Source: Bacilli bacterium
GTDB taxonomy: Bacteria > Bacillota_I > Bacilli_A > RF39 > UBA660
NCBI GenBank assembly: GCA_017404385.1
Contig: JAFRCK010000031.1
Location: 13,799-77,798 of the forward strand
Direction: 5' to 3'
Length of the DNA: 64,000 nucleotides
Both the position numbers and the translations under genes were made by a program. This document shows positions 1 through 64,000 of the stretch, in pieces. Each line of letters opens with the position of its first letter. Within the stretch, counting starts at the first letter, position 1. A model generated the notes under the pieces. It saw nothing but the letters and a program-made list of their open reading frames with translations, did not search any database and was not told where the DNA came from.

Positions 1-696
1 TCAGCTGTTAACTATGCAGTAGCTAATGAAATAGCAGTTATTTCTTTAAAGAAAGACTTTACATTAGAAGCTGACCTAATTAAACCAGTAGGTATAAATG
101 TAACAATTTATACAAATGGACATACATTAAATACTGGTGGATATACTGTTGATTCAGGTATAACAATAGATAATGGACAAGCACCAAGTGGACTTGGAGG
201 AGCAATCTATCAATTATATGCAAGTATAACAGGTTCTGAACTTAATCCAAAGAATATAGTCATATATCATATGGAAGATGGAACTATATTAGAATCAAAT
301 AAAACATATAAGTTATATAAATTAGAAAATGGAAATTATAATATAGTTAAATTTGTAGAAGAAGGTATAGGTGAGTATAATCAAGGTGGTTCATCAGAAA
401 AACTAAGTGTAATAAACGGAAGATTATACTTAAATGGATTAGGACAAGGACAATATAAATTAGTTGGATCAGATAATAAAGAATTAGACTTTAGTATATA
501 TGAAAATAGTGTAAGTGATAATATAAGAATAAGTAATAGAGTAATTAGTCAAAGAACAAATGAATCTATTGCAATGGTTATATTGACATTCTCAACAGGA
601 GTATTAAGAAGTCACTATATATTATTAATATTATTATTAACTATAATTTTATTATCTTTGATGGCTATTAGAAAAACAAGAAAAGAGTTAGAATAA
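1..696 (+). CDS. C-terminal part of a surface protein, partial at 5' end. Ends in a hydrophobic segment plus a basic tail (RKTRKELE), which looks like a cell-wall sorting or membrane anchor.
   Basis: Frame 1 is open from position 1. The C-terminus reads VILTFSTGVL...LLILLLTIILLSLMAIRKTRKELE. A terminator hairpin overlaps the stop codon (684..709). Confidence 0.5.
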   Translation, partial: SAVNYAVANEIAVISLKKDFTLEADLIKPVGINVTIYTNGHTLNTGGYTVDSGITIDNGQAPSGLGGAIYQLYASITGSELNPKNIVIYHMEDGTILESNKTYKLYKLENGNYNIVKFVEEGIGEYNQGGSSEKLSVINGRLYLNGLGQGQYKLVGSDNKELDFSIYENSVSDNIRISNRVISQRTNESIAMVILTFSTGVLRSHYILLILLLTIILLSLMAIRKTRKELE

Positions 697-780
697 TAAC
701 TCTTTTTTTGATAAATATCTATTGAAAAAAAGTAATATTAATGTTAAAATGTGAGTAGAATAAGAAGTGAGGTCAGAAAA

Positions 781-1677
781 ATGAATGATTTTTTGAATAC
801 TGTAATGAATTTTATTAATGAAAATACTACATTATTAATAATAATATGTGTATTTTTAATATTTGTACTAGTTGGTTATTTAATTGATAATAGTTTTAAA
901 ACTAGAAGACTTGCTAAAAAGAAAGCTGAGGCTAATAATGGTTTAGAAGTAGAAGAAACTGCTATTGAAACACCAATTGAAGAACAAGAACCAGAGGTAG
1001 AAGAAACACCTGTAGTAGTTGAAGAAGAACAAGTTAATGAACCTATTATTCCTGAACCAGTAGAAGTACAAAATATAGTAGAGGAAGAATTAAATAAAAC
1101 TGTTGAAGTTCCTAAAGTAGAACCTCTTGATGATATTAAAACTACTAATTTTGATGATATAGATTATGAAGAAGAAACTGATATAACACCTGATGTTAAA
1201 CTTGATGACATAGAACCTTCACCAGTTCCTACTGAAGAAATAGCTGAACCAACTACGGTAGAAGCTAATGAATTATCTATAGACCCTGAAATAAATGATT
1301 TATTAAATAGAGATTTTACTAAAGAAAACGAAAATGTTAATAATATAGAAAGTGATTCAGCTAGTAGACTTGATGAATTATTATTAAATCCTAGTAAACC
1401 TTCTTCACCAGTTGTAGAAGAAGTAAAACCTGTAGAGGAAACTTCAAAATATAAGAATTCTAAGTCTTTAGCGGAAATACTTGCTAGTAAGAATAATAAT
1501 ACAGTTAAAGAAGAATTATTATCTAAAGAAGTTGAAAAAAATCCAGAATTAATGAATACAGTTGATTTTCAAAATGAATTAGATAGAATTTTAAAAAGAT
1601 TAAATGAAAATTCAATTGATACTGAATCAAAAGATAGTACATTAGATGAAACAACGGATTTCACAGATATGTTTTAG
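781..1677 (+). CDS. Membrane-anchored, highly acidic Glu/Pro/Val-rich low-complexity protein
   Basis: RBS AAGAAGTGAGG precedes ATG 781. There is an N-terminal TM helix. Acidic EVEET/PEPVE repeats follow. Confidence 0.45.
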   Translation: MNDFLNTVMNFINENTTLLIIICVFLIFVLVGYLIDNSFKTRRLAKKKAEANNGLEVEETAIETPIEEQEPEVEETPVVVEEEQVNEPIIPEPVEVQNIVEEELNKTVEVPKVEPLDDIKTTNFDDIDYEEETDITPDVKLDDIEPSPVPTEEIAEPTTVEANELSIDPEINDLLNRDFTKENENVNNIESDSASRLDELLLNPSKPSSPVVEEVKPVEETSKYKNSKSLAEILASKNNNTVKEELLSKEVEKNPELMNTVDFQNELDRILKRLNENSIDTESKDSTLDETTDFTDMF

Positions 1678-1780
1678 AAAATAGAATGAAATTCATTCTA
1701 TTTTTTATTTTATCAACTAAAAGTTTGTAGTATTTTGTTTGATTTTATAATATAATGTATAAGGTGGAAGGAAAACGAAA

Positions 1781-4114
1781 ATGTTAGAATTAAAAAATAT
1801 AAAGAAAAGTTATAAAACTGGTGATTTTGTTCAACATGCATTAAAGGGTGTTGATTTAAGTTTTAGAAAAAATGAATTTGTTGCTATTTTAGGTCCATCA
1901 GGATCAGGTAAAACAACATTATTAAATATAATTGGTGGTTTAGATAGATATGATTCTGGAGACTTAGTAATAAATAATAGAAGTACAAAAAAGTTTAAAG
2001 ATAAGAATTGGGATTCATATAGGAATAACTGTATTGGGTTTATATTTCAATCATATAATTTAATTAGTCATATAAGTGTTTTAAAGAACGTAGAAATGTC
2101 TATTACTCTTAGTGGTTATTCTAAGTCAAGAAGAAAGAATATGGCTATTAAAGCACTTGAAAGAGTGGGATTAAAAGATCATATAAATAAGAAACCTAAT
2201 CAGTTATCTGGTGGACAAATGCAAAGGGTTGCTATAGCTAGAGCTTTAGTTAATAATCCTGATATAATACTTGCTGATGAACCAACTGGTGCATTGGATA
2301 CTAAAACAAGTAAACAAATAATGGAGTTAATTAAAGAAGTTGCATCTGATAAATTAGTAATTATGGTTACACATAATCCAGATTTAGCTAAAGAATATGC
2401 TAATAGAATTATTGAATTTAAAGATGGAGAAATACTTAGTGATTCTAATCCAATTAAAGAAGATAAAAAAGATGGAGAAAATATTAGTATTAAGAAAACA
2501 AAAATGAGTTATTTAAATGCTATAGGTCTATCATTTAATAATTTAAGAACTAAGAAAGGTAGAACTATTCTTACAGCATTTGCTTCATCAATAGGTATTA
2601 TAGGTATTTCATTAATATTATCTTTATCAAATGGATTTCAAAAACAAATAGATCAATTTGAAAGAGATACATCTGATGCTATGCCAGTAATTGTTTCTTC
2701 AACAAAAGTTAGTACTGAAAGAATTACTAATACCATGAATAATATGTCTACTAAAACTGATTTTAAAGATGGGAATGAGTTGGTTATAGCAAAGAAAGAA
2801 GAAAAAAGTAAATATAATAAATTAGATGATAGTTTTATTAATTATTTAAAAGAAATGAATCAAGATTACTTATCATCATTAAATATTAGTTATTTTGTTA
2901 ATATAAATATGATACAAACTGATGGAAATTCTTATTATTCATTAGATAGCTTAGAAAAGAAAAGTGTTATGTCTATGATAGCTAGTAGCGTTAATAAGAT
3001 GTCTATACCATATAAGAATTTTGAAAATAATGAAATAAGTAATATTCTTACAGAATACTATGATTTAGTGGCAGGTAAATTACCAACATCAAAAGAAGAA
3101 ATAGTTCTTGAAATTAAAGAAGATAATTCTATTAATGAAGTATTTGCTAAAGCGCTAAATGTTTCTGAAAATGATAAAAAAGTAGAAGATTTATTAAATA
3201 AAACTATTAAAGTGGTTTTAAATAATGATTATTATATGAATTATGGTGAACATTTTGTACCTAAAAAGATAGATGAAGAATTATACAATAATGAAAATAA
3301 TATTGAATTAAAAGTAGTTGGAGTTATAAAAGTTAAAGAAGATAAAAAGAATGTAGTTTCTGCAAATAATGGAATTTATTATATAGATGCACTTCAACAA
3401 TATATTTTGGATGTTAATAATGAATCAGATATAGTAGTTAAACAAGATGAAGTTGATTATAATATTATGACTGGTGAAAAATTTGATTTATCAACAGAAG
3501 AAGGACAAAAGGCAAAAGAACAAATGCTTGGATATTTAGGTAAAAAAGTATCTCCTAGTATGTTTTATTTATATCCAAAGGATTTTAACAGTAAAGATAA
3601 ATTAACTGCTTATTTAGATAAGTATAATAAAGGTAAATCAGAAGAAGACAAAATTGATTATCTTGATCAAGCAGATTTAATTACAAGTATATCTAGTGGT
3701 ATTATGGATGGTATAACAGCAGTTCTAATTGCTTTCTCTTCAATTTCTTTAATAGTATCTTCTATAATGATAGGTATTATTACTTATATTTCAGTTTTAG
3801 AAAGAACAAAGGAAATTGGAATACTTAGAAGTTTAGGTGCTAGAAAGAAAGATATAAGAAGAGTATTTAATGCAGAAACATTTATTATAGGTTTAAGTTC
3901 TGGATTACTTGGTATAGCAATATCTAGATTATTATTAATACCAATAAATATCTTATTAAAGAATATAACTGATTTGGATAATGTTGCTGTTATGGATATA
4001 GGTCACTCAATTATCTTAATAGTAATTAGTATTATGCTTACATTAATTGGTGGAGCTATACCAAGTAATTTAGCATCTAAAAAAGATCCAGTTGAAGCTT
4101 TAAGAACAGAATAG
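1781..4114 (+). CDS. MacB-like ABC transporter: N-terminal ATPase fused to an FtsX-family permease with a large extracytoplasmic domain
   Basis: Walker A GPSGSGKTT, signature LSGGQMQRV, Walker B ILADEPTGALD. The C-terminal 4-TM FtsX domain contains RSLGARKKDI. Confidence 0.85.
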   Translation: MLELKNIKKSYKTGDFVQHALKGVDLSFRKNEFVAILGPSGSGKTTLLNIIGGLDRYDSGDLVINNRSTKKFKDKNWDSYRNNCIGFIFQSYNLISHISVLKNVEMSITLSGYSKSRRKNMAIKALERVGLKDHINKKPNQLSGGQMQRVAIARALVNNPDIILADEPTGALDTKTSKQIMELIKEVASDKLVIMVTHNPDLAKEYANRIIEFKDGEILSDSNPIKEDKKDGENISIKKTKMSYLNAIGLSFNNLRTKKGRTILTAFASSIGIIGISLILSLSNGFQKQIDQFERDTSDAMPVIVSSTKVSTERITNTMNNMSTKTDFKDGNELVIAKKEEKSKYNKLDDSFINYLKEMNQDYLSSLNISYFVNINMIQTDGNSYYSLDSLEKKSVMSMIASSVNKMSIPYKNFENNEISNILTEYYDLVAGKLPTSKEEIVLEIKEDNSINEVFAKALNVSENDKKVEDLLNKTIKVVLNNDYYMNYGEHFVPKKIDEELYNNENNIELKVVGVIKVKEDKKNVVSANNGIYYIDALQQYILDVNNESDIVVKQDEVDYNIMTGEKFDLSTEEGQKAKEQMLGYLGKKVSPSMFYLYPKDFNSKDKLTAYLDKYNKGKSEEDKIDYLDQADLITSISSGIMDGITAVLIAFSSISLIVSSIMIGIITYISVLERTKEIGILRSLGARKKDIRRVFNAETFIIGLSSGLLGIAISRLLLIPINILLKNITDLDNVAVMDIGHSIILIVISIMLTLIGGAIPSNLASKKDPVEALRTE

Positions 4115-4121
4115 GTGCTAT

Positions 4122-4943
4122 GTGAGGATACAATTAAATAAAAAAGATGTAGAAAAACTATTTGATAATAATGATCTAGATATAATTGAGGATTTATTAA
4201 AAATAACATATCCAGTTTCTATAGCAAAAGGGATTATAAATTTCATAGAAGAAGGAAAAGGTAAAAAAAGTACAGAATCTTTAAAAAAATACTTGATTAG
4301 TTCAGTTATGAAAGGCATTAGAAGTCATAATAGAGATGAAGATATAGAAAATTTTGAACCATATTTAGAAGAAAGAAAATTGTTTAGAAAAAAACTACAT
4401 GGGTTTTTAACACCAGAAGAAGAGACATATTTAACAGTTTTTTCAAAAGATATAAAAGGTTTTAAAAAAGATTTAAGAGGTAGAATAAGTAAAAAAGCAT
4501 ATGAATCTTTAAAAAGAATATATGAAGATAATAAAGAAGATACATATACTTTAATACATAGAACTGGTTATGAAGTAGATCCTATATTTGAAGATGGTAT
4601 TAGATTTGGTTCATCAACAGAAATATATGATATGTGTCAAAGAATGGATAATTTTCATTTTATGTTAGAAGCAATTTCATTATGCAATAATTATAAATAT
4701 AGTTCAGGGTGTTTTATAATTAAGATACCTAAAAAAGCAATAACTGAGAAGACTGAGCCAATTTTTTATAAAGAAGAAGATAGTCTTTATTTAAATCCTA
4801 AATATGTAGTTGCTTATGCTCCTGTGAGTGGTAAAAAGGTATTAACAGTTGAAGAAAATAAAGAAGCTAAAGATGTAGAATCAGAATATTATGTTGATGA
4901 GAAAGTACATGGGTTAGTATCAAATTTTTATCATAAAATGTAA
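4122..4943 (+). CDS. Hypothetical protein (GTG start)
   Basis: 273-aa ORF immediately after the ABC gene. No motif recognised. Terminator at 4946..4969. Confidence 0.4.
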   Translation: MRIQLNKKDVEKLFDNNDLDIIEDLLKITYPVSIAKGIINFIEEGKGKKSTESLKKYLISSVMKGIRSHNRDEDIENFEPYLEERKLFRKKLHGFLTPEEETYLTVFSKDIKGFKKDLRGRISKKAYESLKRIYEDNKEDTYTLIHRTGYEVDPIFEDGIRFGSSTEIYDMCQRMDNFHFMLEAISLCNNYKYSSGCFIIKIPKKAITEKTEPIFYKEEDSLYLNPKYVVAYAPVSGKKVLTVEENKEAKDVESEYYVDEKVHGLVSNFYHKM

Positions 4944-5246
4944 AGAAAGATGTATATCATCTTTTTTTATTTTTCTCCCATAATTCTCCCATATTTTTAT
5001 TTTATACTTAAATTAGTAAAGGAGATGATACATGATAAAAAAAGAAATAACATATTATAATTAACATAATAATTACATCAATATGATGTTATATAAACAT
5101 AGTAAAGAATTGAAATCCCTATAACCTCAAATTACTAAGAATTAAATAAAAAAATCTCTTTCTACTCTCATTATTTAACTCTTAATACAATTCTTTACTG
5201 AAAATAATTTTTTTAAGACGTTAAAATAAGGTACCAAATTGGTATC

Positions 5247-6041
5247 TTATTTTTGTACTATATCTAGTATATGTCTACCTGCGCCTAATAGTTCTTTTCT
5301 TTCACAGGTTGAAAAATGATATTTTAAGTATATATCAAATGTATCTTTATCCATTTTATTTATTTCTTTTTTTAAATACTCGGTAGGTCCATCTTGTGAT
5401 AATATTTTAACTCTTTTTACTTTAGATTTATTATTTATTAAGTCAATATCTTCAATTCTAACAAACGAATATAAATCTTTTGGTTTACTTATTATTTTAA
5501 AGCTTTCATCGAGTTCTTTCTTCTTTATTGACTCAGTTAAAAAACCTTCTTTAATACCATGAGTTATAACAGCATATTCATTCATACAATAACTAATAAA
5601 TATATATCCATTTGGTTTAACTATTCTTTTAGCTTCCATAAGAGATTTTATTTTGTCATCAGTACTTATAAGATGATACATAGGACCAAAAATAAGTACA
5701 ATATCATAACTATTATCATTATATTTAGATAAATTAAGTGCATTTCCATTATATGTTTTTAAATCAGGTCTTTTCTTTTCTATAATTCTTAAATTATGTT
5801 TAACTAGTTCAACTGCTGTTACATCATATCCTTTATCATAAAAATATATTGAATAAGCACCAGTTCCAGCACCTATATCAATGATTTTATCACCTTTTTT
5901 TAAGTATTTTTCAATATATTTTATAGATGTTAAAAACTCTACTTGCCCATGAGCTGTAGTTAATCTTTTATCTTCATTAAATTTATTATAATAAGTAATT
6001 AGTTCTTTTTCATTCATATAAATCACAAATATATAATACAT
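5247..6041 (-). CDS. Class I SAM-dependent methyltransferase
   Basis: Motif I reads DIGAGTGAYS. Size is typical of small-molecule MTases. Confidence 0.7.
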   Translation of the reverse strand: MYYIFVIYMNEKELITYYNKFNEDKRLTTAHGQVEFLTSIKYIEKYLKKGDKIIDIGAGTGAYSIYFYDKGYDVTAVELVKHNLRIIEKKRPDLKTYNGNALNLSKYNDNSYDIVLIFGPMYHLISTDDKIKSLMEAKRIVKPNGYIFISYCMNEYAVITHGIKEGFLTESIKKKELDESFKIISKPKDLYSFVRIEDIDLINNKSKVKRVKILSQDGPTEYLKKEINKMDKDTFDIYLKYHFSTCERKELLGAGRHILDIVQK

Positions 6042-6122
6042 TAAATAATTATTATAAACAACTTTATTTATGAAAAAAAATTTGATATAATGATAATAAT
6101 ATTTTAGAAAGGAGTTTGCCCT

Positions 6123-6539
6123 ATGAAAAAATCTACTTACTTCGCAATTGGATCTTTAGCAGCATTATTTGCTAGTTTTGTATTTGGTTTTATAACTAAG
6201 AACGTAGATACATTATTATTAGTTTCATTTTTAGCAGCAATTGTTGCATTTGTTTTAGCAATTGTTTCTATTGTTGTTGCTGGTAAAGAAAAAGCTCCAA
6301 AAGCGTTTCCTATTGTTACTTTAGTAGTTGCTATTCTTGCTATTCTTGTTAGTGGATTATTATTTGCTTTTGGTAAAATAATTAAAAATCCAGAAAATAC
6401 TAAAGATATATGTAAAGAATTAGTTAAATGTAAAAAAGACAAAGATGGTGTAAGTATTTGTCATATTAAAGGTGATGATCAAAAAATAATAGACATCAAA
6501 TGTTATGACACTGTATTAACAGGTGACCAATACGAATAA
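6123..6539 (+). CDS. Small membrane protein (3 TM) with a Cys-containing C-terminal tail
   Basis: Hydrophobic helices and a lysine-rich tail. Terminator follows (AAAAGCATTTTAAATGCTTTTTTT). Confidence 0.45.
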   Translation: MKKSTYFAIGSLAALFASFVFGFITKNVDTLLLVSFLAAIVAFVLAIVSIVVAGKEKAPKAFPIVTLVVAILAILVSGLLFAFGKIIKNPENTKDICKELVKCKKDKDGVSICHIKGDDQKIIDIKCYDTVLTGDQYE

Positions 6540-6615
6540 AAAAGCATTTTAAATGCTTTTTTTATTGTTTATAATTATATAAAATGATAAAATACTAATG
6601 CATAGGAGGTGTTAT

Positions 6616-8568
6616 ATGTTTAAGTTAGTTTCTAAATATAAACCATCAGGTGACCAACCACAAGCGATATCTGAATTAGTAAACGGAATTAACTCTGGTA
6701 AAAAGAATCAAGTACTTTTAGGTGCCACAGGTACCGGAAAAACTTTTACCATAGCAAATGTTATAAAAGAGGTTAATAAACCAACACTTGTATTAGCTCA
6801 TAATAAGACTCTAGCTGGACAATTATATTCAGAGTTAAAGGAATTATTTCCAGAAAATAGGGTTGAATATTTTGTAAGTTATTATGATTATTATCAACCA
6901 GAAGCATATGTACCTTCATCAGATACTTATATAGAAAAAGATGCATCTATTAATGATGAAATTGATGAATTAAGACATAGTGCTACATCTGCGCTTATTT
7001 CTAGAAGGGATGTAATAGTAGTTGCATCAGTTTCTTGTATTTATGGTTTAGGTGAAAAAGAAGAATATGAAAAGAATACTCTTACTTTAAATGTTGGAGA
7101 AATAAAAGGTAAAAATGAAATATTAAAGAAATTAGTAGATATGCTTTACGAAAGAAATGATATGGATTTAGTAAGAGGAACTTTTAGAGCAAGAGGAGAT
7201 ACAATTGAGGTTGTTCCAGCTTATTCTAAATCTAAAGGGTATAGAATAGATTTATTTGGCGATGAAGTTGAAGGAATAATTGAATTTGATACATTAACTG
7301 GTCAAGTTTTAGAAAGAAAAAAGACAATAACTATATTTGCGGCTTCTCACTTTGTAACATCTGAAGATAAGTTAAAGATGGCTTGTAAGAGTATTAGAGA
7401 AGAACTTGGTGTTAGACTAGCTGAATTAAAAGAACAAAATAAATTACTTGAATATCAAAGATTAAACGAAAGAACTAATTATGATTTAGAGTTACTTGAA
7501 GAAACTGGATTTTGTAAAGGAATTGAGAATTATTCTAGACATTTAACATTTAGAAAAGAAGGCGAAGCACCACCTACATTAATAGATTTCTTCCCAAAAG
7601 ATTTTCTTCTAGTAATTGATGAATCACATGTTACTCTTCCACAAGTTCGTGCAATGTATAATGGTGATAGAATGAGGAAGTCTGTACTTGTTGAGTATGG
7701 GTTCAGATTACCTAGTGCCTTAGATAATAGACCACTTAAATTTGATGAATTTAATGAAAGATTAAATCAAGTAATATATGTTTCTGCTACCCCTGGTGAT
7801 TATGAACTAGAGTTAGTAAATAATAAAGTGGTTGAACAAATTATTAGACCAACTGGATTACTTGATCCAACTATTGAAGTTAGAAAAACTGATGGTCAAA
7901 TAGATGATCTTATTTATGAAATTAAGGAAAGAAATAAGAAAAATGAAAGAACTCTTATTACAACTCTTACTATACGTATGAGTGAAGAGTTAACTGAATA
8001 TTTAAAGAATGCTGATATTAAAGTTGCTTTTCTTCATAATGAAGTTAAAACTCTTGAAAGATTAGAAATAGTACATGATTTAAGAGCAGGTAAATATGAT
8101 GTAGTAGTAGGTGTTAACTTACTAAGAGAAGGAATTGATATACCTGAAGTTAGTTTAATAGCTATATTAGATGCTGATAAACAAGGATTCTTAAGAAGTA
8201 CAAGATCATTAATACAAACAATAGGTAGAGCAGCTAGAAACGCAAATGGACAAGTTATAATGTACGCTGATACTATTTCTGATTCTATGGACGAAGCTAT
8301 TAAAGAAACTAATAGAAGAAGAGAAATTCAAGAAGAATTTAATAAAGAACATAATATAGAACCTAAAACTATTATTAAACCTATACAAGATGTTATTAAA
8401 AATACTGATAAATCTATTAGTGATAGATCGAGTGTTACTATGACTAAGAAAGAAAAAGATAAGTTAATGAAAGAACTTGAAAAAGAAATGATGGCAGCAG
8501 CAAAAGAATTAGACTTTGAAAGAGCAACAGAACTTAGAAATGCATTATTTGAAATGAGAAGTCAGTAA
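6616..8568 (+). CDS. uvrB: Excinuclease ABC subunit B
   Basis: RBS AGGAGGTG then ATG 6616. N-terminus [12 protein letters not shown]. Walker [10 protein letters not shown]-terminal UvrB/UvrC interaction motif [19 protein letters not shown]. Confidence 0.95.
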
Positions 8569-8595
8569 AATATATTAAATATTTTTTAGATTAGA

Positions 8596-8621
8596 AAAAG
8601 ACCTAAAAGAGGTCTTTTTTT
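8596..8621 (+). terminator. uvrB terminator
   Basis: AAAGACC-TAAAAG-AGGTCTTT followed by TTTTTT. Confidence 0.75.
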
Positions 8622-8676
8622 GGTTGCTAATAATCATAAAAAATGTTATTATATTTAATCGTTGAGAGTGAGAAAT

Positions 8677-9987
8677 ATGAGAAGGATTATTAAAAAAAGT
8701 ATGTTATTTTGTTCATTAGGTTTCCTTTTATTAAATGGTTGTTCTAAAAGAGGTCTTGGTTTTAATAGAATAGAGTTATTAAATGAACAAGATAATTCTA
8801 ATTTTGATAAACATGATGGATATGATAAAGTTCAAACTTATTATGATAGTACTTTAGAATTAGATGAAGATAAAGTAATAGAAATACCATCAGATTATAG
8901 GCTATTTGTTCTTGATTCACTATGTAAAGATAAAGATGACTCAGTAACAGTTCATGAATTAAGTCTTATATCTTCGTTAGAAATATCTGTTACTGACCAA
9001 GATCTCTCGTGGATTAATTATTGTATTAATTTAAGAGATTTAAAATTAAAATATGCTTATAGAACTGATGTTTCTAAATATATAAAAGAACTTCCTTCTT
9101 TAAGAATCTTAACTATTAATAGTTGCAGTGAGGTTCCAATCGAATTAAGAGAACAAGACTTCTCATTTATTAAAAATATTGAGGTATTAAATATTAGAAA
9201 GAATATTGATATAGATACTGATTTTTTAAAAAGGACTAAAGTAAATACTATGAATATTGTATCAACTGAATTAAATAGAATTGATTATAAAGAACTAGTC
9301 TTTTTAAAAAACTTAATAATTGATAAAAATGATGTTTCTCCATATAATACAGCAATTTATTTTACAACTGATGATAAGAATTATTTAGAATCTAAAGGTG
9401 TTTATATTGAAACAGGTAAAAAGATAGATGAGATTAATTCAAGATTAGATGTTATTAATAGTATGCTTGGTATTAATGATAATGATTTAGATTTAGTTAA
9501 ATATAAAAAAATAGCTTCGTATGTAATTAAAAAACTATATTATGGTGATGTAGATGAAGAGTTAGGAGCAAAACCGTTTTATCAAGGTGGGAATTTATAT
9601 GGAGCGTTAGAAGGAAATGGAGCAATATGTGGGAATTATGCAGCACTTGTAGAGGCTCTTTGTTTAAGAAATAATATAGATGCTTATATTTTATCATCAG
9701 GTAAATATGGTAGACATGCTTGGAACTTAGTTAAAATAGCAAATAAATATTATCATTCAGATATAACTAATGTTGATCATTTTGATTACTTAGATCCAAA
9801 AACTAAAAAGATTATTAGTTCTGAAGAATATGTAGATAAGTTTGGTATAAGTGATATAGATATGAAGTTCTTTTTATTTAAAACAGGTGAAATAAAAGAT
9901 GATATTTTTAATTATGTTTATTTACCTATGAATTATATAAAAGAAAAAAATGAATCATCAGTTAAAAGATTAGTATTAAATATATAA
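8677..9987 (+). CDS. Lipoprotein with an LRR-like region and a C-terminal transglutaminase-like cysteine peptidase domain
   Basis: Lipobox LLNGCS. Cys/His/Asp triad context CGNYAALVEALC...GRHAWNLV...D. Inserted between uvrB and uvrA. Confidence 0.55.
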   Translation: MRRIIKKSMLFCSLGFLLLNGCSKRGLGFNRIELLNEQDNSNFDKHDGYDKVQTYYDSTLELDEDKVIEIPSDYRLFVLDSLCKDKDDSVTVHELSLISSLEISVTDQDLSWINYCINLRDLKLKYAYRTDVSKYIKELPSLRILTINSCSEVPIELREQDFSFIKNIEVLNIRKNIDIDTDFLKRTKVNTMNIVSTELNRIDYKELVFLKNLIIDKNDVSPYNTAIYFTTDDKNYLESKGVYIETGKKIDEINSRLDVINSMLGINDNDLDLVKYKKIASYVIKKLYYGDVDEELGAKPFYQGGNLYGALEGNGAICGNYAALVEALCLRNNIDAYILSSGKYGRHAWNLVKIANKYYHSDITNVDHFDYLDPKTKKIISSEEYVDKFGISDIDMKFFLFKTGEIKDDIFNYVYLPMNYIKEKNESSVKRLVLNI

Positions 9988-10055
9988 AAATATAGTTTGT
10001 TCGCTATATTTTTTTATATTTTTTGGTATAATAACAAATGTTTGGAAGTGATTTT

Positions 10056-12869
10056 ATGAACGATAAAATAATTATTAGAGGAGCAAGAGAAAATAATCTT
10101 AAGAATATTAATATAGATTTACCTAAAAACAAGTTAATTGTTATGACAGGAGTATCTGGATCAGGTAAGTCTTCTTTAGCGTTTGATACTATATATGCAG
10201 AAGGTCAAAGAAGGTATGTAGAAAGTCTTAGTAGTTATGCAAGACAATTTTTAGGTGTATCTGAAAAGCCTGATGTAGATTCAATTGAAGGATTAAGTCC
10301 AGCTATTAGTATAGATCAAAAAACAACTAATAATAATCCTAGATCTACAGTAGGTACAGTAACAGAAATATATGATTACTTAAGATTATTATTCGCAAGA
10401 ATAGGTGTTCCTTATTGCCCTAATCATAATATTCCAATAACTAGTCAAACTATAGAAGAAATGACTAATAAGGTACAAAATTTAGAAGAAGGCACTAAGA
10501 TTATGGTACTTGCACCTGTGGTACATGGTGAAAAAGGTACTCATAAAGATTTATTTGATAGTTTAATAAAAGATGGTTATGTTAGAGTAAGAGTAAATGG
10601 TGAAATAAAAGATTTATCAGAAGATATAGTATTAGAAAAAAATAAAAAATCTAATATAGATGTTGTAATAGATAGATTAATTATAAGAGATGATATAAGA
10701 AGTAGATTATTTGAATCACTAGAAACAGCTTCTAAATTATCTGGTGGAAAAGTAGTAATAGATGTTGTAGGTAAAGAAGAAATGGTTTTATCAGAGAATT
10801 TTGCATGTCCACACTGTGATTACTCACTTGTAGAATTAGAACCTAGAATATTTAGTTTTAATGCTCCATATGGTGCTTGTCCATCTTGTAAAGGTCTTGG
10901 TTTTAAAGAAAAAATAGATGCTGATTTAATTATTCCTGATGATTCTAAAAGTTTAAATCAAGGATGCATTGTTCCATATAAAAATATGGATGAAGATAAT
11001 ATTATTATTCAAAAACTTGGAATATTATGTGATAAATATAATATAGATATGAATAAGCCTTGGTCTAAATTAACTAAGAAAGAAAAAGATTTAATACTAA
11101 ATGGTAATGGTGAAGTTATTCATTATAACTTTAAAACTAGAAGTGGTAATATAATGAATAATTTTGAAGAAAATGTTGGTGTTCTTTCATATTTAGAAAG
11201 AAGATATGCTGAAACAACTAGTGATTTTGTAAGAGAATGGCTTGGTAATTATGCAGTTGAATCACCATGTGAAGTATGTCATGGTTCAAGATTACAACCA
11301 CAAGTTCTTAACATATTTATTAAGAAAAAGAATATAGATGATTTATGTAAGATGAGTATAAAAGACTTATATGAATTTATATGTAATTTAAAGCTAAATA
11401 AAGAAGAAGAGGAAATATCTAGATTACTAATTAAAGATATAAAAGATAGATTAAGTTTCTTAATAAATGTAGGTTTAGATTATTTATCTTTAGCTAGATC
11501 AGCTTCATCTTTATCAGGTGGAGAAAGTCAAAGAATAAGACTAGCTACTCAAATAGGTTCTAGATTATCTGGTATTTTATATGTATTAGATGAACCAAGT
11601 ATTGGTCTACATCAAAGAGATAATGAAAGATTAATTAATTCACTTATTCAAATGAGAGATTTAGGTAATACTTTAATAGTTGTAGAACATGATACTGATA
11701 CTATGCTTGCTGCTGACTATCTAGTAGATGTTGGTCCAGAAGCTGGTGTAAATGGTGGTTATATTGTTGCTGAAGGTACTCCTAAAGAAGTAATGGATAA
11801 TCCTAATTCATTAACGGGTAAATACTTAAAAGGAATTGAAAAGATAGAAACTCCTAAAAAGAGAAGAAAGGGAAATGGACTTAATATAGAAGTTAAAGGT
11901 GCTACCGAAAATAACTTGAAGTCTATAGATGTTAAGTTCCCTCTTGGTAAGTTTATTTGTGTAACTGGTGTATCTGGTTCTGGAAAGAGTACTCTTGTTA
12001 ATGAGATATTATATAAGAATTTAAAGAATAATTTATATAAATCAAAAGAAAAACCAGGAAAGTGTAAAAAAGTAACTGGTATGGATAATATAGATAAAGT
12101 TATTAATATATCACAAGATCCAATTGGTAAATCTCCAAGAAGTAATCCTGCAACTTATGTTGGTGTATTTGATGATATAAGAGATGTATTTGCGCAAACT
12201 AAAGAAGCAAAGATAAGGGGATATGAAAAGGGAAGATTCTCATTTAATGTAAAAGGTGGTCGCTGTGAAGCATGTTGGGGAGACGGAGTTAAAAAGATAG
12301 AGATGCACTTTTTACCGGATGTATATGTACCTTGTGAAGTTTGTCACGGGTCAAGGTATAATAGTGAAACATTACAAATTAAGTTTAAGAATAAGACTAT
12401 TGCTGATGTACTTGATATGACTGTTGATGAAGCATTATTATTCTTTGAGAATATACCTAAAGTTAAAAATAAATTACAAACTATGAAGGATGTAGGACTT
12501 GGTTATATTAAAATTGGTCAAAGTGCTACTACATTATCTGGTGGAGAAGCAGCTAGAGTAAAACTTTCTAAAGAGTTACAAAAAAGACCTACTGGTAAGA
12601 GTTTATTTATACTTGATGAACCAACAACTGGTCTTCATACTCATGATATTAAAAAATTACTTGTTATATTAAATAGAATAGTAGATAATGGAGATACGGT
12701 TATAGTAATTGAACATAATTTAGATGTTATAAAAATGGCAGATTATATTGTAGATTTAGGTCCAGAAGGTGGAGATGGTGGTGGGACAGTTGTATTTACT
12801 GGAACACCAGAAAGCATTGTCAAAAATACCGTTAGTTATACTGGTAAATTTTTAAAAGATATTTTATAA
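10056..12869 (+). CDS. uvrA: Excinuclease ABC subunit A
   Basis: Two ABC ATPase modules ([14 protein letters not shown] and [13 protein letters not shown]). Zn-finger cysteines CPHC...CPSC and CEAC...CEVCHG. Confidence 0.95.
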
Positions 12870-12922
12870 AAATATCTTTTTATTTTTATTTTTTTTTGAT
12901 ATAATTTGTATGAGATGATAAT

Positions 12923-13330
12923 ATGAAAAAAATATTTAATGAAAAAAATTTAAATAAGTTTTTAGATTGGATAATATATTTAATTGCGTATTCACTAACA
13001 TTCTTTTTAGTAGATATAATTTTTAATGCTTTTGAAGTAGATAATCCAGTTTATTACTTCATTGCTTCTTTAATTACATATCTATTAAATATAACAATTA
13101 AACCAATTATATTTAGATTCACTTTACCTATCACAGGTTTAACTTTTGGATTATTTTATTTTGTTATAGATTTTTTTATGTTAGTAATAATAGATTTTGT
13201 TTTATCAAGACATTTTGATATTTATGGAATATTCTGGGGATTATTTATTGCGTTCATTATTAGTGTTACTCATGTATTTATAGAGGAATTTATACTAAAG
13301 CCACTTGCGAGAGGAAGTGATAAAAAATGA
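12923..13330 (+). CDS. Small integral membrane protein (DUF360/holin-like, tentative)
   Basis: Four predicted TM helices in a 135-aa protein. Overlaps the lgt start by 4 nt. Confidence 0.45.
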   Translation: MKKIFNEKNLNKFLDWIIYLIAYSLTFFLVDIIFNAFEVDNPVYYFIASLITYLLNITIKPIIFRFTLPITGLTFGLFYFVIDFFMLVIIDFVLSRHFDIYGIFWGLFIAFIISVTHVFIEEFILKPLARGSDKK

Positions 13331-14100
13331 TGAGTTCTTTTAATTTATTTGGACTTAATATTCATTTATATTCACTATGTATTCTTGCAGGAATTATAGT
13401 TGCGTATTTTATTATTTCAAATGAAGCAAAGAAGCATAATATAGATAGTGAAACAATAACTAATATTATTTTTTATGGATTATTATTTGGAATATTAGGT
13501 GCCAGGCTTTATTATGTAGTATTTAATTTAAATTATTATAAAGATAATCTTTTAGATATATTTAAGATATGGAATGGTGGACTTGCTATTCATGGAGGAG
13601 TACTATTTGGTGCTATTTTTGTATTCTTTTATTGCAGAAAGAAGAAACTAGATTTTTTAAAGTTATGTGACATAATTTTACCTGGGGTTATAATTGCTCA
13701 GGCAATAGGTAGATGGGGTAATTTCTTTAATCAAGAAGCATATGGTAGTATGGTTACTCTAGATACATTACATAATTTATTAGTACCAGAATTCATAATA
13801 AAAGGAATGTTTATAAGAGGTAATTATTATTTACCTACATTCTATTTTGAAAGTATATGGTGTATTTTAGGATTTATATTTATGATAGTTTTAAGAAATA
13901 AAGTAAAGATTAAAACAGGTACTATAACTGCACTATATTTAATATGGTATGGAATAGGTAGAGGTCTAATAGAAACATTTAGAACAGATAGTTTAATGAT
14001 ATTTAATATTAAACAAGCACAAGTTATATCAGTGATAGCTATTATCATAGGTATAGTAATATTATTAAATAGAAAAAGAAATAAATATAAGGAGGATTAG
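13327..14100 (+). CDS. lgt: Prolipoprotein diacylglyceryl transferase
   Basis: Lgt signature GRWGNFFNQEAYG. Multi-TM protein. ATGA overlap with the upstream gene. Confidence 0.9.
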   Translation: MMSSFNLFGLNIHLYSLCILAGIIVAYFIISNEAKKHNIDSETITNIIFYGLLFGILGARLYYVVFNLNYYKDNLLDIFKIWNGGLAIHGGVLFGAIFVFFYCRKKKLDFLKLCDIILPGVIIAQAIGRWGNFFNQEAYGSMVTLDTLHNLLVPEFIIKGMFIRGNYYLPTFYFESIWCILGFIFMIVLRNKVKIKTGTITALYLIWYGIGRGLIETFRTDSLMIFNIKQAQVISVIAIIIGIVILLNRKRNKYKED

Positions 14101-14106
14101 GATAGT

Positions 14107-15039
14107 ATGACATTCTCAGGAAAAATAAAAGAAGAAATATCTAAATTAGAGAGTGAAAAAATAGAATATATATCAGAATTATCAGGTATTTTTTGTACTA
14201 ATGCAGATATAAAACTATATTCAATAAAAGTACAAACAGAAAACTTGAACGCCGCCAACAGAATCTTTAAAATAGTAAAGGACATTTATAACGTAACAAG
14301 TAATATAACTGTTAAAAAGAATTATAATTTTAAGAAAAATGAAGTGTACATTATAGAAATAAAGAAGAGTGTACCTGAAATAATAAAAGATCTTGGATTA
14401 ATTGGTGAAACAGGTTTTGTAATTAATAAAGTCCCTTTTGAAGAAATTGTTGCGGATGATAATTTAAGAAGTGCATTTATTAGAGGATGTTTCTTAATAA
14501 GTGGTTCTGTAAATGATCCTAAAACTAGTAGATATCATTTGGAGTTAATTGTTAATACTGCTGAATTTGCTGAATTTTTAAAGAACCAAATTAATACTTA
14601 TGGGCTTAATTCTAAAGTATTAAGAAGAAAAAAAGGATATATGGTTTATATTAAAGAATCAGAAAAGATAAGTGATTTCTTAAAAGTAATAAAAGCATTT
14701 AATGGTGTTATGTATTATGAAGATATAAGAACATATAGAGAAAAGATTAATCTTAATAATAGAATTAATAATTGTGAACAAGCAAATGTTGAAAAGTCTC
14801 TTGCTTCTTCAAATAAACAAATAAAAGATATAGAATTTATAAAGGCAAAAGATGCATATGATTTATTAGATGATAAAGTTAAAGTAGTCGCAGAATATAG
14901 GGTTAAATATCCAGATAGTTCATTAATTGAATTAAGTGAGATAATATCTGTTGAAACAAATAATAAAGTTACAAAATCATGTGTTAATCATAGACTTAGA
15001 AAAATAAAAGACTTAGCTGATAAATTAAGAGAAAAATAA
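14107..15039 (+). CDS. whiA: DNA-binding protein WhiA
   Basis: N-terminus MTFSGKIKEEISKL. LAGLIDADG-like core FIRGCFLISGSVNDPKTSRYHLEL. C-terminal HTH. Confidence 0.9.
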   Translation: MTFSGKIKEEISKLESEKIEYISELSGIFCTNADIKLYSIKVQTENLNAANRIFKIVKDIYNVTSNITVKKNYNFKKNEVYIIEIKKSVPEIIKDLGLIGETGFVINKVPFEEIVADDNLRSAFIRGCFLISGSVNDPKTSRYHLELIVNTAEFAEFLKNQINTYGLNSKVLRRKKGYMVYIKESEKISDFLKVIKAFNGVMYYEDIRTYREKINLNNRINNCEQANVEKSLASSNKQIKDIEFIKAKDAYDLLDDKVKVVAEYRVKYPDSSLIELSEIISVETNNKVTKSCVNHRLRKIKDLADKLREK

Positions 15040-15065
15040 TATGTGAAAATGTGTTATTTTCTTGT

Positions 15066-15087
15066 AAAGACTTTAAGTCTTTTTTTA
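15066..15087 (+). terminator. whiA terminator
   Basis: AAAGACT-TTA-AGTCTTT followed by TTTT. Confidence 0.7.
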
Positions 15088-15119
15088 TTTGTGATATAAT
15101 TTTAATGTAGGGTGAAAAT

Positions 15120-16052
15120 ATGAATAAAAAGGAATTTAGGACATTAGATGAACAAATAGATATACTTAAATCTAAAGATTTAATAATCAATAATGTAGAT
15201 GTAGCTAAAGATATATTACTACGTGAAAATTATTTTTTTATAAATGGGTATAGATATTTGTTTTTTGATAAGAATAAGAAAAGAAAATTTATAACTGGTA
15301 CTAAGTTTGAAGAATTATATTCAGCATTTTTATTTGATAGAAATGTTAGAAATATAATGTTTAAGAACCTACTTGTTGTTGAAAATAATATTAAAAGTAT
15401 TATTTCATATCAGTTAAGTAAAAAATATGGTTTTAAAGAAAAAGATTATTTAAACCCTAAAAATTTTATTCAAGACTATAAAGATTCAAGAAGAGTAGAT
15501 GATGTCTTAAATAAAATGAAAAGACAAATTAGAGTTAATGGTGAAAAACATACAGCAACGTATCATTATATTAACAAGTATCAATATGTACCATTATGGA
15601 TATTAGTTAAGGTTTTATCTTTTGGTTTAATAAATGAGTTATATGGAATATTAAAACCAGAGGATAAAGAGGAAATAGCTTCATTTTATAAAATTAGTTC
15701 CGAAGAATTAAAAGTATATCTTCAATTATTATCTAATTATAGAAATTTATGTGCGCATGAAGATATAGTATATGATCATAGAACTCAAACATTTATAAAT
15801 GATACTAAATATCATGATTTATTAAATATAGAAAAGAATGAATTAGGGGAATATATTCAAGGTAAAAATGATTTGTTCTCGGTAATTATTATATTTAAAC
15901 AAATGCTTGATAAAGAAAGATTTGAAGAATTAATTAGAGAAATAAAAATATGTTTTGATAAATTTGATCAAGGGGTACAAATTATTTCAAATGAAAAACT
16001 ATTAACTAGAATGGGATTCCCTAAAAATTATATGGATATTATTGATTTATAG
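15120..16052 (+). CDS. Abi_2 family (AbiD/AbiF-like) abortive-infection protein
   Basis: N-terminal FRTLDEQIDILKSKDLIINN...ENYFFINGYRYLF matches the Abi_2 opening. About 310 aa. Has its own promoter. whiA terminator sits at 15066..15087. Confidence 0.75.
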   Translation: MNKKEFRTLDEQIDILKSKDLIINNVDVAKDILLRENYFFINGYRYLFFDKNKKRKFITGTKFEELYSAFLFDRNVRNIMFKNLLVVENNIKSIISYQLSKKYGFKEKDYLNPKNFIQDYKDSRRVDDVLNKMKRQIRVNGEKHTATYHYINKYQYVPLWILVKVLSFGLINELYGILKPEDKEEIASFYKISSEELKVYLQLLSNYRNLCAHEDIVYDHRTQTFINDTKYHDLLNIEKNELGEYIQGKNDLFSVIIIFKQMLDKERFEELIREIKICFDKFDQGVQIISNEKLLTRMGFPKNYMDIIDL

Positions 16053-16063
16053 GAGATGATAAT

Positions 16064-17194
16064 ATGGATAATAAAGAAAAGAAAGTAAAAAAAGAAAATA
16101 AAGAAATAAAAACTATAGTAAAAGAAAAAAAGAATAATGGTTTTTTAAAGTTTTTTATATTTTATATAATAACAGTAGCAAGTGCTGTAGGAGCAGCTAT
16201 ATTAGTTGTTAAATTTGTTCCAGTGGAGTCTAAAGTTGTAACTGAAACTGTTAATAAAACAATGGTCAGTGAGGAAGGAATAGAAGAAGCTATTACTGGA
16301 GTATATGATGCAGTAGTAACTGTTAAAAGTTATTATGGTGAAACACTAGTAGGAACAGGTTCTGGTTTTGTATATAAAAAGGAAGATAAAAATGGTTATA
16401 TTATAACTAATAACCACGTTATAGAAAACGCTAATAAGTATGAAGTATTACTTCAAAATGGAGACGGAGTAGAAGCTAAATTATTAGGTTGTGATGAATA
16501 TTCTGATTTAGCTGTTTTATCAATAGATGCTGATAAAGTTATTAAAGTTGCTAAATTAGGTGATAATGAGTTATTAGCAACAGGTAATACAGTATTTACC
16601 GTTGGTAGTCCTATGGGTAGTGAATATAGTGGATCTGTTACTAAAGGTATTGTTTCAGCAAAAGATAGAACTGTTGAAAATGATAATATAGTAACTAAAG
16701 TTATTCAAACAGATGCTGCTATTAACCCTGGTAATTCAGGTGGACCATTAGTAAATATGGCTGGTGAAGTAGTTGGTATTACTTCGATGAAATTATCTGC
16801 AACTCAAATTGAAGGAATGGGATTTGCTATTCCAATAAATGATGCAATGGTTTATGTTAAGAACTTAGAAAAAGGTGAAAAAATAAGTAGACCAACTATT
16901 GGAGTATCTTTAATAAATGTTAATGAAAGATATAAATTATTCTATTATGGTATTAACGTAGATAGAAACATTGAAAAAGGATTAGTAGTTGCTAAAGTAG
17001 AAAAGAATAGTGCAGCTGCAAAAGCTGGATTAGAAATGGAAGATGTAATAGTAAAAATTGATGGAAAAGAAGTAGATAGTTTATCGAAATTAAGATATTA
17101 CTTGTTCCAGTATAAGATTGGTGATAAAATTAAATTAACTTGTATTCGTGACAAGAAAGAAATTGATATAGAAGTTAAATTAGAAGGAGAATAA
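16064..17194 (+). CDS. htrA: HtrA/DegP-family serine protease with PDZ domain
   Basis: N-terminal TM. Catalytic TDAAINPGNSGGPLVN. C-terminal PDZ. Confidence 0.9.
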   Translation: MDNKEKKVKKENKEIKTIVKEKKNNGFLKFFIFYIITVASAVGAAILVVKFVPVESKVVTETVNKTMVSEEGIEEAITGVYDAVVTVKSYYGETLVGTGSGFVYKKEDKNGYIITNNHVIENANKYEVLLQNGDGVEAKLLGCDEYSDLAVLSIDADKVIKVAKLGDNELLATGNTVFTVGSPMGSEYSGSVTKGIVSAKDRTVENDNIVTKVIQTDAAINPGNSGGPLVNMAGEVVGITSMKLSATQIEGMGFAIPINDAMVYVKNLEKGEKISRPTIGVSLINVNERYKLFYYGINVDRNIEKGLVVAKVEKNSAAAKAGLEMEDVIVKIDGKEVDSLSKLRYYLFQYKIGDKIKLTCIRDKKEIDIEVKLEGE

Positions 17195-17196
17195 TT

Positions 17197-17613
17197 ATGT
17201 TTAAAAAATTAAATGAAAAGAAACCATTAGTTATTGCAGCTTCGATATTATTAGTAGTATTACTTGGCTTTGTTGGGTTTCTAGTATTTAATAAAATTAA
17301 TGCATCAGTATCTAAATCAAAAGCTGAGGATAAACTAAGCGAATTATCTGATAAATTTTATGAACATTATTATGATACAAAAAAGGAAGAATTAAGTGAT
17401 GAAGAATTAAAAAAATTCCTATCAGGTTATAGTAAAGATGGTTTAATAATAAATTTAGAAAATTTACAATTATTTCTTGATAGTTACAATATAGAAGATT
17501 ATTCCGTTTTTGATAAGTGTGATAAATCTGGAACAAAAGTAATGATTTTTCCAGTTGATCCATATGGTAAAAAAGATTACAAAAAATCATTTACTTTAAA
17601 TTGTAATTTCTAA
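17197..17613 (+). CDS. Hypothetical membrane-anchored protein
   Basis: N-terminal TM. Follows htrA with no gap. Bidirectional terminator at 17613..17642. Confidence 0.4.
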   Translation: MFKKLNEKKPLVIAASILLVVLLGFVGFLVFNKINASVSKSKAEDKLSELSDKFYEHYYDTKKEELSDEELKKFLSGYSKDGLIINLENLQLFLDSYNIEDYSVFDKCDKSGTKVMIFPVDPYGKKDYKKSFTLNCNF

Positions 17614-17641
17614 AAAAAGAGAGTTTAATAACTCTCTTTTC

Positions 17642-19228
17642 TTATACTAATATAAATACTATTGCTGTTATAAATGCAATTATATATAAAATTAATTCAA
17701 TTAAGAATGTCCATATTCTTTTTGTTTGTCCGTCAACAGTATATTCATATATTTCTATAAATGGTACTGGATTTCTTCTAAACCAACCTTTAACAGTTAC
17801 CTCTTTATCAATCATTTTACCTGATTTAAATAAAGCAAATATTTTATTAATTATAAATAACGGTTGATTATAATCTAAGAATATAATACCTGTTTCATCT
17901 TTAATGACAAAGTCTTCACTAAATATACACCCTGGATCACCTTTACCAATTATTTTACCTGTTACTTCAGTTGGTACAGATGTAACATGTGATACTCTAA
18001 CTTCACTAAGTAATCCTTCTACATTATTCTTTTTATATCCAAATTTATGAGATAATAAGAATCTAATAAATAAGAATACAACAGATATTAACATACCTAT
18101 TCCTATATATCTTAATATGTAATCTTTATTGATTGCTCCTAAGATAACGAATAATGGTAATACTATACTAGGTACTAATACTATTAATAATTCAAATAAG
18201 AAATATCCCATAAAACCTTGATTCTTTTCTATATCAAAAGTTATATATGGTTCTTGATTGTATTCTTTAGACATTGCTGATATTCTATTAATTCTTTTTG
18301 ATATTAATGGGTGAGTTGAATTTAATTCAAACCATTTAGCCCATGGATTCCACATTTCCCATTTCATAGAATTCTTAATTCTAGTTTTATTAATTCCATT
18401 TTCATCTATAGAAGCAACTGCCATTGCTTTAGATGCATTCTTATCAAATATACCTAGTGCATTTTTCTTTGAAACATCTTGGTACTTCTTGTTATCTTTA
18501 TTCTCATGTGTTACCGTACTTAGTCCAAATCCTATTTTAACTAGTGCCTCTGCTAAGGCCTTTGGATTCTTAGTTTCTTGTACTGAGAATTCATCTGCAT
18601 AGTATTCTCTTGTTCTTGATAACCATAATATAAAGTATTGGCTAATTATATATAGTACAAATGCTATATAACCAACTATAGCAGCTTTATTATCATCGCT
18701 ATCACTACTACTTCTATTATCTGCTAATAATTCAAAAATAGCATACATAACTAGTGGTACAACTTGTACTGCAGTCATAACAAGCATATCCATATGAACA
18801 ATATGTCCCATTTCATGACCAACAACTGCTTTTACTTCTTCTTCAGTTAATAAATCAAAGATACCTCTAGTTAATACTAATCTTGCATCTTTCTTAGTTC
18901 TACCATAAGTAAATGCATTTGGTGCTCCATCTTCAATAATACCTATTTTTGGATATTTAACTTTGTGTTTAGCACATTCTTCTTCAATAAATTTCTTTAA
19001 ATATTCAGGTATTTCTTTATCAAACTTAGCTTTATAGAAAAACCTCATTGATAAATCAGTTAACCATGGTGCGATTAAAAATTGAATAGCAATTATAAAT
19101 ATACTTATTCCAATAGCTATTAATACATTTCCCCCCATGATCATTGTAGCTAATATAATTATACCTGCTAGTAATCCGTATAAACAAGTTACGGTAAATA
19201 ATGATACCCCTAAAACCTTACTTTTCAT
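17642..19228 (-). CDS. M48-family (HtpX-like) zinc metalloprotease, multi-TM
   Basis: HEXXH motif VGHEMGHIVHMD. Multiple TM helices. RBS AAAGGAG. Confidence 0.8.
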   Translation of the reverse strand: MKSKVLGVSLFTVTCLYGLLAGIIILATMIMGGNVLIAIGISIFIIAIQFLIAPWLTDLSMRFFYKAKFDKEIPEYLKKFIEEECAKHKVKYPKIGIIEDGAPNAFTYGRTKKDARLVLTRGIFDLLTEEEVKAVVGHEMGHIVHMDMLVMTAVQVVPLVMYAIFELLADNRSSSDSDDNKAAIVGYIAFVLYIISQYFILWLSRTREYYADEFSVQETKNPKALAEALVKIGFGLSTVTHENKDNKKYQDVSKKNALGIFDKNASKAMAVASIDENGINKTRIKNSMKWEMWNPWAKWFELNSTHPLISKRINRISAMSKEYNQEPYITFDIEKNQGFMGYFLFELLIVLVPSIVLPLFVILGAINKDYILRYIGIGMLISVVFLFIRFLLSHKFGYKKNNVEGLLSEVRVSHVTSVPTEVTGKIIGKGDPGCIFSEDFVIKDETGIIFLDYNQPLFIINKIFALFKSGKMIDKEVTVKGWFRRNPVPFIEIYEYTVDGQTKRIWTFLIELILYIIAFITAIVFILV

Positions 19229-19317
19229 ATATACTCCTTTCTTAAAGATATAATATCATTTTTTAATATTATATTCAATATTATGGTATAATATAAAACT
19301 TAATTGGAGGAACTTAT

Positions 19318-21597
19318 ATGGCAAACATGGAAAATTTTTTAAATTCTATTGAGATACCTAATGGTGTTGGTTTTGAAATATATCCTAATACAATTCCATT
19401 TTTGTTTAAGACTAAAGCATTATTTCAGAGTTTTGGCTTAGAAGCGGAAAAAATATTTCAAAAAGTATTAATAAAATATGACTTACCAGTATTTTTTCCA
19501 CTTGAATTTTCATTGTCAGTTGAGTCATGTAATGGTGAAAAACATATTTGTCTTTCTAAATTATTTTTTATAGATACAATATGTAAATGTTTTAATAGGC
19601 AACTTCCAGAAGAACTAAATGATTTCTTTTCTATGGTATCTTCTGGTTATTCTAATCACGCTTTTATGAGAAACGAATTTTTATCAAGTAATCTAAAGAA
19701 TATTACTAAGGGTATTATAAAGGAATTAAATGAAACAAAAACAGTAGAAGATTTTAGAAATGTGAGTAATTATTTATATCAAGTAGTCATTGCTTTAGCT
19801 AAAAAACGAAATATAGGCAATTTAGAATTTCAAAAATTCTTTTTACATTTCCGTGATGATTTAATAAAACAATTGAAAAAAATAATCATATGGTCTGATA
19901 AAATATTAGATGATATTTCCATTCCTTTAGAAAATGAATTATTTAGATATGTAGATATTGATAAATTTAAAATGTATTTCTCGTTTTTATATTTACATAA
20001 TTCTCAATTTGTTAAATCTCCATATAATTTAATATTATATGATTCTGCGTTAAAAATTGTTGATTCTATTGAGAATAAGGATGTTAAAATTCAGAGCATA
20101 TATATTTTTTCTTTTTTTAAAAGTCCTGATAAATCTCTCATAATTGATAATGCTAATATTATAAAATTTAATGAACTATTAAATTATTATAAAAATAGAA
20201 GTAATATAGGCCCTACAAATCTATTAGAGAATTATTCTAGAGGTGATTTTTCTGGAAAAACAATTGATGAGATTCTTGATTTTATTTCAAAAGAGATAGA
20301 AAAAACTATCGAAAAATCTACTGAATTAGGTAGTGAAAATGTAGATGCTAATGAAATGAATTCTAAAATAGATGAACTAGATAGAGAAATTAAATCTGGA
20401 AAACTAGTAGGTAAAGATTTATTAAAAGCAAAACATCAGTTACAAAAATTACATATGGTTATGAAAGAAGTTATGCCAAGAGCTATTCATAAAGGTTTAC
20501 CACCATTTAAAGGATTTTATGTTTATTTTTATGATAATGGTATGGTTGCGATAGATAAAATAGATTATGGATCACGTTTATTTGTTATGCCTGTTTCTAC
20601 TTATAAGTATATTTTAGATAATAAAATTGACAGGTTAAGAAAAGTAGGTAGATTAGATAGTGTTAAAGCTTATAAACATGATGAAAGAACAGATTGGTTA
20701 GGAAAAGCAAAACAAACTATTTTAAATAGTACTGAGTATGTTACTGAAGCTGATAAAAAATATAATGAACAAATAGATGGATGGAATTTTGGATACACTC
20801 AAGAAGATATTGATAAAATAAAGAATACTATTGAATTAATAGAAAAAGATGTTTCTTTAACTATTGATGAAAAAGATAAGATTAAAAAAGAAATTGAAGA
20901 AAAAGCAAAAAAGAAGAGAAAGAAGAAACAAAAAGCTAATGAAATAGATAGTGAATTAAAACAATCTAATCCAAAGTCAGAAGAAGAAATGACTAAAAAG
21001 GATAATGATGAATTAGCCATTTTAGAAAGTAGATTAGATGATGAATTTGGTAATGATTCTGATTTTGATGAATTATATGAAGCAGAAAAAAAGTATAAGA
21101 AAAATGGAAATAGATGCGCTTCTGTATCTAAATTTGGTAAAGATAGAACTATAGATGAAAATGGTATGTATCACTGTGAAATGTGTAATAATACATATTC
21201 AATAGAACAAAAATCTAGATTAGACTATCATCATTTTATACCAATCTCAAAAGGTGGCCCTGATACTCTATATAATGGAATATGTTTATGTACTGAATGC
21301 CATAGAATAATCCATTATGAGAAAGAAAGAATTCCAATTAGTACTCAAGGTTATATTTTATCTTTAATAGAAAAACATATTAGAGAAGAAAACCCTGAAC
21401 TATTAGATAAATTTATTGAATATAAAAATTATTTCTTTCCAGATATTAATGAATTAATATCTAATGAAAGAAATAGATTAAAAAAACAAGGATTATCTGA
21501 ATCTATGATAGATATTATTATAGAAGAAAAAAAAGAATTATTATTAAATGAATCTAAAAAATATGTAAAGGGATTTGAATTAAGATATCATAAATAA
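19318..21597 (+). CDS. Large protein with an uncharacterised ~600-aa N-terminal region, a K/E-rich coiled-coil, and a C-terminal HNH endonuclease domain
   Basis: C-terminal CEMCNN...DYHHFIPISKGGPDTLYNGICLCTECHRIIH (HNH with CxxC Zn ligands). RBS GGAGG. Confidence 0.6.
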   Translation: MANMENFLNSIEIPNGVGFEIYPNTIPFLFKTKALFQSFGLEAEKIFQKVLIKYDLPVFFPLEFSLSVESCNGEKHICLSKLFFIDTICKCFNRQLPEELNDFFSMVSSGYSNHAFMRNEFLSSNLKNITKGIIKELNETKTVEDFRNVSNYLYQVVIALAKKRNIGNLEFQKFFLHFRDDLIKQLKKIIIWSDKILDDISIPLENELFRYVDIDKFKMYFSFLYLHNSQFVKSPYNLILYDSALKIVDSIENKDVKIQSIYIFSFFKSPDKSLIIDNANIIKFNELLNYYKNRSNIGPTNLLENYSRGDFSGKTIDEILDFISKEIEKTIEKSTELGSENVDANEMNSKIDELDREIKSGKLVGKDLLKAKHQLQKLHMVMKEVMPRAIHKGLPPFKGFYVYFYDNGMVAIDKIDYGSRLFVMPVSTYKYILDNKIDRLRKVGRLDSVKAYKHDERTDWLGKAKQTILNSTEYVTEADKKYNEQIDGWNFGYTQEDIDKIKNTIELIEKDVSLTIDEKDKIKKEIEEKAKKKRKKKQKANEIDSELKQSNPKSEEEMTKKDNDELAILESRLDDEFGNDSDFDELYEAEKKYKKNGNRCASVSKFGKDRTIDENGMYHCEMCNNTYSIEQKSRLDYHHFIPISKGGPDTLYNGICLCTECHRIIHYEKERIPISTQGYILSLIEKHIREENPELLDKFIEYKNYFFPDINELISNERNRLKKQGLSESMIDIIIEEKKELLLNESKKYVKGFELRYHK

Positions 21598-21623
21598 AAT
21601 TATATGTTATAATATATTTAACA

Positions 21624-21707
21624 TCTTATAAAGAGAGACGGAGGGACCAGCCCTATGAAGTCTCACCAACCTATTAAGTTAGGTGGTAATGCTGGATCTA
21701 TAAGATA
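21624..21707 (+). promoter_or_regulatory. SAM-I (S-box) riboswitch aptamer
   Basis: CTTATAAAGAGAGACGGAGGGACCAGCCCTATGAAGTCTCACCAACC...AGGTGGTAATGCTGGATCTATAAGA matches the S-box consensus (CTTATCAAGAGAGGCAGAGGGACTGGCCCGACGAAGCCTCAGCAACC...). The P1 3' strand ATAAGATAAC can alternatively pair with GTTATCTTG in the downstream terminator. Confidence 0.85.
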
Positions 21708-21717
21708 ACTTTTTAAA

Positions 21718-21747
21718 GAACTCAAGGTTATCTTGGGTTCTTTTATT
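21718..21747 (+). terminator. Riboswitch expression-platform terminator
   Basis: GAACTCAAGG/CTTGGGTTC stem followed by TTTTATTATT. Confidence 0.7.
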
Positions 21748-21775
21748 ATTTATAGGATGTTAGAAAGGAGGATAT

Positions 21776-21979
21776 ATGGAATTATCTAAATTACAAAGAT
21801 ACACCTATGAAGAAAGAAAAAATGTAATATTAAAATTTCAAAGACTATATAAAACTTTAGAAGCTAAAGAAAAAGTATTAAGAATGATGTCTAATAATGA
21901 TATTAATTTCTTAATTTATTGTATGGATAATATACATGGAAAGATATTTTATTCTAAATTTATAAAGAAAGGAGAATAA
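21776..21979 (+). CDS. Small hypothetical protein (67 aa), first gene of the riboswitch-controlled operon
   Basis: RBS AGGAGG before the ATG. No recognisable motif. Confidence 0.4.
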   Translation: MELSKLQRYTYEERKNVILKFQRLYKTLEAKEKVLRMMSNNDINFLIYCMDNIHGKIFYSKFIKKGE

Positions 21980-21981
21980 TT

Positions 21982-22764
21982 ATGATAGAAAAAGTAAATC
22001 CATCTCATCCAGATAAACAAGCTGATAGAATTGCTGGAGCTTTAGTTGATCTAGCATATTTAAAAAACAATAATCCTAAAATTGCTGTGGAAATCTTATT
22101 AGGACATGGTAAATGTCATATAATAATAGAAACTAGTGAAGAGTTTTCCACCAGTGAGGTACAATCTATAGTAAATAGAATAGTTGGTTCGGTAACACTT
22201 GATCTACAAATAGTAAAACAAGATATAGAACTTGCTAAAAATCAAGAGGGTAAGATTAGATGCGGTGATAATGGAATTTTTAAAGGAGTTCCATTAAGAG
22301 AAGTAGATATAAAATTATCAAATATTGCTAGATCAATATATAAAGAATTTCCTTATGATGGGAAATATGTATTAGATAAAGATAAATTAATTATTTGTCA
22401 AAGTCATGATAAAGAAGATGTTCTTAAGAAAGAATATCCTGATGCCATAGTTAATCCACTAGGTTATTGGACCGGTGGTATTGATTCAGATAGTGGTGCT
22501 ACCAATAGAAAATTAGGTTCTGATATGGCAGAGTCTGTTAGTGGTGGTGGAATACATGGTAAAGATTTATCTAAGTGTGATGTTTCAATAAATATATATG
22601 CTTTTTTAAAAGCACAATCTACTGGGAAAATACAAAAATATAGCTGCGCTATAGGAGATGAATACGTTGATAATATACCATATAGTGAAATTGTTAAGAT
22701 TGCAAAGGATTATATTGATAGTATAGGTGGTTTTGAGAAATTAGCAGAATGGGGATTATATTAA
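21982..22764 (+). CDS. Miniature MetK-like protein (candidate methionine adenosyltransferase-like, 260 aa)
   Basis: Three MAT hallmark motifs in the right order: SHPDKQADRIAGALVD (cf. GHPDKIADQISDAVLD), RCGDNGIFKG (cf. GAGDQGLMFG) and GGGIHGKDLSKCDVS (cf. GGGAFSGKDPSKVDRS). Protein is ~2/3 the length of canonical MetK. Confidence 0.55.
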   Translation: MIEKVNPSHPDKQADRIAGALVDLAYLKNNNPKIAVEILLGHGKCHIIIETSEEFSTSEVQSIVNRIVGSVTLDLQIVKQDIELAKNQEGKIRCGDNGIFKGVPLREVDIKLSNIARSIYKEFPYDGKYVLDKDKLIICQSHDKEDVLKKEYPDAIVNPLGYWTGGIDSDSGATNRKLGSDMAESVSGGGIHGKDLSKCDVSINIYAFLKAQSTGKIQKYSCAIGDEYVDNIPYSEIVKIAKDYIDSIGGFEKLAEWGLY

Positions 22765-22845
22765 ATACTAGTATGTAAAACAAGTAATATCAATTGCTTG
22801 TTTTTATATTGAGTTATGTTATAATTAATTTAGGAAGTGACTGGT

Positions 22846-23073
22846 ATGGGATTATTTGGAGATGATAAAAAAAAGAAGAAACAACAAGATATAGGTGCAT
22901 TATTCTTTATGAATGATGCATTAAATGATAATGAGTATGATGATGAAGAACTAGATGATTATGGTTTAACAGAAGAAGAAAAAGAATTGGTTCGTAAAGG
23001 AGAAAATGATCCTTGGAATTTTGATGAAGAAGATTTAGAAGATGATGATTTTTATGGAGAAGATGATGATTAA
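22846..23073 (+). CDS. Small, extremely acidic (D/E-rich) protein
   Basis: DDEELDDYGLTEEE...DEEDLEDDDFYGEDDD. The island's left junction lies 10 nt after its stop codon. Confidence 0.4.
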   Translation: MGLFGDDKKKKKQQDIGALFFMNDALNDNEYDDEELDDYGLTEEEKELVRKGENDPWNFDEEDLEDDDFYGEDDD

Positions 23074-23333
23074 TCATCTTTTTTAATTGCTCTCTTCCCC
23101 CCCTGACACCTCTTTAGACCTTATTTTATAATGCTTTTCAACTATTTTAGACACCATTTAGATTCCAGCAATTTCTTCAGTTCAGAGAGAGCGTTCACAC
23201 CAGTTCATAATTGACTCTATATAGGATTAAGAATACATTATTATATTAAATTGAAATATCAAAATCATTATAATCTTTTCATGGTATAATATTTATTAGA
23301 GATTATTTAATTTATAAGGATAGTGGTAGTAAT

Positions 23334-24581
23334 ATGTCTAACTATTTTAAAAACATTTCAGATAAAGATGCTTATGATATTTTAAGAAATAAATTCTTTT
23401 TCAATTATAAATATAAGCTAAAAAGCAAAATAACGATTTCTGAGCAATTTAAATTAGTTGCTAGAAATATAAATAATGATGAAATTGAAATATTAGGAAA
23501 GTCAATGATAGAAAAAATAAATGATATATTTATGTTTATAAATAGTAAGGAAGATTTTTACGATAACAATAAAAAAAATAAAGCTTTTCAATCATATTTG
23601 AAAAGAGCTACTGAATTTGATATTAAAACACCAATAATATTTGATCTAGATGGTAATGAATTATATGATATTTATAAAAAAATATTTGATATAATTTCTG
23701 ATAATTACGATTTTATTGATTTAGACAATAAATATAATAGTGCAATGAAAATAACGAATAAATACCTTTCTAGTTTAATTGTTATTTATTCTGAAGATAT
23801 AAATAGTATATATGATTTTATTAAGAATAATAGCGATATTTCAGAAGAATTAATTGAAGATCATTATGATGATTTTATATATAAATATATAGATTTTTGG
23901 AATTCTATTAATTTTAAACAATATAATTATTTAGGAATAAAACTCTGCAAATTTAAAACAAAGTTGAAATCATATTTGTTTATTTCTGACTTAAGTAAAA
24001 GTAATTTTTGTAATGAATGTCTGGGGGTTTTTAAAAATCCTATAGATATTCAGGTTTATGATAATAAATTGTTATATTTGATTGTTAGTAGGTTTAATCC
24101 TATGGGGTATATGGATGACAATAATAGAATAGTATTATATTGGTCATTATTAGAAATGCTATTAACACACAAGCCAAATGATAATTATATAGATGATACT
24201 ATTCAGAAACAATTAACTAGGAATATAACAGATTGCTTTCAAAAATATGGTGTTAATAAAATAAGCAAAAAAGAAATACGATTATTGTATGATTATAGAT
24301 CTGTGATTTCACATGGTGAATTTCTTGAGATTGATAAAATACTAAATAAAATAAAAAAATTAAATTTTATAAATGAATTAAAAGATGCATTAGCAATTGA
24401 AGATGATTTGAAAAAAGGAGATATAGTAGATATTATAAGAATACGTTTACTATATATTTATTCAACAATAATGAAATCATATTTTAATGATTATAAATAT
24501 ATTGTCAATTTAAAAGAATATAGAATTAAGAAAAAAATAATCGTTGATATTATTAAAAATATATTTATAAAGCATGAATGA
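23334..24581 (+). CDS. Hypothetical protein with a possible HEPN-like Rx4H motif (candidate Abi-type protein)
   Basis: YDYRSVISHGEF (R-x4-H). First gene inside the island. Own promoter (TGGTATAAT). Confidence 0.35.
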   Translation: MSNYFKNISDKDAYDILRNKFFFNYKYKLKSKITISEQFKLVARNINNDEIEILGKSMIEKINDIFMFINSKEDFYDNNKKNKAFQSYLKRATEFDIKTPIIFDLDGNELYDIYKKIFDIISDNYDFIDLDNKYNSAMKITNKYLSSLIVIYSEDINSIYDFIKNNSDISEELIEDHYDDFIYKYIDFWNSINFKQYNYLGIKLCKFKTKLKSYLFISDLSKSNFCNECLGVFKNPIDIQVYDNKLLYLIVSRFNPMGYMDDNNRIVLYWSLLEMLLTHKPNDNYIDDTIQKQLTRNITDCFQKYGVNKISKKEIRLLYDYRSVISHGEFLEIDKILNKIKKLNFINELKDALAIEDDLKKGDIVDIIRIRLLYIYSTIMKSYFNDYKYIVNLKEYRIKKKIIVDIIKNIFIKHE

Positions 24582-24648
24582 TATATTAATGTATTAGAAT
24601 TATCAAAAAATGATTTTTTTGTTATAATGCTTACAGAGGTGATTATTA

Positions 24649-25434
24649 GTGGATAATAAACTTTTAAATGATTTTATTTCATATTTTGAAAAAGACAAAT
24701 ATAAATTTGAAAATTTTTGTAAGATTTTTTTAACATGGCTTGGTTTTGATGATGTTATTGTTACTCAAAAGAGTGGAGATAAGGGAATTGATTTAAGATG
24801 CACTAAAAAAGAAATTGATAAATTAGATACTACAGAAATAGAATATATTGTTCAAGCAAAATGCTATAAACACGGAAATAATGTTTCTGGACCAGAAATA
24901 AGAAATTTTAAAGGGACAAGAGAAACATTAGGAAAAAGAAGATTATTTATTACAACAAGTGATTATACAAGTTCAGCAAAAGAAGAAGCATCTGATCCAA
25001 ATCAACCTGTTACTCTTATAAATGGAGAAAAGATTATTGATTATTGTAAGTCTTTGGGTGACCAAGTATTTGATATTCATTTTTCTTGCAATAAACAAAA
25101 ATTAGATGACTTGTTTGTGGAAAGTGCTAATGACAATACAGTTGATAATAAAATAGATGAAGTTATTAAAAGAATTACTAAGAATGATGTTAGAGCTAGA
25201 ATATTAAGAATTCCTAGTGAGTATAAGAATGACCTTAAGGGAAAGAAAAAATATAAATTGATAATTAATGGTAATTTAAAGGAATATTTTAATATTAGCT
25301 CTGATGAAAGATATTTTGGTGGCATTACAAAATATTATAAAACTTTTATACAAGATAAAGATTTTGTGGATGCACAATCATTATGGAAGTTCGATAAACA
25401 AAATGAAATAATTTATGTTGAAATAAAAATGTAG
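24649..25434 (+). CDS. Restriction-endonuclease-fold protein with N-terminal Mrr-cat-like PD-(D/E)xK domain plus a ~130-aa C-terminal domain (GTG start)
   Basis: GDKGIDL...EYIVQAKCYK core. RBS AGAGGTGA before the GTG start. Strong terminator at 25438..25480. Confidence 0.6.
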   Translation: MDNKLLNDFISYFEKDKYKFENFCKIFLTWLGFDDVIVTQKSGDKGIDLRCTKKEIDKLDTTEIEYIVQAKCYKHGNNVSGPEIRNFKGTRETLGKRRLFITTSDYTSSAKEEASDPNQPVTLINGEKIIDYCKSLGDQVFDIHFSCNKQKLDDLFVESANDNTVDNKIDEVIKRITKNDVRARILRIPSEYKNDLKGKKKYKLIINGNLKEYFNISSDERYFGGITKYYKTFIQDKDFVDAQSLWKFDKQNEIIYVEIKM

Positions 25435-25437
25435 TAA

Positions 25438-25480
25438 TAAACATATTTATTATACATTGTGTATGTAAATATGTTTTTTT
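25438..25480 (+). terminator. Terminator after the Mrr-cat gene
   Basis: AAACATATTTA ... TAAATATGTTT followed by TTTTTT. Confidence 0.7.
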
Positions 25481-25519
25481 ATGTTATAATATTATTTAGA
25501 AATGGTAGGTGGTAATAAT

Positions 25520-26398
25520 ATGAAAAGAAAACAGAATTTAGTCCTTCAACCTGTATTGAAATGGGCTGGTGGTAAAAGACAATTATTACCACAATTAGAA
25601 AAATTTTTCCCTAAAAAAAATATAACTTCATATTATGAACCTTTTATAGGTGGAGGAGCTGTGTTATTCCATTTACAACCTAAAAAAGCTGTAATTAATG
25701 ATTATAATGAAGATTTAATTAATCTTTATAGATGCATAAAAGATAATTTAGAAGAATTAATAGAAAAATTAAAATATTATGAAACAAAGAATAATTCTGA
25801 AAGTTTTTATGAAATTAGAGGAATTGATAGAACTGAAGAATATAAAAAATGGTCACCTGTTGAAAAAGCAGCAAGATTAATATATTTAAACAGAACTTGC
25901 TACAACGGATTATTTAGAATGAACAGTGCAGGTCAATTCAATTCACCTTATGGCTCTTATAAGAATCCTTGTATATGCAATGAACCAGTTCTTAGAGCTA
26001 TGAGTAAATATTTTAATGAAAATGATATTGAATTCAAAGCTGGTGATTTTGAGGATGCGTGTAAGGATGCTCCTAAAGGTTCATTTATCTATTTGGACCC
26101 ACCATATGATCAATATGATGAACAACTAAACTTTGTTGGATATACTAAAGATGGTTTTACTCGAGAAGATCAAACTAGATTAAAGAAAATGTGCGATAGA
26201 TTAATTGAAAAAGGTTGTTATGTTATGATTAGTAATTCAAAAACACCTTTTATAGTTGATTTATATAGTGACTCATCTAAGTATGTTACATATACAATTA
26301 ATACTGTTAATGCCAGAAGAAATATTAACAGTAATGCAAAGAAAAGGGGAGAAGTTGAGGAGGTTTTGATCATTGGAAAATTGGATATCGAAAAATAA
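25520..26398 (+). CDS. Dam-family N6-adenine DNA methyltransferase
   Basis: N-terminal LKWAGGKRQLLPQL. Catalytic YLDPPYDQY (DPPY motif). RBS AGGTGG. Confidence 0.9.
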   Translation: MKRKQNLVLQPVLKWAGGKRQLLPQLEKFFPKKNITSYYEPFIGGGAVLFHLQPKKAVINDYNEDLINLYRCIKDNLEELIEKLKYYETKNNSESFYEIRGIDRTEEYKKWSPVEKAARLIYLNRTCYNGLFRMNSAGQFNSPYGSYKNPCICNEPVLRAMSKYFNENDIEFKAGDFEDACKDAPKGSFIYLDPPYDQYDEQLNFVGYTKDGFTREDQTRLKKMCDRLIEKGCYVMISNSKTPFIVDLYSDSSKYVTYTINTVNARRNINSNAKKRGEVEEVLIIGKLDIEK

Positions 26399-27668
26399 TG
26401 AAGCATGGAATTTATTGTTTGATAAATACAATATTGTAAATGAGATTAATAAAAATGGATATTTTGAAATAGCAGCTGATGAGATTAAAACTTCAGGTAG
26501 AGAACCTCGTCTAATGACTAAATTTGATAGTAGTGAAAATTTGCCAGATATTTTTAAAAGTAATCAATTGGCCATATTACCTATAAAACGTGGATCATAT
26601 ATTATTGGCAAATTTCAAAATTATCAATTAGTAGATATTAATAATGATATAGATGTAGAAACAAAGTATTTACCAGATTATATAACTACTATTGATTATA
26701 ATAATATAACAAGTGAAGCAATTTCTTTAAATGCTGCTTATATATCTGGTATGCTTGAAGATATAATAGGTGAACCTGTGGTTCCTACTATTTCTGGTAG
26801 AATGGGAACTGGTGAATTTAAATATCAAATATTATTAAACGATCAAAATTCATTTGATATAAATGTTGAAAATTCGCAAATGGAAATTGACGGAAGTTAT
26901 GAAGGTATTTCTAAATTTGTTATATTAGAAGCCAAAAATCATTATATGAAAGATTTTATAATCAGACAATTATATTATCCATATAAGGTATGGAAATTAA
27001 ATACTAATAAGGAAATAATACCAATTATGTTAATTAAACATGACAACATATTTAATTTCTTTGTATATAGTTTTGAAAATGAAAATGATTATAATAGCAT
27101 CAAACTAAAAGAAATTAAACGATATATATTAGATGAACCTTATAATCCTATTGAAGTTTCAGATATTATGAATGTAATGGAAAATATTGAATTTGCTACA
27201 GAATCTAGTGATGTTCCATTTCCACAAGCTAATACATTCAATATAGTATTAGACTTGTTAGGACAATTAAATGGTCAAGATATGACACCGGATGATATAA
27301 CAAATTTCTTAGAATATGATCCAAGACAAACTAATTATTATATCGATGCTGCAAAGTATTTAGGATTTGTAACAAAAGAAAAAAAGTATACATTAACTGA
27401 ATATGGTAGACGTATAATGAAGATGAATCATAAAGATAGAACATTAGAAATTGTTAAGAGTATTTTATCTCATAAACCATTTTATTTAGCAATGAAACAA
27501 CAATTGGATGATTTTGATTTTAATATAGAAGAAATTGCTAAATCTATAGATGAATGTAGAAATGAAATTAATAAAGAGAGTACAGCTAAGAGAAGAACAA
27601 GTACTGTTACAGCTTGGGTAAAATGGATTTTAGATATTACAAATTATATTGATAAAATTTATTTATAA
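26373..27668 (+). CDS. Putative restriction endonuclease partnered with the Dam-like MTase (PD-ExK motif); TTG start overlapping the MTase stop
   Basis: Strong RBS GAGGAGG 9 nt before TTG 26373, overlapping the last 26 nt of the MTase. Motif EIDGSYEGISKFVILEAKNH (D...E-A-K). Confidence 0.5.
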   Translation: MENWISKNNEAWNLLFDKYNIVNEINKNGYFEIAADEIKTSGREPRLMTKFDSSENLPDIFKSNQLAILPIKRGSYIIGKFQNYQLVDINNDIDVETKYLPDYITTIDYNNITSEAISLNAAYISGMLEDIIGEPVVPTISGRMGTGEFKYQILLNDQNSFDINVENSQMEIDGSYEGISKFVILEAKNHYMKDFIIRQLYYPYKVWKLNTNKEIIPIMLIKHDNIFNFFVYSFENENDYNSIKLKEIKRYILDEPYNPIEVSDIMNVMENIEFATESSDVPFPQANTFNIVLDLLGQLNGQDMTPDDITNFLEYDPRQTNYYIDAAKYLGFVTKEKKYTLTEYGRRIMKMNHKDRTLEIVKSILSHKPFYLAMKQQLDDFDFNIEEIAKSIDECRNEINKESTAKRRTSTVTAWVKWILDITNYIDKIYL

Positions 27669-27721
27669 ATTAAACTAAAAAATTAGACATTTATAAAATT
27701 GTTAAAGAAAGGAATGATAAT

Positions 27722-28720
27722 ATGAAAGGAATTTATAAAGAATTAAAAATTGAAAATATAGAATTAGATATGTCTAACCCGAGAATAGCTAAATATATTG
27801 AAATGTATGATAAAGAAAGTTTATCAAGTGAAGCACTTGCATTGGCATTAGGAAGTGGAGTTGAAGATTCTGGGCAAACAAATTATAATAGCTTATTTAA
27901 TTCTATAAGAACAAATAAAGGAATTATTCATCCTATTTTGGTTAACCATCAAGAAGATGGTAAATATGTTGTAATTGAGGGTAATACAAGATTAAAAATA
28001 TACCAAGAATTTAAAGAAAATAATGTTGATGGAGATTGGGATACAATACCATCAATTGTATATGAAAAATTAAGTTCAGATGAAATACATGCAATTAGAT
28101 TACAATCCCATTTAGTTGGTCCTAGAGAATGGGATCCATATTCTAAGGCAAAATATTTATATAATCTTTGTTATATTGAAAATTTACCAATGAACCAAAT
28201 AATAGATTTTTGCGGTGGTAAAACTAATGAAATTATGAAATATATTCATGCGTATCAAGATATGGAAAAATATTATAGGCCAAAGCTTGAAGCTGAAGAT
28301 GAATTTGACCAAAGAGAGTTTTCTAAGTTTTTGGAATTTCAAAATACTACTGTCAAAGAAGCAGTTTTATCACAGTTTACAATGGAAGATTATTCGCAAT
28401 GGGTAATTGATGGAATTGTTGATACAGCAATAAATGTTCGTAAGTTGCCCCAAATACTAAAAGAACAAAAGGCAACAAAAAAATTATTAAAAAGTAATAT
28501 CAAAGAAGCATATGAGGAAACAATTACTAATAAACCTGGATATAGAGATTTAAATACTGTTTCGTTAGAACAATTATGTATAGAATTAACAAATAGAATT
28601 TATAATATGCAATTAAAAGATTATAAAGAAATAAAAGACGGAAACAGTGAGTTAGGAGCATCTATAACAAATCTTAAATCAACTTTAGATTGGTTTGTTG
28701 AGGATATAAATAAGGACTAA
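27722..28720 (+). CDS. ParB/Srx-superfamily (ParB-like nuclease domain) protein, paralog 1
   Basis: N-terminal NPR box (LDMSNPRIA). HPILVNHQEDGKYVVIEGNTRLKIY (ParB-like catalytic/NTP-binding segment). Homologous to the 30601 gene (LVGPREWDPYSKAKYLYNL vs IIGRKDWEPYEQAGYLYRTL). Confidence 0.6.
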   Translation: MKGIYKELKIENIELDMSNPRIAKYIEMYDKESLSSEALALALGSGVEDSGQTNYNSLFNSIRTNKGIIHPILVNHQEDGKYVVIEGNTRLKIYQEFKENNVDGDWDTIPSIVYEKLSSDEIHAIRLQSHLVGPREWDPYSKAKYLYNLCYIENLPMNQIIDFCGGKTNEIMKYIHAYQDMEKYYRPKLEAEDEFDQREFSKFLEFQNTTVKEAVLSQFTMEDYSQWVIDGIVDTAINVRKLPQILKEQKATKKLLKSNIKEAYEETITNKPGYRDLNTVSLEQLCIELTNRIYNMQLKDYKEIKDGNSELGASITNLKSTLDWFVEDINKD

Positions 28721-29151
28721 TGGAATCAGATAAGCATCACTCACTTGTAAAAAAAATATATAATTATGTAAGAAAATTATATTTTGTTGAAGATGGACTC
28801 ATAGAATCAGATATATATGAAATTCATGGAAATGTAACAAGAATGCCAGAAGGTTTTATACCGGATTTATTTTATATGCATAATAATTTATTAATAATAG
28901 GCGAGGCAAAAACAAATGATGATATAGAAAAAGAACATAGTTTTCGCCAATATAATTCATATTTTAAGTATATTAGTAATAAATCAAAAAAAGGTATAAA
29001 TTGTATTTTTATTATAGCTGTTCCGTGGGAATGCACAAAAACTGCTTTAAGAATTTTTAAAAAATATTCAGAAAATATTAGGGTAAAATTAGTAATTATA
29101 AATGAATTGGGAGTTTATAAAGAATATGAAAAAAATTGTATTGGAAAATGA
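28720..29151 (+). CDS. Small PD-(D/E)xK-fold nuclease-like protein
   Basis: IPDLFYMHNNLLIIGEAKT (D...E-A-K). Start overlaps the upstream stop (TAATGG). Confidence 0.45.
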   Translation: MESDKHHSLVKKIYNYVRKLYFVEDGLIESDIYEIHGNVTRMPEGFIPDLFYMHNNLLIIGEAKTNDDIEKEHSFRQYNSYFKYISNKSKKGINCIFIIAVPWECTKTALRIFKKYSENIRVKLVIINELGVYKEYEKNCIGK

Positions 29152-30601
29152 ACCAAAATATGAAGCCAAATTAAAGTCTTTTATTTACCAATCTCAAGCG
29201 GTAGATTTTGTAAAAGATCTTGAATATGCTGCTATCTTTCATGAACAAGGTTTAGGAAAAACAAAAATAGCATTAGACATTGCTTTATATTGGATATCAA
29301 AAAGAGAGATTGATACAGTATTGATAGTCACAAAAAAAGGGTTAATAAAGAATTGGGAGGATGAAACAAAAATACATTCATTTTTACATCCAAAAGTATT
29401 AAATAATAATAAATCTAGTAATTATTATGTTTTTAATAGTGCAACTAGATTAATAATAACTAATTTTGAAACTATTTCTATCGAAAAAAATAGATTTAAA
29501 CTATTTCTTAAATCAAGAAACGTTGGTGTAATAATTGATGAATCAGCAAAAATAAAAAATCCAAATTCTCAATTAACAAAAGATTTTTTCGAATTATCGC
29601 CTTTATTTGTCAGAAAAGTAATAATGACTGGAACACCAGTAGCAAATAGACCTTATGATATTTGGGCACAAATATTTTTTTTAGATAATGGAAAAAGTCT
29701 GGGAGAAAATTATAAAGAATTTAAATCTAAATCTGACTTATCAAATAAACTTTCGTCTGATCTTAATAAAAAAAATGATTTTGAAAACTTTATTTCTAGT
29801 ATTTTTGATAAAATAAGTGATTTTTCAATTCGTGAAACAAAAAAAAGTGCAAACTTATACCTCCCAGATAAAATTTATCATGACATATGGACTATGTTCA
29901 CTCCAGAGCAAAAGAATATGTATGATAAATTGAGAGAAGAATTGAGAATTGAATTAATTCGTGATGACAAAAAGGAAGAAGATGATGTATCTTCTGTTTT
30001 AAAAAGAATCCTAAGGCTGGAACAGATAACATCAAATCCAAAAATGTTAGATGAAACAATTAATTTTAAGTCTGGTAAAGAAATTGAGTTAAAATCACTT
30101 GTAAAAGATATAGTCAATAGAGGTGAAAAAGTAATAATATGGACAAATTATATATATAATATAAATTATATTAAAGAAATGTTTTTGAAATATAATGCAG
30201 TAACAATAAGTGGAAATATGACTATTGAACAAAGAAATGAATCAGTTAAAAGCTTTAAAACTGGTGATTCTATGGTTTTAATAGCAACACCACAGTCAGC
30301 AAAAGAAGGATTGACTTTAACTGTAGCAAATAATGCGATTTTTTATGATAGAGGATTTAGCTTAGATGATTATCTTCAGGCACAAGATAGAATACATCGA
30401 ATTTCACAAACAAAAGAGTGCAATATATATAATATTATGATAAGGGGAAGTATTGATGAATGGATCCATAAATTATTATTAGTTAAGGAGAAAGCTGCAT
30501 CATTAGTACAAAATGATGTATCAAAAGATGAGTATGTCAATTTAGTGGATTATTCTTATGACAAAATTATAAAAAGAATACTTGATGTGGAGGAAAAATA
30601 A
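29102..30601 (+). CDS. SNF2-family helicase (minimal core; the start may instead be ATG 29126)
   Basis: Motif I EQGLGKTKIALDIALYW, motif II DESAKIKNP, motif VI QAQDRIHRISQTKECNIYNIM. Overlaps the upstream gene. Confidence 0.85.
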   Translation: MNWEFIKNMKKIVLENEPKYEAKLKSFIYQSQAVDFVKDLEYAAIFHEQGLGKTKIALDIALYWISKREIDTVLIVTKKGLIKNWEDETKIHSFLHPKVLNNNKSSNYYVFNSATRLIITNFETISIEKNRFKLFLKSRNVGVIIDESAKIKNPNSQLTKDFFELSPLFVRKVIMTGTPVANRPYDIWAQIFFLDNGKSLGENYKEFKSKSDLSNKLSSDLNKKNDFENFISSIFDKISDFSIRETKKSANLYLPDKIYHDIWTMFTPEQKNMYDKLREELRIELIRDDKKEEDDVSSVLKRILRLEQITSNPKMLDETINFKSGKEIELKSLVKDIVNRGEKVIIWTNYIYNINYIKEMFLKYNAVTISGNMTIEQRNESVKSFKTGDSMVLIATPQSAKEGLTLTVANNAIFYDRGFSLDDYLQAQDRIHRISQTKECNIYNIMIRGSIDEWIHKLLLVKEKAASLVQNDVSKDEYVNLVDYSYDKIIKRILDVEEK

Positions 30602-31608
30602 TGAGCAAGTTAATTAACGATATTTTAATAATTGGTAATGTGGATTACGAAATTAAAAGAACTGAACTTAAACAAAAAGATTTAAAGTTTTTTCCTGAAA
30701 ATCCAAGGGTATTTAGTGTTTTAAATATGACAGATGAAGAGCCTACGCAGGAACAAATAGAAGAAATAATGTGTAAAACAGAACATGTGAAAAAATTAAA
30801 AGAATCAATTAAATCTAATGGAGGTTTAATTGATCCTATATTTGTAAGAGATGGAGATATGGTTGTTTTAGAAGGAAATAGTAGGTTAGCGGCATATAGA
30901 ATTTTACATAAGCAAAATCCTATTAGATGGTCTAAGCTTAAGGCAATATTGTTACCAAAGGATATTCCTGATTCAGCAGTTTTTTCTCTGTTAGGACAAT
31001 TTCATATTATAGGAAGAAAAGATTGGGAACCATATGAACAGGCAGGTTATTTATATAGGACATTATGTGATACTAATAAGACTATTGAAATATTGGCAGC
31101 AGAATTAGGTATTACAAAATCTTCTATAAAAAAATTAATTGACGTCTATGAATACATGCTTGAAAATGGTGATAATCATCCAAGCAAATGGAGTTATTAC
31201 GAAGAATTATTAAAGAATCGTGGTATTAAGAAAGCGTTTGAAGAAGTACCAGGATTAGAAGATAAAATTATAGATGACATTAAAAACAATAAAATTCGTA
31301 TGGCAATTGACATAAGAAAATTAGGAGATATTAGTAAAGTTAATGATAATCTTTCTAGAAGAATATTAAATGACATTGCGAACGGGGAAAGAGATATTTA
31401 TAGTGGATATGAAGTGGTTGAGGATACTGGAAAAATGGATAATAATTATCAATATATTAAAAATTTTAAAGAAAAAATTCTAAATTCATCTTCAACAGGA
31501 AAATTGTTGAAAGATAAAAATATTAATGATATAGAATTTGAATTGAAAAAAATACAAAAAATAATTGAAAATATTTTATTGAATATAGAAAAAGATAAAA
31601 AACAATAA
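30601..31608 (+). CDS. ParB/Srx-superfamily (ParB-like nuclease domain) protein, paralog 2
   Basis: FPENPRVFSV (NPR box). IDPIFVRDGDMVVLEGNSRLAAYRIL. Start overlaps the SNF2 stop (TAATG). Confidence 0.6.
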   Translation: MSKLINDILIIGNVDYEIKRTELKQKDLKFFPENPRVFSVLNMTDEEPTQEQIEEIMCKTEHVKKLKESIKSNGGLIDPIFVRDGDMVVLEGNSRLAAYRILHKQNPIRWSKLKAILLPKDIPDSAVFSLLGQFHIIGRKDWEPYEQAGYLYRTLCDTNKTIEILAAELGITKSSIKKLIDVYEYMLENGDNHPSKWSYYEELLKNRGIKKAFEEVPGLEDKIIDDIKNNKIRMAIDIRKLGDISKVNDNLSRRILNDIANGERDIYSGYEVVEDTGKMDNNYQYIKNFKEKILNSSSTGKLLKDKNINDIEFELKKIQKIIENILLNIEKDKKQ

Positions 31609-31619
31609 TGGAGTTTAAA

Positions 31620-32000
31620 ATGAAAAAAAGAGTCTTTATATTTATAATAATGGTATTACCTTTACTATGCTTGATTGTACTTGACTTTATAAATATAACA
31701 AAATATTTTCCGTTTACTAAAAGTTATGACTGGCTTTCTTTTTTTGGGGCATATATATCTGGTCTATGTACCTTGATTTTAGGAATTGTATCTATAAAGC
31801 AAAATAATACTCTATCTAATTTAAATAAAAAAATGTTGAATAATGATGTTGTTTCATCTAGTTTTTCAAAAATTGATGTAGAAAATGAACATTTCTATGA
31901 AAAGGTACCATTGCTTCCATTGGATAAAGCGTATGGAATTATTATGAAGGAAAATTGGAATAATAAAAATGATACTAATTATCATAGATTTATTATATAA
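31620..32000 (+). CDS. Small 2-TM membrane protein
   Basis: Hydrophobic helices. RBS AATGGAG. Distal part of the island operon. Confidence 0.4.
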   Translation: MKKRVFIFIIMVLPLLCLIVLDFINITKYFPFTKSYDWLSFFGAYISGLCTLILGIVSIKQNNTLSNLNKKMLNNDVVSSSFSKIDVENEHFYEKVPLLPLDKAYGIIMKENWNNKNDTNYHRFII

Positions 32001-32048
32001 TTAAAGGATGAAAATAATTTACCATTAAAAAATGCAATTATAAAAGAA

Positions 32049-32399
32049 ATGAAATTACATTATAATTCTGATAAGAGATATGGTGGTGATATTAAAACTT
32101 TTACTTCGGATAGTAAACCAGTTAAATTGGAGGTAACTACGCATGAAGATAAAATTACTTATTATTTACCTATATGTATTGTAGGAGATAATGAATTGTT
32201 AAATAATATATACAGTGGTAAAAATATTACTATTGAGGCAATATTTTATATAAAAAATGTTTTTAATGTTGTATCTGAAGGAGATTATACAATTCACTTT
32301 AACAAAAGAAATCAAAAAAGTGAGAATTGGATTCATTATGATTTATATGGCAGAAAAATTTATTTTAAAAACATTTATTATGATGATGAAAATAATTAA
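32049..32399 (+). CDS. Hypothetical protein (116 aa), last island gene
   Basis: ORF followed by a strong terminator at 32413..32451. Confidence 0.35.
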   Translation: MKLHYNSDKRYGGDIKTFTSDSKPVKLEVTTHEDKITYYLPICIVGDNELLNNIYSGKNITIEAIFYIKNVFNVVSEGDYTIHFNKRNQKSENWIHYDLYGRKIYFKNIYYDDENN

Positions 32400-32412
32400 T
32401 TATATTTGGTTT

Positions 32413-32451
32413 AAAAAAAACATATATAGATAAAACTATATATGCTTTTTT
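32413..32451 (+). terminator. Rho-independent terminator closing the island operon
   Basis: CATATATAG-ATAAAA-CTATATATG followed by CTTTTTT. Confidence 0.75.
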
Positions 32452-32682
32452 AGTGAAAAAATCATATCCTATTTTAGATTCCATTTACATCCCATTTTAG
32501 ATGTTTTTGTGGCATCTAAAATTTTAATTAAAAATGAACTACAGTGTACAAACCCTTATTTTATATGGAAAAATGTGAAATGGTGTGTACGAATCAATGA
32601 CTAAAATATTCGGCCCCCTGAAGAGAGCAATTATAGTATTATATTAATTGTATTTTTGTTATAATAAACATGGGTGATTTTT

Positions 32683-33069
32683 ATGTTAATTGTAGTCGCA
32701 GCTTTAATAGAGAAAGATAATAAAGTTTTAGTAGCGAGACGTTCTACTGGTGACGAGAGTGTATTTGGTAAGTGGGAATTTCCTGGTGGAAAGGTTAATG
32801 AGAATGAAGATGAAAAGGATGCAATTGAAAGAGAAATAAATGAAGAATTTGAGTTAAATATAAAAGCAAAAGAATATGTAGTCAATAATGTTTGTAAGTA
32901 TCCTACTAAAACTGTTGATTTAAGATTGTATAGATGCGATTATATATCTGGTGAATTTCATTTGCATGATCACTTTGAATATGTATGGGTAGAAAAGAGT
33001 AAATTATTAGATTATGATTTAGCTCCTGCTGATATCCCACTAGCTAAATATGTTATGGGAAAAAAATAA
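32683..33069 (+). CDS. NUDIX hydrolase (MutT-like)
   Basis: Nudix box GGKVNENEDEKDAIEREINEEFEL. RBS GGGTGA. Extended -10 TGTTATAAT. Confidence 0.85.
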   Translation: MLIVVAALIEKDNKVLVARRSTGDESVFGKWEFPGGKVNENEDEKDAIEREINEEFELNIKAKEYVVNNVCKYPTKTVDLRLYRCDYISGEFHLHDHFEYVWVEKSKLLDYDLAPADIPLAKYVMGKK

Positions 33070-33269
33070 AAATATATATTTCTAAACTAGATGCATCAGT
33101 TAATTTAAGTAAAGAATATAAAGGATTTACTACTAATAATTCAGATGGAACATTATTCATTAATAGATTTAAAATCATTAAAAACAAACTAAAATGTCTA
33201 TTTTTAATTGTCTAAAAATCTATTTAATGTTATTATGGAGGTAGCATATAATGAATAGGAGGTGTATAT

Positions 33270-33647
33270 ATGAAAAAGTTTAAATTCTTAGTAGCTTTAC
33301 TAGCTGTAGTAACTGTAATTACATTAACTGGTTGTGGTAAAAAAGATCTTAGTAAATATGCTGGGACATATGAAGGTAATTATACTAAATTAGTTGGTGA
33401 TTCAACAAAAAATACAGATGAAGAATTCTCATTAGATTTAAAAGAAGACGGAACTGGTAAACATAATAGAGATGGAATGAGTTTTGATGTTACTTGGTCA
33501 GTAGATGGTGAAAAATTTACTATGGAAGAAACATTTGTTGGTGATCCAATCGAATATGAAGGAACTTTAAAAGATGGTGAATTACATCTTTATAATGGTG
33601 ATAAAACAAATGACTTCACTTATGAATATTTCTATTCAAAAAAATAA
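33270..33647 (+). CDS. Small lipoprotein
   Basis: Signal peptide plus lipobox LTGCGKK. Terminator at 33646..33669. Confidence 0.5.
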   Translation: MKKFKFLVALLAVVTVITLTGCGKKDLSKYAGTYEGNYTKLVGDSTKNTDEEFSLDLKEDGTGKHNRDGMSFDVTWSVDGEKFTMEETFVGDPIEYEGTLKDGELHLYNGDKTNDFTYEYFYSKK

Positions 33648-33713
33648 GAATCTTAGGATTCTTTTTTTGTGTCAAAAAATAGGTTAATGACATAGTATAA
33701 TCTAGGGGAGGTT

Positions 33714-34946
33714 ATGCTTATGATAGTCATAGATGCTGGACACGGTGGTTCAGACAAAGGCGCTTCAGGTAATGGTATGTTTGAAAGTGATTACACACTT
33801 TTAATAAGTAAATATATGAAAGATAGGTTTGATGAGTTAGGTATCCCTGCTACCTTAACTAGATCAAGCGATGAGACTTTGACGCCAACTGATAGAGTTA
33901 ATAGAATTTTAAATGCATATGGAAATAATCCATCTGTATTAGTTATATCTAATCATTTGAATGCAGGTGGTGGTGAAGGATCAGAAGTAATATATGCTCT
34001 TAGAAATAATGATAGGCTTGCTAAAAGTATTCTAGATGGGTTATCATCTGCTGGTCAACCAGTTAGAAAAGTATATCAAAGAAGGTTACCTAATGATCCA
34101 ACTAAAGATTATTATTTTATTCATAGAAATACTGGGTCTACAGAACCTTTAATTATAGAATATGGGTTCATTGATAACCAAAATGATGCCAATAGAATCA
34201 AAAATAACTATAAAAAGTATGCTGAAGAGGTAGTTAAAACCATTGCTGATTACAAAGGTTTTACGTACACACCACCAAGAGTATCAGAAGAATACATAGT
34301 TCAAAGAGGAGATACCCTTTGGAATATATCAAAAAAGCTAGATACTACAGTTGATGAGCTAAAAAAACTAAATAATTTGAATAGTAATTTACTATTTGTA
34401 GGCCAAGTATTAAAAGTTCCTTCTTATGAATCAGCAACTGATACTAACGTCACATATATTGTTAAAAAAGGTGACACATTATATTCAATAGCGAGTAGGT
34501 TTAATACTACAGTTAATTCATTAAAGGAATTAAATAATTTAAAAAGTGACTCTTTATCAATTGGCCAATCAATTATTATTCCAGAAACTACATCTGTAAT
34601 AACACCAAGTGAAGATGAAATAATAAATGAAGGAAGCGTTTACGTAGTAGAAAAAGGGGATACTTTATACTCAATCGCTAAAAAGTTTAATACTACTGTG
34701 GACAAAATAAAAAATACTAATTCTATAGTTAATGATATATTAACTATAGGAATGAATTTATTAATACCTACAAATGGTAATACATTAGAAGACATAATTA
34801 TACATACGGTAGAAAGTGGAGATAGTTTATGGAGTTTAGCTAATAAGTATAATACAACAGTAAATGATATTAAACAGTTAAATAATTTATTGTCAGATTT
34901 ATTAATTGTAGGACAAAAATTACAAGTTAAAAGAAATACTAAATAG
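33714..34946 (+). CDS. N-acetylmuramoyl-L-alanine amidase (Amidase_3) with four LysM repeats
   Basis: MIVIDAGHGGSDKGASGNG. ISNHLNAGGG. Four copies of the GDTLWxIS...LKV motif. Confidence 0.9.
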   Translation: MLMIVIDAGHGGSDKGASGNGMFESDYTLLISKYMKDRFDELGIPATLTRSSDETLTPTDRVNRILNAYGNNPSVLVISNHLNAGGGEGSEVIYALRNNDRLAKSILDGLSSAGQPVRKVYQRRLPNDPTKDYYFIHRNTGSTEPLIIEYGFIDNQNDANRIKNNYKKYAEEVVKTIADYKGFTYTPPRVSEEYIVQRGDTLWNISKKLDTTVDELKKLNNLNSNLLFVGQVLKVPSYESATDTNVTYIVKKGDTLYSIASRFNTTVNSLKELNNLKSDSLSIGQSIIIPETTSVITPSEDEIINEGSVYVVEKGDTLYSIAKKFNTTVDKIKNTNSIVNDILTIGMNLLIPTNGNTLEDIIIHTVESGDSLWSLANKYNTTVNDIKQLNNLLSDLLIVGQKLQVKRNTK

Positions 34947-35002
34947 TATTCCTTTTTTTTGCAAAAAGTGTTAATATATTTTTTGTTTTAGGGGATGATA
35001 GA

Positions 35003-36145
35003 ATGTTAGAAAGAACAATGTTTAAAAGAGATGAAAAAAGAAATATATATATTGATAGAGAAGTATTAATTGAAAAGAAAGAAGACTTGGCTGATTTTGT
35101 TACTAATGAACCATTATTAAATAAATCAAAATTTAGTAAATCAGATTTTCCACAGGAAATTAAATTTAATAACGCAATTGAAGGAATAGATGATGACGTT
35201 AATGAGATAAGTTCATTATTAAGTAGAATGTTTGTTAGTGTTAATAGAGATAAAAAAAGAATTACTAATGTTTATAAAGCTTATAAATATATATTAAATC
35301 ACAAGAATATAAATAAAGATTCATTAAAGAAACTATATTCTATTTTAAGTGATGGATTACTACAATCATGTGATTCTAGAAGAATGGGGGAATACTACAG
35401 AAACGGTGATGTCTATATAATGAGAGGCATAAGTATGGAAAGATTCTTCCGTGGAGTAGAACCAGAACATGTTTCTGAATACATGGATATATTATTTGAT
35501 TATATTAATAATGATAATAGTGATAAGACTGATATAGATTCATTTATTAAGTCTCAAATAATACATGCTTATTGTGTATATATTCATCCTTATTTTGATG
35601 TTAATGGTAGAACATCTAGAACTTTAGGTATGTGGTATTTATTAAATAAAAAAGATCTAAATTATATTACATTTAATAGATCTATATCATTTTTAAAAAG
35701 TAAATATGAAAAAAGTCTTATTGAATTGAGAGATATGGGAGATATGACTCCATTTTTAAAATATATGTTAGATGCTGAAAGATTGGAATTAGAAAAAGAA
35801 TATATTATTAATAATGTTGAAAAGAATATTGGTAAAAAATTAACTAATGAAGAATATCTTACTTTAGAATACTTCTTAAGTTTAAATGGTAGATTAACAT
35901 TACTTGATTTAATACATATATATAATGATTATAATGCTAAGAAAAAAAAGTTAGATGTATTAGAAGAAAAGATAAATCCATTATTAGAAAAAGGTATATT
36001 AAAAAAGACTTTTGATACTAAACATTATATATCATCTGATTTACCTAATTCTAGAATAGTATTAAATAGAGAATTATTAGATGTAGATGAAAAGAAAATT
36101 AAAAAACTAAGACTTGAACATTATACAAAAGAAAACCAAGATTAA
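35003..36145 (+). CDS. Fic-family protein
   Basis: Fic motif IHPYFDVNGRTSRTL (HPFx[DE]GNGRxxR). RBS AGGGGATGA. Confidence 0.8.
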   Translation: MLERTMFKRDEKRNIYIDREVLIEKKEDLADFVTNEPLLNKSKFSKSDFPQEIKFNNAIEGIDDDVNEISSLLSRMFVSVNRDKKRITNVYKAYKYILNHKNINKDSLKKLYSILSDGLLQSCDSRRMGEYYRNGDVYIMRGISMERFFRGVEPEHVSEYMDILFDYINNDNSDKTDIDSFIKSQIIHAYCVYIHPYFDVNGRTSRTLGMWYLLNKKDLNYITFNRSISFLKSKYEKSLIELRDMGDMTPFLKYMLDAERLELEKEYIINNVEKNIGKKLTNEEYLTLEYFLSLNGRLTLLDLIHIYNDYNAKKKKLDVLEEKINPLLEKGILKKTFDTKHYISSDLPNSRIVLNRELLDVDEKKIKKLRLEHYTKENQD

Positions 36146-36582
36146 TATAATCTTGGACATGTTCCTTGACTAGGTTTATAAAAACAGTGATTTTTATATC
36201 TACCTGAATTTGCTTGATTAAACCAAGTTGATCTACAATTATTACCTGTTCCAGGTGCATAAAACCATAATGCATTAGTAGCAGGATAAAAATCTTCACC
36301 ATCAATTACTCGCTTAGCGAGTTTTTTTTCTTTTGTAGTAGCTGAACTATTAAATAGACTGCTATTTATTCCAGAAAAACCACCAGGGGATTGATATACC
36401 ATATCAGTAATTGATCTTATATTCTTAAAATCTATGCAATTACAAATAACTCTATTGATTGCGACATTTCCTACCATAAGCATTCCTAAATCTCCTTCAC
36501 CTAGGGCTTCTGCTCTCATAAGTCTAGCTAATAAATCCAATTCTTTTGTATTATATGCGACAACTCCCATATTCTTCACCAT
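36142..36582 (-). CDS. Cell-wall hydrolase, SleB/CwlJ family
   Basis: LARLMRAEALGEG...GNVAINRV...NALWFYAP. Convergent 4-nt stop-codon overlap with the Fic gene. Confidence 0.75.
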   Translation of the reverse strand: MVKNMGVVAYNTKELDLLARLMRAEALGEGDLGMLMVGNVAINRVICNCIDFKNIRSITDMVYQSPGGFSGINSSLFNSSATTKEKKLAKRVIDGEDFYPATNALWFYAPGTGNNCRSTWFNQANSGRYKNHCFYKPSQGTCPRLY

Positions 36583-36644
36583 TATATTATATGTTTTTAT
36601 TGATAAAAAGTGAAAAGTATGTTATTATTAATTTGTCCTGATTT

Positions 36645-36718
36645 AGGGGTGTAGTTAAATGGTATAATAGGAGTCTCCAAAACTTTTGTTGGGAGTTCGA
36701 TTCTCTCCACCCCTGCCA
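36645..36718 (+). tRNA. trnW: tRNA-Trp (anticodon CCA)
   Basis: Acceptor AGGGGTG/CACCCCT. Anticodon loop CTCCAAA. T-arm GGGAG-TTCGATT-CTCTC. Discriminator G then CCA. Terminator at 36728..36758. Confidence 0.85.
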
Positions 36719-36745
36719 TAAGTACTTAAAGCTCTAACTTTTTAG

Positions 36746-37411
36746 TTAGAGCTTTTTTATTACTATATACATAATTCTATCAAAATGATTTTCAATTTCG
36801 GTAATTCCGTATTCAATTACTTCAAATTTATTATTTACTTCTTTTAAAAGAGTATCGAAGTTTACAATTCTACAACTTGTTGTAGCTACTTCTATTTCTT
36901 GATTTGATTCTTGGTGAGTCCTTTTAATATCATCAAATGCTTTTGCTATATCACTTATACTTTCTTTTATACCATCACCCATAGTTAGTATTAAAGCATA
37001 TCCATCATCTTCTAGATGATTATATATATAACTATAATATTTATTTCTATCTTCATCTAATACTAACATATGCAAACAAGCAACTGAATAAATAAATCCA
37101 TATTTATTTTGTGAATTATCACTTAATACATCTAATACTTTGTAATTATCTTTGTGGGTAATGTCATTCCTTACGCAATAGTCAATTGCTTCTTGAGATA
37201 TATCGGTTGCCAAAACATTATAATTTTTATTTAATAAGTATCTTGCATCTCTTCCTTCACCACAACCTATTTCAAGCATTTTTTCTCTATCTAGATGATA
37301 CTTTTTAATTATTTCTTCTACTATTTTAGTATTAGAATTTGTAGACCATGCTAACCCTTTATCATGTACTTGTTTATATCTTTTATCATAAGCTTCATAA
37401 TACTTACTCAT
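36746..37411 (-). CDS. Class I SAM-dependent methyltransferase
   Basis: Motif I LEIGCGEGRDARYL. Confidence 0.7.
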   Translation of the reverse strand: MSKYYEAYDKRYKQVHDKGLAWSTNSNTKIVEEIIKKYHLDREKMLEIGCGEGRDARYLLNKNYNVLATDISQEAIDYCVRNDITHKDNYKVLDVLSDNSQNKYGFIYSVACLHMLVLDEDRNKYYSYIYNHLEDDGYALILTMGDGIKESISDIAKAFDDIKRTHQESNQEIEVATTSCRIVNFDTLLKEVNNKFEVIEYGITEIENHFDRIMYIVIKKL

Positions 37412-37565
37412 ATAACCACCTAGCTAAATTATATCATACATTTACTTCTTTAATACTATATGATATATTTTTAATAGTGATCAAAAAGCATGTTTTCGGT
37501 TGTACAACGGATAACTACTCGTGCCATTAAGAATATTAAAGCACTAACTGTTAGTTAGTGTTTTA

Positions 37566-38336
37566 TTATTTTTTGGCTGTTATACCATAGTAACGTCTTA
37601 AAAGTCTTATTTTTCCGTTATATGTATTGTCTTTTATGTATTCATCCAAAATGTTTTCGTCTAAATCATCTGAATAGTAATCTTTATTGTCATCTATTTC
37701 CTCGCTAAAATCATCTATGATAGGTACTTTTTTTAAAAATTCTATGAATAATTCTTTATTCTTAAAATATTCTCTTTCATGTATTGGAATTAGTTCTACA
37801 TCATTAAAACCAGCTTTTAAAACATTTTCATAATCTACTATGCTTATAGGTCTTTTGTCGTAAAAACCTTGTCCTTTACCAAATAATAGTTTTAAATTCC
37901 AACAATCATATTTATCAACACCACTTATTAATAAATATCCACCTTTTTTTAAACACTTGTAAATTTGTTTTGGATCAGTTACAGTGTTTCTAGCTACAAC
38001 TATATCAAAGTAATGCTCTGGTACATCCATTTTTAGATTGTCCATTAATCTGAAAGTTACATCTTTTCTTCCACTTGCTGCTAAATTTTTCTTTGCTGTT
38101 TCTATCATTCCTTCTGAATAATCAGTAGCTAATATTTCTTTTACCTTTGGAAAATACTTTAATACTTTTTCTCCACCACCAGTTCCTAAATCTAGTATTT
38201 TTGCTTCTTTGTTTGCTAATTTGTTTAATAATTCATACAAATCCCATTTTGTTAAAGATTCTGATTCAATTTCAAATTTTGAAAAATCCCAGTCTTTTAT
38301 TTCTTCATAATATTCTTTCTCGTTTATTTTTTTCAT
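37566..38336 (-). CDS. Class I SAM-dependent methyltransferase
   Basis: Motif I ILDLGTGGGEKVLKY. Confidence 0.7.
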   Translation of the reverse strand: MKKINEKEYYEEIKDWDFSKFEIESESLTKWDLYELLNKLANKEAKILDLGTGGGEKVLKYFPKVKEILATDYSEGMIETAKKNLAASGRKDVTFRLMDNLKMDVPEHYFDIVVARNTVTDPKQIYKCLKKGGYLLISGVDKYDCWNLKLLFGKGQGFYDKRPISIVDYENVLKAGFNDVELIPIHEREYFKNKELFIEFLKKVPIIDDFSEEIDDNKDYYSDDLDENILDEYIKDNTYNGKIRLLRRYYGITAKK

Positions 38337-38575
38337 AATTTACCTTCTTTCTTTATTTTTTATGTGGTATTAAAAAAGAACCTCCTTTCATGAACAGCAA
38401 AAATCTACCACAAATTTTTTCTGCGATATTTTTTGTCATTCATGATGAGATTCTAAGGTTCTTATCATTATTAACCTCACTTTTATAAAGTGTCACGGTA
38501 ATAAAACGCGAATAACTAATTGATTTATTACATCTTTAATATAACAATTTTTTTTATTGTTGTCAAATTAATTAG

Positions 38576-41500
38576 TTATTCTACGCTTTTTAATGATTCA
38601 ATTAAGTGTATTTTCTTTAGAGTATAATGTACTCCAATACTTACTATAAATGTGAATAAAATCATAAATCCAAATGTTTGTAAGTAACTATCTAGATGTA
38701 TATCTTTTATATATTGCATTGTATTTATTTCTAATGAATCTATAAGTTTATATGCATATAATGTACCTGCGCCAAGACCTACTAAAATACCCAATACCGT
38801 TATTATTATTTCTTCTTTCATTATATATAAATCTATTTCTTGGTAATAAAAACCTAATACTTTTAAAGTAGCTATTTCTCTTTGCCTTTCACTTATATTA
38901 ATGTAAGCTAGACTATAGAATACTACAAATGATAGAGCACCAGAGAATATTATTAATACATAAACTATTAGATTTAAAGATTTAAATAATGTATCTGCTT
39001 CTTTTTTAGCATTTATTATAGAAATAGTACTTAGAATATGTGGATTCTTCTTTTTTAAATTAGTTATTATCTCTTTTTCTTCATTTATATTATTAAATCT
39101 TATATACTGTGCATTTATATTATATTTTCCTATATCTTTGGTGTATAAATCTTTTGACATATATATGTAGTCTCCAATATAGTTTTCACATATATTTGTA
39201 ATTTTAAAATCATAAGTAGCGTTATTATTTTCAAGTATAGTAATTTTATCTCCAACTTTTAAATCAAAGTAACTTGCTAATTTTTCAGTTAAGACTACTG
39301 TATTTTCTTTTAGTGTTACTTCATCTTTTGTATCGCTATCAATTATAGTTAATGCTTTTTTAAATTCATCTTTATCATCAGGTGTTATTAAAGATACTCT
39401 TTTATTACCTAATTCAACTTGATCTATTTTAGCGTAAACACTAAAATCTAAGTTCTCATTATCAACATAAATGCTTAATTCTTTTGAATCTAGTTTTCCA
39501 TCTAATGATATTAATGCATCATTATGATTAATCTCATTATATTGTTTCTCAACAACATATGCGATTGAATCTTTAATTCCGTATCCAGCGAGTAATATCA
39601 TTGTACAAGATGCTATTCCAAATATAGACATTAGAACTCTTCTTTTATATCTAAATATATTTCTAATTGTTAATTTATTTGAATATTTAAATCTATTCCA
39701 TAAGAATGGTACTTTTTCTAACCATATTTTTTTACCTATAGGAGGGGCAATTGGTCTTAATAATGAAGTTGTTTTTTCTCTTACTAAATTATTAATAGTA
39801 AATAGAGTAGAACCTACTATACATATAATACTAATAATTATTCCTATTAATATAGGCATGTAGTTATTACTATAAACTGTAACAGGTATATTATGTATTA
39901 TTTTAAATACTTCAATTATTATATTAGGTATTAATAAGTATCCTATTAATGCTCCTAAAACACCTCCGATTAAAGAAGCTAATAGGGAATATATAAAGTA
40001 TTTTAATCTTACTTCTTTATTAGTAAAACCTAGTGCTTTTAAAGTACCAATTTCACTTCTATTTTCAATTGCCATTCTAGCCATTGAAAGTAAACTTATC
40101 ATTATAGATACTATAAAGAATATAATAGGGAATATATTTGATAGATTTTCAACACTATCATAACTACTTAAATATGTTATATATTCATTATTATTATCTC
40201 TTGTTTGTATAAACCATTTAGCTTTTTCAATCTTTTTAAGTTCTTCTTTAGCGGAATCTATTTCTTTTTTAACTTTTATTTTATTGTCTTCATATTCTGC
40301 TTTACTTTTGTCATATAGTTCTAGGTTTTTATTATATTCATTTAATCCAGAATTATATTTATCTAATCCAGTTCTATATTCATTTAAACCAGAGTTATAT
40401 TTATTAATTCCATCATTGTATTCATTCTTTGAATTATTTAATTTTTCTTCATTTTCGCTTATTAATTTAGAATTTTTATCATATTCTATATAACCATTTT
40501 CTATATCTCTAATTCCATTAAATAGTTTTAAAATATCATCATTTTTATCTATATATTCATCTAAATATTTAATTATATCATCATAATGATCAATAGTTGT
40601 TGGTATACTTCCCTTAACAAGAATTATAAAGTTATCATCAAATATTAATTTTTTTATTTGATCAATAGTAGCTATATCTATTAATTCACTTATTTTAACA
40701 TCTGATTTATCTAATATGTCTTGTTCAGTAATTCCATATTTTTGAAGCAGTTCTTCTAAGTTAATTCCGTACATACTAGCTACTATTTTTATATTAACTA
40801 TACTACTTCTTATAGTTTCTTCTATATCTAAATCATCACCAAAAATTTTAATAATATCACTTAGAGAAAAGGATGCGCTATCATATTTTTTTACAAAGTC
40901 TTTTAATTTATCATAAGTAATAATATTGTTAGTATTATCTTTTAATTTATCTTCTATTTCTTTTTTTCCATTATCTAGTTTTTGTTTAGCTCTTGATAGT
41001 TCATCTTTAGCTTTATTTAATGAATCATAGCCTTGTTCTATTTCAATTCTTCCATTATTTAATTCTATTTTAGCTTTGTCTAATTGTTTTTTTGCATTAT
41101 AAAGTGTACTTTTAGTATTGTCTAGTGTTATTTTACCATTATCTAGTTCAATTTTAAATTGATCTAATTGTTTTTTTGCTTTATCTAATTCACTATTTGC
41201 TTTATCTTCTTCTTTTTTTATTTTATCTTTAGCTTCATTTAATATTTTTTCATATCTATCATTTTGTCTATTATCTTTTATTTTATTAATTTGTTTTTCA
41301 TCGTCTTCAATTTCTTTTAAGTATTCATCACTATTAGTTATATATTTAGTTGCATCATCATCTAATACATATATTTCTGTATAATATTCCATATTAAATA
41401 ATTCTTTTTTTACATAAGAATAATACGCAACTTGTCCATTACCTAAACTAGTATTACCTCTACTTTGAGATACGCTACTATTATTTACGTATTCAGGACT

Positions 41501-42016
41501 TAGAACAATACCAACTATTTCTAATTCATCCGTTTTAAGTGAATCATCATCTTCCTCTAATTCTAATTTAATTTTATCCCCAATTTTATAATTTGTTTTA
41601 TAGTCAATTCCTTCTTCTACAACTATTTCGTTATATTTTTCTGGCATTCTACCTTTAATAATTTCATAATCATTTATATCATCAATCATTTCTTGCATTC
41701 TTATGACTGATTCATATTTTCCATCATTAAAAATAGCGTCTTTAGTATGTGACCCTACAACTTTAAAACTACTATTTAACTTTTTAATTTCTTTTACATC
41801 ATCATTATCAAGTCCAAGAGTAGAGATTACTTTCAAATCATACATCTTATTATCATCATAATACTTATCTAATGATTCCATCATTGTAGGTCCTGACATT
41901 TTCATACCTACAAAGAAAGATACTCCTAAAATGCTAAGAATGCATAATGAGAAAAATCTCTTTTTTGATTTTTTTATTTCTCTTAGACTCATAGTAATAA
42001 GTCTATTCTTTTTCAT
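38576..42016 (-). CDS. Large FtsX-family ABC permease (N-terminal and C-terminal FtsX 4-TM modules) with a ~700-aa coiled-coil-rich extracytoplasmic domain containing internal repeats
   Basis: FtsX signatures ENRSEIGTLKALGFTNKEV and SERQREIATLKVLGFYYQEI. Repeats LDKAKKQLD..LDNGK and a GLNEYNS heptad array. Confidence 0.85.
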   Translation of the reverse strand: MKKNRLITMSLREIKKSKKRFFSLCILSILGVSFFVGMKMSGPTMMESLDKYYDDNKMYDLKVISTLGLDNDDVKEIKKLNSSFKVVGSHTKDAIFNDGKYESVIRMQEMIDDINDYEIIKGRMPEKYNEIVVEEGIDYKTNYKIGDKIKLELEEDDDSLKTDELEIVGIVLSPEYVNNSSVSQSRGNTSLGNGQVAYYSYVKKELFNMEYYTEIYVLDDDATKYITNSDEYLKEIEDDEKQINKIKDNRQNDRYEKILNEAKDKIKKEEDKANSELDKAKKQLDQFKIELDNGKITLDNTKSTLYNAKKQLDKAKIELNNGRIEIEQGYDSLNKAKDELSRAKQKLDNGKKEIEDKLKDNTNNIITYDKLKDFVKKYDSASFSLSDIIKIFGDDLDIEETIRSSIVNIKIVASMYGINLEELLQKYGITEQDILDKSDVKISELIDIATIDQIKKLIFDDNFIILVKGSIPTTIDHYDDIIKYLDEYIDKNDDILKLFNGIRDIENGYIEYDKNSKLISENEEKLNNSKNEYNDGINKYNSGLNEYRTGLDKYNSGLNEYNKNLELYDKSKAEYEDNKIKVKKEIDSAKEELKKIEKAKWFIQTRDNNNEYITYLSSYDSVENLSNIFPIIFFIVSIMISLLSMARMAIENRSEIGTLKALGFTNKEVRLKYFIYSLLASLIGGVLGALIGYLLIPNIIIEVFKIIHNIPVTVYSNNYMPILIGIIISIICIVGSTLFTINNLVREKTTSLLRPIAPPIGKKIWLEKVPFLWNRFKYSNKLTIRNIFRYKRRVLMSIFGIASCTMILLAGYGIKDSIAYVVEKQYNEINHNDALISLDGKLDSKELSIYVDNENLDFSVYAKIDQVELGNKRVSLITPDDKDEFKKALTIIDSDTKDEVTLKENTVVLTEKLASYFDLKVGDKITILENNNATYDFKITNICENYIGDYIYMSKDLYTKDIGKYNINAQYIRFNNINEEKEIITNLKKKNPHILSTISIINAKKEADTLFKSLNLIVYVLIIFSGALSFVVFYSLAYINISERQREIATLKVLGFYYQEIDLYIMKEEIIITVLGILVGLGAGTLYAYKLIDSLEINTMQYIKDIHLDSYLQTFGFMILFTFIVSIGVHYTLKKIHLIESLKSVE
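40300..40470 (-). repeat. Imperfect 21-bp tandem repeats inside the FtsX permease CDS, encoding GLNEYNS-type heptads
   Basis: Repeated TTAATCCAGAATTATATTTAT-like units are visible on the plus strand. Confidence 0.6.
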
Positions 42017-42020
42017 ATTC

Positions 42021-42731
42021 TTACCATTCTATCTCTTTAACACTAATAGGTTTTTTATTTAGAATTATTTCTTCTGTCCTTCCGTTTCTAAATTTTATTA
42101 CTCTATCAGCCATAGGTGCTACTGCACTATTATGAGTTATTATTATAGTTGTTATTTTATCTTTTCTACAAGTCTTTTCTAATAATTCTAATATTTGTTT
42201 ACCTGTTTTATAATCTAGAGCGCCAGTTGGTTCATCTGCCAAAAGTATTTTAGGTTTTCTTGCTATTGCTCTTGCTATTGATACTCTTTGTTGTTGACCA
42301 CCAGACATTTGTGATGGAAAGTTATCCATTCTATCTTCTAGTCCTACTTTTTTTAGAGCTTCTTTTGGGTCCATTGGATTCTTACACATTTGTGTACCTA
42401 ATTCTATATTTTCAAGTGCTGTTAAGTTTTGAACTAGGTTATAAAATTGAAAAACAAACCCTATATCATTTCTTCTATATTTAATTAATTCCTTTTCTTT
42501 TATTTTTGTAATATTAATACCATCTATTATTACATCTCCAGAGGTTACTTCATCCATACCACCTAATATATTAAGACATGTGGATTTACCAGAACCAGAT
42601 TGTCCTAATATAACAACTAATTCTCCTTTTTCAATTTCAAAACTAGCTTTATCTAAAGCCTTTAAATCTACTTCACCCATTTTATAAATTTTATCTACGT
42701 CTTTAAATTCTATATAGGCCATATTAGTCAC
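42021..42731 (-). CDS. ABC transporter ATP-binding protein (MacB/LolD-type), partner of the permease
   Basis: [34 protein letters not shown]. The stop is 4 nt before the permease start. Confidence 0.9.
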   Translation of the reverse strand: MTNMAYIEFKDVDKIYKMGEVDLKALDKASFEIEKGELVVILGQSGSGKSTCLNILGGMDEVTSGDVIIDGINITKIKEKELIKYRRNDIGFVFQFYNLVQNLTALENIELGTQMCKNPMDPKEALKKVGLEDRMDNFPSQMSGGQQQRVSIARAIARKPKILLADEPTGALDYKTGKQILELLEKTCRKDKITTIIITHNSAVAPMADRVIKFRNGRTEEIILNKKPISVKEIEW

Positions 42732-42862
42732 CTCGGATTATATTGTTATTTTATCATATAATAGTTTTTTATTCAATGTTTATAAACTGACAAATAACTA
42801 GCATTTGCCTTGTTGAAAGGCAGATATTGTGTTATTATAAAGGTATATACTAGGAGGTCTAT

Positions 42863-45244
42863 ATGAAAAAATTATTTTCAGTTTTAATAATTTTTGCTTT
42901 GTTATTTAATATGTTCTTTCCTAGTACCATAGTATTTGCGGATAGTATTAATTCTAGTGAAGTAATAAAAGGCACATATCAGTATTCTTCTGATGAGGGA
43001 AGTAATATTCAAAATCAAAATAATTTTTTATATAGAGATGATTGTTTTATTAGATCATCCTTTTTAGGTTGTAAGCATTTAGAAATATTATCAATGCAGG
43101 TAGCTAGCGCATCAGTTAGTTATTATGGATCTGATGTAGATAAATATGAAATAGATCCAACAGTTAGTTCTCATAATTTAGTTCAAATGTTACAAGATAT
43201 GAAGTTTAATAATATTTCAATAAATAAGTATTATAGAACTGAAAAACATGAGAATTCTATGGGAGTAGCAGTAGCTCAAAAAGAAATAATTCAATCTGGT
43301 GAAAAATATACACTTTTAGCTATAGTTCCACGAAGTGCTGGTTATAAAGAAGAGTGGGCTGGTAACTTTACTGTTGGTGATAAAGATATACATGATGGAT
43401 TTAAACAAGCTAGAGATGAAATATTAAGATTTGTAAAAAAATATATTAATGAAAACAATATTGAAGGTAGTCTAAAAGTATGGATTCCTGGATGGAGTAG
43501 AGGAGCGGCAGTATCAAATATGCTTGGTGGTTTCTTTGCTGGTGGTGGAATAGAGTACTTTGGTGAAAATGTTTCTATTAATCCAGAAGATGTATATTGT
43601 TATTCGATGGGTACTCCAAGTACAATTAAAAATGGTTTAGATAAGAATATAGAACTTAGTGTAAGTGGTAAACGTAGTGATCCAGTATATGTTGATGATA
43701 CTGAAGGAGAAGCATATACTTATACAAAAGGTGGTACAGTAGATGTAACTGATCCAATATATAATGGTATTAGAAGTATAATAGATCCTGATGATTTCTT
43801 CCCATTATTACCTCCAGAAGATTGGGGTTTTACTCACTATGGAATAGTAATAGATCCAAATGAAGGTTTAGATTATGGATCATTCTTAAATGAACTAAAT
43901 AGTATTAGTCCATATGTTTATAATATTTATACTGGTATTGGTGATTTAAAAGCATTACCTAAAAAGACATTTGATTTAAAAACACTTAGTACTGTAGATA
44001 TAGGTGAAACAATCGCTATAGTTGATCTTTTAAAACAAAGAATAGAGGGTATGGTTAATGAAACTAAAACTAATCAAGAATATAAAAATAATGGCTATGA
44101 AGAAGCTTTAACAGCGTTTGCTGGTGTATTTGGAATGGGATTAGTGTTCTTGTTTGATAGTTCAGAATCAGGACTAGACTCTAATTCCGCAATAAGTGCA
44201 CTTGCTTATAGTTATCTTGCTTATGTATCAGAACTTCTTCAAGAAGAAGGTAAAGCAGATAATGAAAACTATGCGATTACATTAGCTTTAGAAGATGTAT
44301 TAACATATTTCACAGGAGAAGAAATAGATGATTCAACTTTTACTGTGGATAGTTTCTTAGAATTATTTGCTAAATATATTTCAGAAAATGAAAATGAACC
44401 AGTTGCGGATGCGGTTATTAATGGAATAATGAATATTGTTCCAGAAGAAAATCAAATGTTCTTATCAGCTTTTAAATCATTTTATCCAACAGATGATCCA
44501 GATTCAATTTCTATAGAAGATGGGTTAAAAGCATTTATTAAGGCATGTTATTATGGACCAGATCCAAATAGTAGTGTAGTAAATTATTATGAAAATGCTG
44601 AAAAAGTAAGAAGTTTATTATGTATTACTATGATTATGTTTCTTCAGTCAGATGATCCAGAGATTCAAGAAATGTTCACAGATGATGATGGTAATATAAC
44701 TGGTAAAGCTGCTAAATTTAGTGACGCTATTAGAAAAATAATGGATAGAATTAAAACTGTTAAAGATGATGAAGGTAATATAATAAAAACATATAATGAT
44801 ATGAGTGAATTAGCTGATGATAAATTAATTGAAATGCTTGAAAATAATAAAGTAAATATGATTACAAAAAGTGAAGAATTATATGGTGTAGATTATAAAA
44901 ATGAATTAAGTAGACAAATAGATAAATTAGAGAATAATATTACTAATTTTAGAAAAATAATTTCTTCTTTATTCTTTTATTCAGAAAGTGGTTATAGTAC
45001 TAAGACTATGCTTGAAAATTGTATAAGTTTAGTAGGTAATGCAAGTGCTATTCCATTAATGCATTATAATGAAATATACGTTGCTAAAGCAAGATCAGCA
45101 AATAGATATGAAAACCATGTTGATGAATCTGATATTATTAACCCAGCAACAGAAGATGGTATTAAATCATTTATTTTGTTATTATCATTAAGTATAATAG
45201 GACTTTTATTAATAAGAATAATAAAAATAAAAAAACTAACATAA
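42863..45244 (+). CDS. Secreted/surface protein with a GxSxG (alpha/beta-hydrolase-like) motif and a C-terminal TM anchor
   Basis: Signal peptide. PGWSRGAAVSNMLGG. C-terminal hydrophobic helix plus KKLT. Confidence 0.45.
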   Translation: MKKLFSVLIIFALLFNMFFPSTIVFADSINSSEVIKGTYQYSSDEGSNIQNQNNFLYRDDCFIRSSFLGCKHLEILSMQVASASVSYYGSDVDKYEIDPTVSSHNLVQMLQDMKFNNISINKYYRTEKHENSMGVAVAQKEIIQSGEKYTLLAIVPRSAGYKEEWAGNFTVGDKDIHDGFKQARDEILRFVKKYINENNIEGSLKVWIPGWSRGAAVSNMLGGFFAGGGIEYFGENVSINPEDVYCYSMGTPSTIKNGLDKNIELSVSGKRSDPVYVDDTEGEAYTYTKGGTVDVTDPIYNGIRSIIDPDDFFPLLPPEDWGFTHYGIVIDPNEGLDYGSFLNELNSISPYVYNIYTGIGDLKALPKKTFDLKTLSTVDIGETIAIVDLLKQRIEGMVNETKTNQEYKNNGYEEALTAFAGVFGMGLVFLFDSSESGLDSNSAISALAYSYLAYVSELLQEEGKADNENYAITLALEDVLTYFTGEEIDDSTFTVDSFLELFAKYISENENEPVADAVINGIMNIVPEENQMFLSAFKSFYPTDDPDSISIEDGLKAFIKACYYGPDPNSSVVNYYENAEKVRSLLCITMIMFLQSDDPEIQEMFTDDDGNITGKAAKFSDAIRKIMDRIKTVKDDEGNIIKTYNDMSELADDKLIEMLENNKVNMITKSEELYGVDYKNELSRQIDKLENNITNFRKIISSLFFYSESGYSTKTMLENCISLVGNASAIPLMHYNEIYVAKARSANRYENHVDESDIINPATEDGIKSFILLLSLSIIGLLLIRIIKIKKLT

Positions 45245-45253
45245 GTTAGTTTT

Positions 45254-45700
45254 TTATTGATTATGTTCAATAAATTTAGTGAAATTCTCTTGTTGATATG
45301 GAATAGATTTTTCATTTATCTTTCCAAATAATAAATAGTTTTTACCATCATTTGTTTTAATAGATATTCTTTTTGTTTTAGAATTTAGTAAAGCAAAGTT
45401 TTTAATAGTAATACTAGTTATATCTTCATTTGGAATAAAAATTATATCTCTTTCTTTATCAATTTCCATTTTATTAATAGATTGAGTTAATACTATACCA
45501 CCTTGTTTTAATGGAATCATCGCAAGTCCTTTATTTGTTTCATTAATTATTAATCCTTCATATGGATATTCCATACCACTTTTTAGACCACTAGACTTTT
45601 GCATATCTTTATAAACTATAAATATATTATTTTCATCATAATAATATTTGCTTTTCTTAAATAATTCTATTACCTTTTCTAATGTATCAAATTCTTCCAT
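45254..45700 (-). CDS. Hypothetical protein (possible bacterial PH-like domain)
   Basis: ORF only. No motif recognised. Confidence 0.3.
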   Translation of the reverse strand: MEEFDTLEKVIELFKKSKYYYDENNIFIVYKDMQKSSGLKSGMEYPYEGLIINETNKGLAMIPLKQGGIVLTQSINKMEIDKERDIIFIPNEDITSITIKNFALLNSKTKRISIKTNDGKNYLLFGKINEKSIPYQQENFTKFIEHNQ

Positions 45701-45719
45701 ATTTTTCTCCTTTTCTTTA

Positions 45720-47171
45720 TTAATTATTATTCAAATATTTATTCTTAAAATAGTTAATAATAGGTTCTACATTTAATTCTTCTTTACAAACTCTTTTAGC
45801 CACTTCAAATATATTATAAGCGCCTGCATATTTATGTATATTTTCATTTAAAAATTTAGTTATTTCATTTATTTTACCAGTTTTTAATAGTTCATCTACG
45901 TTATCTATTTTTTCATATAACATTCCATCTAATATAGTCCCTAGAAGATAATCAGGAAAATAACCAAATGATGCATCTGACCAGTGAGTATCTTGAAGAA
46001 TTCCTTCTTTATCGTCTTTAATAGTAATACCCAAATAATCATAATACTTTTTATTCCATATTTCAGGTAAGTCATCAAGATTTGTAATTTTACCATTAAA
46101 GATATCTCTTTCTATTTCATATCTAATTATTATATGTAGACAGTACGTTAATTCATCTGCGTATATTCTAATAGGTGATGGCTTAGCGTTATTTAAATAC
46201 TCCATATATTCATCCAAAGATAAATCTAAATTAGCCATTTTTTTAATATCATCATAAATTGGTATCCAAAAGTTTTTATCTCTACCTAATATGTTTTCAT
46301 AAAATCTAGACTGACTTTCATGAAGTGCAAGCATATTATTATCACATATATTTAATTCATTAAATTCATTAGCTTGTCTTTGTTCAAATATACCATGTCC
46401 ACCTTCATGAATAATAGTAGTAACTAAATCAATTATATCTTTTGCTTCATACGCAATTCTAACATCATTTTTTGAGATAGTACTGGTATAACCATGTGTA
46501 TAATTACCAAGTGTTCCTCTTTCATTATCAAAACCTATATAATTAAGAATATATTTTGCTATTTTATTTTCTGTTTCACTATCTAGTTTATTTAACTTAT
46601 TTAATTTTTTTGGTTTTAATTCTTTAATAATAGGTATAATTCCAGATTTTAATTCCTCAAATAATCTATCTACATCTTCTGATTTAATTCCTTTTTCATA
46701 ATCACTAAGCATCACATCATATAGGCTACTATAGTTAGGGTTCTTATAATTATAGTATTCTTTAGTCATCTTGATATTCTTTTCTAGATATGGTTTAAAT
46801 ATAGAATAATCATTTTTTTCTTTAGCTAAAGCCCATTTTACTTTTGCTGTAGTTCTTTGTTTAACAAAATCTTTATAAAAATCTTTTGGTATTCTTTTAT
46901 CTTCTTCATACTCATCTTTTAAGTTTAAGTAATATCTTTTTTTATGATCATCTAATTTATTAAACTCATCAGAATTAATATATTTATTAAGTAAATCTAT
47001 ATATCTATCAGATGTCTTCATTTCATTAATTTCAGACGATATTTTTGAAATCATATCTATATATAAATCAATTGATTTAGAAGGTGAAATAGTATCAACT
47101 TCCCAGTTTAAAATACTATTAATTATTCTTTTGTTGTTTATTTCGTTTAGATATTTTATTAGTTCTTCCAT
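45720..47171 (-). CDS. M32-family (carboxypeptidase Taq-like) metallopeptidase
   Basis: HEXXH in the context IIHEGGHGIFEQ. Length about 480 aa. RBS AAGGAGG. Confidence 0.65.
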   Translation of the reverse strand: MEELIKYLNEINNKRIINSILNWEVDTISPSKSIDLYIDMISKISSEINEMKTSDRYIDLLNKYINSDEFNKLDDHKKRYYLNLKDEYEEDKRIPKDFYKDFVKQRTTAKVKWALAKEKNDYSIFKPYLEKNIKMTKEYYNYKNPNYSSLYDVMLSDYEKGIKSEDVDRLFEELKSGIIPIIKELKPKKLNKLNKLDSETENKIAKYILNYIGFDNERGTLGNYTHGYTSTISKNDVRIAYEAKDIIDLVTTIIHEGGHGIFEQRQANEFNELNICDNNMLALHESQSRFYENILGRDKNFWIPIYDDIKKMANLDLSLDEYMEYLNNAKPSPIRIYADELTYCLHIIIRYEIERDIFNGKITNLDDLPEIWNKKYYDYLGITIKDDKEGILQDTHWSDASFGYFPDYLLGTILDGMLYEKIDNVDELLKTGKINEITKFLNENIHKYAGAYNIFEVAKRVCKEELNVEPIINYFKNKYLNNN

Positions 47172-47679
47172 TCTTTTTTTCCTCCTTGTTTTTATAATAT
47201 GCTATAATAGTGCTTGTTATTGTTATTATTTCAAATATTATTGCAAAATATGATCCAACTACAATTGCGTATATAAACCAACAAGTTGCCCCAACTATAC
47301 CAATTAGTCTTATAATGTTCTCATCATCTTTAGTAAATGATAATAGTGAAGCAACAGATGCGATTATTGGAAAGATTGAATATATATTATCATATGTTAA
47401 TAAAGATATAATTACTAAAATAGGTATTAATATAAATATTAGAATATTCTTTTTCTTTGGAAAATAATAATCAAAAATATAAATTAAAATTAATGATATT
47501 AAACCAAGTATATTACACATAGTTCCAGTTCTAGCCATTAACATTGAATAATGAATCGTAAATAGAATATAGGCTAGTATTTGTATTATTAAAATACTTT
47601 TTTTAGTTTTTTTAAAATAGCTAAACGCAATTACTAAATACGCTAAAGCTCCAATGGTTTGGGTAATTATTTCATGCAT
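47119..47679 (-). CDS. Polytopic membrane protein; 3' end overlaps the M32 gene start by 53 nt
   Basis: Five or six TM helices. RBS AAGGAG. Confidence 0.45.
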   Translation of the reverse strand: MHEIITQTIGALAYLVIAFSYFKKTKKSILIIQILAYILFTIHYSMLMARTGTMCNILGLISLILIYIFDYYFPKKKNILIFILIPILVIISLLTYDNIYSIFPIIASVASLLSFTKDDENIIRLIGIVGATCWFIYAIVVGSYFAIIFEIITITSTIIAYYKNKEEKKNGRTNKISKRNKQQKNN

Positions 47680-47764
47680 ATGTATTCTCCTTTATGTTAA
47701 TTATAACATATTTGACAAATTTTTAATTATTATATATATTATAAAAGCAATATGGGGGATCGTT

Positions 47765-48538
47765 ATGGCATATAAATATTATTTTTTAAATGGTGACAAA
47801 GGAAAAGGAAAAGCCTTGTTTTTAGAAGAAAATGGTGTAATAAGACGTGATTTTAATGATATTTCTAATATAGATTTAATTACTCTAAATATGAAGAAAA
47901 AAGATTTAAGAGATATTATTAATGAATATAATAAGGGAGAAGATTTATCTGGTTATTTTTATGATGCTTCTTATCCACATTGTCTTGATAAAGTTAAAAA
48001 GGGTGAAATTCTTTTGCCTAAAACAGAAGTATATCCAGCATTTTTTGATTTTTCTAGTGAAAGAACAGAGTACTATATTGATAAGTTAAAAGAATTTGCT
48101 GAAGAAAGAAAATATAAGGTTGAAAACGGAATGTTAAAACACTTAGATGATACACCTGATTTTAACCTATTTATTGAAAACTTATTGTATAGAATATTTG
48201 ATGAGTTTGATTCAAGAATAACTGGTTATGATTCTTTACTTGCACATAAACTTAAAGAAATAATAAATGAAAGATTTGATGATTATAAAGAAAAAGATAA
48301 TAGTCAGTATGTTAAATTCAGATTAAAAACAATAAAAAATATATTAACAAATTATACTCAATTAAGATTATTAGTAATGGAATACTTATGTATAAAAGAA
48401 GACTATAATCCTAATATGAGAGGAACTATGAATAAAATAGGATCTTTTATAAATGATGATATGACTCCTTGCATAAAGGATCCATCTAAAAAACTTGAAT
48501 ATAGGCAATTAGTTTTATCAGATTTTCTTGATATTTAA
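47765..48538 (+). CDS. Hypothetical protein
   Basis: RBS GGGGGAT before ATG 47765. Terminator at 48544..48568. Confidence 0.4.
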   Translation: MAYKYYFLNGDKGKGKALFLEENGVIRRDFNDISNIDLITLNMKKKDLRDIINEYNKGEDLSGYFYDASYPHCLDKVKKGEILLPKTEVYPAFFDFSSERTEYYIDKLKEFAEERKYKVENGMLKHLDDTPDFNLFIENLLYRIFDEFDSRITGYDSLLAHKLKEIINERFDDYKEKDNSQYVKFRLKTIKNILTNYTQLRLLVMEYLCIKEDYNPNMRGTMNKIGSFINDDMTPCIKDPSKKLEYRQLVLSDFLDI

Positions 48539-48599
48539 TTAAAATAGTAGATATGTCTACTATTTTTTATGTTATAATATTTATAATAGGAGGATGCTT

Positions 48600-50012
48600 A
48601 TGAATCAATTATATCAAGAATTAATAAACTCTATTAATAGAACATGTGAAAAGCATCCAGAATACTCTATGCAGAAACATTTATATGGTTGTTTAAAACA
48701 ATACTATAATTCACTATATTCGTCTCCTGTTACAGCTTTGAATAATTTCTATATTGGTTTTTCAAGAACAGATAAGAATAATAATCCTGTTAGAGCAAGG
48801 TTAATGGATTATATGGTTTCTAGAAATAAAGATGGAGCCTTAGAGTTTTTTAGATTAATATATTCTTTTTGTATAAAAATGGTAGAATTGAATTCAAATA
48901 GAAAACTAAAGGATGAAAACTTATTTAAATATAGTTGTTTTTATATAAATGAATATAATGAAGTAACATCTGAAAATGATATTGAATCTATTAGAGATAA
49001 AATTTATGATAATCCAAATTTGTTATCTGGTCTTATGTATTATATTCAACCATTAATTGGATATTTTACTGAAGCTATTAGCATAAAAAAAGAGGTTGTT
49101 AAATCAGGTATTATATTTACAGATATAACTTCAACAGCTAATCAAGTAATTACTAATGTTGATAGAAATGTAATTAAAGATTCATTTGGAGCTACTTTAA
49201 AAAATGGACGTATTCAAGTAGCGTCATACATTGGAAAAAAGAATAGACAAGAAGATGCAGTTTTATCTATGACTAGGGGAAATTGTTCATTAAATATAGT
49301 TGCGGATGGAATAAGTGGCTCAGGTGGTGGTCATTTAGCAAGTATTATGGTAGTTAAAGAGATGTGTATATGGTTTAATGAATTAAATCTTGATTATATA
49401 CCACAAAGTTATAATTCGGTTAAAGATGCAGAAACAAGTACTTTATTTAAAATGATTACTAAAAAATTACAAGAGATAAATTTTAAAATTAATCATCGAT
49501 ATGAAGGAAAAAATCCACCAGGAACTACAGTAGTTATAGCTTTTAGTACACCAGCCTATACCTTAATTATTAATGTTGGTGATTCAACAGCATATTTAAA
49601 AAATGGTCAAGATATAAAATTATTAACAAAAATAGACGCGGCTGGATTTATTGATAAATCCATAATAGAAGATTATGAAAAATATAGAAATGTATTTGGT
49701 AATAATATAGTTACTCGATTTATTGGATGTGGTACAAATCAAGTTAAACCACATGGTTATTCATTAGATCATAGTGTTCCTAGAAAAATAATATTATCTA
49801 GTGATGGAGTAACAGATTTAATAAATGAGGATAATTTTAAAAGACTATTTTTAGGTAATGCAACTGCAAAAGATTTTGTAGATAAAGCATTAAATCCAGA
49901 TCCACATATAAAACCAAAAGATGGATCATATCAGGAATTATCTAATAAGAGTACTGATAACATATCGGCTATATTAATTGATATACCAAAGAATAGTGGA
50001 AGGAGTCTTTAA
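48600..50012 (+). CDS. Protein with a C-terminal PP2C (PPM) Ser/Thr phosphatase domain and an uncharacterised N-terminal domain
   Basis: VADGISGSGGGHLAS (PP2C DGxGG motif). RBS TAGGAGG. Confidence 0.65.
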   Translation: MNQLYQELINSINRTCEKHPEYSMQKHLYGCLKQYYNSLYSSPVTALNNFYIGFSRTDKNNNPVRARLMDYMVSRNKDGALEFFRLIYSFCIKMVELNSNRKLKDENLFKYSCFYINEYNEVTSENDIESIRDKIYDNPNLLSGLMYYIQPLIGYFTEAISIKKEVVKSGIIFTDITSTANQVITNVDRNVIKDSFGATLKNGRIQVASYIGKKNRQEDAVLSMTRGNCSLNIVADGISGSGGGHLASIMVVKEMCIWFNELNLDYIPQSYNSVKDAETSTLFKMITKKLQEINFKINHRYEGKNPPGTTVVIAFSTPAYTLIINVGDSTAYLKNGQDIKLLTKIDAAGFIDKSIIEDYEKYRNVFGNNIVTRFIGCGTNQVKPHGYSLDHSVPRKIILSSDGVTDLINEDNFKRLFLGNATAKDFVDKALNPDPHIKPKDGSYQELSNKSTDNISAILIDIPKNSGRSL

Positions 50013-50013
50013 T

Positions 50014-50283
50014 ATGAATAATGATTTATTAGTTTTAACATTAGAAAATGGAGAAGAAAAAGAATTCTATAAATTAGCTGAGTTTAATAGTCTTTCCACA
50101 GGAAAAAATTATATTATGTTTACTGATAAGAGTAATGATTTAGATATAAATAATATTTACTTTAATATAGTTAGTAAAGATGGAGAAAAAATATTATTTG
50201 AGAAAGTAGAATCAGAAGAAGATAAAGAAGAATGTAAAAAAGCATTATCTGAATTAGAAGAAAGATTAAAAAAGAATAGTTAA
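50014..50283 (+). CDS. DUF1292-like small protein
   Basis: MNNDLLVLTLENGEEKEFYKLAEF resembles the DUF1292/YrzB family opening. RBS GGAAGGAG. Terminator at 50272..50296. Confidence 0.5.
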   Translation: MNNDLLVLTLENGEEKEFYKLAEFNSLSTGKNYIMFTDKSNDLDINNIYFNIVSKDGEKILFEKVESEEDKEECKKALSELEERLKKNS

Positions 50284-50294
50284 ACTATTCTTTT

Positions 50295-50783
50295 TTATTT
50301 TATTGGCTGCATATTTTTTTGTTCACCTTTAGTCTTATCATATTTATCATCACTAAATGCTATTATAGCTTGTCCTACTATTGGTAATAAAGCTACTAAT
50401 ATCCAATAGTTTCCTTTTCTATTAAACTTTTTACATAAGGATAAACTAGTAACAATTGATAAAGCTATAGTCGCATGTCCTATTAAATATCTAACCCCAG
50501 GTAACATAGTTCCTATCCATATTAAACTCATCCAACCAGGAAAACCAGATATTTCATATAAAGTCCATCCACTATAGAAAGGAATAATTGCTTCCCAACC
50601 ATTTTTTCCAGCTTTAATAAATAATCTCCATCTATATACAGTAGTAAATATCCATACAGCAATACCTAATAGTATAAGAAAAGTTAATATACCAATACCT
50701 ATACCAGTAATTATATGAGCTTGTTCACTATTGTTATTAAATAAATCTTTAAAAAAGTCTAGTATATTATTATTAGAGTACAT
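50295..50783 (-). CDS. Membrane protein (4 TM)
   Basis: Hydrophobicity profile only. Confidence 0.4.
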   Translation of the reverse strand: MYSNNNILDFFKDLFNNNSEQAHIITGIGIGILTFLILLGIAVWIFTTVYRWRLFIKAGKNGWEAIIPFYSGWTLYEISGFPGWMSLIWIGTMLPGVRYLIGHATIALSIVTSLSLCKKFNRKGNYWILVALLPIVGQAIIAFSDDKYDKTKGEQKNMQPIK

Positions 50784-50890
50784 AATTTTCCTCCCAACAA
50801 GTGTATTATATCATAAATAAATATATTTTTCTTTATAAATAAATGCTTTTTACACTATTTTATGTGTTAAAATGTATATAGGTGATAGTA

Positions 50891-52369
50891 ATGGTTAATA
50901 TTTCTAAATCTTTATATTGTAATTATGTACAATGTAAAAAGATGGTATGGCTTTTAAAAAATAAAATGGAAGAATATGTAGAAACAAAAAATGAGCAAGT
51001 TTTAGATAATGGTAATAAAGTAGGTGATTTAGCTAGAAGATACTTTGGTAATTATAGTTTAGTTAAATATGATGAAGTATTAATTAATATGATCATGGAT
51101 ACTAAAAAACTATTAAAAGATGGAAAAGAAATCATATGTGAAGCATCTTTTAAATTTAATAATCTATTCGCTAGTATAGACGTATTAAAAATTGAAGATG
51201 ATGGTGTTTCCATATATGAAGTAAAAAGTTCTTCAGAAATAAAAGATATTTATAAGGATGATGCATCATTTCAAGCATATATATTAAAAAAACTTGGCTA
51301 TAAAATAAAATCTGTTAATATAATGCACGTTAATAGTAATTATGTACTTGGAAAAGAATTTGATATAAAAGAATTTTTTACTGTTGAAGATATAACAGAT
51401 ATATCTATTTTAAAAGAAAATGAAATAGAAGAATACGTTAAAGAAATGAATGAAGTACTAGATTCAAATAAAGAACCTAATATAGATATAGATAAACAAT
51501 GTTTTAGTCCTTATCCATGTCCTTTTTTTAAGTATTGTACTAAACATTTACCAGAAAAAAATGTATTTGATATTAATGGTAAATTTATAAGATTAAATGA
51601 TAAATTAAAATTATACCATGAAGGAAATTATTCTTATGAAACCTTAATTAACTCGGTAACAAATGAAAAAGCATTAGATCAAATAGACTTTGTACTAAAT
51701 AATAAAAAGCCTAAAATAAATGTAGAAAAGATAAAAGAATTTATGTCAAAGCTAAAATATCCTTTATATTTTTTGGATTATGAAACATGTCAGTTTGTTA
51801 TTCCTGAAATAGAAGGAACTCGTCCTTATCAACAACTTACTTTTCAATATTCATTACATATTTTAGATAAGGAAGATGGTGAATTAATTCATAAAGAGTT
51901 TTTAGCCGATGTAAATGATAAAGATTTTATAAGACATTTTGCAGAAAGCCTTATAAAAGATATACCAGGGGATGGAAGTGTAATAATATATAATAAATCT
52001 TTTGAACCGACTAGAAATAAAGAAATAGCTAGAATGTATCCGGAATTTAAGGAAGATTTAGAAAAAATAAATAGTAACATGATAGATTTTATGATTCCTT
52101 TTTATGAACATTGGTATTATACAAAGGAAATGGAAGGGTCATATTCAATAAAGTATGTTTTACCTGCGTTATATAGAGATGATCCATCTCTTGATTATCA
52201 TAATTTAGATTTAATACATAATGGTGGAGAAGCTTCATCTTCATTTATAGATATGATAGATAAGTCGGAAGAAGAAGTATTAAAGATTAGAAAAGCATTG
52301 CTTAAATACTGTGAATTAGATACATACGCAATGGTTAAGATATATGAAAAATTAAAAGAAATAGAATAA
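50891..52369 (+). CDS. DUF2779-like protein: RecB/Cas4-like N-terminal region with Cys cluster plus RNase-H-like C-terminal region
   Basis: N-terminal CNYVQC. C...PYPCPFFKYC. YFLDYETCQ...RPYQQLTFQYSLH. YCELDTYAMVKIY. Confidence 0.5.
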   Translation: MVNISKSLYCNYVQCKKMVWLLKNKMEEYVETKNEQVLDNGNKVGDLARRYFGNYSLVKYDEVLINMIMDTKKLLKDGKEIICEASFKFNNLFASIDVLKIEDDGVSIYEVKSSSEIKDIYKDDASFQAYILKKLGYKIKSVNIMHVNSNYVLGKEFDIKEFFTVEDITDISILKENEIEEYVKEMNEVLDSNKEPNIDIDKQCFSPYPCPFFKYCTKHLPEKNVFDINGKFIRLNDKLKLYHEGNYSYETLINSVTNEKALDQIDFVLNNKKPKINVEKIKEFMSKLKYPLYFLDYETCQFVIPEIEGTRPYQQLTFQYSLHILDKEDGELIHKEFLADVNDKDFIRHFAESLIKDIPGDGSVIIYNKSFEPTRNKEIARMYPEFKEDLEKINSNMIDFMIPFYEHWYYTKEMEGSYSIKYVLPALYRDDPSLDYHNLDLIHNGGEASSSFIDMIDKSEEEVLKIRKALLKYCELDTYAMVKIYEKLKEIE

Positions 52370-52407
52370 TTAGTAATATAAAACATATTATTCATTAGGT
52401 GAATAAT

Positions 52408-52866
52408 ATGGAAATTAAAGTACAAGGTAAGAATAAAAAATATAGTGAGTTGTTAAAACTAAGTTATTGTGGTAGATTTAGTGATTTAACAACTTTTTTA
52501 TTGTTTAGATATGAATCTTATTTATTTAATAAAACTGATTCTTACTTTTCTAGTAATATGTTAAAAATATCAAATGATTCTTTAATCCATTTAGATATAT
52601 TTGGTAGATTAATTACTCTTTTGGGAGGAATACCTAATCAAATAGATTTTAATATTAATGATATTTTTTATAATGAAGATAAAGAAAAGTTAATAGAAAT
52701 AAATATAAGGTTAATTAAAGAAAAAATAATTTTATATACTAATAATTTAAATCAAATAGATGATGATTATATTAAAGAAATATTATCTAGTTTTATAGTG
52801 GAGGAAAGAAAGAATTTAGAGATATTAGAATTACTTCAATTGAAGTATAAAAGAGAACATTTTTAG
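52408..52866 (+). CDS. Hypothetical protein
   Basis: RBS AGGTGA. No motif recognised. Confidence 0.35.
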   Translation: MEIKVQGKNKKYSELLKLSYCGRFSDLTTFLLFRYESYLFNKTDSYFSSNMLKISNDSLIHLDIFGRLITLLGGIPNQIDFNINDIFYNEDKEKLIEINIRLIKEKIILYTNNLNQIDDDYIKEILSSFIVEERKNLEILELLQLKYKREHF

Positions 52867-52928
52867 GTTATAAAACCTATTTTTTTATTGTATTATAATG
52901 TCATATTTGATATAATTAAAAAGAAAGG

Positions 52929-53465
52929 TTGGTAAAAATGAAGAAGATAAGTTTATTTTTAATATTAGCGTTAGTATTATTTATTCCTTTTATAACAAAT
53001 GTAAAAGCAGATACAAAGGATAAAATAACTATTTATTTCTTTAGAGGAGAAGGATGCCCACATTGTGCTGAAGCAGAGGAATTTTTTGAAGCCTTATCAA
53101 AAGATGAGGAATATGGAAAAATGTTCGAAGTTAAGGACTATGAAGTATGGTATGATGAAAGTAATGCTGCATTTATGGAAGAAGTAGCCGCTAAATTAGA
53201 TACACAGGTAAATGGAGTTCCTTTTATAGTTATTGGAGATAAGTATTTCTCTGGTTTTGCTTCATCAATGGAAGATCAAGTAAAAGAAACTATAAAGGAT
53301 GCTTATAATAGTGAAGACTATACTGATGTAGTTGCTGGAAACAATAATGGTAATAAAAAAGAAAAAAAAGAAGAAAGTAATCCACTTATTCCTATAATTA
53401 TTGTTTCAGTTATTGCAGTTGGGACTATCGCTGGTTTAGTATTTTTAACTAAAGAAAAGAAATAG
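52929..53465 (+). CDS. Secreted thioredoxin-fold protein (CPHC) with a C-terminal TM anchor
   Basis: Signal peptide. FFRGEGCPHCAEAEEF...GVPFIVIG. Terminator at 53461..53483. Confidence 0.65.
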   Translation: MVKMKKISLFLILALVLFIPFITNVKADTKDKITIYFFRGEGCPHCAEAEEFFEALSKDEEYGKMFEVKDYEVWYDESNAAFMEEVAAKLDTQVNGVPFIVIGDKYFSGFASSMEDQVKETIKDAYNSEDYTDVVAGNNNGNKKEKKEESNPLIPIIIVSVIAVGTIAGLVFLTKEKK

Positions 53466-53484
53466 ACATTAGTCTATTTTTAAT

Positions 53485-53560
53485 GGCCTGTTGGTGAAGC
53501 GGTTAACACATTGCCCTCTCAAGGCAACATTCATGGGTTCAAGTCCCATACAGGTCACCA
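53485..53560 (+). tRNA. trnE: tRNA-Glu (anticodon read as CTC)
   Basis: Acceptor GGCCTGT/ACAGGTC+A+CCA. Anticodon stem TTGCC/GGCAA with loop CTCTCAA. T-arm ATGGG-TTCAAGT-CCCAT. Terminator at 53572..53599. Confidence 0.8.
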
Positions 53561-53622
53561 TATTGATTATAAAGAACTGACATAAGTCAGTTCTTTTTTC
53601 ATATAATTAAATAGGTGATTTT

Positions 53623-54624
53623 ATGGTTATTATTGATGCATATAGAGGTGGAGAAGATATTGGTTATTCAAATAATGGTTTAATTGAAAAAGATTTTAAT
53701 TTGATGATTAGTAAGTATATTAGTAAAAGACTTAGTGAATTAGGTATAAATAATTATTTGACTAGGGAAAATGATACTAATTTAAATATAAATGAAAGAT
53801 CAAATAGAATTAAGAGTATTTATGGAAATAATTCAAATGTAATAGCTATATCAAATAGGTTAAATTATGGAGATGAAAATGGAGTAGAAATAGTTTATTC
53901 ACTTAAAAATAGTAATGAATTAGCTAACAAATTAGAAAAATCTTTTAATGATAGAGATATCTATGTTAATAAGGTCTATCAAAGAAGAGATGAAAATGAT
54001 ACTAGTAAAGATTATGATGATTTATTAAAACAAACTGGAAATGTTCAAACAGTAATTATTAATTATGGATATATAAATAATAAAGATGATTTAGATAATT
54101 TAAAAAATAATTTTGAAAAATATGGTGAATCAGTAGTAAAAACAATTGCCAATTATTATAATGTGCCATATACATATATAAGTAATAATGAATATATAGT
54201 AAAAAAAGGAGATAGTTTATGGTCTATATCTAGGTTATATAATACAACAGTAGATGAACTAAAAAGAATTAATAAATTAAGTTCCAATATTCTAACAATA
54301 GGTCAAATAATTAAATTACCATCAGTAGATAGCAATACATCAATAGATACTTATACGGTAAAAAAAGGAGATAGTTTATGGTCCATATCTCAAAAGTTTA
54401 ATACTACTGTTTCTATCTTAAAATCAATTAATAATTTAAATTCTAATATCTTATCCATAGGGCAAGTATTAAAAATTCCATCGAGCAATAAATATATAGT
54501 AAAAAAGGGAGATAGTCTTTGGTCTATATCAAGGTTATATAATATAACAGTAGATGAATTGAAAAAACTAAATAACTTAAGTTCAAATATCTTATCCATA
54601 GGACAAGTATTAATTATTCCTTAA
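53623..54624 (+). CDS. Amidase_3-like protein with three LysM repeats; predicted Zn-ligand histidines replaced (likely catalytically inactive paralog)
   Basis: IIDAYRGGED aligns with IVIDAGHGGSD. ISNRLNYG aligns with ISNHLNAG. So His to Arg at both positions. Confidence 0.75.
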   Translation: MVIIDAYRGGEDIGYSNNGLIEKDFNLMISKYISKRLSELGINNYLTRENDTNLNINERSNRIKSIYGNNSNVIAISNRLNYGDENGVEIVYSLKNSNELANKLEKSFNDRDIYVNKVYQRRDENDTSKDYDDLLKQTGNVQTVIINYGYINNKDDLDNLKNNFEKYGESVVKTIANYYNVPYTYISNNEYIVKKGDSLWSISRLYNTTVDELKRINKLSSNILTIGQIIKLPSVDSNTSIDTYTVKKGDSLWSISQKFNTTVSILKSINNLNSNILSIGQVLKIPSSNKYIVKKGDSLWSISRLYNITVDELKKLNNLSSNILSIGQVLIIP

Positions 54625-54678
54625 AAAGTATTATTTTTTTTAAAATGATGATATAATTATGATAGAAAGGAGTAGACA

Positions 54679-55323
54679 ATGAGAAAGTATATTTGTGAGT
54701 TTGTTGGAACTTTTGTTCTAGTACTTGTTGGATGTGGAGTTGCTTCAATAACAGGTGGAGAATTAGTTGCTACATCATTAGCTTTTGGATTAGTTATAGT
54801 AGCTATGGCATATTCAATAGGAAATATATCAGGATGTCATATTAATCCAGCAGTATCTTTATCTATGCTTTTAACTAAACAAATGACATTAAAAGAATTT
54901 GGTTGTTATGTAGCAGCTCAATTCTTAGGTGGTATTTCAGGTGCCGCTACATTAGGTTTATTAAATAAATTTAGTGCACTTGGTACAAATGGTTATGGTG
55001 AAGGTACATTATCTTATAATGTATGGATTGCATTATTAGTTGAAGTAATACTAACTTTTATATTTGTTTTAACTATTTTAGGTGTAACATCTAAAAAGGA
55101 AAATAGTCATACAGTTGGTATTGTTATTGGTTTAACATTAATGCTAGTACATTTATTAGGAATTGCATTTACTGGAACAAGCGTTAATCCAGCTAGAAGT
55201 TTTGGTCCTGCTTTATTACAAGGTGGAGAAGCATTATCTCAAGTATGGGTATTTATTTTAGCACCTATGGTTGGATCAGCATTAGCATCGTTGTTCTATA
55301 AATACGTTTTAAAAACAAAATAA
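54679..55323 (+). CDS. Aquaporin/MIP-family channel
   Basis: Two NPA boxes (SGCHINPAVS and SVNPARSFGP). Six TM helices. Confidence 0.9.
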   Translation: MRKYICEFVGTFVLVLVGCGVASITGGELVATSLAFGLVIVAMAYSIGNISGCHINPAVSLSMLLTKQMTLKEFGCYVAAQFLGGISGAATLGLLNKFSALGTNGYGEGTLSYNVWIALLVEVILTFIFVLTILGVTSKKENSHTVGIVIGLTLMLVHLLGIAFTGTSVNPARSFGPALLQGGEALSQVWVFILAPMVGSALASLFYKYVLKTK

Positions 55324-55341
55324 AAACATCTTCGGATGTTT

Positions 55342-55695
55342 TTATTTTTCTCTTAAAGAAAGATTTTCATTATTATCAAATGAATATATAAATGTATAAG
55401 TTTTTCCAGTTTCATCTTCAATTGTAAATTCATAATCTTTATTTATATTACCAGCTAATTTCACTTCATATTCATCATCTTTTTTTGTTATTATTGTCTC
55501 TTGATTATTATCAGTAGATGCATAAATAATTGTATTTTCATTTATTATTATGTCATACTGATTTAAGGAAATAGTAGTTTGTGCCATCTTTTCATTATTA
55601 TTTAATATAGAAAAGATTATGAAATATAACACTAAAATTATGAATAGTATCATAACCACTTTTTTCCAAGTAATTTTATTTGAAATATTTTTCAT
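55342..55695 (-). CDS. Hypothetical membrane-anchored protein
   Basis: N-terminal TM. Bidirectional terminator at 55322..55348. Confidence 0.4.
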   Translation of the reverse strand: MKNISNKITWKKVVMILFIILVLYFIIFSILNNNEKMAQTTISLNQYDIIINENTIIYASTDNNQETIITKKDDEYEVKLAGNINKDYEFTIEDETGKTYTFIYSFDNNENLSLREK

Positions 55696-55773
55696 ATAAA
55701 ACCCCTTTCTTTAAAAATATTATAACATATTTTTTAAAAAAAATATGTTATAATCATTATAGTAGGTGATAGA

Positions 55774-56577
55774 ATGTTAGATTTTAATGAATTATTTGAT
55801 AATACTTGGTTTCAAAAAGGTATTAAAGTCGCTATAACTGTTATAGTAGGTATAATTATTTATTCAATAATCGCTGGCATTATAAAAAAATATTCTAATT
55901 CAGCGAAGGTAGAGGCTATAAAGAATAAAGCGAACGTTAGAACATATTTAAATTTAATAATTAATATTATAAGATATATTTTTATGTTAATAATGTTATT
56001 AGTAATTCTAAAAATATTAGAAGTTGATATTACATCAATAGTCGCAGGAGTTGGAATATTTGGAGCTGTATTTGCATTAATACTTCAAGATTTCTTTAAA
56101 GATATAACTAGAGGTAGTAATATTATTTCAGCCGATTATTTTAAAGTAGGAGATGTAGTTAAGTATAAAGATGTTGAAGGAAAAGTAGTATACTTAGGAT
56201 TAAAGAATACTAAGATACAAGTATTAAAAACTAATAATATTATGAGTATCGCTAATAGAAATATAGAGGAAATAGAAGTGTTATCTCATGATATATTTAT
56301 TAATCTTCCACTTCCATACGAATTAAAAGTTAAAGATGCTGAAAAAATAATAGATAAAGCTATAGTTAAAATAACTAAACTTAGTAATGTAGAAGGTGCT
56401 AAATATTTAGGGACAAATGTATTAGCTGATTCAAGTATTCAATACTTAATAAATGTTAAGTGTAATCCATTAAATAAATTACAGGTGAATAGGGATTCAA
56501 TTAGAGAATTATTATTAACTTTAGAGGATAATAATATATCTGTACCATATAATCAATTGGATGTTCATCAAAAATAA
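55774..56577 (+). CDS. MscS-family mechanosensitive channel
   Basis: Three TM plus the MscS beta-domain VAGVGIFGAVFALILQDFFKDITRG...GDVV...GKVV. Confidence 0.85.
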   Translation: MLDFNELFDNTWFQKGIKVAITVIVGIIIYSIIAGIIKKYSNSAKVEAIKNKANVRTYLNLIINIIRYIFMLIMLLVILKILEVDITSIVAGVGIFGAVFALILQDFFKDITRGSNIISADYFKVGDVVKYKDVEGKVVYLGLKNTKIQVLKTNNIMSIANRNIEEIEVLSHDIFINLPLPYELKVKDAEKIIDKAIVKITKLSNVEGAKYLGTNVLADSSIQYLINVKCNPLNKLQVNRDSIRELLLTLEDNNISVPYNQLDVHQK

Positions 56578-56966
56578 AAAAGCCAAAATTATTTTGACTT
56601 TTTTATTTTTCTAATTCTAATTAAAGTTTCTATTAGGGAATATATAATTGCAAATATTAGAGGTATTACTATATCACCAATAATAGAGTATTTAAATGGC
56701 TTTTTTCCAATAATAAGATCCATAATAGGCTAAAGCTATTACGGCTACAACAAAAGATCCTATAAAAGTAAAACTAAAGTATTGAAAATTAGTAACTTCG
56801 TTTTTCTTTAATCCTCCAATTAAATATAGTATATCAAATATAGTTTCATATATCAAAAAAAGAACCTATTGGTTCTCTTTCTATTTTACTGGGGCTTTTC
56901 TAATACTAATATAAGAAATTATGTCCTCACTTTGTTAGTTATATTATAACATATATTTTAAAACTA

Positions 56967-57578
56967 TTAATTATTATCAAGTTCATCCATAGTGTAAGTA
57001 TTATATCCTTCATATTGATAGCTAACATCAATACCTTTCATGTATACTTCTCTATCATTAATCTTATCAGTTAATGCTTTTTCTAATAATACTTTTATTT
57101 CAGTATCTTTAATAGGGCTTCTTTCCATAGCTAATAAGTATTCTTCTTTATCTACTTTACTCCAGTCAATAACTTTACCCAATTCTCTTTTTAATATCAT
57201 ATCAAGCCATATTCTTGTACTTCTTCCATTACCTTCCCTAAATGGGTGAGCTACATTCATTTCTACATATTTTTTTATAATATCATCAAAATTACTTTGT
57301 GGCATTTCATCAATCTTTTTCAAAACTTCTTCTAAATACATAACTGGTGCAAATCTAAAATTGCCTTTAGCAATATTTACATTTCTCATTTTACCAGCAA
57401 AATCATAAATTTCTGAAAATAAAAAATTATGAATAGAAGAAAGTCCTTTAAATGTTCCAACTTCAAACTCATTTATTTTGTTGGTATCAAATAATTCTAA
57501 TGCTTTTAATTTTGTATTTTTTTCTTCTTCGTTTGCTAATTCAATTTCATTAGTTATTCCTAGTTTATTTTCTAACAT
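56967..57578 (-). CDS. Fic-family protein (small class); start assigned to the internal ATG with RBS AGGGGTGA
   Basis: Fic motif AHPFREGNGRSTRIW. Minus-strand terminator at 56854..56877. Confidence 0.8.
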   Translation of the reverse strand: MLENKLGITNEIELANEEEKNTKLKALELFDTNKINEFEVGTFKGLSSIHNFLFSEIYDFAGKMRNVNIAKGNFRFAPVMYLEEVLKKIDEMPQSNFDDIIKKYVEMNVAHPFREGNGRSTRIWLDMILKRELGKVIDWSKVDKEEYLLAMERSPIKDTEIKVLLEKALTDKINDREVYMKGIDVSYQYEGYNTYTMDELDNN

Positions 57579-57639
57579 TTTATCACCCCTATAACTATTA
57601 ATATTATACCATATTATCGTTAATTTTACTACTAGAATA

Positions 57640-58233
57640 CTACCATTCAATGATATTTAAATTATTAAATCTTTCATTCCAACTTGAAGCTTTTTTATCA
57701 TATATTTCTTTAGTATTATATTTATGTTTAATCGGTCTAATTGTTTTACTATAAATATCACTTAATCCATATGGTGCATATATTTTTATTTCACCATTAT
57801 CCTTTGTTATTCCAATAGCATGAACTGTGGCAATCCATTTATCAATTGCATCTTCAGAGCATTTATAAGGTTCTACGTCAATATTAAATTTTTCTTTTTT
57901 CCATAAATGCATTCTAGCTTCATTAGATACATCTATTTCATATTTATAGCCCTTATTCTTACAAAACTCATTTATTAGGTTATAATATTCAATATCTTTA
58001 TTAACTGATAAATCAGTATTATCATAGTAGATAACATCTATATCTTTTATATTATAGTTTAAATCTTTTTTATCATAGTAATTCCAAACAGTTTGAAATA
58101 CACTTCCAGCTGCAATATAATAATTTGGTAATTTTAATGTTTCAATATAATCCAAAACATCCATTAAATTAATATTCTTTTTTAGAATAGAAATTATTTT
58201 TTCATTCTGTTCATAAAGACTTTTATATTTCAT
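57640..58233 (-). CDS. Nucleotidyltransferase-family (Pol-beta-like) protein
   Basis: YYIAAGSVFQTVWNYYDKKD...IKDIDVIYYD (GS...D.D NTase core). Immediately upstream of Fic on the same strand. Confidence 0.5.
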   Translation of the reverse strand: MKYKSLYEQNEKIISILKKNINLMDVLDYIETLKLPNYYIAAGSVFQTVWNYYDKKDLNYNIKDIDVIYYDNTDLSVNKDIEYYNLINEFCKNKGYKYEIDVSNEARMHLWKKEKFNIDVEPYKCSEDAIDKWIATVHAIGITKDNGEIKIYAPYGLSDIYSKTIRPIKHKYNTKEIYDKKASSWNERFNNLNIIEW

Positions 58234-58316
58234 ATTATTACCTACTTTCTATAAACAATTATATCATACTCTGCCCCATAAAAAAACGAACTTATTAAAA
58301 GTTCGACTTTTTTTAA

Positions 58317-58393
58317 TGGGGCGGAATAAGGGGATCGAACCCTTGCATACCGGAGCCACAATCCGGCGTGTTAACCACTTCACCAACTCCGCC
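58317..58393 (-). tRNA. trnH: tRNA-His (anticodon GTG) with G-1
   Basis: Minus-strand sequence: G-1 + GCGGAGT... Anticodon stem CCGGA/TCCGG with loop TTGTGGC. T-arm AAGGG-TTCGATC-CCCTT. ATTCCGC + C + CCA. Terminator at 58281..58314. Confidence 0.85.
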
Positions 58394-58517
58394 ATAAATT
58401 GATTGCATACATAATATATCATATTTTTAAATAAATAACAATATATAAAATAATATTTTGCAAATAAAAAAAGATAGATTGTTTGAAGTGAACTATTTGG
58501 GGTTCACTTCAATTGTT

Positions 58518-59231
58518 CTATCTTAATTTTATTATTGAATACATTATTACCATACCAACTATAATAGCGATTATACTAATTATGATTGCACTGGCATTTC
58601 CTTTTTCATCAAGTGATTCAGGTAGATCTTCAGGCATCATTTCTTTTACCTCATCATCTTCATCTTCAAATACTGTTGGTTTTATACCTTCATCTTCATC
58701 TTCAGCATCACTATCAGTACCATTATATAAAGCATCTACTAGTTCATTATAATTATTTGGAGTAATATCTGGCTCTATATCCTCATCTTCTTCAACAGGC
58801 AATTCATCATTATAGTTATATGCTGGTTCTTCACCTGTATCTTCTTCAACACGTTCTTTTATTTCTTCTAATTTTTCTCTTTGTTTTCTTTCAAGATATT
58901 CATTATACTTAACTTGCATGTCTCTACTAAATGTTTCAAGTTCTTTTTCTATAATTTCAAATGGTTTACTTAAGTCATCATTATTATATTTCTTTAAGAA
59001 ATTAACATATTCTTCTTCTGTAATAATAGGATTATTTTTTGCACATTCGTTTAATCTTGTAATAATTTCTTTTCTTCTTGTTTCTTTTAAATCGGATTTA
59101 TATTTTTCAAATAATTTTTTCTTTTGTTCATCTGAAAGATTAGGATTATTTAAAATATCCATAACATCGCTATTGTTGTAATCAAAACTTCCTACCATAA
59201 AACCTTCTCCTATTCTATGTACATTATACAC
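58518..59231 (-). CDS. Hypothetical acidic protein with a C-terminal TM anchor
   Basis: DE-rich middle region. C-terminal hydrophobic helix. Long two-tier terminator hairpin at 58461..58524. Confidence 0.4.
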   Translation of the reverse strand: MYNVHRIGEGFMVGSFDYNNSDVMDILNNPNLSDEQKKKLFEKYKSDLKETRRKEIITRLNECAKNNPIITEEEYVNFLKKYNNDDLSKPFEIIEKELETFSRDMQVKYNEYLERKQREKLEEIKERVEEDTGEEPAYNYNDELPVEEDEDIEPDITPNNYNELVDALYNGTDSDAEDEDEGIKPTVFEDEDDEVKEMMPEDLPESLDEKGNASAIIISIIAIIVGMVIMYSIIKLR

Positions 59232-59302
59232 TTAAAATGTATAGCTTGTAAAGTGGTTTTACTTATTTTATAACAAAAAAAGCCATATTTCGGCCTTTTT
59301 TT

Positions 59303-60508
59303 CTACTTTGACATTAACACCCCAGGGGCAAATATTAATAATATACCAATTATTAGTGTAATTATACCTGCGATTAAATGGGAATATTTAGTGAATTTTG
59401 TTGATATTCCAGTAACTTTAAATGTGATCATTGCAATAGTGAAAATAACTATATCATCTATTAAGAAGAATAGAATATATAAGAATAAGTATAACGAATA
59501 TGCTGGAATTGATAAATTGTTCATAGATAATATATTGACATATACTACTGGTATACTTAGTGAACACATTGCTTCAATTAAGTTTACTGTTATAGCTAAT
59601 ACTATAATTCCTATTAATGATATTATAAATTTTTTCTCAGTTGTAATATTCATTATTTTTTGCATAATCTTTTTTCTATTCTTTTTATTAACGACATTAC
59701 ATCCATCGTCTTTCTTTAAAGACTTTATAAAATTATATATATTGAATATTCCAATTCCTATCGAGAACGCGGCAACTATTAACCTTATGAAGAAATAACC
59801 ACTAAGATAATTTGCTGTACTTAGTATCGCTAACATAAATAATAAATACATGATACCTGATGTAAGAATGAATGTAAAACCTAAAATCCACATTCTTTTC
59901 CTATTTTTCATATTAATAAGCATTGTTATTAAGAATATTAATATCCATGTAGCACATGGATTAAATCCATCTATAAAACCTAGTACTATTGATAATAGAG
60001 GTAGTGAAACTTCTTTAACTTTAATCTTTCCAAAGAATGGTACTATTTCAGTATCATCTTCTTCTACATTTTCATCATTACCATTGTTATCATCATTTCC
60101 ATCATCAATTTTTTCATTATTTAATACTTTTTTAACTTTATCCACAAATTTAGATGATTTTCTAGTTTTTTCTATTTGTTCCTCTATTTGAATATTAGTA
60201 ACACCATCATAATAACCAACTATTGGTTTATTACCTATAACCATGTATGGAACACCACTTGCATGATTATTAATAGCATCTTGCACTTTTCTTAATATTT
60301 CTTGATTGTCTTTATCATGCCATACTTCATATTTATGAAGTTCAATATCATCTTTATCTTTTAAATATTCATTTAAGAAACTTTCTTCTTCTGCACAGTG
60401 TGGGCATCCATCACCATAGAATAAATATAAATCTACTTTTGTTTCTGCTTTTATAGAAAATGGAATTATTAATAAAAGCAAAAATAATAATATTTTAAAC
60501 TTCTTCAT
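59303..60508 (-). CDS. Thioredoxin-like (CPHC) domain fused to a CcdA/DsbD-like transmembrane thiol-disulfide transporter
   Basis: Signal peptide. GDGCPHCAEEESF. Polytopic C-terminal domain with membrane-embedded Cys (FNPCATW and AMCSLSIP). Confidence 0.65.
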   Translation of the reverse strand: MKKFKILLFLLLLIIPFSIKAETKVDLYLFYGDGCPHCAEEESFLNEYLKDKDDIELHKYEVWHDKDNQEILRKVQDAINNHASGVPYMVIGNKPIVGYYDGVTNIQIEEQIEKTRKSSKFVDKVKKVLNNEKIDDGNDDNNGNDENVEEDDTEIVPFFGKIKVKEVSLPLLSIVLGFIDGFNPCATWILIFLITMLINMKNRKRMWILGFTFILTSGIMYLLFMLAILSTANYLSGYFFIRLIVAAFSIGIGIFNIYNFIKSLKKDDGCNVVNKKNRKKIMQKIMNITTEKKFIISLIGIIVLAITVNLIEAMCSLSIPVVYVNILSMNNLSIPAYSLYLFLYILFFLIDDIVIFTIAMITFKVTGISTKFTKYSHLIAGIITLIIGILLIFAPGVLMSK

Positions 60509-60758
60509 GTTTATTTATAACTCCTTCTATATCTTTATAATTTTTTTCTCCAATTAATCTATCTACTTCTATATCATTTTTAATGAATATAAGTACGGGA
60601 AGTGTTTCTCCAACATTATATTTTTTAACTTCTTCCTCATCAAAATCATAATCAAGATTTTCAATTTCAATATTATATTTTTGTACAATTTGATCAAGAT
60701 ATTTATTTGTAATGAGACATGCAGGACACCACATAGCCCCAATTTTTATTATTTTCAT
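60495..60758 (-). CDS. Thioredoxin
   Basis: GAMWCPACLI active site. Start assigned to the internal ATG with RBS GGTGG. Confidence 0.8.
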   Translation of the reverse strand: MKIIKIGAMWCPACLITNKYLDQIVQKYNIEIENLDYDFDEEEVKKYNVGETLPVLIFIKNDIEVDRLIGEKNYKDIEGVINKHEEV

Positions 60759-60807
60759 GTTACCACCAAATAAATTATAACACAAAAAAAGCATATTTAA
60801 TATGCTT

Positions 60808-61875
60808 TTATTCCTCTTTCCATTCTAAATACTTTTCTTTTATATATTTAAGTGCTTTTCCACCATATTTTTTAAAGCCTTCTTTTATATTATCCATAAT
60901 TTCATTCTTTTTACTAATTATGGCATTATATCTTTCTTCACCAAGATGATTAATAACAATGTTTTTTGCAGCATCTAATTTTTCTTTTGCATAATCTTTA
61001 ATAGCATTATATTTTTCACCTAAAGTTTCTTTATAATCAGGATCAAAAGACATAACAACTCTATCCATGTTTTTTAAATAATCATATATTTCTTGTTTAA
61101 ATTCATCTTTTAGGTCATTAAATGTTATACCATTAATACTTGAGTTAAAGAATATAAAATCAATAGTATTAACAACGAATCCTTTTGCTCTAGATTTTGC
61201 TTCTTTAGATCCATCTCCATTTAAAGTATCATCATTCATATCTTTAAATAAATCTACAATAGTTCTTTGTTCTGCTTCACTGATTCTTTGTTCATCATCA
61301 TTATTTTTAACTTCTGTTATTCTTTCTGTTTTATCTTCAACTTTATTTTCCACTTTTTCAGCTGAATTATTATTGATAGTTTCATTTACTATTTTTTCAG
61401 TTTTTGTTTCAACTGAATGATCCTCATAATTATGTGAAACGGTACTTTCAGCAGCTTTTTCGCCAACTGTATAATTCTTATTATTAATTCCATTAAGTAT
61501 TTTAGCAGTACATAAAGTTATTATTAAACTTCCCCCTGCTACTATACCTGCTATTTTATATTTTTTAATTTTTCTATTATATATGCTGCTTAGTTTTGTA
61601 TATTTTTTATTTTCAATTAAAGAAATAATATCATTTTTTTCTTCATATTTTTTATAAATTTCATATAATTCAAGATATTCATAATATTCATCACTTGGTG
61701 TATTATAGTCTTTCATTTTCTTTTCTAATTCTTTATAGTTATATTTATTTATTAATTGTTTTTGTCTAATAATGATTTCTCTTATTTCTTCAAGTTTATC
61801 TTTGTTTTCAACAGGTTTATTCGATAATCTTATACTTTCATTAATTAAATCATCAATAGGTTCTAAATGAATCAT
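60808..61875 (-). CDS. Hypothetical protein with a central TM segment
   Basis: Strong RBS AAGGGGGAA before the internal ATG. Confidence 0.4.
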   Translation of the reverse strand: MIHLEPIDDLINESIRLSNKPVENKDKLEEIREIIIRQKQLINKYNYKELEKKMKDYNTPSDEYYEYLELYEIYKKYEEKNDIISLIENKKYTKLSSIYNRKIKKYKIAGIVAGGSLIITLCTAKILNGINNKNYTVGEKAAESTVSHNYEDHSVETKTEKIVNETINNNSAEKVENKVEDKTERITEVKNNDDEQRISEAEQRTIVDLFKDMNDDTLNGDGSKEAKSRAKGFVVNTIDFIFFNSSINGITFNDLKDEFKQEIYDYLKNMDRVVMSFDPDYKETLGEKYNAIKDYAKEKLDAAKNIVINHLGEERYNAIISKKNEIMDNIKEGFKKYGGKALKYIKEKYLEWKEE

Positions 61876-61982
61876 ATGATTTCCCCCTTTTTTTACGCCT
61901 TTAGATAATACCATATTTTTATTTAAAAGTCAAAAAACTATGAAGTTGTTAAAGAGTATGATATAATTAAAATGGTGATTAT

Positions 61983-62693
61983 ATGGAAGAGATAAATACT
62001 TTTTTTGAATACTTTTTATTATTTGTGTTTTTATTTTTTATAGGAAGTATGTTAGGTTGGGTATTAGAACTATTCTTTAGAAGATGGTACCATAAAAAAT
62101 GGATTAATCCTGGTTTTTTAGTAGGACCATATTTACCTATATATGGAATGGGACTATCTTTATTAACATTTGTTCATTTATTATTACAAAATACTGATAT
62201 TAATGATATATGGGAAATATTAATAATGGGTTTAATTATGACTTTATTAGAGTTAATAACAGGTTTAATATTCTTGAAACAAAAAATAAGATTATGGGAC
62301 TATAGAGATAGAAGATTTAATTATAAAGGCGTTATTTGTCCTACTTTTACTATAATTTGGACTGCTATAGGAGCAATATATTATTTCTTTTTATCAGAAC
62401 CTGTTGTTGATGCGATAAGATGGTTTACTAAGAATATATCATTTTCATATGTATTAGGAATATTTACTGGAGTTATAGTAATAGACTTTATATATTCAAC
62501 AAAAATGTATAAGAAAATAAAGAAATTTGCAAAAAATAATAATATAGATATTATATCTGAAAAACTAAAAGTATATATTAAAGGATTACCAGAAAATGCT
62601 AAACATTCATTTTTATTGCCATTTAAACAAGGTAAAAATTTAATTGATGTTTTAGCTGATTTTATAGGTATAGATGGGGATAAGGATAAATAA
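61983..62693 (+). CDS. Polytopic membrane protein
   Basis: Six predicted TM helices. Confidence 0.45.
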   Translation: MEEINTFFEYFLLFVFLFFIGSMLGWVLELFFRRWYHKKWINPGFLVGPYLPIYGMGLSLLTFVHLLLQNTDINDIWEILIMGLIMTLLELITGLIFLKQKIRLWDYRDRRFNYKGVICPTFTIIWTAIGAIYYFFLSEPVVDAIRWFTKNISFSYVLGIFTGVIVIDFIYSTKMYKKIKKFAKNNNIDIISEKLKVYIKGLPENAKHSFLLPFKQGKNLIDVLADFIGIDGDKDK

Positions 62694-62694
62694 T

Positions 62695-63762
62695 ATGAAT
62701 GTAATTGATTATATATCTTATTATGGGAAACATACATTTGAAGAAAAGGCGTTTAATGAAGTAGATAACGTCATTTTTTCTATGCTTTCATATGTTGATT
62801 ACAATGGTATAGTTCCTAATAATAAAAATGAAATAACAATTGAAGAAGCAAATATGTTATTTAAACAAAAAGACTTTGATGATAAAAACATAATGTTATC
62901 CATCAAGCAAGCTATAAAAGTGTTAGAGTCTGCTTCCGGTAGCAATCGTTTTAAAAATATAACAATGAGCAATTACATGTATATTGGAAATGAAGAATCT
63001 CAGTTTTCAGCTGTTACTTTTAAAATAACTAAGGATTTATATTATATTTCTTTTGAGGGAACAGATGCATTACTTAGTGGATGGAAAGAAGATTGCAAGA
63101 TGGCATACAAGTTTCCTGTGGCTGCTCATGTACTAGCTAAAAATTATTTGAATAAAGTTTTTACACTACGTAGAGGAAAGGTTATAGTAGGTGGACACTC
63201 TAAAGGTGGTAATTTAGCATTAGTTGCTTCTATGTATTGTAATAGATTTGTTAGAAAAAAGATTATTAATGTTTATAGTAATGATGGACAAGGACTTAGA
63301 GAAACTCAATTAAATTCAAAACAGTATTCATTAATAAAAGATAGATATATACATATAATTCCAAATTATTCAATAGTAGGTTTATTACTAAGACATGATG
63401 ATAATTATATAGTAGTAAAATCTGATAGAAAAGGATTTTATGCCCATGATGCTTTTTCATGGCAAGTTAGCTATGATCATTTGGAAAAGGAATTATTAAG
63501 TAGATTTAGTAAAGTTTTTGATGATGGTTTTTCAAAATGGTTAGATAATTATGATGATGAACAAAGAAGAAAATTTGTTAATGAGGTTTTTAAATTGTTT
63601 TATGAAAATGGATTTGAAACAGTTACAGAAGTTAGATCAAAGTTAAAAAATATTACAACAGTTGTTAAATCATCAAAGACAATGGATCCTGTGGTAAAGG
63701 AAATGTTTAAAGAATTAATAAAAATAGTTGGAAAAACAAACTTGGAATATCCATGGTTTTAA
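62695..63762 (+). CDS. Lipase-like alpha/beta hydrolase (DUF2974/Mbeg1-like)
   Basis: GGHSKGGNLALVAS (GHSxG nucleophile elbow). RBS AAGGA. Confidence 0.6.
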   Translation: MNVIDYISYYGKHTFEEKAFNEVDNVIFSMLSYVDYNGIVPNNKNEITIEEANMLFKQKDFDDKNIMLSIKQAIKVLESASGSNRFKNITMSNYMYIGNEESQFSAVTFKITKDLYYISFEGTDALLSGWKEDCKMAYKFPVAAHVLAKNYLNKVFTLRRGKVIVGGHSKGGNLALVASMYCNRFVRKKIINVYSNDGQGLRETQLNSKQYSLIKDRYIHIIPNYSIVGLLLRHDDNYIVVKSDRKGFYAHDAFSWQVSYDHLEKELLSRFSKVFDDGFSKWLDNYDDEQRRKFVNEVFKLFYENGFETVTEVRSKLKNITTVVKSSKTMDPVVKEMFKELIKIVGKTNLEYPWF

Positions 63763-63789
63763 TATATAATGAAAGTAGGAGGTAATATT

Positions 63790-64000
63790 ATGGAATTAAA
63801 AGGAAGTAAAACTGAAGAAAATTTAATGAAAGCTTTTGCTGGTGAATCTCAAGCTAGAAATAAATATACTTATTTTGCTAGTAAAGCTAAGAAAGATGGT
63901 TATGAACAAATAGCAGCAATATTTGAAGAAACAGCTAATAATGAAAAAGAACATGCTAAGATGTGGTATAAAGAATTGCATGGAGGAGCTATTCCTTCTA
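63790..64000 (+). CDS. rbr: Rubrerythrin, partial (3' end beyond window)
   Basis: ENLMKAFAGESQARNKYTYFA...EKEHAKMW (rubrerythrin di-iron N-terminal motifs). RBS GGAGG. Confidence 0.85.
   Translation, partial: MELKGSKTEENLMKAFAGESQARNKYTYFASKAKKDGYEQIAAIFEETANNEKEHAKMWYKELHGGAIPS

Follow-up and report, generated by a model that had tools for sequence, protein, structure and literature searches.

In the window, i.e. the whole 64-kb stretch of DNA that was analysed, a SAM-I riboswitch leader stands in front of two open reading frames, the second of which encodes a protein related to methionine adenosyltransferase (MAT). The features of the locus are as follows.

21605-21613, + strand: extended -10 promoter TGtTATAAT (sequence inspection)
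21623-21706, + strand: SAM-I aptamer, 84 nt (RF00162, covariation)
21623-21630 with 21699-21706, + strand: P1 of the aptamer
21635-21639 with 21660-21664 and 21643-21645 with 21651-21653, + strand: P2 of the aptamer
21665-21673 with 21680-21687, + strand: P3 of the aptamer
21647-21650 with 21692-21695, + strand: pseudoknot of the aptamer (P2 loop with J3-4)
21702-21711 (AAGAUAACUU) with 21724-21734 (AAGGUUAUCUU), + strand: predicted antiterminator (folding)
21715-21753, + strand: predicted intrinsic terminator, 13-bp stem at 21715-21743 and tail TATTATTTAT (terminator scan, minimum-energy fold)
21748-21765, + strand: pre-SD element AUUUAUAGGAUGUUAGAA (minimum-energy fold, covariation)
21767-21771, + strand: Shine-Dalgarno (SD) sequence GGAGG of the leader, serving the 67-aa ORF here (sequence inspection)
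21776-21979, + strand: 67-aa ORF, a small conserved protein with the motif DINFLIYCMDNIHGKIFYSKF (ORF list)
21970-21974, + strand: AGGAG, own SD of the 260-aa gene
21982-22764, + strand: 260-aa predicted mini methionine adenosyltransferase (phage-type 'S-adenosylmethionine synthetase', PHROG 1569)
22778-22805, + strand: weak hairpin (7 bp, 12-nt loop) followed by TT (seen by eye)

The promoter sits nine bases 5' of the aptamer, and transcription is predicted to start at about 21617-21620. The consensus scan does not list this promoter because it is without a -35 element; related loci carry TGnTATAAT or TATAAT at equal spacing from the aptamer. A previous, sequence-only reading of this DNA had proposed a two-gene operon of a 67-aa and a 260-aa protein. 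Both ORFs are present and they are coupled, the stop codon of the first lying 2 nt ahead of the ATG of the second.

The aptamer is the sole riboswitch that the Rfam scan finds within the 64-kb window. Its match to RF00162 on the + strand (21623-21706) spans the full model (1-108) with 66.6 bits as compared to a gathering score of 44.4 (E 2.5e-13), and related loci score 60.9-67.5 bits. The aptamer is 84 nt long as compared to about 108 because P3 is short and P4 is essentially absent. Specifically, P4 is vestigial, with one pair aligned by Rfam and 18 model positions deleted; the gap from J3/4 to P1 is 8 nt, four of which are the pseudoknot strand, and a P4 helix completing the four-way junction is not found in the window aptamer. 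The sequence-only reading had called this a canonical S-box aptamer; the assignment is borne out by RF00162 and by covariation, while the word 'canonical' was slightly generous in view of P3 and P4.

A scan of metagenome contigs with a pattern for this aptamer subtype gave at least 120 stretches, and 80 loci were listed. Among the matches listed, 61 distinct leaders have the aptamer pairs formed in 99.8% of cells, and six pairs show double (compensatory) changes: four of the five pairs of P2a, one pair of P3 and one of the pseudoknot, the last being a change from C-G to U-A. None of 500 shuffles matched these pairing and covariation values, and slid controls were paired to 31-45%. The aptamer is invariant where coding DNA has a dS of 0.7-1.1, and it is identical across loci whose MAT genes differ at a dS of about 0.7; it is therefore under strong constraint. 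Judged by its sequence and pairing, the 84-nt aptamer probably binds SAM.

Downstream of the aptamer, the terminator scan and the folding of transcripts of increasing length agree with the terminator/antiterminator platform that had been read from the sequence. Shuffled sequence gives 0.4 terminator-like sites per region in the same scan, and the run of U residues behind the terminator stem is broken. The antiterminator strand AAGAUAACUU comprises the P1 3' strand and the linker, and its partner AAGGUUAUCUU comprises the terminator loop and the start of the 3' arm. The terminator is mutually exclusive with an antiterminator that uses the P1 3' strand, as in an S-box attenuator. P1 belongs to the minimum-energy fold until the transcript end reaches 21728 (-25.3 kcal/mol). 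For transcript ends at 21732-21736 the antiterminator is the minimum-energy fold (-30.0 kcal/mol as compared to -25.3 kcal/mol with P1), and with the complete 3' arm P1 plus terminator reaches -39.2 kcal/mol as compared to -34.1 kcal/mol with the antiterminator forced. In these folding models the succession is the pattern expected for a kinetically controlled OFF switch, where SAM would decide the outcome by stabilising P1; termination in vivo would fall at 21745-21753. Among the matches listed, GTTATCT is kept in nearly all of 76 leaders while the remaining terminator stem is variable: the stem sequence varies between loci and the hairpin always forms. Conservation across leaders extends to two complementary 8-mers, AAGATAAC and GTTATCTT.

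One more helix appears in the leader. The pre-SD element AUUUAUAGGAUGUUAGAA, which ends 1-5 nt 5' of the SD, can pair with the initial 16-17 nt of the transcript (21617-21633), the P1 5' strand included, and it is this helix that prevails when the full leader is folded to minimum energy (-51 kcal/mol). The mean duplex energy is -11.1 kcal/mol in 76 leaders among the matches listed and -5.8 +/- 1.9 kcal/mol for shuffled 5' segments. The helix is paired to 77.6% as compared to 40-57% in slid controls, counts that lean towards structure because the alignment was anchored on the predicted duplex. Compensatory changes turn ACAUC:GAUGU into GAAUC:GAUUC or UAGUC:GAUUA. In read-through transcripts this helix would lock the aptamer open and bury the 5' end, and with the 5' end buried the mRNA should be stabilised. 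This conserved pairing between the 5' end and the pre-SD element of the leader appears to be new.

The 260-aa protein has the MAT fold and the MAT catalytic residues. The three MAT motifs follow each other in the canonical order, as had been noted before: SHPDK (9-12), CGDNG (94-98) and GGGIHGKDLSKCD (189-200). E37, E50, Q80, DGK128, D170 and R176-K177 are present as well. Profile searches recognise the protein only in part. The N-terminal domain PF00438 is found with 38.9 bits (threshold 33.1), the C-terminal domain PF02773 scores 12.6 bits (threshold 25) and the central domain PF02772 is undetected by Pfam. With the metK equivalog TIGR01034 the score is 40.3 bits and far under the cut-off of 309.4, thus the protein is not a MetK by sequence rules. 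Comparison by hhalign with canonical MetK gives 99.3% probability over 233 columns. H9/D11/K12, E37, E50 and Q80 are placed on E. coli H15/D17/K18, E43, E56 and Q99; D96, K128, D170 and R176/K177 on D119, K166, D239 and R245/K246; and K194, K198 and D200 on K266, K270 and D272. All residues of E. coli MetK that bind ATP, methionine, Mg2+ or K+ have aligned counterparts, and so has every member of the active-site set given as E. coli H14, D16, K17, E42, E55, Q98, D118, K165, D238, R244, K245, K265, K269 and D271. The E. coli MetK sequence used as reference agrees with the MetK matches in PDB. Across 34-38 diverse members of the family most active-site positions vary little or not at all, K177 being absent from the conserved columns listed, and the P-loop GGGAFSGKD has become GGG(I/L)HGKD in the mini-MAT family.

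Structure prediction followed by superposition on MetK had been suggested as a check. The AlphaFold model is confident (pLDDT 95.8, pTM 0.93), has three beta-alpha-beta-beta-alpha-beta repeats and the gating loop, and superposes on MAT with 247 of its 260 residues. No solved structure in PDB is closer than about 24% identity, and none is of a short MAT. As compared to canonical MetK (E. coli, TIGR01034; PDB 5h9u, 4le5, 6rk5), which has 377-415 residues, the protein is about 23% identical and has lost the tip of the hairpin of repeat 2, long helices and loops of repeats 1 and 2 and about 45 C-terminal residues. Altogether about 125 residues of E. coli MetK are absent, in loops, helix extensions, the hairpin tip and the C-terminal end. 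Model and hhalign both show all three repeats to be shortened, in keeping with the proposal that each of the three domains is compressed.

A protein 125 aa shorter than E. coli MetK that fails TIGR01034 could be a decayed remnant of a full-length metK, for instance one disrupted by frameshifts. This is extremely improbable. The closest 120 homologs are 260-263 aa long without exception, and an exhaustive HMMER search gives 193 clusters at 50% identity with E <=1e-30, whose full-length members are mostly 260-320 aa. The dN/dS of the MAT gene is 0.16-0.22, which shows purifying selection, the model is compact and confident, and the shortening is spread across loops and helices of all three repeats instead of being a terminal cut. 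Moreover, the missing segments are not encoded by flanking DNA in other frames. Homolog lengths, dN/dS and the model together rule out a frameshifted remnant.

The sequence-only reading did not recognise so short a MAT-like protein as a described class, and in this it was mistaken. Residues 1-259 match the profile of PHROG 1569 (E 7e-62), the function of which is listed as 'unknown' in PHROGs v4, and an identical protein in NCBI is named 'S-adenosylmethionine synthetase [Bacilli bacterium]'. Relatives of 61-67% identity, sharing family, length and motifs, occur in Streptococcus Javan prophages, Gardnerella phage vB_Gva_AB1, a Terrisporobacter phage and gut Ca. Heliusvirales phages; this phage-borne type includes MetK of the Streptococcus Javan and 12/111phiA prophages and ORF19 of vB_Gva_AB1. 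The auxiliary gene K00789 (S-adenosylmethionine synthetase) has been reported in 58.9% of Heliusvirales genomes (De Jonge et al., PMC11283538), and an S. agalactiae prophage MetK with a '135-amino-acid truncation' has been linked genetically to aggregation and biofilm phenotypes (Renard et al., PMC8223999). At least 24 of the papers searched name the gene alongside phages and auxiliary metabolic genes or K00789. The usual order in the phages is an HNH gene, a small-terminase-like gene, the mini-MAT and, directly 3' of it, DNA methyltransferase genes. That the mini-MAT family is a common phage auxiliary gene, usually beside DNA methyltransferases, is already known. Literature on short or phage MATs and on phage SAM riboswitches yielded homology-based annotation and the genetic study PMC8223999 only; for the mini-MAT family, neither an enzyme assay nor a solved structure was found in the literature searched.

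By homology, the 260-aa protein is predicted to be active as a MAT. MAT active sites form across the dimer interface. A protein with the MAT fold could instead have a different job. It might bind host MetK or a phage SAM lyase, as a decoy or regulator, or it might be an enzyme for some other nucleotide or amino-acid substrate. The activity as a MAT is itself a prediction from homology, the divergence is strong (1153 of 1.8 billion representatives reach E 0.001), and the P-loop is altered from GGGAFSGKD. There is also a precedent for MetK binding in the phage SAM lyase, which binds and inactivates MetK (PMC8406200; PDB 8bb1). However, all catalytic and ligand-binding residues are kept and most are near-invariant in the family, which weakens the decoy reading because a decoy would not need conserved catalytic residues. 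The predicted SAM-specific shut-off follows the logic of a product-repressed synthetase, and near-identical leaders also stand 5' of canonical metK. We regard a job other than SAM synthesis as unlikely.

The riboswitch is linked to one part of the family. Close homologs (73-83% identity), collected by exact protein look-up and a genome scan, have the riboswitch upstream in all loci examined, whereas it was found in 0 of 19 loci with more distant homologs, both phage and prophage-like. A search of a viral collection of 2.9 million viral contigs with the aptamer pattern gave no match. These two results rule out the riboswitch as a general trait of the phage family. In a neighbour-joining tree (without support values) the riboswitch-linked MATs form a single clade beside the phage clade.

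Members of this clade lie among chromosomal genes that vary by locus (pyrG, uvrB, rlmN, ispH-like, queH-like). In the window, the chromosomal genes uvrA, lgt and whiA precede the operon, and the operon heads a restriction-modification (R-M)/defence island. The island encodes an HNH protein, an Mrr-type nuclease, ParB_N proteins, an SNF2 helicase and a Dam-like methyltransferase with its Type II restriction enzyme (PADLOC E 1e-95 and 2e-82). In PADLOC-DB the neighbours are recognised by models for Type II R-M, Mrr/Type IV and SNF2, and the MAT itself matches no defence model of this database. An intact prophage was considered for the locus and is not supported: 26-52 kb are without phage structural genes, and the neighbours are the R-M-type genes just named, with housekeeping genes after them. 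A conserved partner 3' of MAT, such as an acidic 78-aa ORF, was rejected, the downstream genes varying from locus to locus. The phage genes, by comparison, sit in DNA-modification modules (HNH, small-terminase-like gene, MAT, DNA methyltransferase) without a riboswitch, whereas members of the clade found in the window lie in chromosomes, either alone or within a defence island, and are predicted to be SAM-regulated. A clade of mini-MATs outside phages, with a P4-less SAM-I leader and standing single among housekeeping genes or in an R-M island, appears to be new.

No canonical metK was found within the 64-kb window. On other contigs, near-identical leaders precede MetKs of 340-371 aa, and the 340-aa MetK of one such locus (L064) passes TIGR01034 at 331.8 bits. 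This is most simply explained by the capture of a phage mini-MAT behind a copy of the S-box leader found 5' of canonical metK. The gene would have its origin in a large phage family that adjoins phage DNA methyltransferases and is without a riboswitch, and one clade would have moved into chromosomes of low-GC gut and rumen Bacilli, gaining the S-box leader. If this is true, the locus records an evolutionary event, the capture of a phage gene by host chromosomes under an S-box leader.

The first gene of the operon belongs to a family of its own. The 67-aa protein has 67 homolog clusters at 59-99% identity with an invariant C-terminal motif, the dN/dS of its gene is 0.32, and the model is a confident four-helix bundle. 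Against PADLOC-DB there is one marginal match, to Cas11a (E 6e-4), which is taken to be chance. A comparison by hhalign gave no similarity to the phage small-terminase-like gene, of which the ORF might have been a fragment. Loci fetched by the 67-aa protein alone have the riboswitch upstream in 5 of 5 assessable cases, and the MAT is present in some of them; two loci (L178 and L179) combine the 67-aa family and the riboswitch without a MAT.

The arrangement behind the leader differs between loci. In three of them (L047, L053 and L012) the leader SD serves MAT directly, and in L051 MAT is also first after the leader but has a second SD of its own, about 35 nt 3' of the leader SD. L049 and L050 have an unrelated 82-aa ORF between leader and MAT, at the place of the 67-aa ORF in the window. 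Among the matches listed, the first gene after the riboswitch is a mini-MAT in 17 of 73 assessable metagenome loci and a canonical-type MetK in five of the 73. Most of the other loci, about half of the 73 among the matches listed, have a small ORF in first place, drawn from at least eight families that are unrelated to each other, and many of these small-ORF loci have no MAT within several kb. A Cys-rich family (FPFVVD...CxSITCCACAAQ) is one of the small-protein families wired to the same leader type. With first genes this varied, promoter and riboswitch together act like a portable unit that would respond to SAM. One leader type that would drive several unrelated small ORFs, the 67-aa family included, appears to be new.

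In another reading, the riboswitch would mainly regulate the 67-aa ORF, or other small ORFs, with the MAT as a downstream passenger. The 67-aa family has the SAM riboswitch upstream with or without a MAT, and both the share of loci that start with a small ORF and the many without a nearby MAT are what this explanation would lead one to expect. On the other hand, MAT comes first after the riboswitch in the 17 metagenome loci (among the matches listed) as well as in L012, L047, L051 and L053, and the two ORFs of the window are coupled. The riboswitch-linked MATs form one clade in the unsupported neighbour-joining tree, which implies long co-inheritance of leader and MAT. That the MAT is a mere passenger is in our opinion quite improbable.

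Taken together, our preferred explanation, to which we give a probability of about 0.72, is a SAM-repressed attenuation operon that makes SAM by means of a phage-derived minimal MAT. Transcription would start about 5 nt upstream of the SAM-I aptamer. With SAM bound, P1 would be closed, the downstream hairpin would form and RNA polymerase would terminate at about 21745-21753. When SAM is scarce, the P1 3' strand and the linker would pair with the terminator loop and 3' arm, and with this antiterminator formed, transcription would read on through the 67-aa ORF into the 260-aa gene, which would be coupled to it in translation. The product of this second gene would be a minimal MAT that keeps the three-repeat core, the gating loop and the ligand residues for ATP, methionine, Mg2+ and K+ and has lost about 125 peripheral residues. 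It is most likely that this protein makes SAM from ATP and methionine, so that the operon would be a negative-feedback SAM supply. The earlier suggestion that SAM-repressible expression of a MAT-like enzyme fits metK regulation is consistent with this, as predicted repression by SAM fits SAM as the product. As to the physiological role, we infer that in the window the mini-MAT could secure SAM for methylation by the R-M island.

The S-box metK leader of Bacillus and Clostridia (RF00162) is among the closest systems for comparison. The two have in common a kink-turn-bearing P2, the pseudoknot between the P2 loop and J3-4, an exclusive antiterminator and terminator and, as predicted here, product feedback on the SAM synthetase gene. 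In contrast, the leader of the window is 84 nt in its aptamer with P4 essentially absent and P3 short, its antiterminator uses the terminator loop and 3' arm, and the 5' end of its mRNA forms a further conserved helix with the pre-SD element. The regulated enzyme is a 260-aa phage-type MAT placed after a small ORF, and the whole promoter-leader unit recurs almost unchanged before unrelated genes.

If the protein is active, its 260 residues would make it about 30% smaller than every MAT of solved structure, the ones found being 377-415 residues long. Such an enzyme would define the minimal catalytic core, useful for enzymology and for engineering the synthesis of SAM analogues. In a more modest reading, the 260-aa protein would, again if active, be the smallest natural active MAT. 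The riboswitch offers independent evidence, likewise drawn from sequence, which suggests that a widespread auxiliary gene of phages, so far named by homology alone, has SAM as its product. The leader, apparently portable, also seems to drive uncharacterised small proteins, which opens them to study as genes that respond to SAM.

The SAM lyase (SAMase) of phage T3 is likewise encoded by a mobile element and manipulates the SAM pool of the host, in a context of R-M and BREX. It differs from the mini-MAT in that it destroys SAM and inhibits MetK, has an unrelated fold and is without a riboswitch. In a more speculative reading, the cassette would belong to the defence island and serve it as an alarm for SAM depletion and as a back-up. 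The riboswitch would open when a phage destroys SAM or polymerises host MetK, as in the T3-type SAM lyase strategy, and the expressed MAT, without the inhibitor-binding surfaces, would restore SAM for the neighbouring R-M systems. The 67-aa family, the Cys-rich family and others would then be further SAM-starvation effectors. We consider this alarm function a long shot.

At the 3' side of the operon, the weak hairpin may be the operon end. It was missed by the terminator scan because it has just two G-C pairs. Past this hairpin, at 22817-22825, there is another extended -10 promoter.

The 5' end of the leader mRNA, including the 5' strand of aptamer helix P1, pairs with the stretch just 5' of the Shine-Dalgarno sequence (window 21617-21633 with 21748-21765). 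This long-range helix is conserved in the window and in 76 related leaders from other contigs (L012, L047-L053, L055-L134), with compensatory changes from locus to locus. Its role may be to shield the 5' end, or else to hold the leader in the ON state. The aptamer itself is built without P4: at window 21692-21698, which runs from the P3-P4 junction to P1, only 3 nt lie between the pseudoknot strand GCUGG and the 3' strand of P1.

The same promoter-riboswitch unit that precedes the mini methionine adenosyltransferase (MAT) operon in the window also stands upstream of a Cys-rich small protein of 80-99 aa, with the motif FPFVVD...FW(V/I)C(E/D)SITCCACAAQ and no significant match in Pfam. Among the loci listed, the family is present in 20 of 73 (within L055-L134, e.g. 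L088, L104, L078 and L119, and at L049:3748-3996), and in most of them MAT is absent nearby. At least six other small-ORF families, mutually unrelated, are wired to this leader as well. Near-identical SAM-I leaders are also followed by canonical-type MetKs of only 340-371 aa (L059, L064, L069, L112, L116). The 340-aa forms are devoid of the last ~40 residues of E. coli MetK, yet they score above the cut-off of TIGR01034, the NCBIfam metK equivalog model. Since the MetKs of L069 and L116 have their first ~120 residues in common and diverge thereafter (57% versus 40% identity to E. coli), comparison of the two sequences suggests a recombinant metK.

In the window, MAT lies in a gene cluster resembling a defence island (19318-32000). 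The set of genes in this cluster is reminiscent of the DNA-modification module found in Heliusvirales phages. The features of this region are:

within 19318-32000, HNH protein, 759 aa
22817-22825, extended -10 promoter belonging to the 78-aa ORF itself
22837-23073, 78-aa ORF, immediately 3' of MAT
24649-25434, Mrr-type nuclease
25502-26398, Dam-like methyltransferase, paired with the Type II restriction enzyme
26373-27668, Type II restriction enzyme
27722-28720, first ParB_N protein
29102-30601, SNF2 helicase
30601-31608, second ParB_N protein

The 78-aa ORF is extremely acidic with a D/E-rich C-terminus, and its similarity to DNA-mimic anti-restriction proteins is one of composition only. Its position beside MAT is not conserved in other loci.

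The window is a chromosomal piece of an uncultured Bacilli MAG. Its G+C content is 25% and it carries three tRNA genes:

36645-36718, tRNA-Trp (CCA)
53485-53560, tRNA-Glu (CTC)
58317-58392, tRNA-His (GTG)

Follow-up and report, generated by a model that had tools for sequence, protein, structure and literature searches.

A defence island without a recombinase gene between the arms of a palindrome: junction structure, variable cargo and possible routes of insertion

The DNA analysed here, a stretch of 64 kb (the window), contains a block of defence genes situated between two arms of one perfect palindrome. How such an island, encoding no enzyme for its own insertion, could have been placed at a point that is defined to the base is the question raised by this locus. 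The answer was sought in the anatomy of the junctions and in the contents found at the same boundary in related lineages and other contigs.

Junctions and cargo of the island

At the left junction TTTTTT is followed by the arm AATTGCTCTCTTC (23085–23097), a run of seven C (23097–23103), TGA (23104–23106) and CACC, and at the right one CGG is followed by CCCCCTGA (32614–32621) and then by AGAGAGCAATT. The right arm GAAGAGAGCAATT (32620–32632) is an exact reverse complement of the left one and overlaps the core copy by GA; together with the core it makes up the 19-mer CCCCCTGAAGAGAGCAATT. The left core copy, composed of the C-run and TGA (CCCCCCTGA), occupies positions 23098–23106, the direct repeat proper being 23099–23106. 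About 9.5 kb separate the two arms, and CCCCCTGA lies just inside each of them; these two copies, in direct orientation, are the only ones in the 64-kb window, and the arm has no copies there beyond these two, even if two mismatches are allowed. All features of the island are given on the plus strand. The left arm is identical in all contigs of the same species and in the sister lineage L103, and the difference in C number between arm and TGA (6 on the left versus 5 on the right) is the same in all of about 24 same-species contigs. Inverted repeats at the island ends are perfect over 13–14 bp, and the repeat search stretched them to 29 nt with 76% complementarity. The outer flanks TCATCTTTTTT and ATAGTATTAT contain no common repeat, i.e. 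there is no target-site duplication outside the arms.

A generic combination of a 13-bp inverted repeat with an adjacent 8-bp direct repeat is not rare, as it appeared in 51 of 150 simulated windows with 25% GC. The observed junction, however, is G+C-rich, and its information score of 14.7 log10 units was reached in none of 200 simulations (maximum 11.8). Together with the junction sequence this confirms what an earlier note on this DNA had described as a 9.5-kb defence island in a split palindrome with a direct repeat. A comparison of composition gave a divided result: GC content inside the island and in the flanks is equal (0.245 vs 0.253), but tetranucleotide usage of the island is foreign, deviating by 0.174 versus 0.088 ± 0.012 for equal-sized chunks from the rest of the window.

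All 10 ORFs of the island were searched in Pfam, PADLOC, NCBIfam and PHROGs, and neither in them nor elsewhere in the 64-kb window was a recombinase or transposase found, which bears out the view of the cargo as entirely defence-type and recombinase-less. The first gene (23334–24581) encodes a 415-aa protein of a rare family, previously called HEPN-like. It has an invariant R-x4-H motif but no database match. In the family alignment (30 clusters) E274, Q293 and R322 are invariant, Y319 and H327 near-invariant; the structure model is confident and has no recombinase fold, and the protein is not a recombinase. It is followed by a type IV-like Mrr_cat restriction endonuclease (24649–25434), a D12-class N6-adenine DNA methyltransferase (25502–26398) and a type II restriction enzyme with DUF6996/DUF6997/DUF7226 (26373–27668; PADLOC REase_II, 2.3e-82). 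The next module (27722–31608) consists of a ParB-like protein (332 aa), a 143-aa protein, an SNF2 helicase (499 aa) and a second ParB-like protein (335 aa). Its genes are the core of a methyltransferase/restriction-associated unit of six genes, which occurs elsewhere at about 79% DNA identity; in L056 the module adjoins a 529-aa serine recombinase, but the ends differ from those of the window island. Two small ORFs without family match, for a 126-aa membrane protein and a 116-aa protein, complete the set (31620–32399).

Both ends of the island are non-coding. The left-end module (23107–23333) contains CCTTATTTTATAATG (23119–23133) and tandem repeats of the TTTTAGA type (23142–23167). A near-consensus sigma-70-type promoter, CTGACA-18-TATAAT (23103–23132, 11 of 12 matches), whose −35 element is made of the core TGA and the CA of the island, probably drives the island genes. 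The right-end module (32400–32613) holds tandem repeats ATCC(T/C)ATTTTAGAT (32466–32479 and 32489–32502), a terminator-like hairpin (32495–32521), the 28-nt block ACTACAGTGTACAAACCCTTATTTTATA (32538–32565) and GACTAAAATATTCGG directly against the core. CCTTATTTTATAATG and the TTTTAGA-type repeats recur in direct orientation at the right end, the two modules having the 12-mer CCTTATTTTATA and a 26-nt match in common.

Other cargos at the same boundary

In two sister lineages, whose flank proteins are 95–99% identical, the cargo is unrelated and stops at precisely this core. Identity between the window and L035 falls at the core from about 97% to about 70%, and L035 and L044 are 95–100% identical to the right of it versus 25–50% to the left. 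In L103, which shares its sample of origin with L035, the left arm is retained and followed by CCCCTG, where the contig ends (...AATTGCTCTCTTCCCCCTG). The earlier assignment of the insertion boundaries exactly to the CCCC(C)TGA core is upheld by these breaks, and three close lineages have three unrelated cargos at exactly the same chromosomal point. The island is a genuine variable insert, and the view of it as horizontally exchangeable is supported. The predicted empty allele, i.e. the palindrome alone between the acidic-protein and NUDIX genes, was found nowhere, which counts as a weakness under the refuting condition of the note itself: every same-species or exact-flank contig is occupied, and the intact palindrome gave 0 matches in JGI metagenomes. 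Two palindrome matches in IMG/VR were rejected as empty sites, since they belong to an unrelated phage coding region. The neighbourhood of the NUDIX, acidic-protein and amidase genes is a rearranging defence hotspot loaded with restriction genes in relatives, which the earlier note had missed.

The exchange of cargo may require no dedicated mobility at all, if homologous recombination between conserved flanks and DNA received by transformation or transduction swaps the content of a defence hotspot, and the split palindrome is the scar that a single ancient insertion left in an ordinary terminator. The same island in every sampled strain of the species agrees with this assumption, as does the rearranged and restriction-rich neighbourhood in relatives. 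Defence hotspots that are poor in elements and yet always occupied are known from other bacteria, such as hotspot #37 of E. coli, which is filled in 97.3% of genomes (PMC10121019). With it and with the core defence hotspots of P. aeruginosa (PMC10250203) our locus shares the fixed position between conserved genes and diverse exchangeable defence in nearly all strains. Those hotspots, however, are defined by flanking core genes, whereas here the boundary is fixed to the exact base by a 19-bp sequence, and this in several gene contexts. Swapping does not account for a 19-mer that stays invariant where the cargo ends in unrelated contexts, for homology breaks that come each time only a few bases from the C-run, or for the same end module combined with different cargo in different contexts. 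We regard both the swap and the scar as distinctly unlikely.

The search for other palindrome copies with different cargo, suggested earlier, was fruitful for the right half-site alone. The 19-mer was registered in at least 22 other low-GC metagenome contigs belonging to many related uncultured gut/rumen bacteria, and in at least 4–5 independent chromosomal contexts, including DUF362-CinA, DHH and 2'-5' RNA ligase flanks. In each context the flank is constant and the other side is occupied by variable co-oriented restriction-modification/defence cargo. Four different cargos were found in group A, where homology starts at offsets from −1 to −7 relative to the 19-mer and lasts for kilobases. The flanks of different contexts have no common target motif. 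The right-end module of the window type is kept in L035 and L091 and is thus combined with three different cargos in two contexts, which argues for mobility of an end that is independent of the cargo. On the island side, the 40 nt next to the core show no position-specific conservation among 17 island types (at most 0.7 bits) with the 19-mer being invariant, and G[AG]CTAAA occurs only in the family of the window, L035 and L091. Almost all cargo genes of the 17 islands have the same direction relative to the site and to neighbouring genes. In L065, L083, L088 and L101 degenerate inner copies of the site lie no more than 100 nt from the outer one. A second unit in L065, 4.5 kb long and likewise two-ended, has arm and C-run on its left; the duplication in this contig covers CCCC only, without TGA. 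Among 58 cargo ORFs of the 17 other islands, most of which are readable over 1–10 kb only, there is no tyrosine or serine recombinase, the sole mobility enzyme being one IS110 transposase.

Such behaviour of the 19-mer could also mean that the arms belong to the island itself. It would then be a non-autonomous transposon-like carrier, similar to mobile insertion cassettes, with the enzyme encoded elsewhere, the termini TAATTGCTCTCTTC ... GAAGAGAGCAATTA and the 19-mer as a conserved right terminus travelling along to new sites. We find both parts of this explanation unlikely, even though several observations speak for it: the 19-mer is invariant with both its sides varying between contexts, the empty palindrome is present in no searched dataset, sequences just inside the terminus are unconstrained as in transposons, the partial copies inside the ends look like insertions that are nested or lie side by side, and the additional unit of L065 is two-ended. 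They are opposed by the direct rather than inverted orientation of subterminal CCCCCTGA at the two ends, by the arms having no flanking target-site duplication, and by the lack of an autonomous transposase-bearing copy in the cargo examined. Three unrelated cargos, moreover, stand at one exact point in the three lineages and several more in groups A and B, and yet the contexts have no target motif in common.

The palindrome as a possible recombination site

The reconstructed empty site, with 13-bp perfect arms around a 6-nt CCCCCT loop, would fold with 14 bp in the stem and 6 nt in the loop (DNA ΔG −12.9 kcal/mol, z = −8.8). Such a hairpin had led the earlier note to suggest an unusual hairpin-targeting mechanism, which in its structure-specific form would be single-strand insertion into the extruded loop, as at integron attC sites or by IS200/IS605/IS91-like elements. 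Apart from stability of the perfect hairpin, this route is in line with the absence of a recombinase in cis, with the unconserved island side, as at integron attC sites, in which structure rather than sequence is read, and with co-orientation of cargo in 17 islands, which fits strand-specific replication-coupled insertion or cassette polarity. The co-orientation, however, is explicable by the leading-strand gene bias usual in low-GC Firmicutes. No HUH/Y1/Y2 transposase or IntI-like integrase was found in the window and other cargo, and the intact hairpin was observed in no relevant genome. IS200/IS605 and IS91 cause no target duplication and depend on hairpins located subterminally within the element. 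The locus does not have the marks of a transposon of these types: the 8-bp direct repeat is present, the arms lie outside it and no HUH (Y1/Y2) enzyme was found in the window or other cargo. Integron cassettes resemble the islands by co-oriented cargo, a variable non-coding end module, a short invariant boundary core and the theme of an imperfect palindrome. They differ in having an IntI, an attI-integrase platform and sites between genes, whereas here one site pair was found in 64 kb, no site arrays separate single genes, the islands consist of multi-gene operons that bring promoters and terminators of their own, and the host is of the low-GC Firmicute type. Insertion through a hairpin is neither needed for an ordinary core-site architecture nor shown, and we consider it very unlikely.

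A dyad-symmetric 13-6-13 site with an 8-bp shared core is ordinary for double-stranded recombinase core sites (lox, FRT, dif and att cores). LoxP and FRT have the 13-8-13 and dif the 11-6-11 arrangement, and IMEX elements exploit XerCD, carrying no recombinase of their own. The reconstructed site resembles them by its 13-bp inverted arms around a short asymmetric crossover region of 6 bp. To our knowledge it is not similar to known dif sequences, and it differs from dif/IMEX sites in that the junctions are not both dif-like and no replication-terminus signal is seen: GC skew in the window tracks the gene strand and goes back to positive without lasting sign change, and gene orientation does not flip across group A sites.

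The reading that we favour, though tentatively and at slightly less than an even chance, takes the junctions for attL and attR. They would have arisen when a dyad-symmetric 13-6-13 attB underwent conservative site-specific recombination, and the responsible recombinase would either have been lost or act in trans. The ancestral chromosome would have contained the core site AATTGCTCTCTTC - CCCCC(C)T - GAAGAGAGCAATT, in which a recombinase dimer would bind the palindrome as double-stranded DNA rather than as a hairpin, the left arm being a B half-site. A circular element having only the short core CCCC(C)TGA in common with this site would recombine into it conservatively, giving the order arm-core-island-core-arm in a recurrent orientation-specific site, and the excised circle would have the junction ...ATATTCGG-CCCCCTGA-CACCTCTTT... 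The recombinase gene would have been lost from the island, unless the host or a related integrative element provides the enzyme in trans. The formerly intact palindrome, the conservative mode of recombination, the class of enzyme and its supply in trans are all what we infer from the present sequences. As to the class, we prefer a heterobivalent tyrosine integrase to a serine integrase, since the end modules look like a long and a short arm with tandem repeats. The long non-coding arm in attR extends over 130–290 nt and has direct repeats arranged in tandem between about −105 and −160, which reach significance in 6 of the 17 islands; the short arm in attL has the same repeats and CCTTATTTTATA motif in direct orientation, a geometry comparable with lambda-type attP. 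Degenerate inner site copies are expected from repeated use of the site. Further points in favour are the sharp homology break at the core, the persistence of both half-sites with other cargo between them, the recurrence of the 19-mer in several contexts, the end module that travels independently of cargo, the foreign tetranucleotide usage and the absence of recombinase genes from the island, the window and the other cargo examined.

Several points count against the att reading. One recombinase binding both partners should leave conserved half-sites on the island side, but none were found in the 17 islands; these half-sites are unlike the arms, and dyad symmetry of the reconstructed attP is weak (13/30). 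For the 19-mer to be identical in several unrelated contexts, a number of loci would have had to carry the same attB. The missing empty palindrome, the lack of an integrase-bearing family member and the partial duplication in L065 were counted here as well. As no empty site was found and the island side is not conserved, the mechanism may instead be structure-specific, or the element may be transposon-like and mobilised in trans.

Relation to known integrase-less islands

Elements from which the integration genes have been lost while attL and attR are retained are known as CIMEs (PMC5704250). In those derived from streptococcal ICEs and IMEs, such as the ICESt1/ICESt3 family, which are likewise att-flanked and have lost integration and transfer genes, reuse of the site leads to accretion or replacement, and restriction-modification cargo is frequent. 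Our island also has an identical short core in direct orientation at both ends and no integrase, excisionase or transfer genes inside. CIMEs, however, reside at gene 3' ends (fda, tRNA) beside integrase-bearing relatives, while the window island lies in an intergenic perfect palindrome, its junction recurs in several contexts and its half-sites on the island side are unconserved; among the 17 islands, mostly read over 1–10 kb, there is no integrase-bearing element with the same att, and an unoccupied attB was not found.

Pseudo-SCC elements at the attB of staphylococcal orfX/rlmH (SCC without ccr) are recombinase-less too, have direct repeats with integration-site sequence and terminal inverted repeats, stack in tandem and can be mobilised by CcrAB from another element. 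The likeness consists in a recombinase-less cargo island bounded by short direct repeats. SCC, in contrast, integrates by means of large serine recombinases at a single attB that lies within a conserved gene, and the link of the window island to a serine recombinase is circumstantial, being limited to the enzyme beside the ParB/SNF2 module in L056.

With att flanks kept and the recombinase gene absent, the island under the att reading would be CIME-like, i.e. cis-mobilizable, att-flanked and integrase-less. Later arrivals may then reuse the surviving core and arm, so that defence cargo would be replaced or stacked at the same point of the chromosome.

Junctions of the island and its variable content

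The island lies between an acidic-protein gene and a NUDIX gene, and reading of both its ends agrees with the junction sequences described in the earlier note. On the left, TTTTTT and the 13-bp arm AATTGCTCTCTTC (23085–23097) are followed by the C-run, by TGA ending at position 23106 and by CACC. On the right, CGG precedes the core CCCCCTGA (32614–32621), which runs into AGAGAGCAATT, the right arm GAAGAGAGCAATT occupying 32620–32632. The left copy of the core has an extra C relative to the right one, which is constant in every strain sampled, and neither arm nor core has further copies in the 64-kb window beyond the two junctions. In simulated windows of 25% GC, chance alone produced a 13-bp inverted repeat with an adjoining 8-bp direct repeat in 51 of 150 cases; since A/T-rich chance matches made this naive test too permissive, an information-weighted test was used instead. 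The G+C-rich junction repeats then scored 14.7 log10 units, whereas none of 200 simulations exceeded 11.8. The rejoined flanks fold into a 14-bp stem with a 6-nt loop (dG −12.9 kcal/mol, z = −8.8), and the core together with the left island end forms the near-consensus promoter CTGACA-18-TATAAT. An RNA element, considered because CUGAAGA resembles the hammerhead core, was rejected, as no Rfam family was found at either junction even with E up to 10. The dif/Xer (IMEX) reading was dropped for want of a terminus signal.

Comparison of composition inside and outside the island gave a divided answer: GC content is the same as in the flanks, but the tetranucleotide profile is an outlier (0.174 vs 0.088 ± 0.012). 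About 24 contigs with identical flank proteins all hold the same island. No empty allele was among the exact matches to the NUDIX, 260-aa and acidic proteins; the palindrome-only site anticipated in relatives was not found, every matching locus being occupied. The 260-aa protein revealed no syntenic relative in the species-representative genomes scanned with it. In locus L011 a NUDIX-box ORF does follow the homologue of this protein, but with only 38% identity over 58 residues.

Variability of the insert was seen in sister lineages. Proteins encoded downstream in loci L035 and L044 are 95–99% identical to those of the window, while the cargo upstream of NUDIX is unrelated to the window's, being represented by a DUF6119 protein in L035 and by MazG-like and Schlafen-type helicase genes in L044. 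The two loci are 95–100% identical to each other to the right of CCCC(C)TGA and unrelated to the left of it, and L103, the left flank in the sample that yielded L035, ends with ...TTTTTTAATTGCTCTCTTCCCCCTG, exactly at the core. Both palindrome halves and the core therefore persist around different cargo, which upholds the view of the island as a variable insert bounded at the core. Taken as a whole, the data demonstrate a site-specific exchange boundary, beyond a gene-defined hotspot. Two other indels lie beside the island: TetR, MMPL and 626-aa genes between the NUDIX and 125-aa genes in L035/L044 (window 33069–33270), and DUF1847 with a 403-aa ORF between the 260-aa and acidic-protein genes in L103 (window 22766–22833). 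No site-like boundaries were found at either of them.

Cargo genes and the search for a recombinase

The window derives from the chromosome, of 25% GC, of an uncultured 'Bacilli bacterium' and carries uvrA/uvrB, whiA and htrA; it is not a phage. The first gene of the island encodes a 415-aa protein and the second an Mrr-type endonuclease; a D12 methyltransferase and a type II restriction enzyme (DUF6996/6997/7226) are encoded by genes 3–4, ParB-like, 143-aa, SNF2 and again ParB-like proteins by genes 5–8, and two small proteins by genes 9–10. Family searches of all ORFs of the island and of the rest of the window detected no recombinase or transposase, in agreement with the initial statement that neither integrase nor transposase is present. 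The 415-aa protein (23334–24581) belongs to a rare family, with 30 clusters at 50% identity among 1.8 billion representatives, in which three residues never vary (E274, Q293, R322) and two hardly do (Y319, H327), giving an R-x4-H motif. Its AlphaFold model is confident (pLDDT 85), and a Foldseek comparison with solved structures gave no match (best E 0.76) and no recombinase fold. On these grounds the idea of a cryptic recombinase in this ORF was rejected. A link to a large serine recombinase, approached via loci L055/L056, was likewise rejected, because no ends are shared and other cargo yielded no relative by phmmer; the position of this enzyme next to a related ParB/SNF2 module in L056 is only circumstantial.

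Elsewhere (L052–L057) a six-gene unit was found, composed of D12 methyltransferase, ParB-like (332 aa), 142-aa, SNF2, ParB-like (335 aa) and restriction enzyme (DUF6996/6997/7226) genes. Its middle four genes share about 79% DNA identity with those of the window (unit 25502–31608), but the gene order differs, as the restriction gene of the window adjoins the methyltransferase. This methyltransferase-ParB-SNF2-ParB-restriction unit is possibly an undescribed restriction-associated defence system. Island genes are interrupted in some same-species contigs: L024/L046 have the restriction enzyme in two pieces of 59 + 375 aa, and L007 has the second ParB-like gene in pieces of 174 + 150 aa.

Several features to the left of the island were registered in passing. 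An Abi_2 (abortive infection) gene (15120–16052) inserted between whiA and htrA represents a second small defence locus. The 759-aa protein (19318–21597), kept at the same position in sister lineages (L050, L051, L103), has an HNH domain at residues 620–667 only, preceded by an unannotated 600-residue N-terminus. A SAM-I riboswitch (RF00162, 66.6 bits) at 21623–21706 (+) stands ahead of a 67-aa ORF (21776–21979) and the 260-aa protein (21982–22764), which matches the N-terminal domain of MetK only (40 bits vs a cut-off of 309). The latter is one member of a very large 260-aa family (7995 proteins at E<1e-60), and its relatives with 66% identity in Gardnerella, Atopobium and BVAB1 genomes adjoin a ParB-like gene.

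The 19-bp site and island ends at other loci

Scanning of JGI metagenomes with CCCCTGAAGAGMGCAATT returned 44 loci, about 22 of them with 24–29% GC, and nearly all of these low-GC loci hold the full 19-mer CCCCCTGAAGAGAGCAATT, composed of the right core and right arm. The proposed look for further palindrome copies with other cargo was fruitful for the right half-site only. At these loci the right flank is constant and the left side variable within each context. Group A, flanked by DUF362-CinA, has at least 4 different cargos, and pairwise homology sets in between offsets −1 and −7 relative to the 19-mer, continuing for kilobases. Group B starts with an amidase homologous to that of the window, and in L086, where the last cargo is NUDIX-SRA/NOV_C, homologues of the acidic-protein and amidase genes stand on the opposite side. 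On account of these shared homologues we regard the window, group B and L086 as variants of one rearranging neighbourhood. Group A, L058 (DHH) and L061 (2'-5' RNA ligase-like) represent independent contexts. NUDIX orthologues with 81–83% identity (L037–L043, L086) to the gene at window 32683–33069 share tight operons with restriction-like genes of SRA/NOV_C or MrcB_N/NOV_C type, and the 'housekeeping' NUDIX flank may therefore itself be part of a defence module.

Cargo at the 19-mer loci is almost all of restriction-modification or defence type (type I, type II, McrA, Shedu, SocA/Panacea, Schlafen helicase) and nearly all co-oriented, pointing toward the site. No protein family is common to all islands, and no tyrosine or serine recombinase was found among 58 cargo ORFs of 17 islands, most of which were readable for 1–10 kb. 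The sole mobility gene in any cargo is an IS110-family transposase (DEDD_Tnp_IS110 + Transposase_20) on the opposite strand of L078 (locus coordinates 5152–6315). Annotated phages and plasmids contained no match to the site or the end module, IMG/VR none to the end-module block, the left-junction type or shorter-armed palindromes, and no report of the site sequence was found in the literature. Intact 13-bp arms do occur in two unrelated IMG/VR phage contigs of higher GC (L033 9790–9821 and L034 8121–8152). There the arms extend to 16 bp around a different loop, TATATT or TATTTT, inside a 169-aa ORF that is closely followed by a tape-measure-like gene of 1556 aa; given this phage coding region and loop, they were set aside as coincidence.

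In each island the core is preceded by 130–290 nt of non-coding DNA. The end module of the window type begins with tandem ATCC(T/C)ATTTTAGAT repeats and further comprises a terminator-like hairpin that shows a compensatory change, an invariant block of 28 nt and GACTAAAATATTCGG, which abuts the core; it is found together with other cargo in L035 and, in a different context, in L091. The remaining islands are alike in architecture but not in sequence; in 6 of 17 islands tandem repeats near −105 to −160 reach significance. The left end of the window island carries TTTTAGA repeats and the CCTTATTTTATA motif in direct orientation, as at the right end, and in four islands an additional degenerate copy of the site or palindrome lies no more than 100 nt from the outer one. 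No conserved positions were found across island types in the 40 nt adjoining the core, and dyad symmetry of a reconstructed attP did not exceed background. L065 (oriented 4124–4320, 8554–8641) is a candidate complete island of 4.5 kb whose cargo is of EcoRI-type methylase kind. At its left end stands AATAATGCTCTCTTCCCCATAAG, with an inverse copy GGGGGAAGAGAG 165 nt inside; another right half-site precedes the terminal 19-mer by 75 nt, and CCCC alone is duplicated between the ends.

Possible mechanisms and significance of exchange

The island is real and recurrent, has no recombinase of its own, and its boundary is placed to the base. The simplest mechanism would be conservative site-specific recombination at a dyad-symmetric 13-6-13 core site, with the 8-bp repeat as the shared crossover core and a recombinase now absent from the island. 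The empty attB would then read AATTGCTCTCTTC-CCCCC(C)T-GAAGAGAGCAATT, and the junction of the excised circle ...AAAATATTCGG-CCCCCTGA-CACCTCTTTAGACC... The long arm in attR and the short one in attL, both with direct repeats, would resemble lambda-type attP geometry. ccr-less SCC elements present a similar situation. CIMEs are defined by just such a state (PMC5704250), as att-flanked islands whose integration genes are lost. An integrase acting in trans or lost is tentatively the favoured mechanism. Against it stand the lack of any intact palindrome in the JGI metagenomes, the unconstrained island-side half-sites and the presence of one identical 19-mer in unrelated contexts. These same three observations suit a non-autonomous transposon-like unit with the arms as its termini. 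That model, in turn, leaves unexplained why C-run-TGA is in direct orientation, why a target duplication is missing and why one precise chromosomal point is used again and again. The hairpin-specific single-strand route raised in the earlier note is compatible with the strictly co-oriented cargo and with an island side that is independent of sequence; however, no enzyme supporting it was found, and the evidence does not require it. A bolder and rather unlikely reading is an undescribed cassette-exchange system for defence islands in uncultured low-GC Bacilli. In it an enzyme encoded elsewhere in the genome would read a fixed, orientation-specific 19-bp boundary (C-run-TGA plus 13-bp arm) and need no conserved sequence on incoming DNA, which would imply a new recombinase or structure-reading mechanism. 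Such a system would work much as an integron or landing pad does, with entire multi-gene defence operons as the units exchanged.

If an enzyme requiring the 19-bp site alone does exist, it might become a cargo-independent integration tool. The 19-mer loci already offer a ready-made catalogue of defence cargo, including the six-gene methyltransferase-ParB-SNF2-ParB-restriction unit and the rare HEPN-like family. A boundary defined at base level and recurring at several loci and species of this uncultured clade makes the exchange of defence islands without mobility genes testable.

Follow-up and report, generated by a model that had tools for sequence, protein, structure and literature searches.

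A conserved four-gene cassette of two ParB-fold proteins, a PD-(D/E)xK nuclease and an SNF2 motor, proposed to act as a modification-coupled restriction module

Within the window (the whole stretch of 64,000 nucleotides analysed here) a Dam-type methylase and a restriction endonuclease are followed by four tightly packed genes at 27722–31608, encoding two ParB-like proteins, a small nuclease and an SNF2 protein. The question is what such a cassette does and whether it belongs with the enzymes upstream of it. The four proteins are a self-contained effector, and comparative genomics suggests a role in defence. With a little more confidence than doubt, we propose from sequence comparisons that the cassette would be a modification-coupled restriction module, with m6A at GATC as the self mark in the lineage of the window.

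Gene order and proteins

Four open reading frames with TAATG junctions had been predicted, and checking confirmed them: ParB-A (27722–28720), the nuclease (28720–29151), the SNF2 protein (29102–30601) and ParB-B (30601–31608), all on the forward strand like the other genes of this locus described below. A check of gene neighbourhoods in the 86 related loci fetched as a comparison set revealed one order for the four genes in essentially every locus, with overlapping start and stop codons, and the active-site motifs of all four proteins are near-invariant across these relatives. Scans for promoter and terminator consensus sequences gave counts close to those of shuffled sequence in this DNA of 25% GC.

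ParB-A and ParB-B have the same domain plan, an N-terminal ParB/Srx-fold nucleotide-binding domain, an HTH and a helical C-terminal region, and their supposed paralogy is borne out by an identity of 28% (E = 1e-18). The N-terminal fold together with box I (NPR) and box II (GxxR) places them in the ParB/Srx superfamily at the level of fold. ParB-B matches the NCBIfam parB_part domain at 1.7e-7, and a PDB sequence search with ParB-A gave only marginal ParB/Noc matches (E 0.07). Among 71 ParB-B sequences the residues N34-P-R36, E91-G-N93, R95, G132, H135, W142 and E146 are 100% conserved.

The nuclease is a minimal, stand-alone protein of 143 aa without a DNA-recognition domain of its own. When modelled it gives a restriction-endonuclease fold, in line with the original prediction of a PD-(D/E)xK protein, and shows both the alpha-beta-beta-beta-alpha-beta core and the D...(D/E)xK catalytic triad of this superfamily. 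Its best structural match is the nicking enzyme N.BspD6I, but sequence identity to the heterodimeric R.BspD6I / N.BspD6I is only 8–12%, and BspD6I lacks the ATPase and ParB partners found here. The nuclease has no family in NCBIfam or Pfam and is rare overall, with 674 representatives among 1.84 billion. A 432-aa protein (P0190) was considered as a possible nuclease fusion; its N-terminus proved unrelated and it has no bearing on contact between ParB and nuclease.

The SNF2 protein is a minimal SNF2/Rad54-type dsDNA translocase of 499 aa that consists of the ATPase core only. Its N-lobe and helicase C-lobe are seen in the matches to Pfam SNF2-rel_dom (2.5e-26; 92.9 bits, cutoff 24.9) and Helicase_C (1.6e-17; 64.2 bits), and the PDB entry closest to it is 1z63, the SNF2/Rad54 core from Sulfolobus (2.9e-35). 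At least 90% conservation was found for 160 of the 499 positions in 78 sequences; motifs I, II and VI of the SNF2 family are present, the conserved motifs being GLGKT (50–54), DES (146–148) and QAQDRIHRISQ (426–436, QxxR).

Directly downstream, at 31608–32399, lie two small ORFs, one of 130 aa that has two hydrophobic segments and one of 116 aa, which are probably co-transcribed with the cassette. They had been suggested as effectors of the system, a role we reject because tblastn against the 86 related loci gave no match, even in the locus (L007) whose ParB-A is 86% identical, and because their 90%-identity clusters have only 2 and 1 members. Scans of PADLOC, NCBIfam and Pfam gave no family match for either, and they are lineage-specific singletons outside the conserved system.

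Partner enzymes and a proposed mechanism

The methylase (25502–26398, alternative start 25520) is a DpnM/Dam-type D12 N6-adenine DNA methyltransferase, matching Pfam MethyltransfD12 (7e-67) and NCBIfam TIGR00571 dam (285.6 bits, cutoff 114.85). Its top PDB match is DpnM (2dpm, 4.6e-79), with E. coli Dam next, and it fits the ordinary MTase_II models of PADLOC (1e-95) far better than PD-Lambda-5_B (6e-21). The endonuclease (26373–27668), of the DUF6996/DUF6997/DUF7226 family, matches PADLOC REase_II PDLC03513 (2.3e-82) and Pfam DUF6997 (1e-58); a PDB sequence search gave no match. The region 25502–27668 thus combines a Dam/DpnM-class methylase with an endonuclease, as in Type II GATC restriction-modification, the methylase being probably GATC-specific by homology and the endonuclease its classical partner. 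The endonuclease does not accompany the cassette consistently: homologues precede the cassette in L010 and L011 and follow it in L007, while other relatives have a DpnII-family endonuclease instead or none that is recognisable (Saccharibacteria).

The main clue to function, absent from the original prediction, is the partner found in most lineages. A gene for a B12-type radical SAM enzyme lies at most two genes from the cassette in 64 of the 86 loci, and in 13 loci and the window it is replaced by a D12 methylase; both occur together in L039 only. Neither was found in nine loci, seven of which are cut by contig ends, so that L054 and L063 alone have full flanks and no recognisable partner. Counting loci with usable flanks, the partner adjoins the cassette in 77 of 79, usually no more than one gene away and in the same orientation. 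According to a neighbour-joining tree of the SNF2 protein, the methylase-linked cassettes form a single clade nested among the radical-SAM-linked ones, which rules out two separate switches from radical SAM enzyme to methylase in Bacilli/Clostridia and in Saccharibacteria.

The position of the methylase beside the cassette had been pointed out before, and the link proves to be real and to go beyond adjacency. All members of the Dam-linked clade have a D12 methylase next to the cassette, and in L001, L007, L008, L009 and L012–L014 the cassette separates the M gene from the R gene. Inside the clade methylase and cassette are not congruent; ParB-A of L007 is 86% identical to that of the window and its Dam 44%, while in L010 the values are 67% and 84%. 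The constant element of this clade is the methylase and not the endonuclease.

The radical SAM family is large and unnamed, with at least 5,800 sequence clusters. Its profile gave only marginal MiaB/RimO matches in the PDB, and the nearest recognisable relatives (E 0.06 to 2e-4) have tRNA, proteins or small molecules as substrates. In many loci a DGQHR protein and a GHKL ATPase are found alongside it, and some partners bear effector-like domains, for example SIR2 fused to GHKL, which fit the logic of abortive infection as well as that of restriction. The same radical SAM family (~50% identity) adjoins PbeABCD-type cassettes in six of seven sampled contexts (PbeA 1e-217, PbeC 3e-96), in the place where other loci have cytosine methylases or the Dnd genes for phosphorothioation (PMC10853773). 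Since it occupies the position of the Pbe modification genes, the radical SAM enzyme behaves as an exchangeable modification module, and it is a candidate DNA-modifying enzyme that may serve at least two unrelated effector cassettes.

The cassette is almost always situated beside a DNA-modifying enzyme and for this reason probably represents a new type of restriction module. The partner would mark the DNA of the host and the cassette would attack DNA without the mark. The usual partner would be the B12-type radical SAM enzyme, with or without the DGQHR protein and the GHKL ATPase, exchanged in the clade of the window for the DpnM/Dam-type GATC m6A methylase, which is proposed as the modification partner in this lineage. 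In a first step the two ParB paralogues may assemble into a nucleotide-gated complex that binds or clamps DNA and reads its modification status; where DNA is unmodified they would then bring in the SNF2 motor or license it for translocation and, as a third step, also license the nuclease to cut, the latter having no DNA-recognition domain of its own. Anti-phage function, modification dependence, complex formation, nucleotide specificity and this order of events are what we infer from the comparisons. The scarcity of GATC in the window (observed/expected = 0.64) and neighbourhoods that resemble defence islands were counted in favour of modification-coupled restriction, and against it that the nucleotide specificity of the ParB fold is not predictable from sequence (PMC12704722) and that a scan for a parS-like palindrome found none. 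A bolder version, possible but held with clear doubt, is that the module represents a new restriction class, in which a heterodimeric nucleotide-gated ParB clamp would read the mark and license an SNF2 motor and a bare nuclease, the radical SAM enzyme would install a mark of a chemistry new to restriction-modification, and the window would show that mark swapped for GATC m6A.

The adjacency could also reflect hitch-hiking in defence islands, because the window and its closest relatives hold a complete classical restriction-modification pair. The cassette would then be an autonomous defence that needs no mark and senses, for example, phage replication intermediates or DNA ends, the methylases, radical SAM enzymes and endonucleases being mere island neighbours or co-travellers. 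The Dam and endonuclease pairs of the window, L010 and L011 could work alone, L054 and L063 have cassettes without a recognisable partner, and the remaining flanking genes are of heterogeneous defence types. The neighbourhoods look like defence islands, with genes for an Mrr-family nuclease, HNH, NACHT, an SLFN-like helicase, a SIR2-GHKL fusion and Fic as well as a PLD-helicase, HipA-like and WYL proteins, and a PADLOC scan of 135 flanking proteins gave 211 families, none recurring in more than three proteins. (Fic proteins and methylases in the flanks have an HTH_17 domain in common.) We nevertheless regard autonomous defence as rather unlikely: nearly every cassette with usable flanks has a partner beside it, the cassette is inserted between M and R genes in several loci, chance clustering would not make radical SAM enzyme and methylase almost mutually exclusive, and the methylase is kept across a deep clade despite swaps of both methylase and endonuclease.

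Less probable still is a helper role, in which the cassette would aid DNA modification or the upkeep of epigenetic marks and not restrict DNA: its ParB-like NTPases and motor, with the nuclease as a nickase, would open the duplex to the modifying enzyme. The analogy is with the ParB-superfamily proteins DpdB and DndB, which serve the modification side of Dpd and Dnd, DpdB by giving DpdA access and DndB by regulating Dnd (PMC10164549; PMC10853773). It would also suit the nicking enzyme as top structural match of the nuclease, and the DGQHR protein and GHKL ATPase added in many radical SAM loci. Dam and DpnM need no helpers, yet the Dam-linked clade retains all four genes with intact catalytic motifs; the radical SAM enzyme moreover pairs with PbeABCD, an effector-type cassette holding a nuclease-helicase, and none of the seven sampled contexts was a radical-SAM-only operon lacking both cassettes.

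Distribution and significance

The cassette was found in more than 12 phyla, with hosts among Bacillota, Bacteroidota, Saccharibacteria, Planctomycetota, Chloroflexota, Pseudomonadota, Spirochaetota, Thermotogota, Myxococcota and further phyla, and in settings that include gut and rumen Bacillota and Bacteroidota, Saccharibacteria and rhizobial megaplasmids. Judged by gene order and host range it is one conserved, widespread unit of four genes. Most copies lie on long chromosomal contigs amid housekeeping or defence genes and some have transposases or recombinases alongside; the patchy spread over phyla points to a horizontally mobile family whose distribution was shaped by transfer.

Such a patchy distribution, with transposases beside some copies, is not what a DNA repair or chromosome-maintenance complex unrelated to immunity would lead one to expect. 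SNF2 remodelling combined with a structure-specific nuclease loaded by ParB-like clamps would describe the same proteins, but the rarity of the nuclease, the obligate adjacency to modification-type enzymes and the setting among defence genes make this explanation very unlikely.

The least probable explanation, under which a phage, plasmid or integrative element would use the cassette for its partition, replication or maintenance, was named beforehand as the outcome that would speak against defence. It might draw on the two ParB-fold proteins with HTH domains, the similarity of the SNF2 protein to phage helicases (phrog_62, 2e-94) and the few copies on rhizobial megaplasmids, by recombinases or transposases, or on viral-classed contigs, but is largely refuted by near-absence from phages and plasmids: protein-level searches with ParB-A gave no match in 50,697 phage records, seven in 72,556 plasmids, each of the seven a large alphaproteobacterial megaplasmid, and three true matches in 2.9 million IMG/VR contigs. 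Nor does the location on mostly long chromosomal contigs agree with ParABS, which is expected on plasmids, phages or at the chromosomal origin; no ParA gene or replication initiator was found beside the cassette in the window and the listed contexts, and an inverted-repeat scan of 23000–33000 for a parS-like palindrome gave only AT-rich imperfect palindromes at chance level.

If modification-coupled restriction is the true function, a widespread multi-gene immunity module missed by current defence-finding libraries would be added, and the ParB-CTPase fold, for which roles beyond chromosome segregation are still an open question (PMC12704722), would gain a role in self/non-self discrimination. 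The radical SAM family would then bring DNA modification of a new chemistry, possibly of use as a tool. Work on the system would be easiest to begin with the Dam-linked version found in the window, as its predicted GATC m6A mark can be switched in standard E. coli dam+/dam- hosts.

Comparison with known systems

In agreement with the original prediction, no named system covers the four-gene unit: matches in PADLOC 2.0 are partial or weak only, no family for the cassette was found in PADLOC, NCBIfam or Pfam, and a search of the full-text literature found no paper describing this gene set. The resemblance to DISARM suggested earlier is generic, as DISARM, a restriction-like system of several genes, likewise has a methylase and an SNF2 helicase (DrmD). 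Its core proteins DrmA (helicase), DrmB (DUF1998), DrmC (PLD) and DrmE have no match among the 10 proteins in 23334–32399, and DrmD shares only the core with the SNF2 protein (PADLOC 1e-11; NCBIfam 19.3 bits, cutoff 610). For Zorya type I, ZorD models match the SNF2 part alone (profile positions 443–899 of 908; NCBIfam 57.8 bits, cutoff 1500), and neither ZorC nor the membrane-motor proteins ZorA and ZorB gave matches.

The 7-deazaguanine system Dpd resembles the cassette loci in combining a ParB-superfamily protein (DpdB, DGQHR type), an SNF2-like protein (DpdE) and an unusual DNA modification, and a DpdB-like DGQHR protein occurs in some of these loci (1e-19). The SNF2 protein of the window matches the DpdE models of PADLOC (9e-34) but reaches only 13.5 bits (cutoff 500) in NCBIfam. 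Dpd differs in its TGT-like transglycosylase DpdA, DpdC and the DpdD-K set, lacking here; models of DpdA, DpdB and DpdC gave no match in the window proteins scanned, the two ParB-like proteins included.

PD-Lambda-5 contains, like the window, a D12-type methylase-like protein together with one whose N-terminus is ParB-like, but PD-Lambda-5_A (~460 aa) matches over only ~85 N-terminal residues (1e-4 to 2e-5; 2e-5 to 0.09 over the A models), short of that two-gene system. The 715-aa PDC-M38A of PADLOC is a partial and weak match, its ParB-like N-terminal region of ~180 residues matching the two paralogues at 1e-10 and 1e-11. Neither PD-Lambda-5 nor PDC-M38 has the arrangement of nuclease, SNF2 protein and second ParB. 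GmrSD, SspE and BrxU (DUF262), which gave no sequence match to the window proteins, are single-chain HNH (DUF1524) fusions without an SNF2 motor and mostly attack modified DNA; the point of comparison is that in these enzymes a nucleotide-binding domain of ParB/Srx fold controls a nuclease and senses DNA modification (PMC12839542).

PbeABCD (CxC-ABC-DndE) consists of PbeA, in which an HKD nuclease is fused to an SF2 helicase, the small protein PbeB, the CxC ABC ATPase PbeC and the DndE-like PbeD, none of them homologous to the two ParB-fold proteins, the separate PD-(D/E)xK nuclease and the SNF2 core of the cassette. Pbe models gave no match to the window proteins, Pbe genes being found only in other loci with the radical SAM partner. 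Both are nevertheless multi-gene effectors that include a helicase and a nuclease and share an operon with an exchangeable DNA-modification module, and both are flanked by one radical SAM family in common.

Architecture and spread of the four-gene cassette

All open reading frames named in the original prediction are present in the window (GC ~25%) at the positions it gave, and the genes are recorded as proteins MBQ3475610-15 (locus tags IJH20_055xx, uncultured rumen/gut Bacilli bacterium MAG). The cassette, entirely on the forward strand, consists of ParB-A (27722-28720), a 143-aa PD-(D/E)xK nuclease (28720-29151), a 499-aa SNF2 protein (29102-30601) and ParB-B (30601-31608). The predicted TAATG stop/start overlaps were seen for ParB-A/nuclease and SNF2/ParB-B and also between ParB-B and the following 130-aa ORF. 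The nuclease and SNF2 ORFs share 50 nt, an overlap that is identical in the related locus L001, and the overlapping start and stop codons in the cassette are consistent with translational coupling.

ParB-A retrieved 2,311 proteins in a homology search, and in essentially all of the 86 related loci examined the four genes keep a constant order and orientation where the contig permits, which bears out the proposal that they form one conserved unit. The hosts include Bacilli, Clostridia, Saccharibacteria, Bacteroidota, Planctomycetota, Dehalococcoidia, Anaerolineae, Alpha-, Beta- and Deltaproteobacteria, Spirochaetota, Fibrobacterota, Thermotogota, Atribacterota and Myxococcota, and the cassette is found also on Rhizobial and Roseomonas megaplasmids. 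At two loci (L051:11446-12288 and L073:11436-11663) the SNF2 match ends mid-gene with no ParB-B detected beyond it; the copies may be broken or in decay, or the assembly may be interrupted there.

Conservation within the cassette is high and is concentrated at the expected active sites. Both ParB paralogues have a ParB fold, nucleotide-pocket motifs and HTH domains, the invariant residues among related sequences being D16, NPR, EGNTR and an RLQxHxxGxRxWD block in ParB-A, and NPR, EGNxR, H135 and W142 in ParB-B; which nucleotide ParB domains bind is not predictable from sequence (PMC12704722). The motif LxGxxxW[DE]PY proposed as common to the two was identified in both, but its first residue is I in ParB-B. 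The nuclease is a core alone with E2, D49, E62 and K64 invariant, and belongs to a small family (674 representatives at 50% identity among 1.84 billion proteins) of which nearly all members are ~135 aa. The 499-aa protein is a bare SNF2 ATPase/translocase core with no further domain, the nearest solved structure being a 500-residue Sulfolobus SNF2/Rad54 core (2.9e-35), and 160 of its 499 positions, motifs I, II and VI included, show at least 90% conservation; motif II contains the expected DES but reads DESA rather than DESH.

Upstream of the cassette lie a 261-aa protein with an Mrr catalytic domain (24649-25434; PADLOC PDC-S02 and type IV REase models), a D12 methylase (25502-26398) and a type II endonuclease of the DUF6996/6997/7226 family (26373-27668), and the Mrr protein and methylase are preceded by a 415-aa protein without family match (23334-24581). 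Further genes lie just upstream of this island: one for a 759-aa protein that carries an HNH domain at its C-terminus (19318-21597), one for a short protein of 260 aa whose sole match is to the N-terminal domain of S-adenosylmethionine synthetase (21982-22764), and a highly acidic, D/E-rich 78-aa ORF (22837-23073) that could be a DNA mimic or regulator. The 130-aa and 116-aa ORFs downstream (31608-32399) had been proposed as members or effectors of the system; like the Mrr and 415-aa proteins they lack counterparts in all related loci examined, and since they are also singletons in the protein collection they are placed outside it.

Radical SAM and methylase partners

Clustering of the flanking genes revealed a protein that carries an RGCxxxCxxC motif, is about 370-690 aa long and is encoded at most two genes from the cassette in 64 of the 86 loci. 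Because of weak Pfam matches to B12-binding (4e-9) and Radical_SAM (2e-6) it is assigned as a divergent B12-type radical SAM enzyme. Its nearest recognisable relatives, with marginal E-values, are tRNA, protein or small-molecule enzymes, no family in PADLOC or NCBIfam covers it, and its profile retrieved at least 5,836 sequence clusters, every one annotated hypothetical. When genomic contexts of its homologues were sampled (n = 7), one adjoined the ParB cassette and in the other six (L093-L098, e.g. L094:8001-14586) the gene heads a Pbe-type operon, followed by a DEAD helicase (~705 aa), a ~57 aa protein, an SMC_N/AAA_23 ATPase (~650 aa) and a DndE-like protein (~148 aa), with PADLOC calls for PbeA (1e-217) and PbeC (3e-96). 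No Dnd genes were found near these six operons, and no description of the pairing was found in the literature searched. The literature treats PbeABCD (CxC-ABC/DndE system) as an effector cassette linked either to Dnd phosphorothioation genes or to cytosine methylases, and this modification partner is the proposed basis of self/non-self discrimination (PMC10853773). Beside two effector cassettes that are unrelated to each other, one radical SAM family thereby fills the slot that otherwise goes to DNA-modifying enzymes.

In the window the radical SAM gene has no homologue; here, as in L001-L003, L007-L014, L018 and L024, a D12 methylase replaces it. Both partners occur together in L039 only and neither in nine loci, seven of them truncated by contig ends. 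At one of the other two, L054:8458-15474 (Parasphingorhabdus), no modification partner is recognisable and Mutator-family transposases lie on both sides, resembling a composite transposon. In a neighbour-joining tree of SNF2 the methylase-linked cassettes form a single clade nested within the radical-SAM-linked ones, which indicates that the replacement occurred once and was then kept across Bacilli, Clostridia and Saccharibacteria.

Inside this clade the histories of methylase and cassette differ, identity to the window being 86% for ParB-A and 44% for Dam in L007 and 67% and 84%, respectively, in L010. A DpnII-family endonuclease accompanies the cassette in L001, L008, L009 and L012-L014; L007, L010 and L011 carry one from the same family as that of the window. 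The gene order is two methylases, cassette and endonuclease in L001, L008, L009 and L012; methylase, cassette and endonuclease in L007, L013 and L014 (no second methylase gene was detected in the latter two); and methylase, endonuclease and cassette in the window, L010 and L011. In the Saccharibacteria loci an HTH-fused methylase gene converges on ParB-B and no endonuclease was recognisable among the flanking genes, of which several encode proteins matching no family, so one may be present yet undetected. An HTH domain is common to flanking Fic proteins and methylases. Since methylase lineage, endonuclease and gene order all vary, a putative GATC-type methylase beside the cassette is the sole constant of the clade.

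The window methylase passes the Dam cutoff of NCBIfam and is likely specific for GATC, as its nearest solved relatives are DpnM (4.6e-79) and then E. coli Dam; GATC is depleted in the window (observed/expected 0.64). Among palindromic tetranucleotides of the whole 64 kb, CATG is depleted equally (0.60), which may point to a further restriction pressure acting on this lineage, e.g. of NlaIII-type specificity.

Recurrent additions to the cassette loci are a DGQHR (DndB/DpdB-like) protein and an HSP90-like GHKL ATPase, and Bacteroidota-type loci add a ~225-aa protein of unknown family; a Rhizobium copy is annotated in RefSeq as ParB, hypothetical, helicase, ParB, DGQHR, radical SAM and ATP-binding. 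In some radical-SAM-linked loci (L015:15722-18448 and L099:8823-11549) the GHKL ATPase is fused to SIR2_2 (908 aa; PADLOC PDC-S25, 6e-62; ThsA-like, 4e-22), suggesting a NAD-depleting effector layered onto the system. The ~225-aa protein follows ParB-B, and its Prevotellaceae version (L081:13879-16935; also L031, L076, L078 and L082) is fused to a sigma-70 region 2/4 segment resembling PADLOC MzaA (6e-31).

Proposed modification-coupled restriction and competing readings

The neighbours of the cassette vary and are often of defence type. The window has Mrr and HNH proteins; L001 and L002 have a NACHT/SMEK protein along with UDG, a HipA-like kinase, WYL and Fic; L004 and L005 have HNH, a PLD-helicase, MazG and a Schlafen-like helicase; and L015 and L099 have the SIR2-GHKL fusion. 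Fic/DOC-family proteins were observed near the cassette in unrelated lineages (window 35003-36145, L001:19456-20379, L015:8889-9902, L038:9071-9973, L099:2002-3003), immediately upstream of ParB-A in the last three.

The cassette is probably a defence-type system of one kind or another. Given the slot of the radical SAM enzyme beside Pbe and its replacement by a DNA methylase, we infer that this enzyme modifies DNA and that the four genes are the restriction side, a specific model that is held with rather less assurance and only mildly favoured. The ParB paralogues would assemble into a nucleotide-gated clamp or DNA-binding complex telling marked from unmarked DNA and, on the latter, would bring in the SNF2 motor together with the nuclease. 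Like the small subunit of R.BspD6I, the nuclease would be unable to target DNA alone. In the window, GATC m6A made by the Dam-type methylase would shield the host from the classical endonuclease and the cassette alike.

The cassette could instead be a defence system that acts on its own, its neighbours being coincidental; the loci with neither partner would fit this, but the methylase link goes beyond mere adjacency, as the nested clade and the retention of the methylase while endonuclease and order change argue. It might also be a helper of DNA modification or a repair complex. A mobile-element maintenance module is the weakest reading, as ParB-A gave no tblastn match in 50,697 phage records, seven in 72,556 plasmids (each a large alphaproteobacterial replicon, with the cassette amid toxin-antitoxin genes, integrases or IS elements) and three true matches among 2.9 million IMG/VR contigs. 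The cassette is accompanied neither by ParA or a replication initiator nor by a parS-like palindrome; a housekeeping role in phage or plasmid replication or partition is rejected.

Relation to known systems

A ParB, nuclease, SNF2 and ParB cassette, or its radical SAM partner, was not described in the full-text literature searched, of which coverage was partial, and the family is widespread yet absent from current defence catalogues. The only link to any catalogued candidate is PDC-M38A, an uncharacterised PADLOC entry similar to the ~180 N-terminal residues common to both ParB paralogues (1e-10 and 1e-11). Membership tests place the window outside Zorya, PD-Lambda-5 and ParABS, and also outside Pbe, Dnd, Dpd and DISARM, although the logic of these four restriction-modification systems is alike to that of the cassette. 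Modification-coupled multi-gene restriction is already known as a kind; the new part is the set of components, and the family points to a possible new DNA modification.
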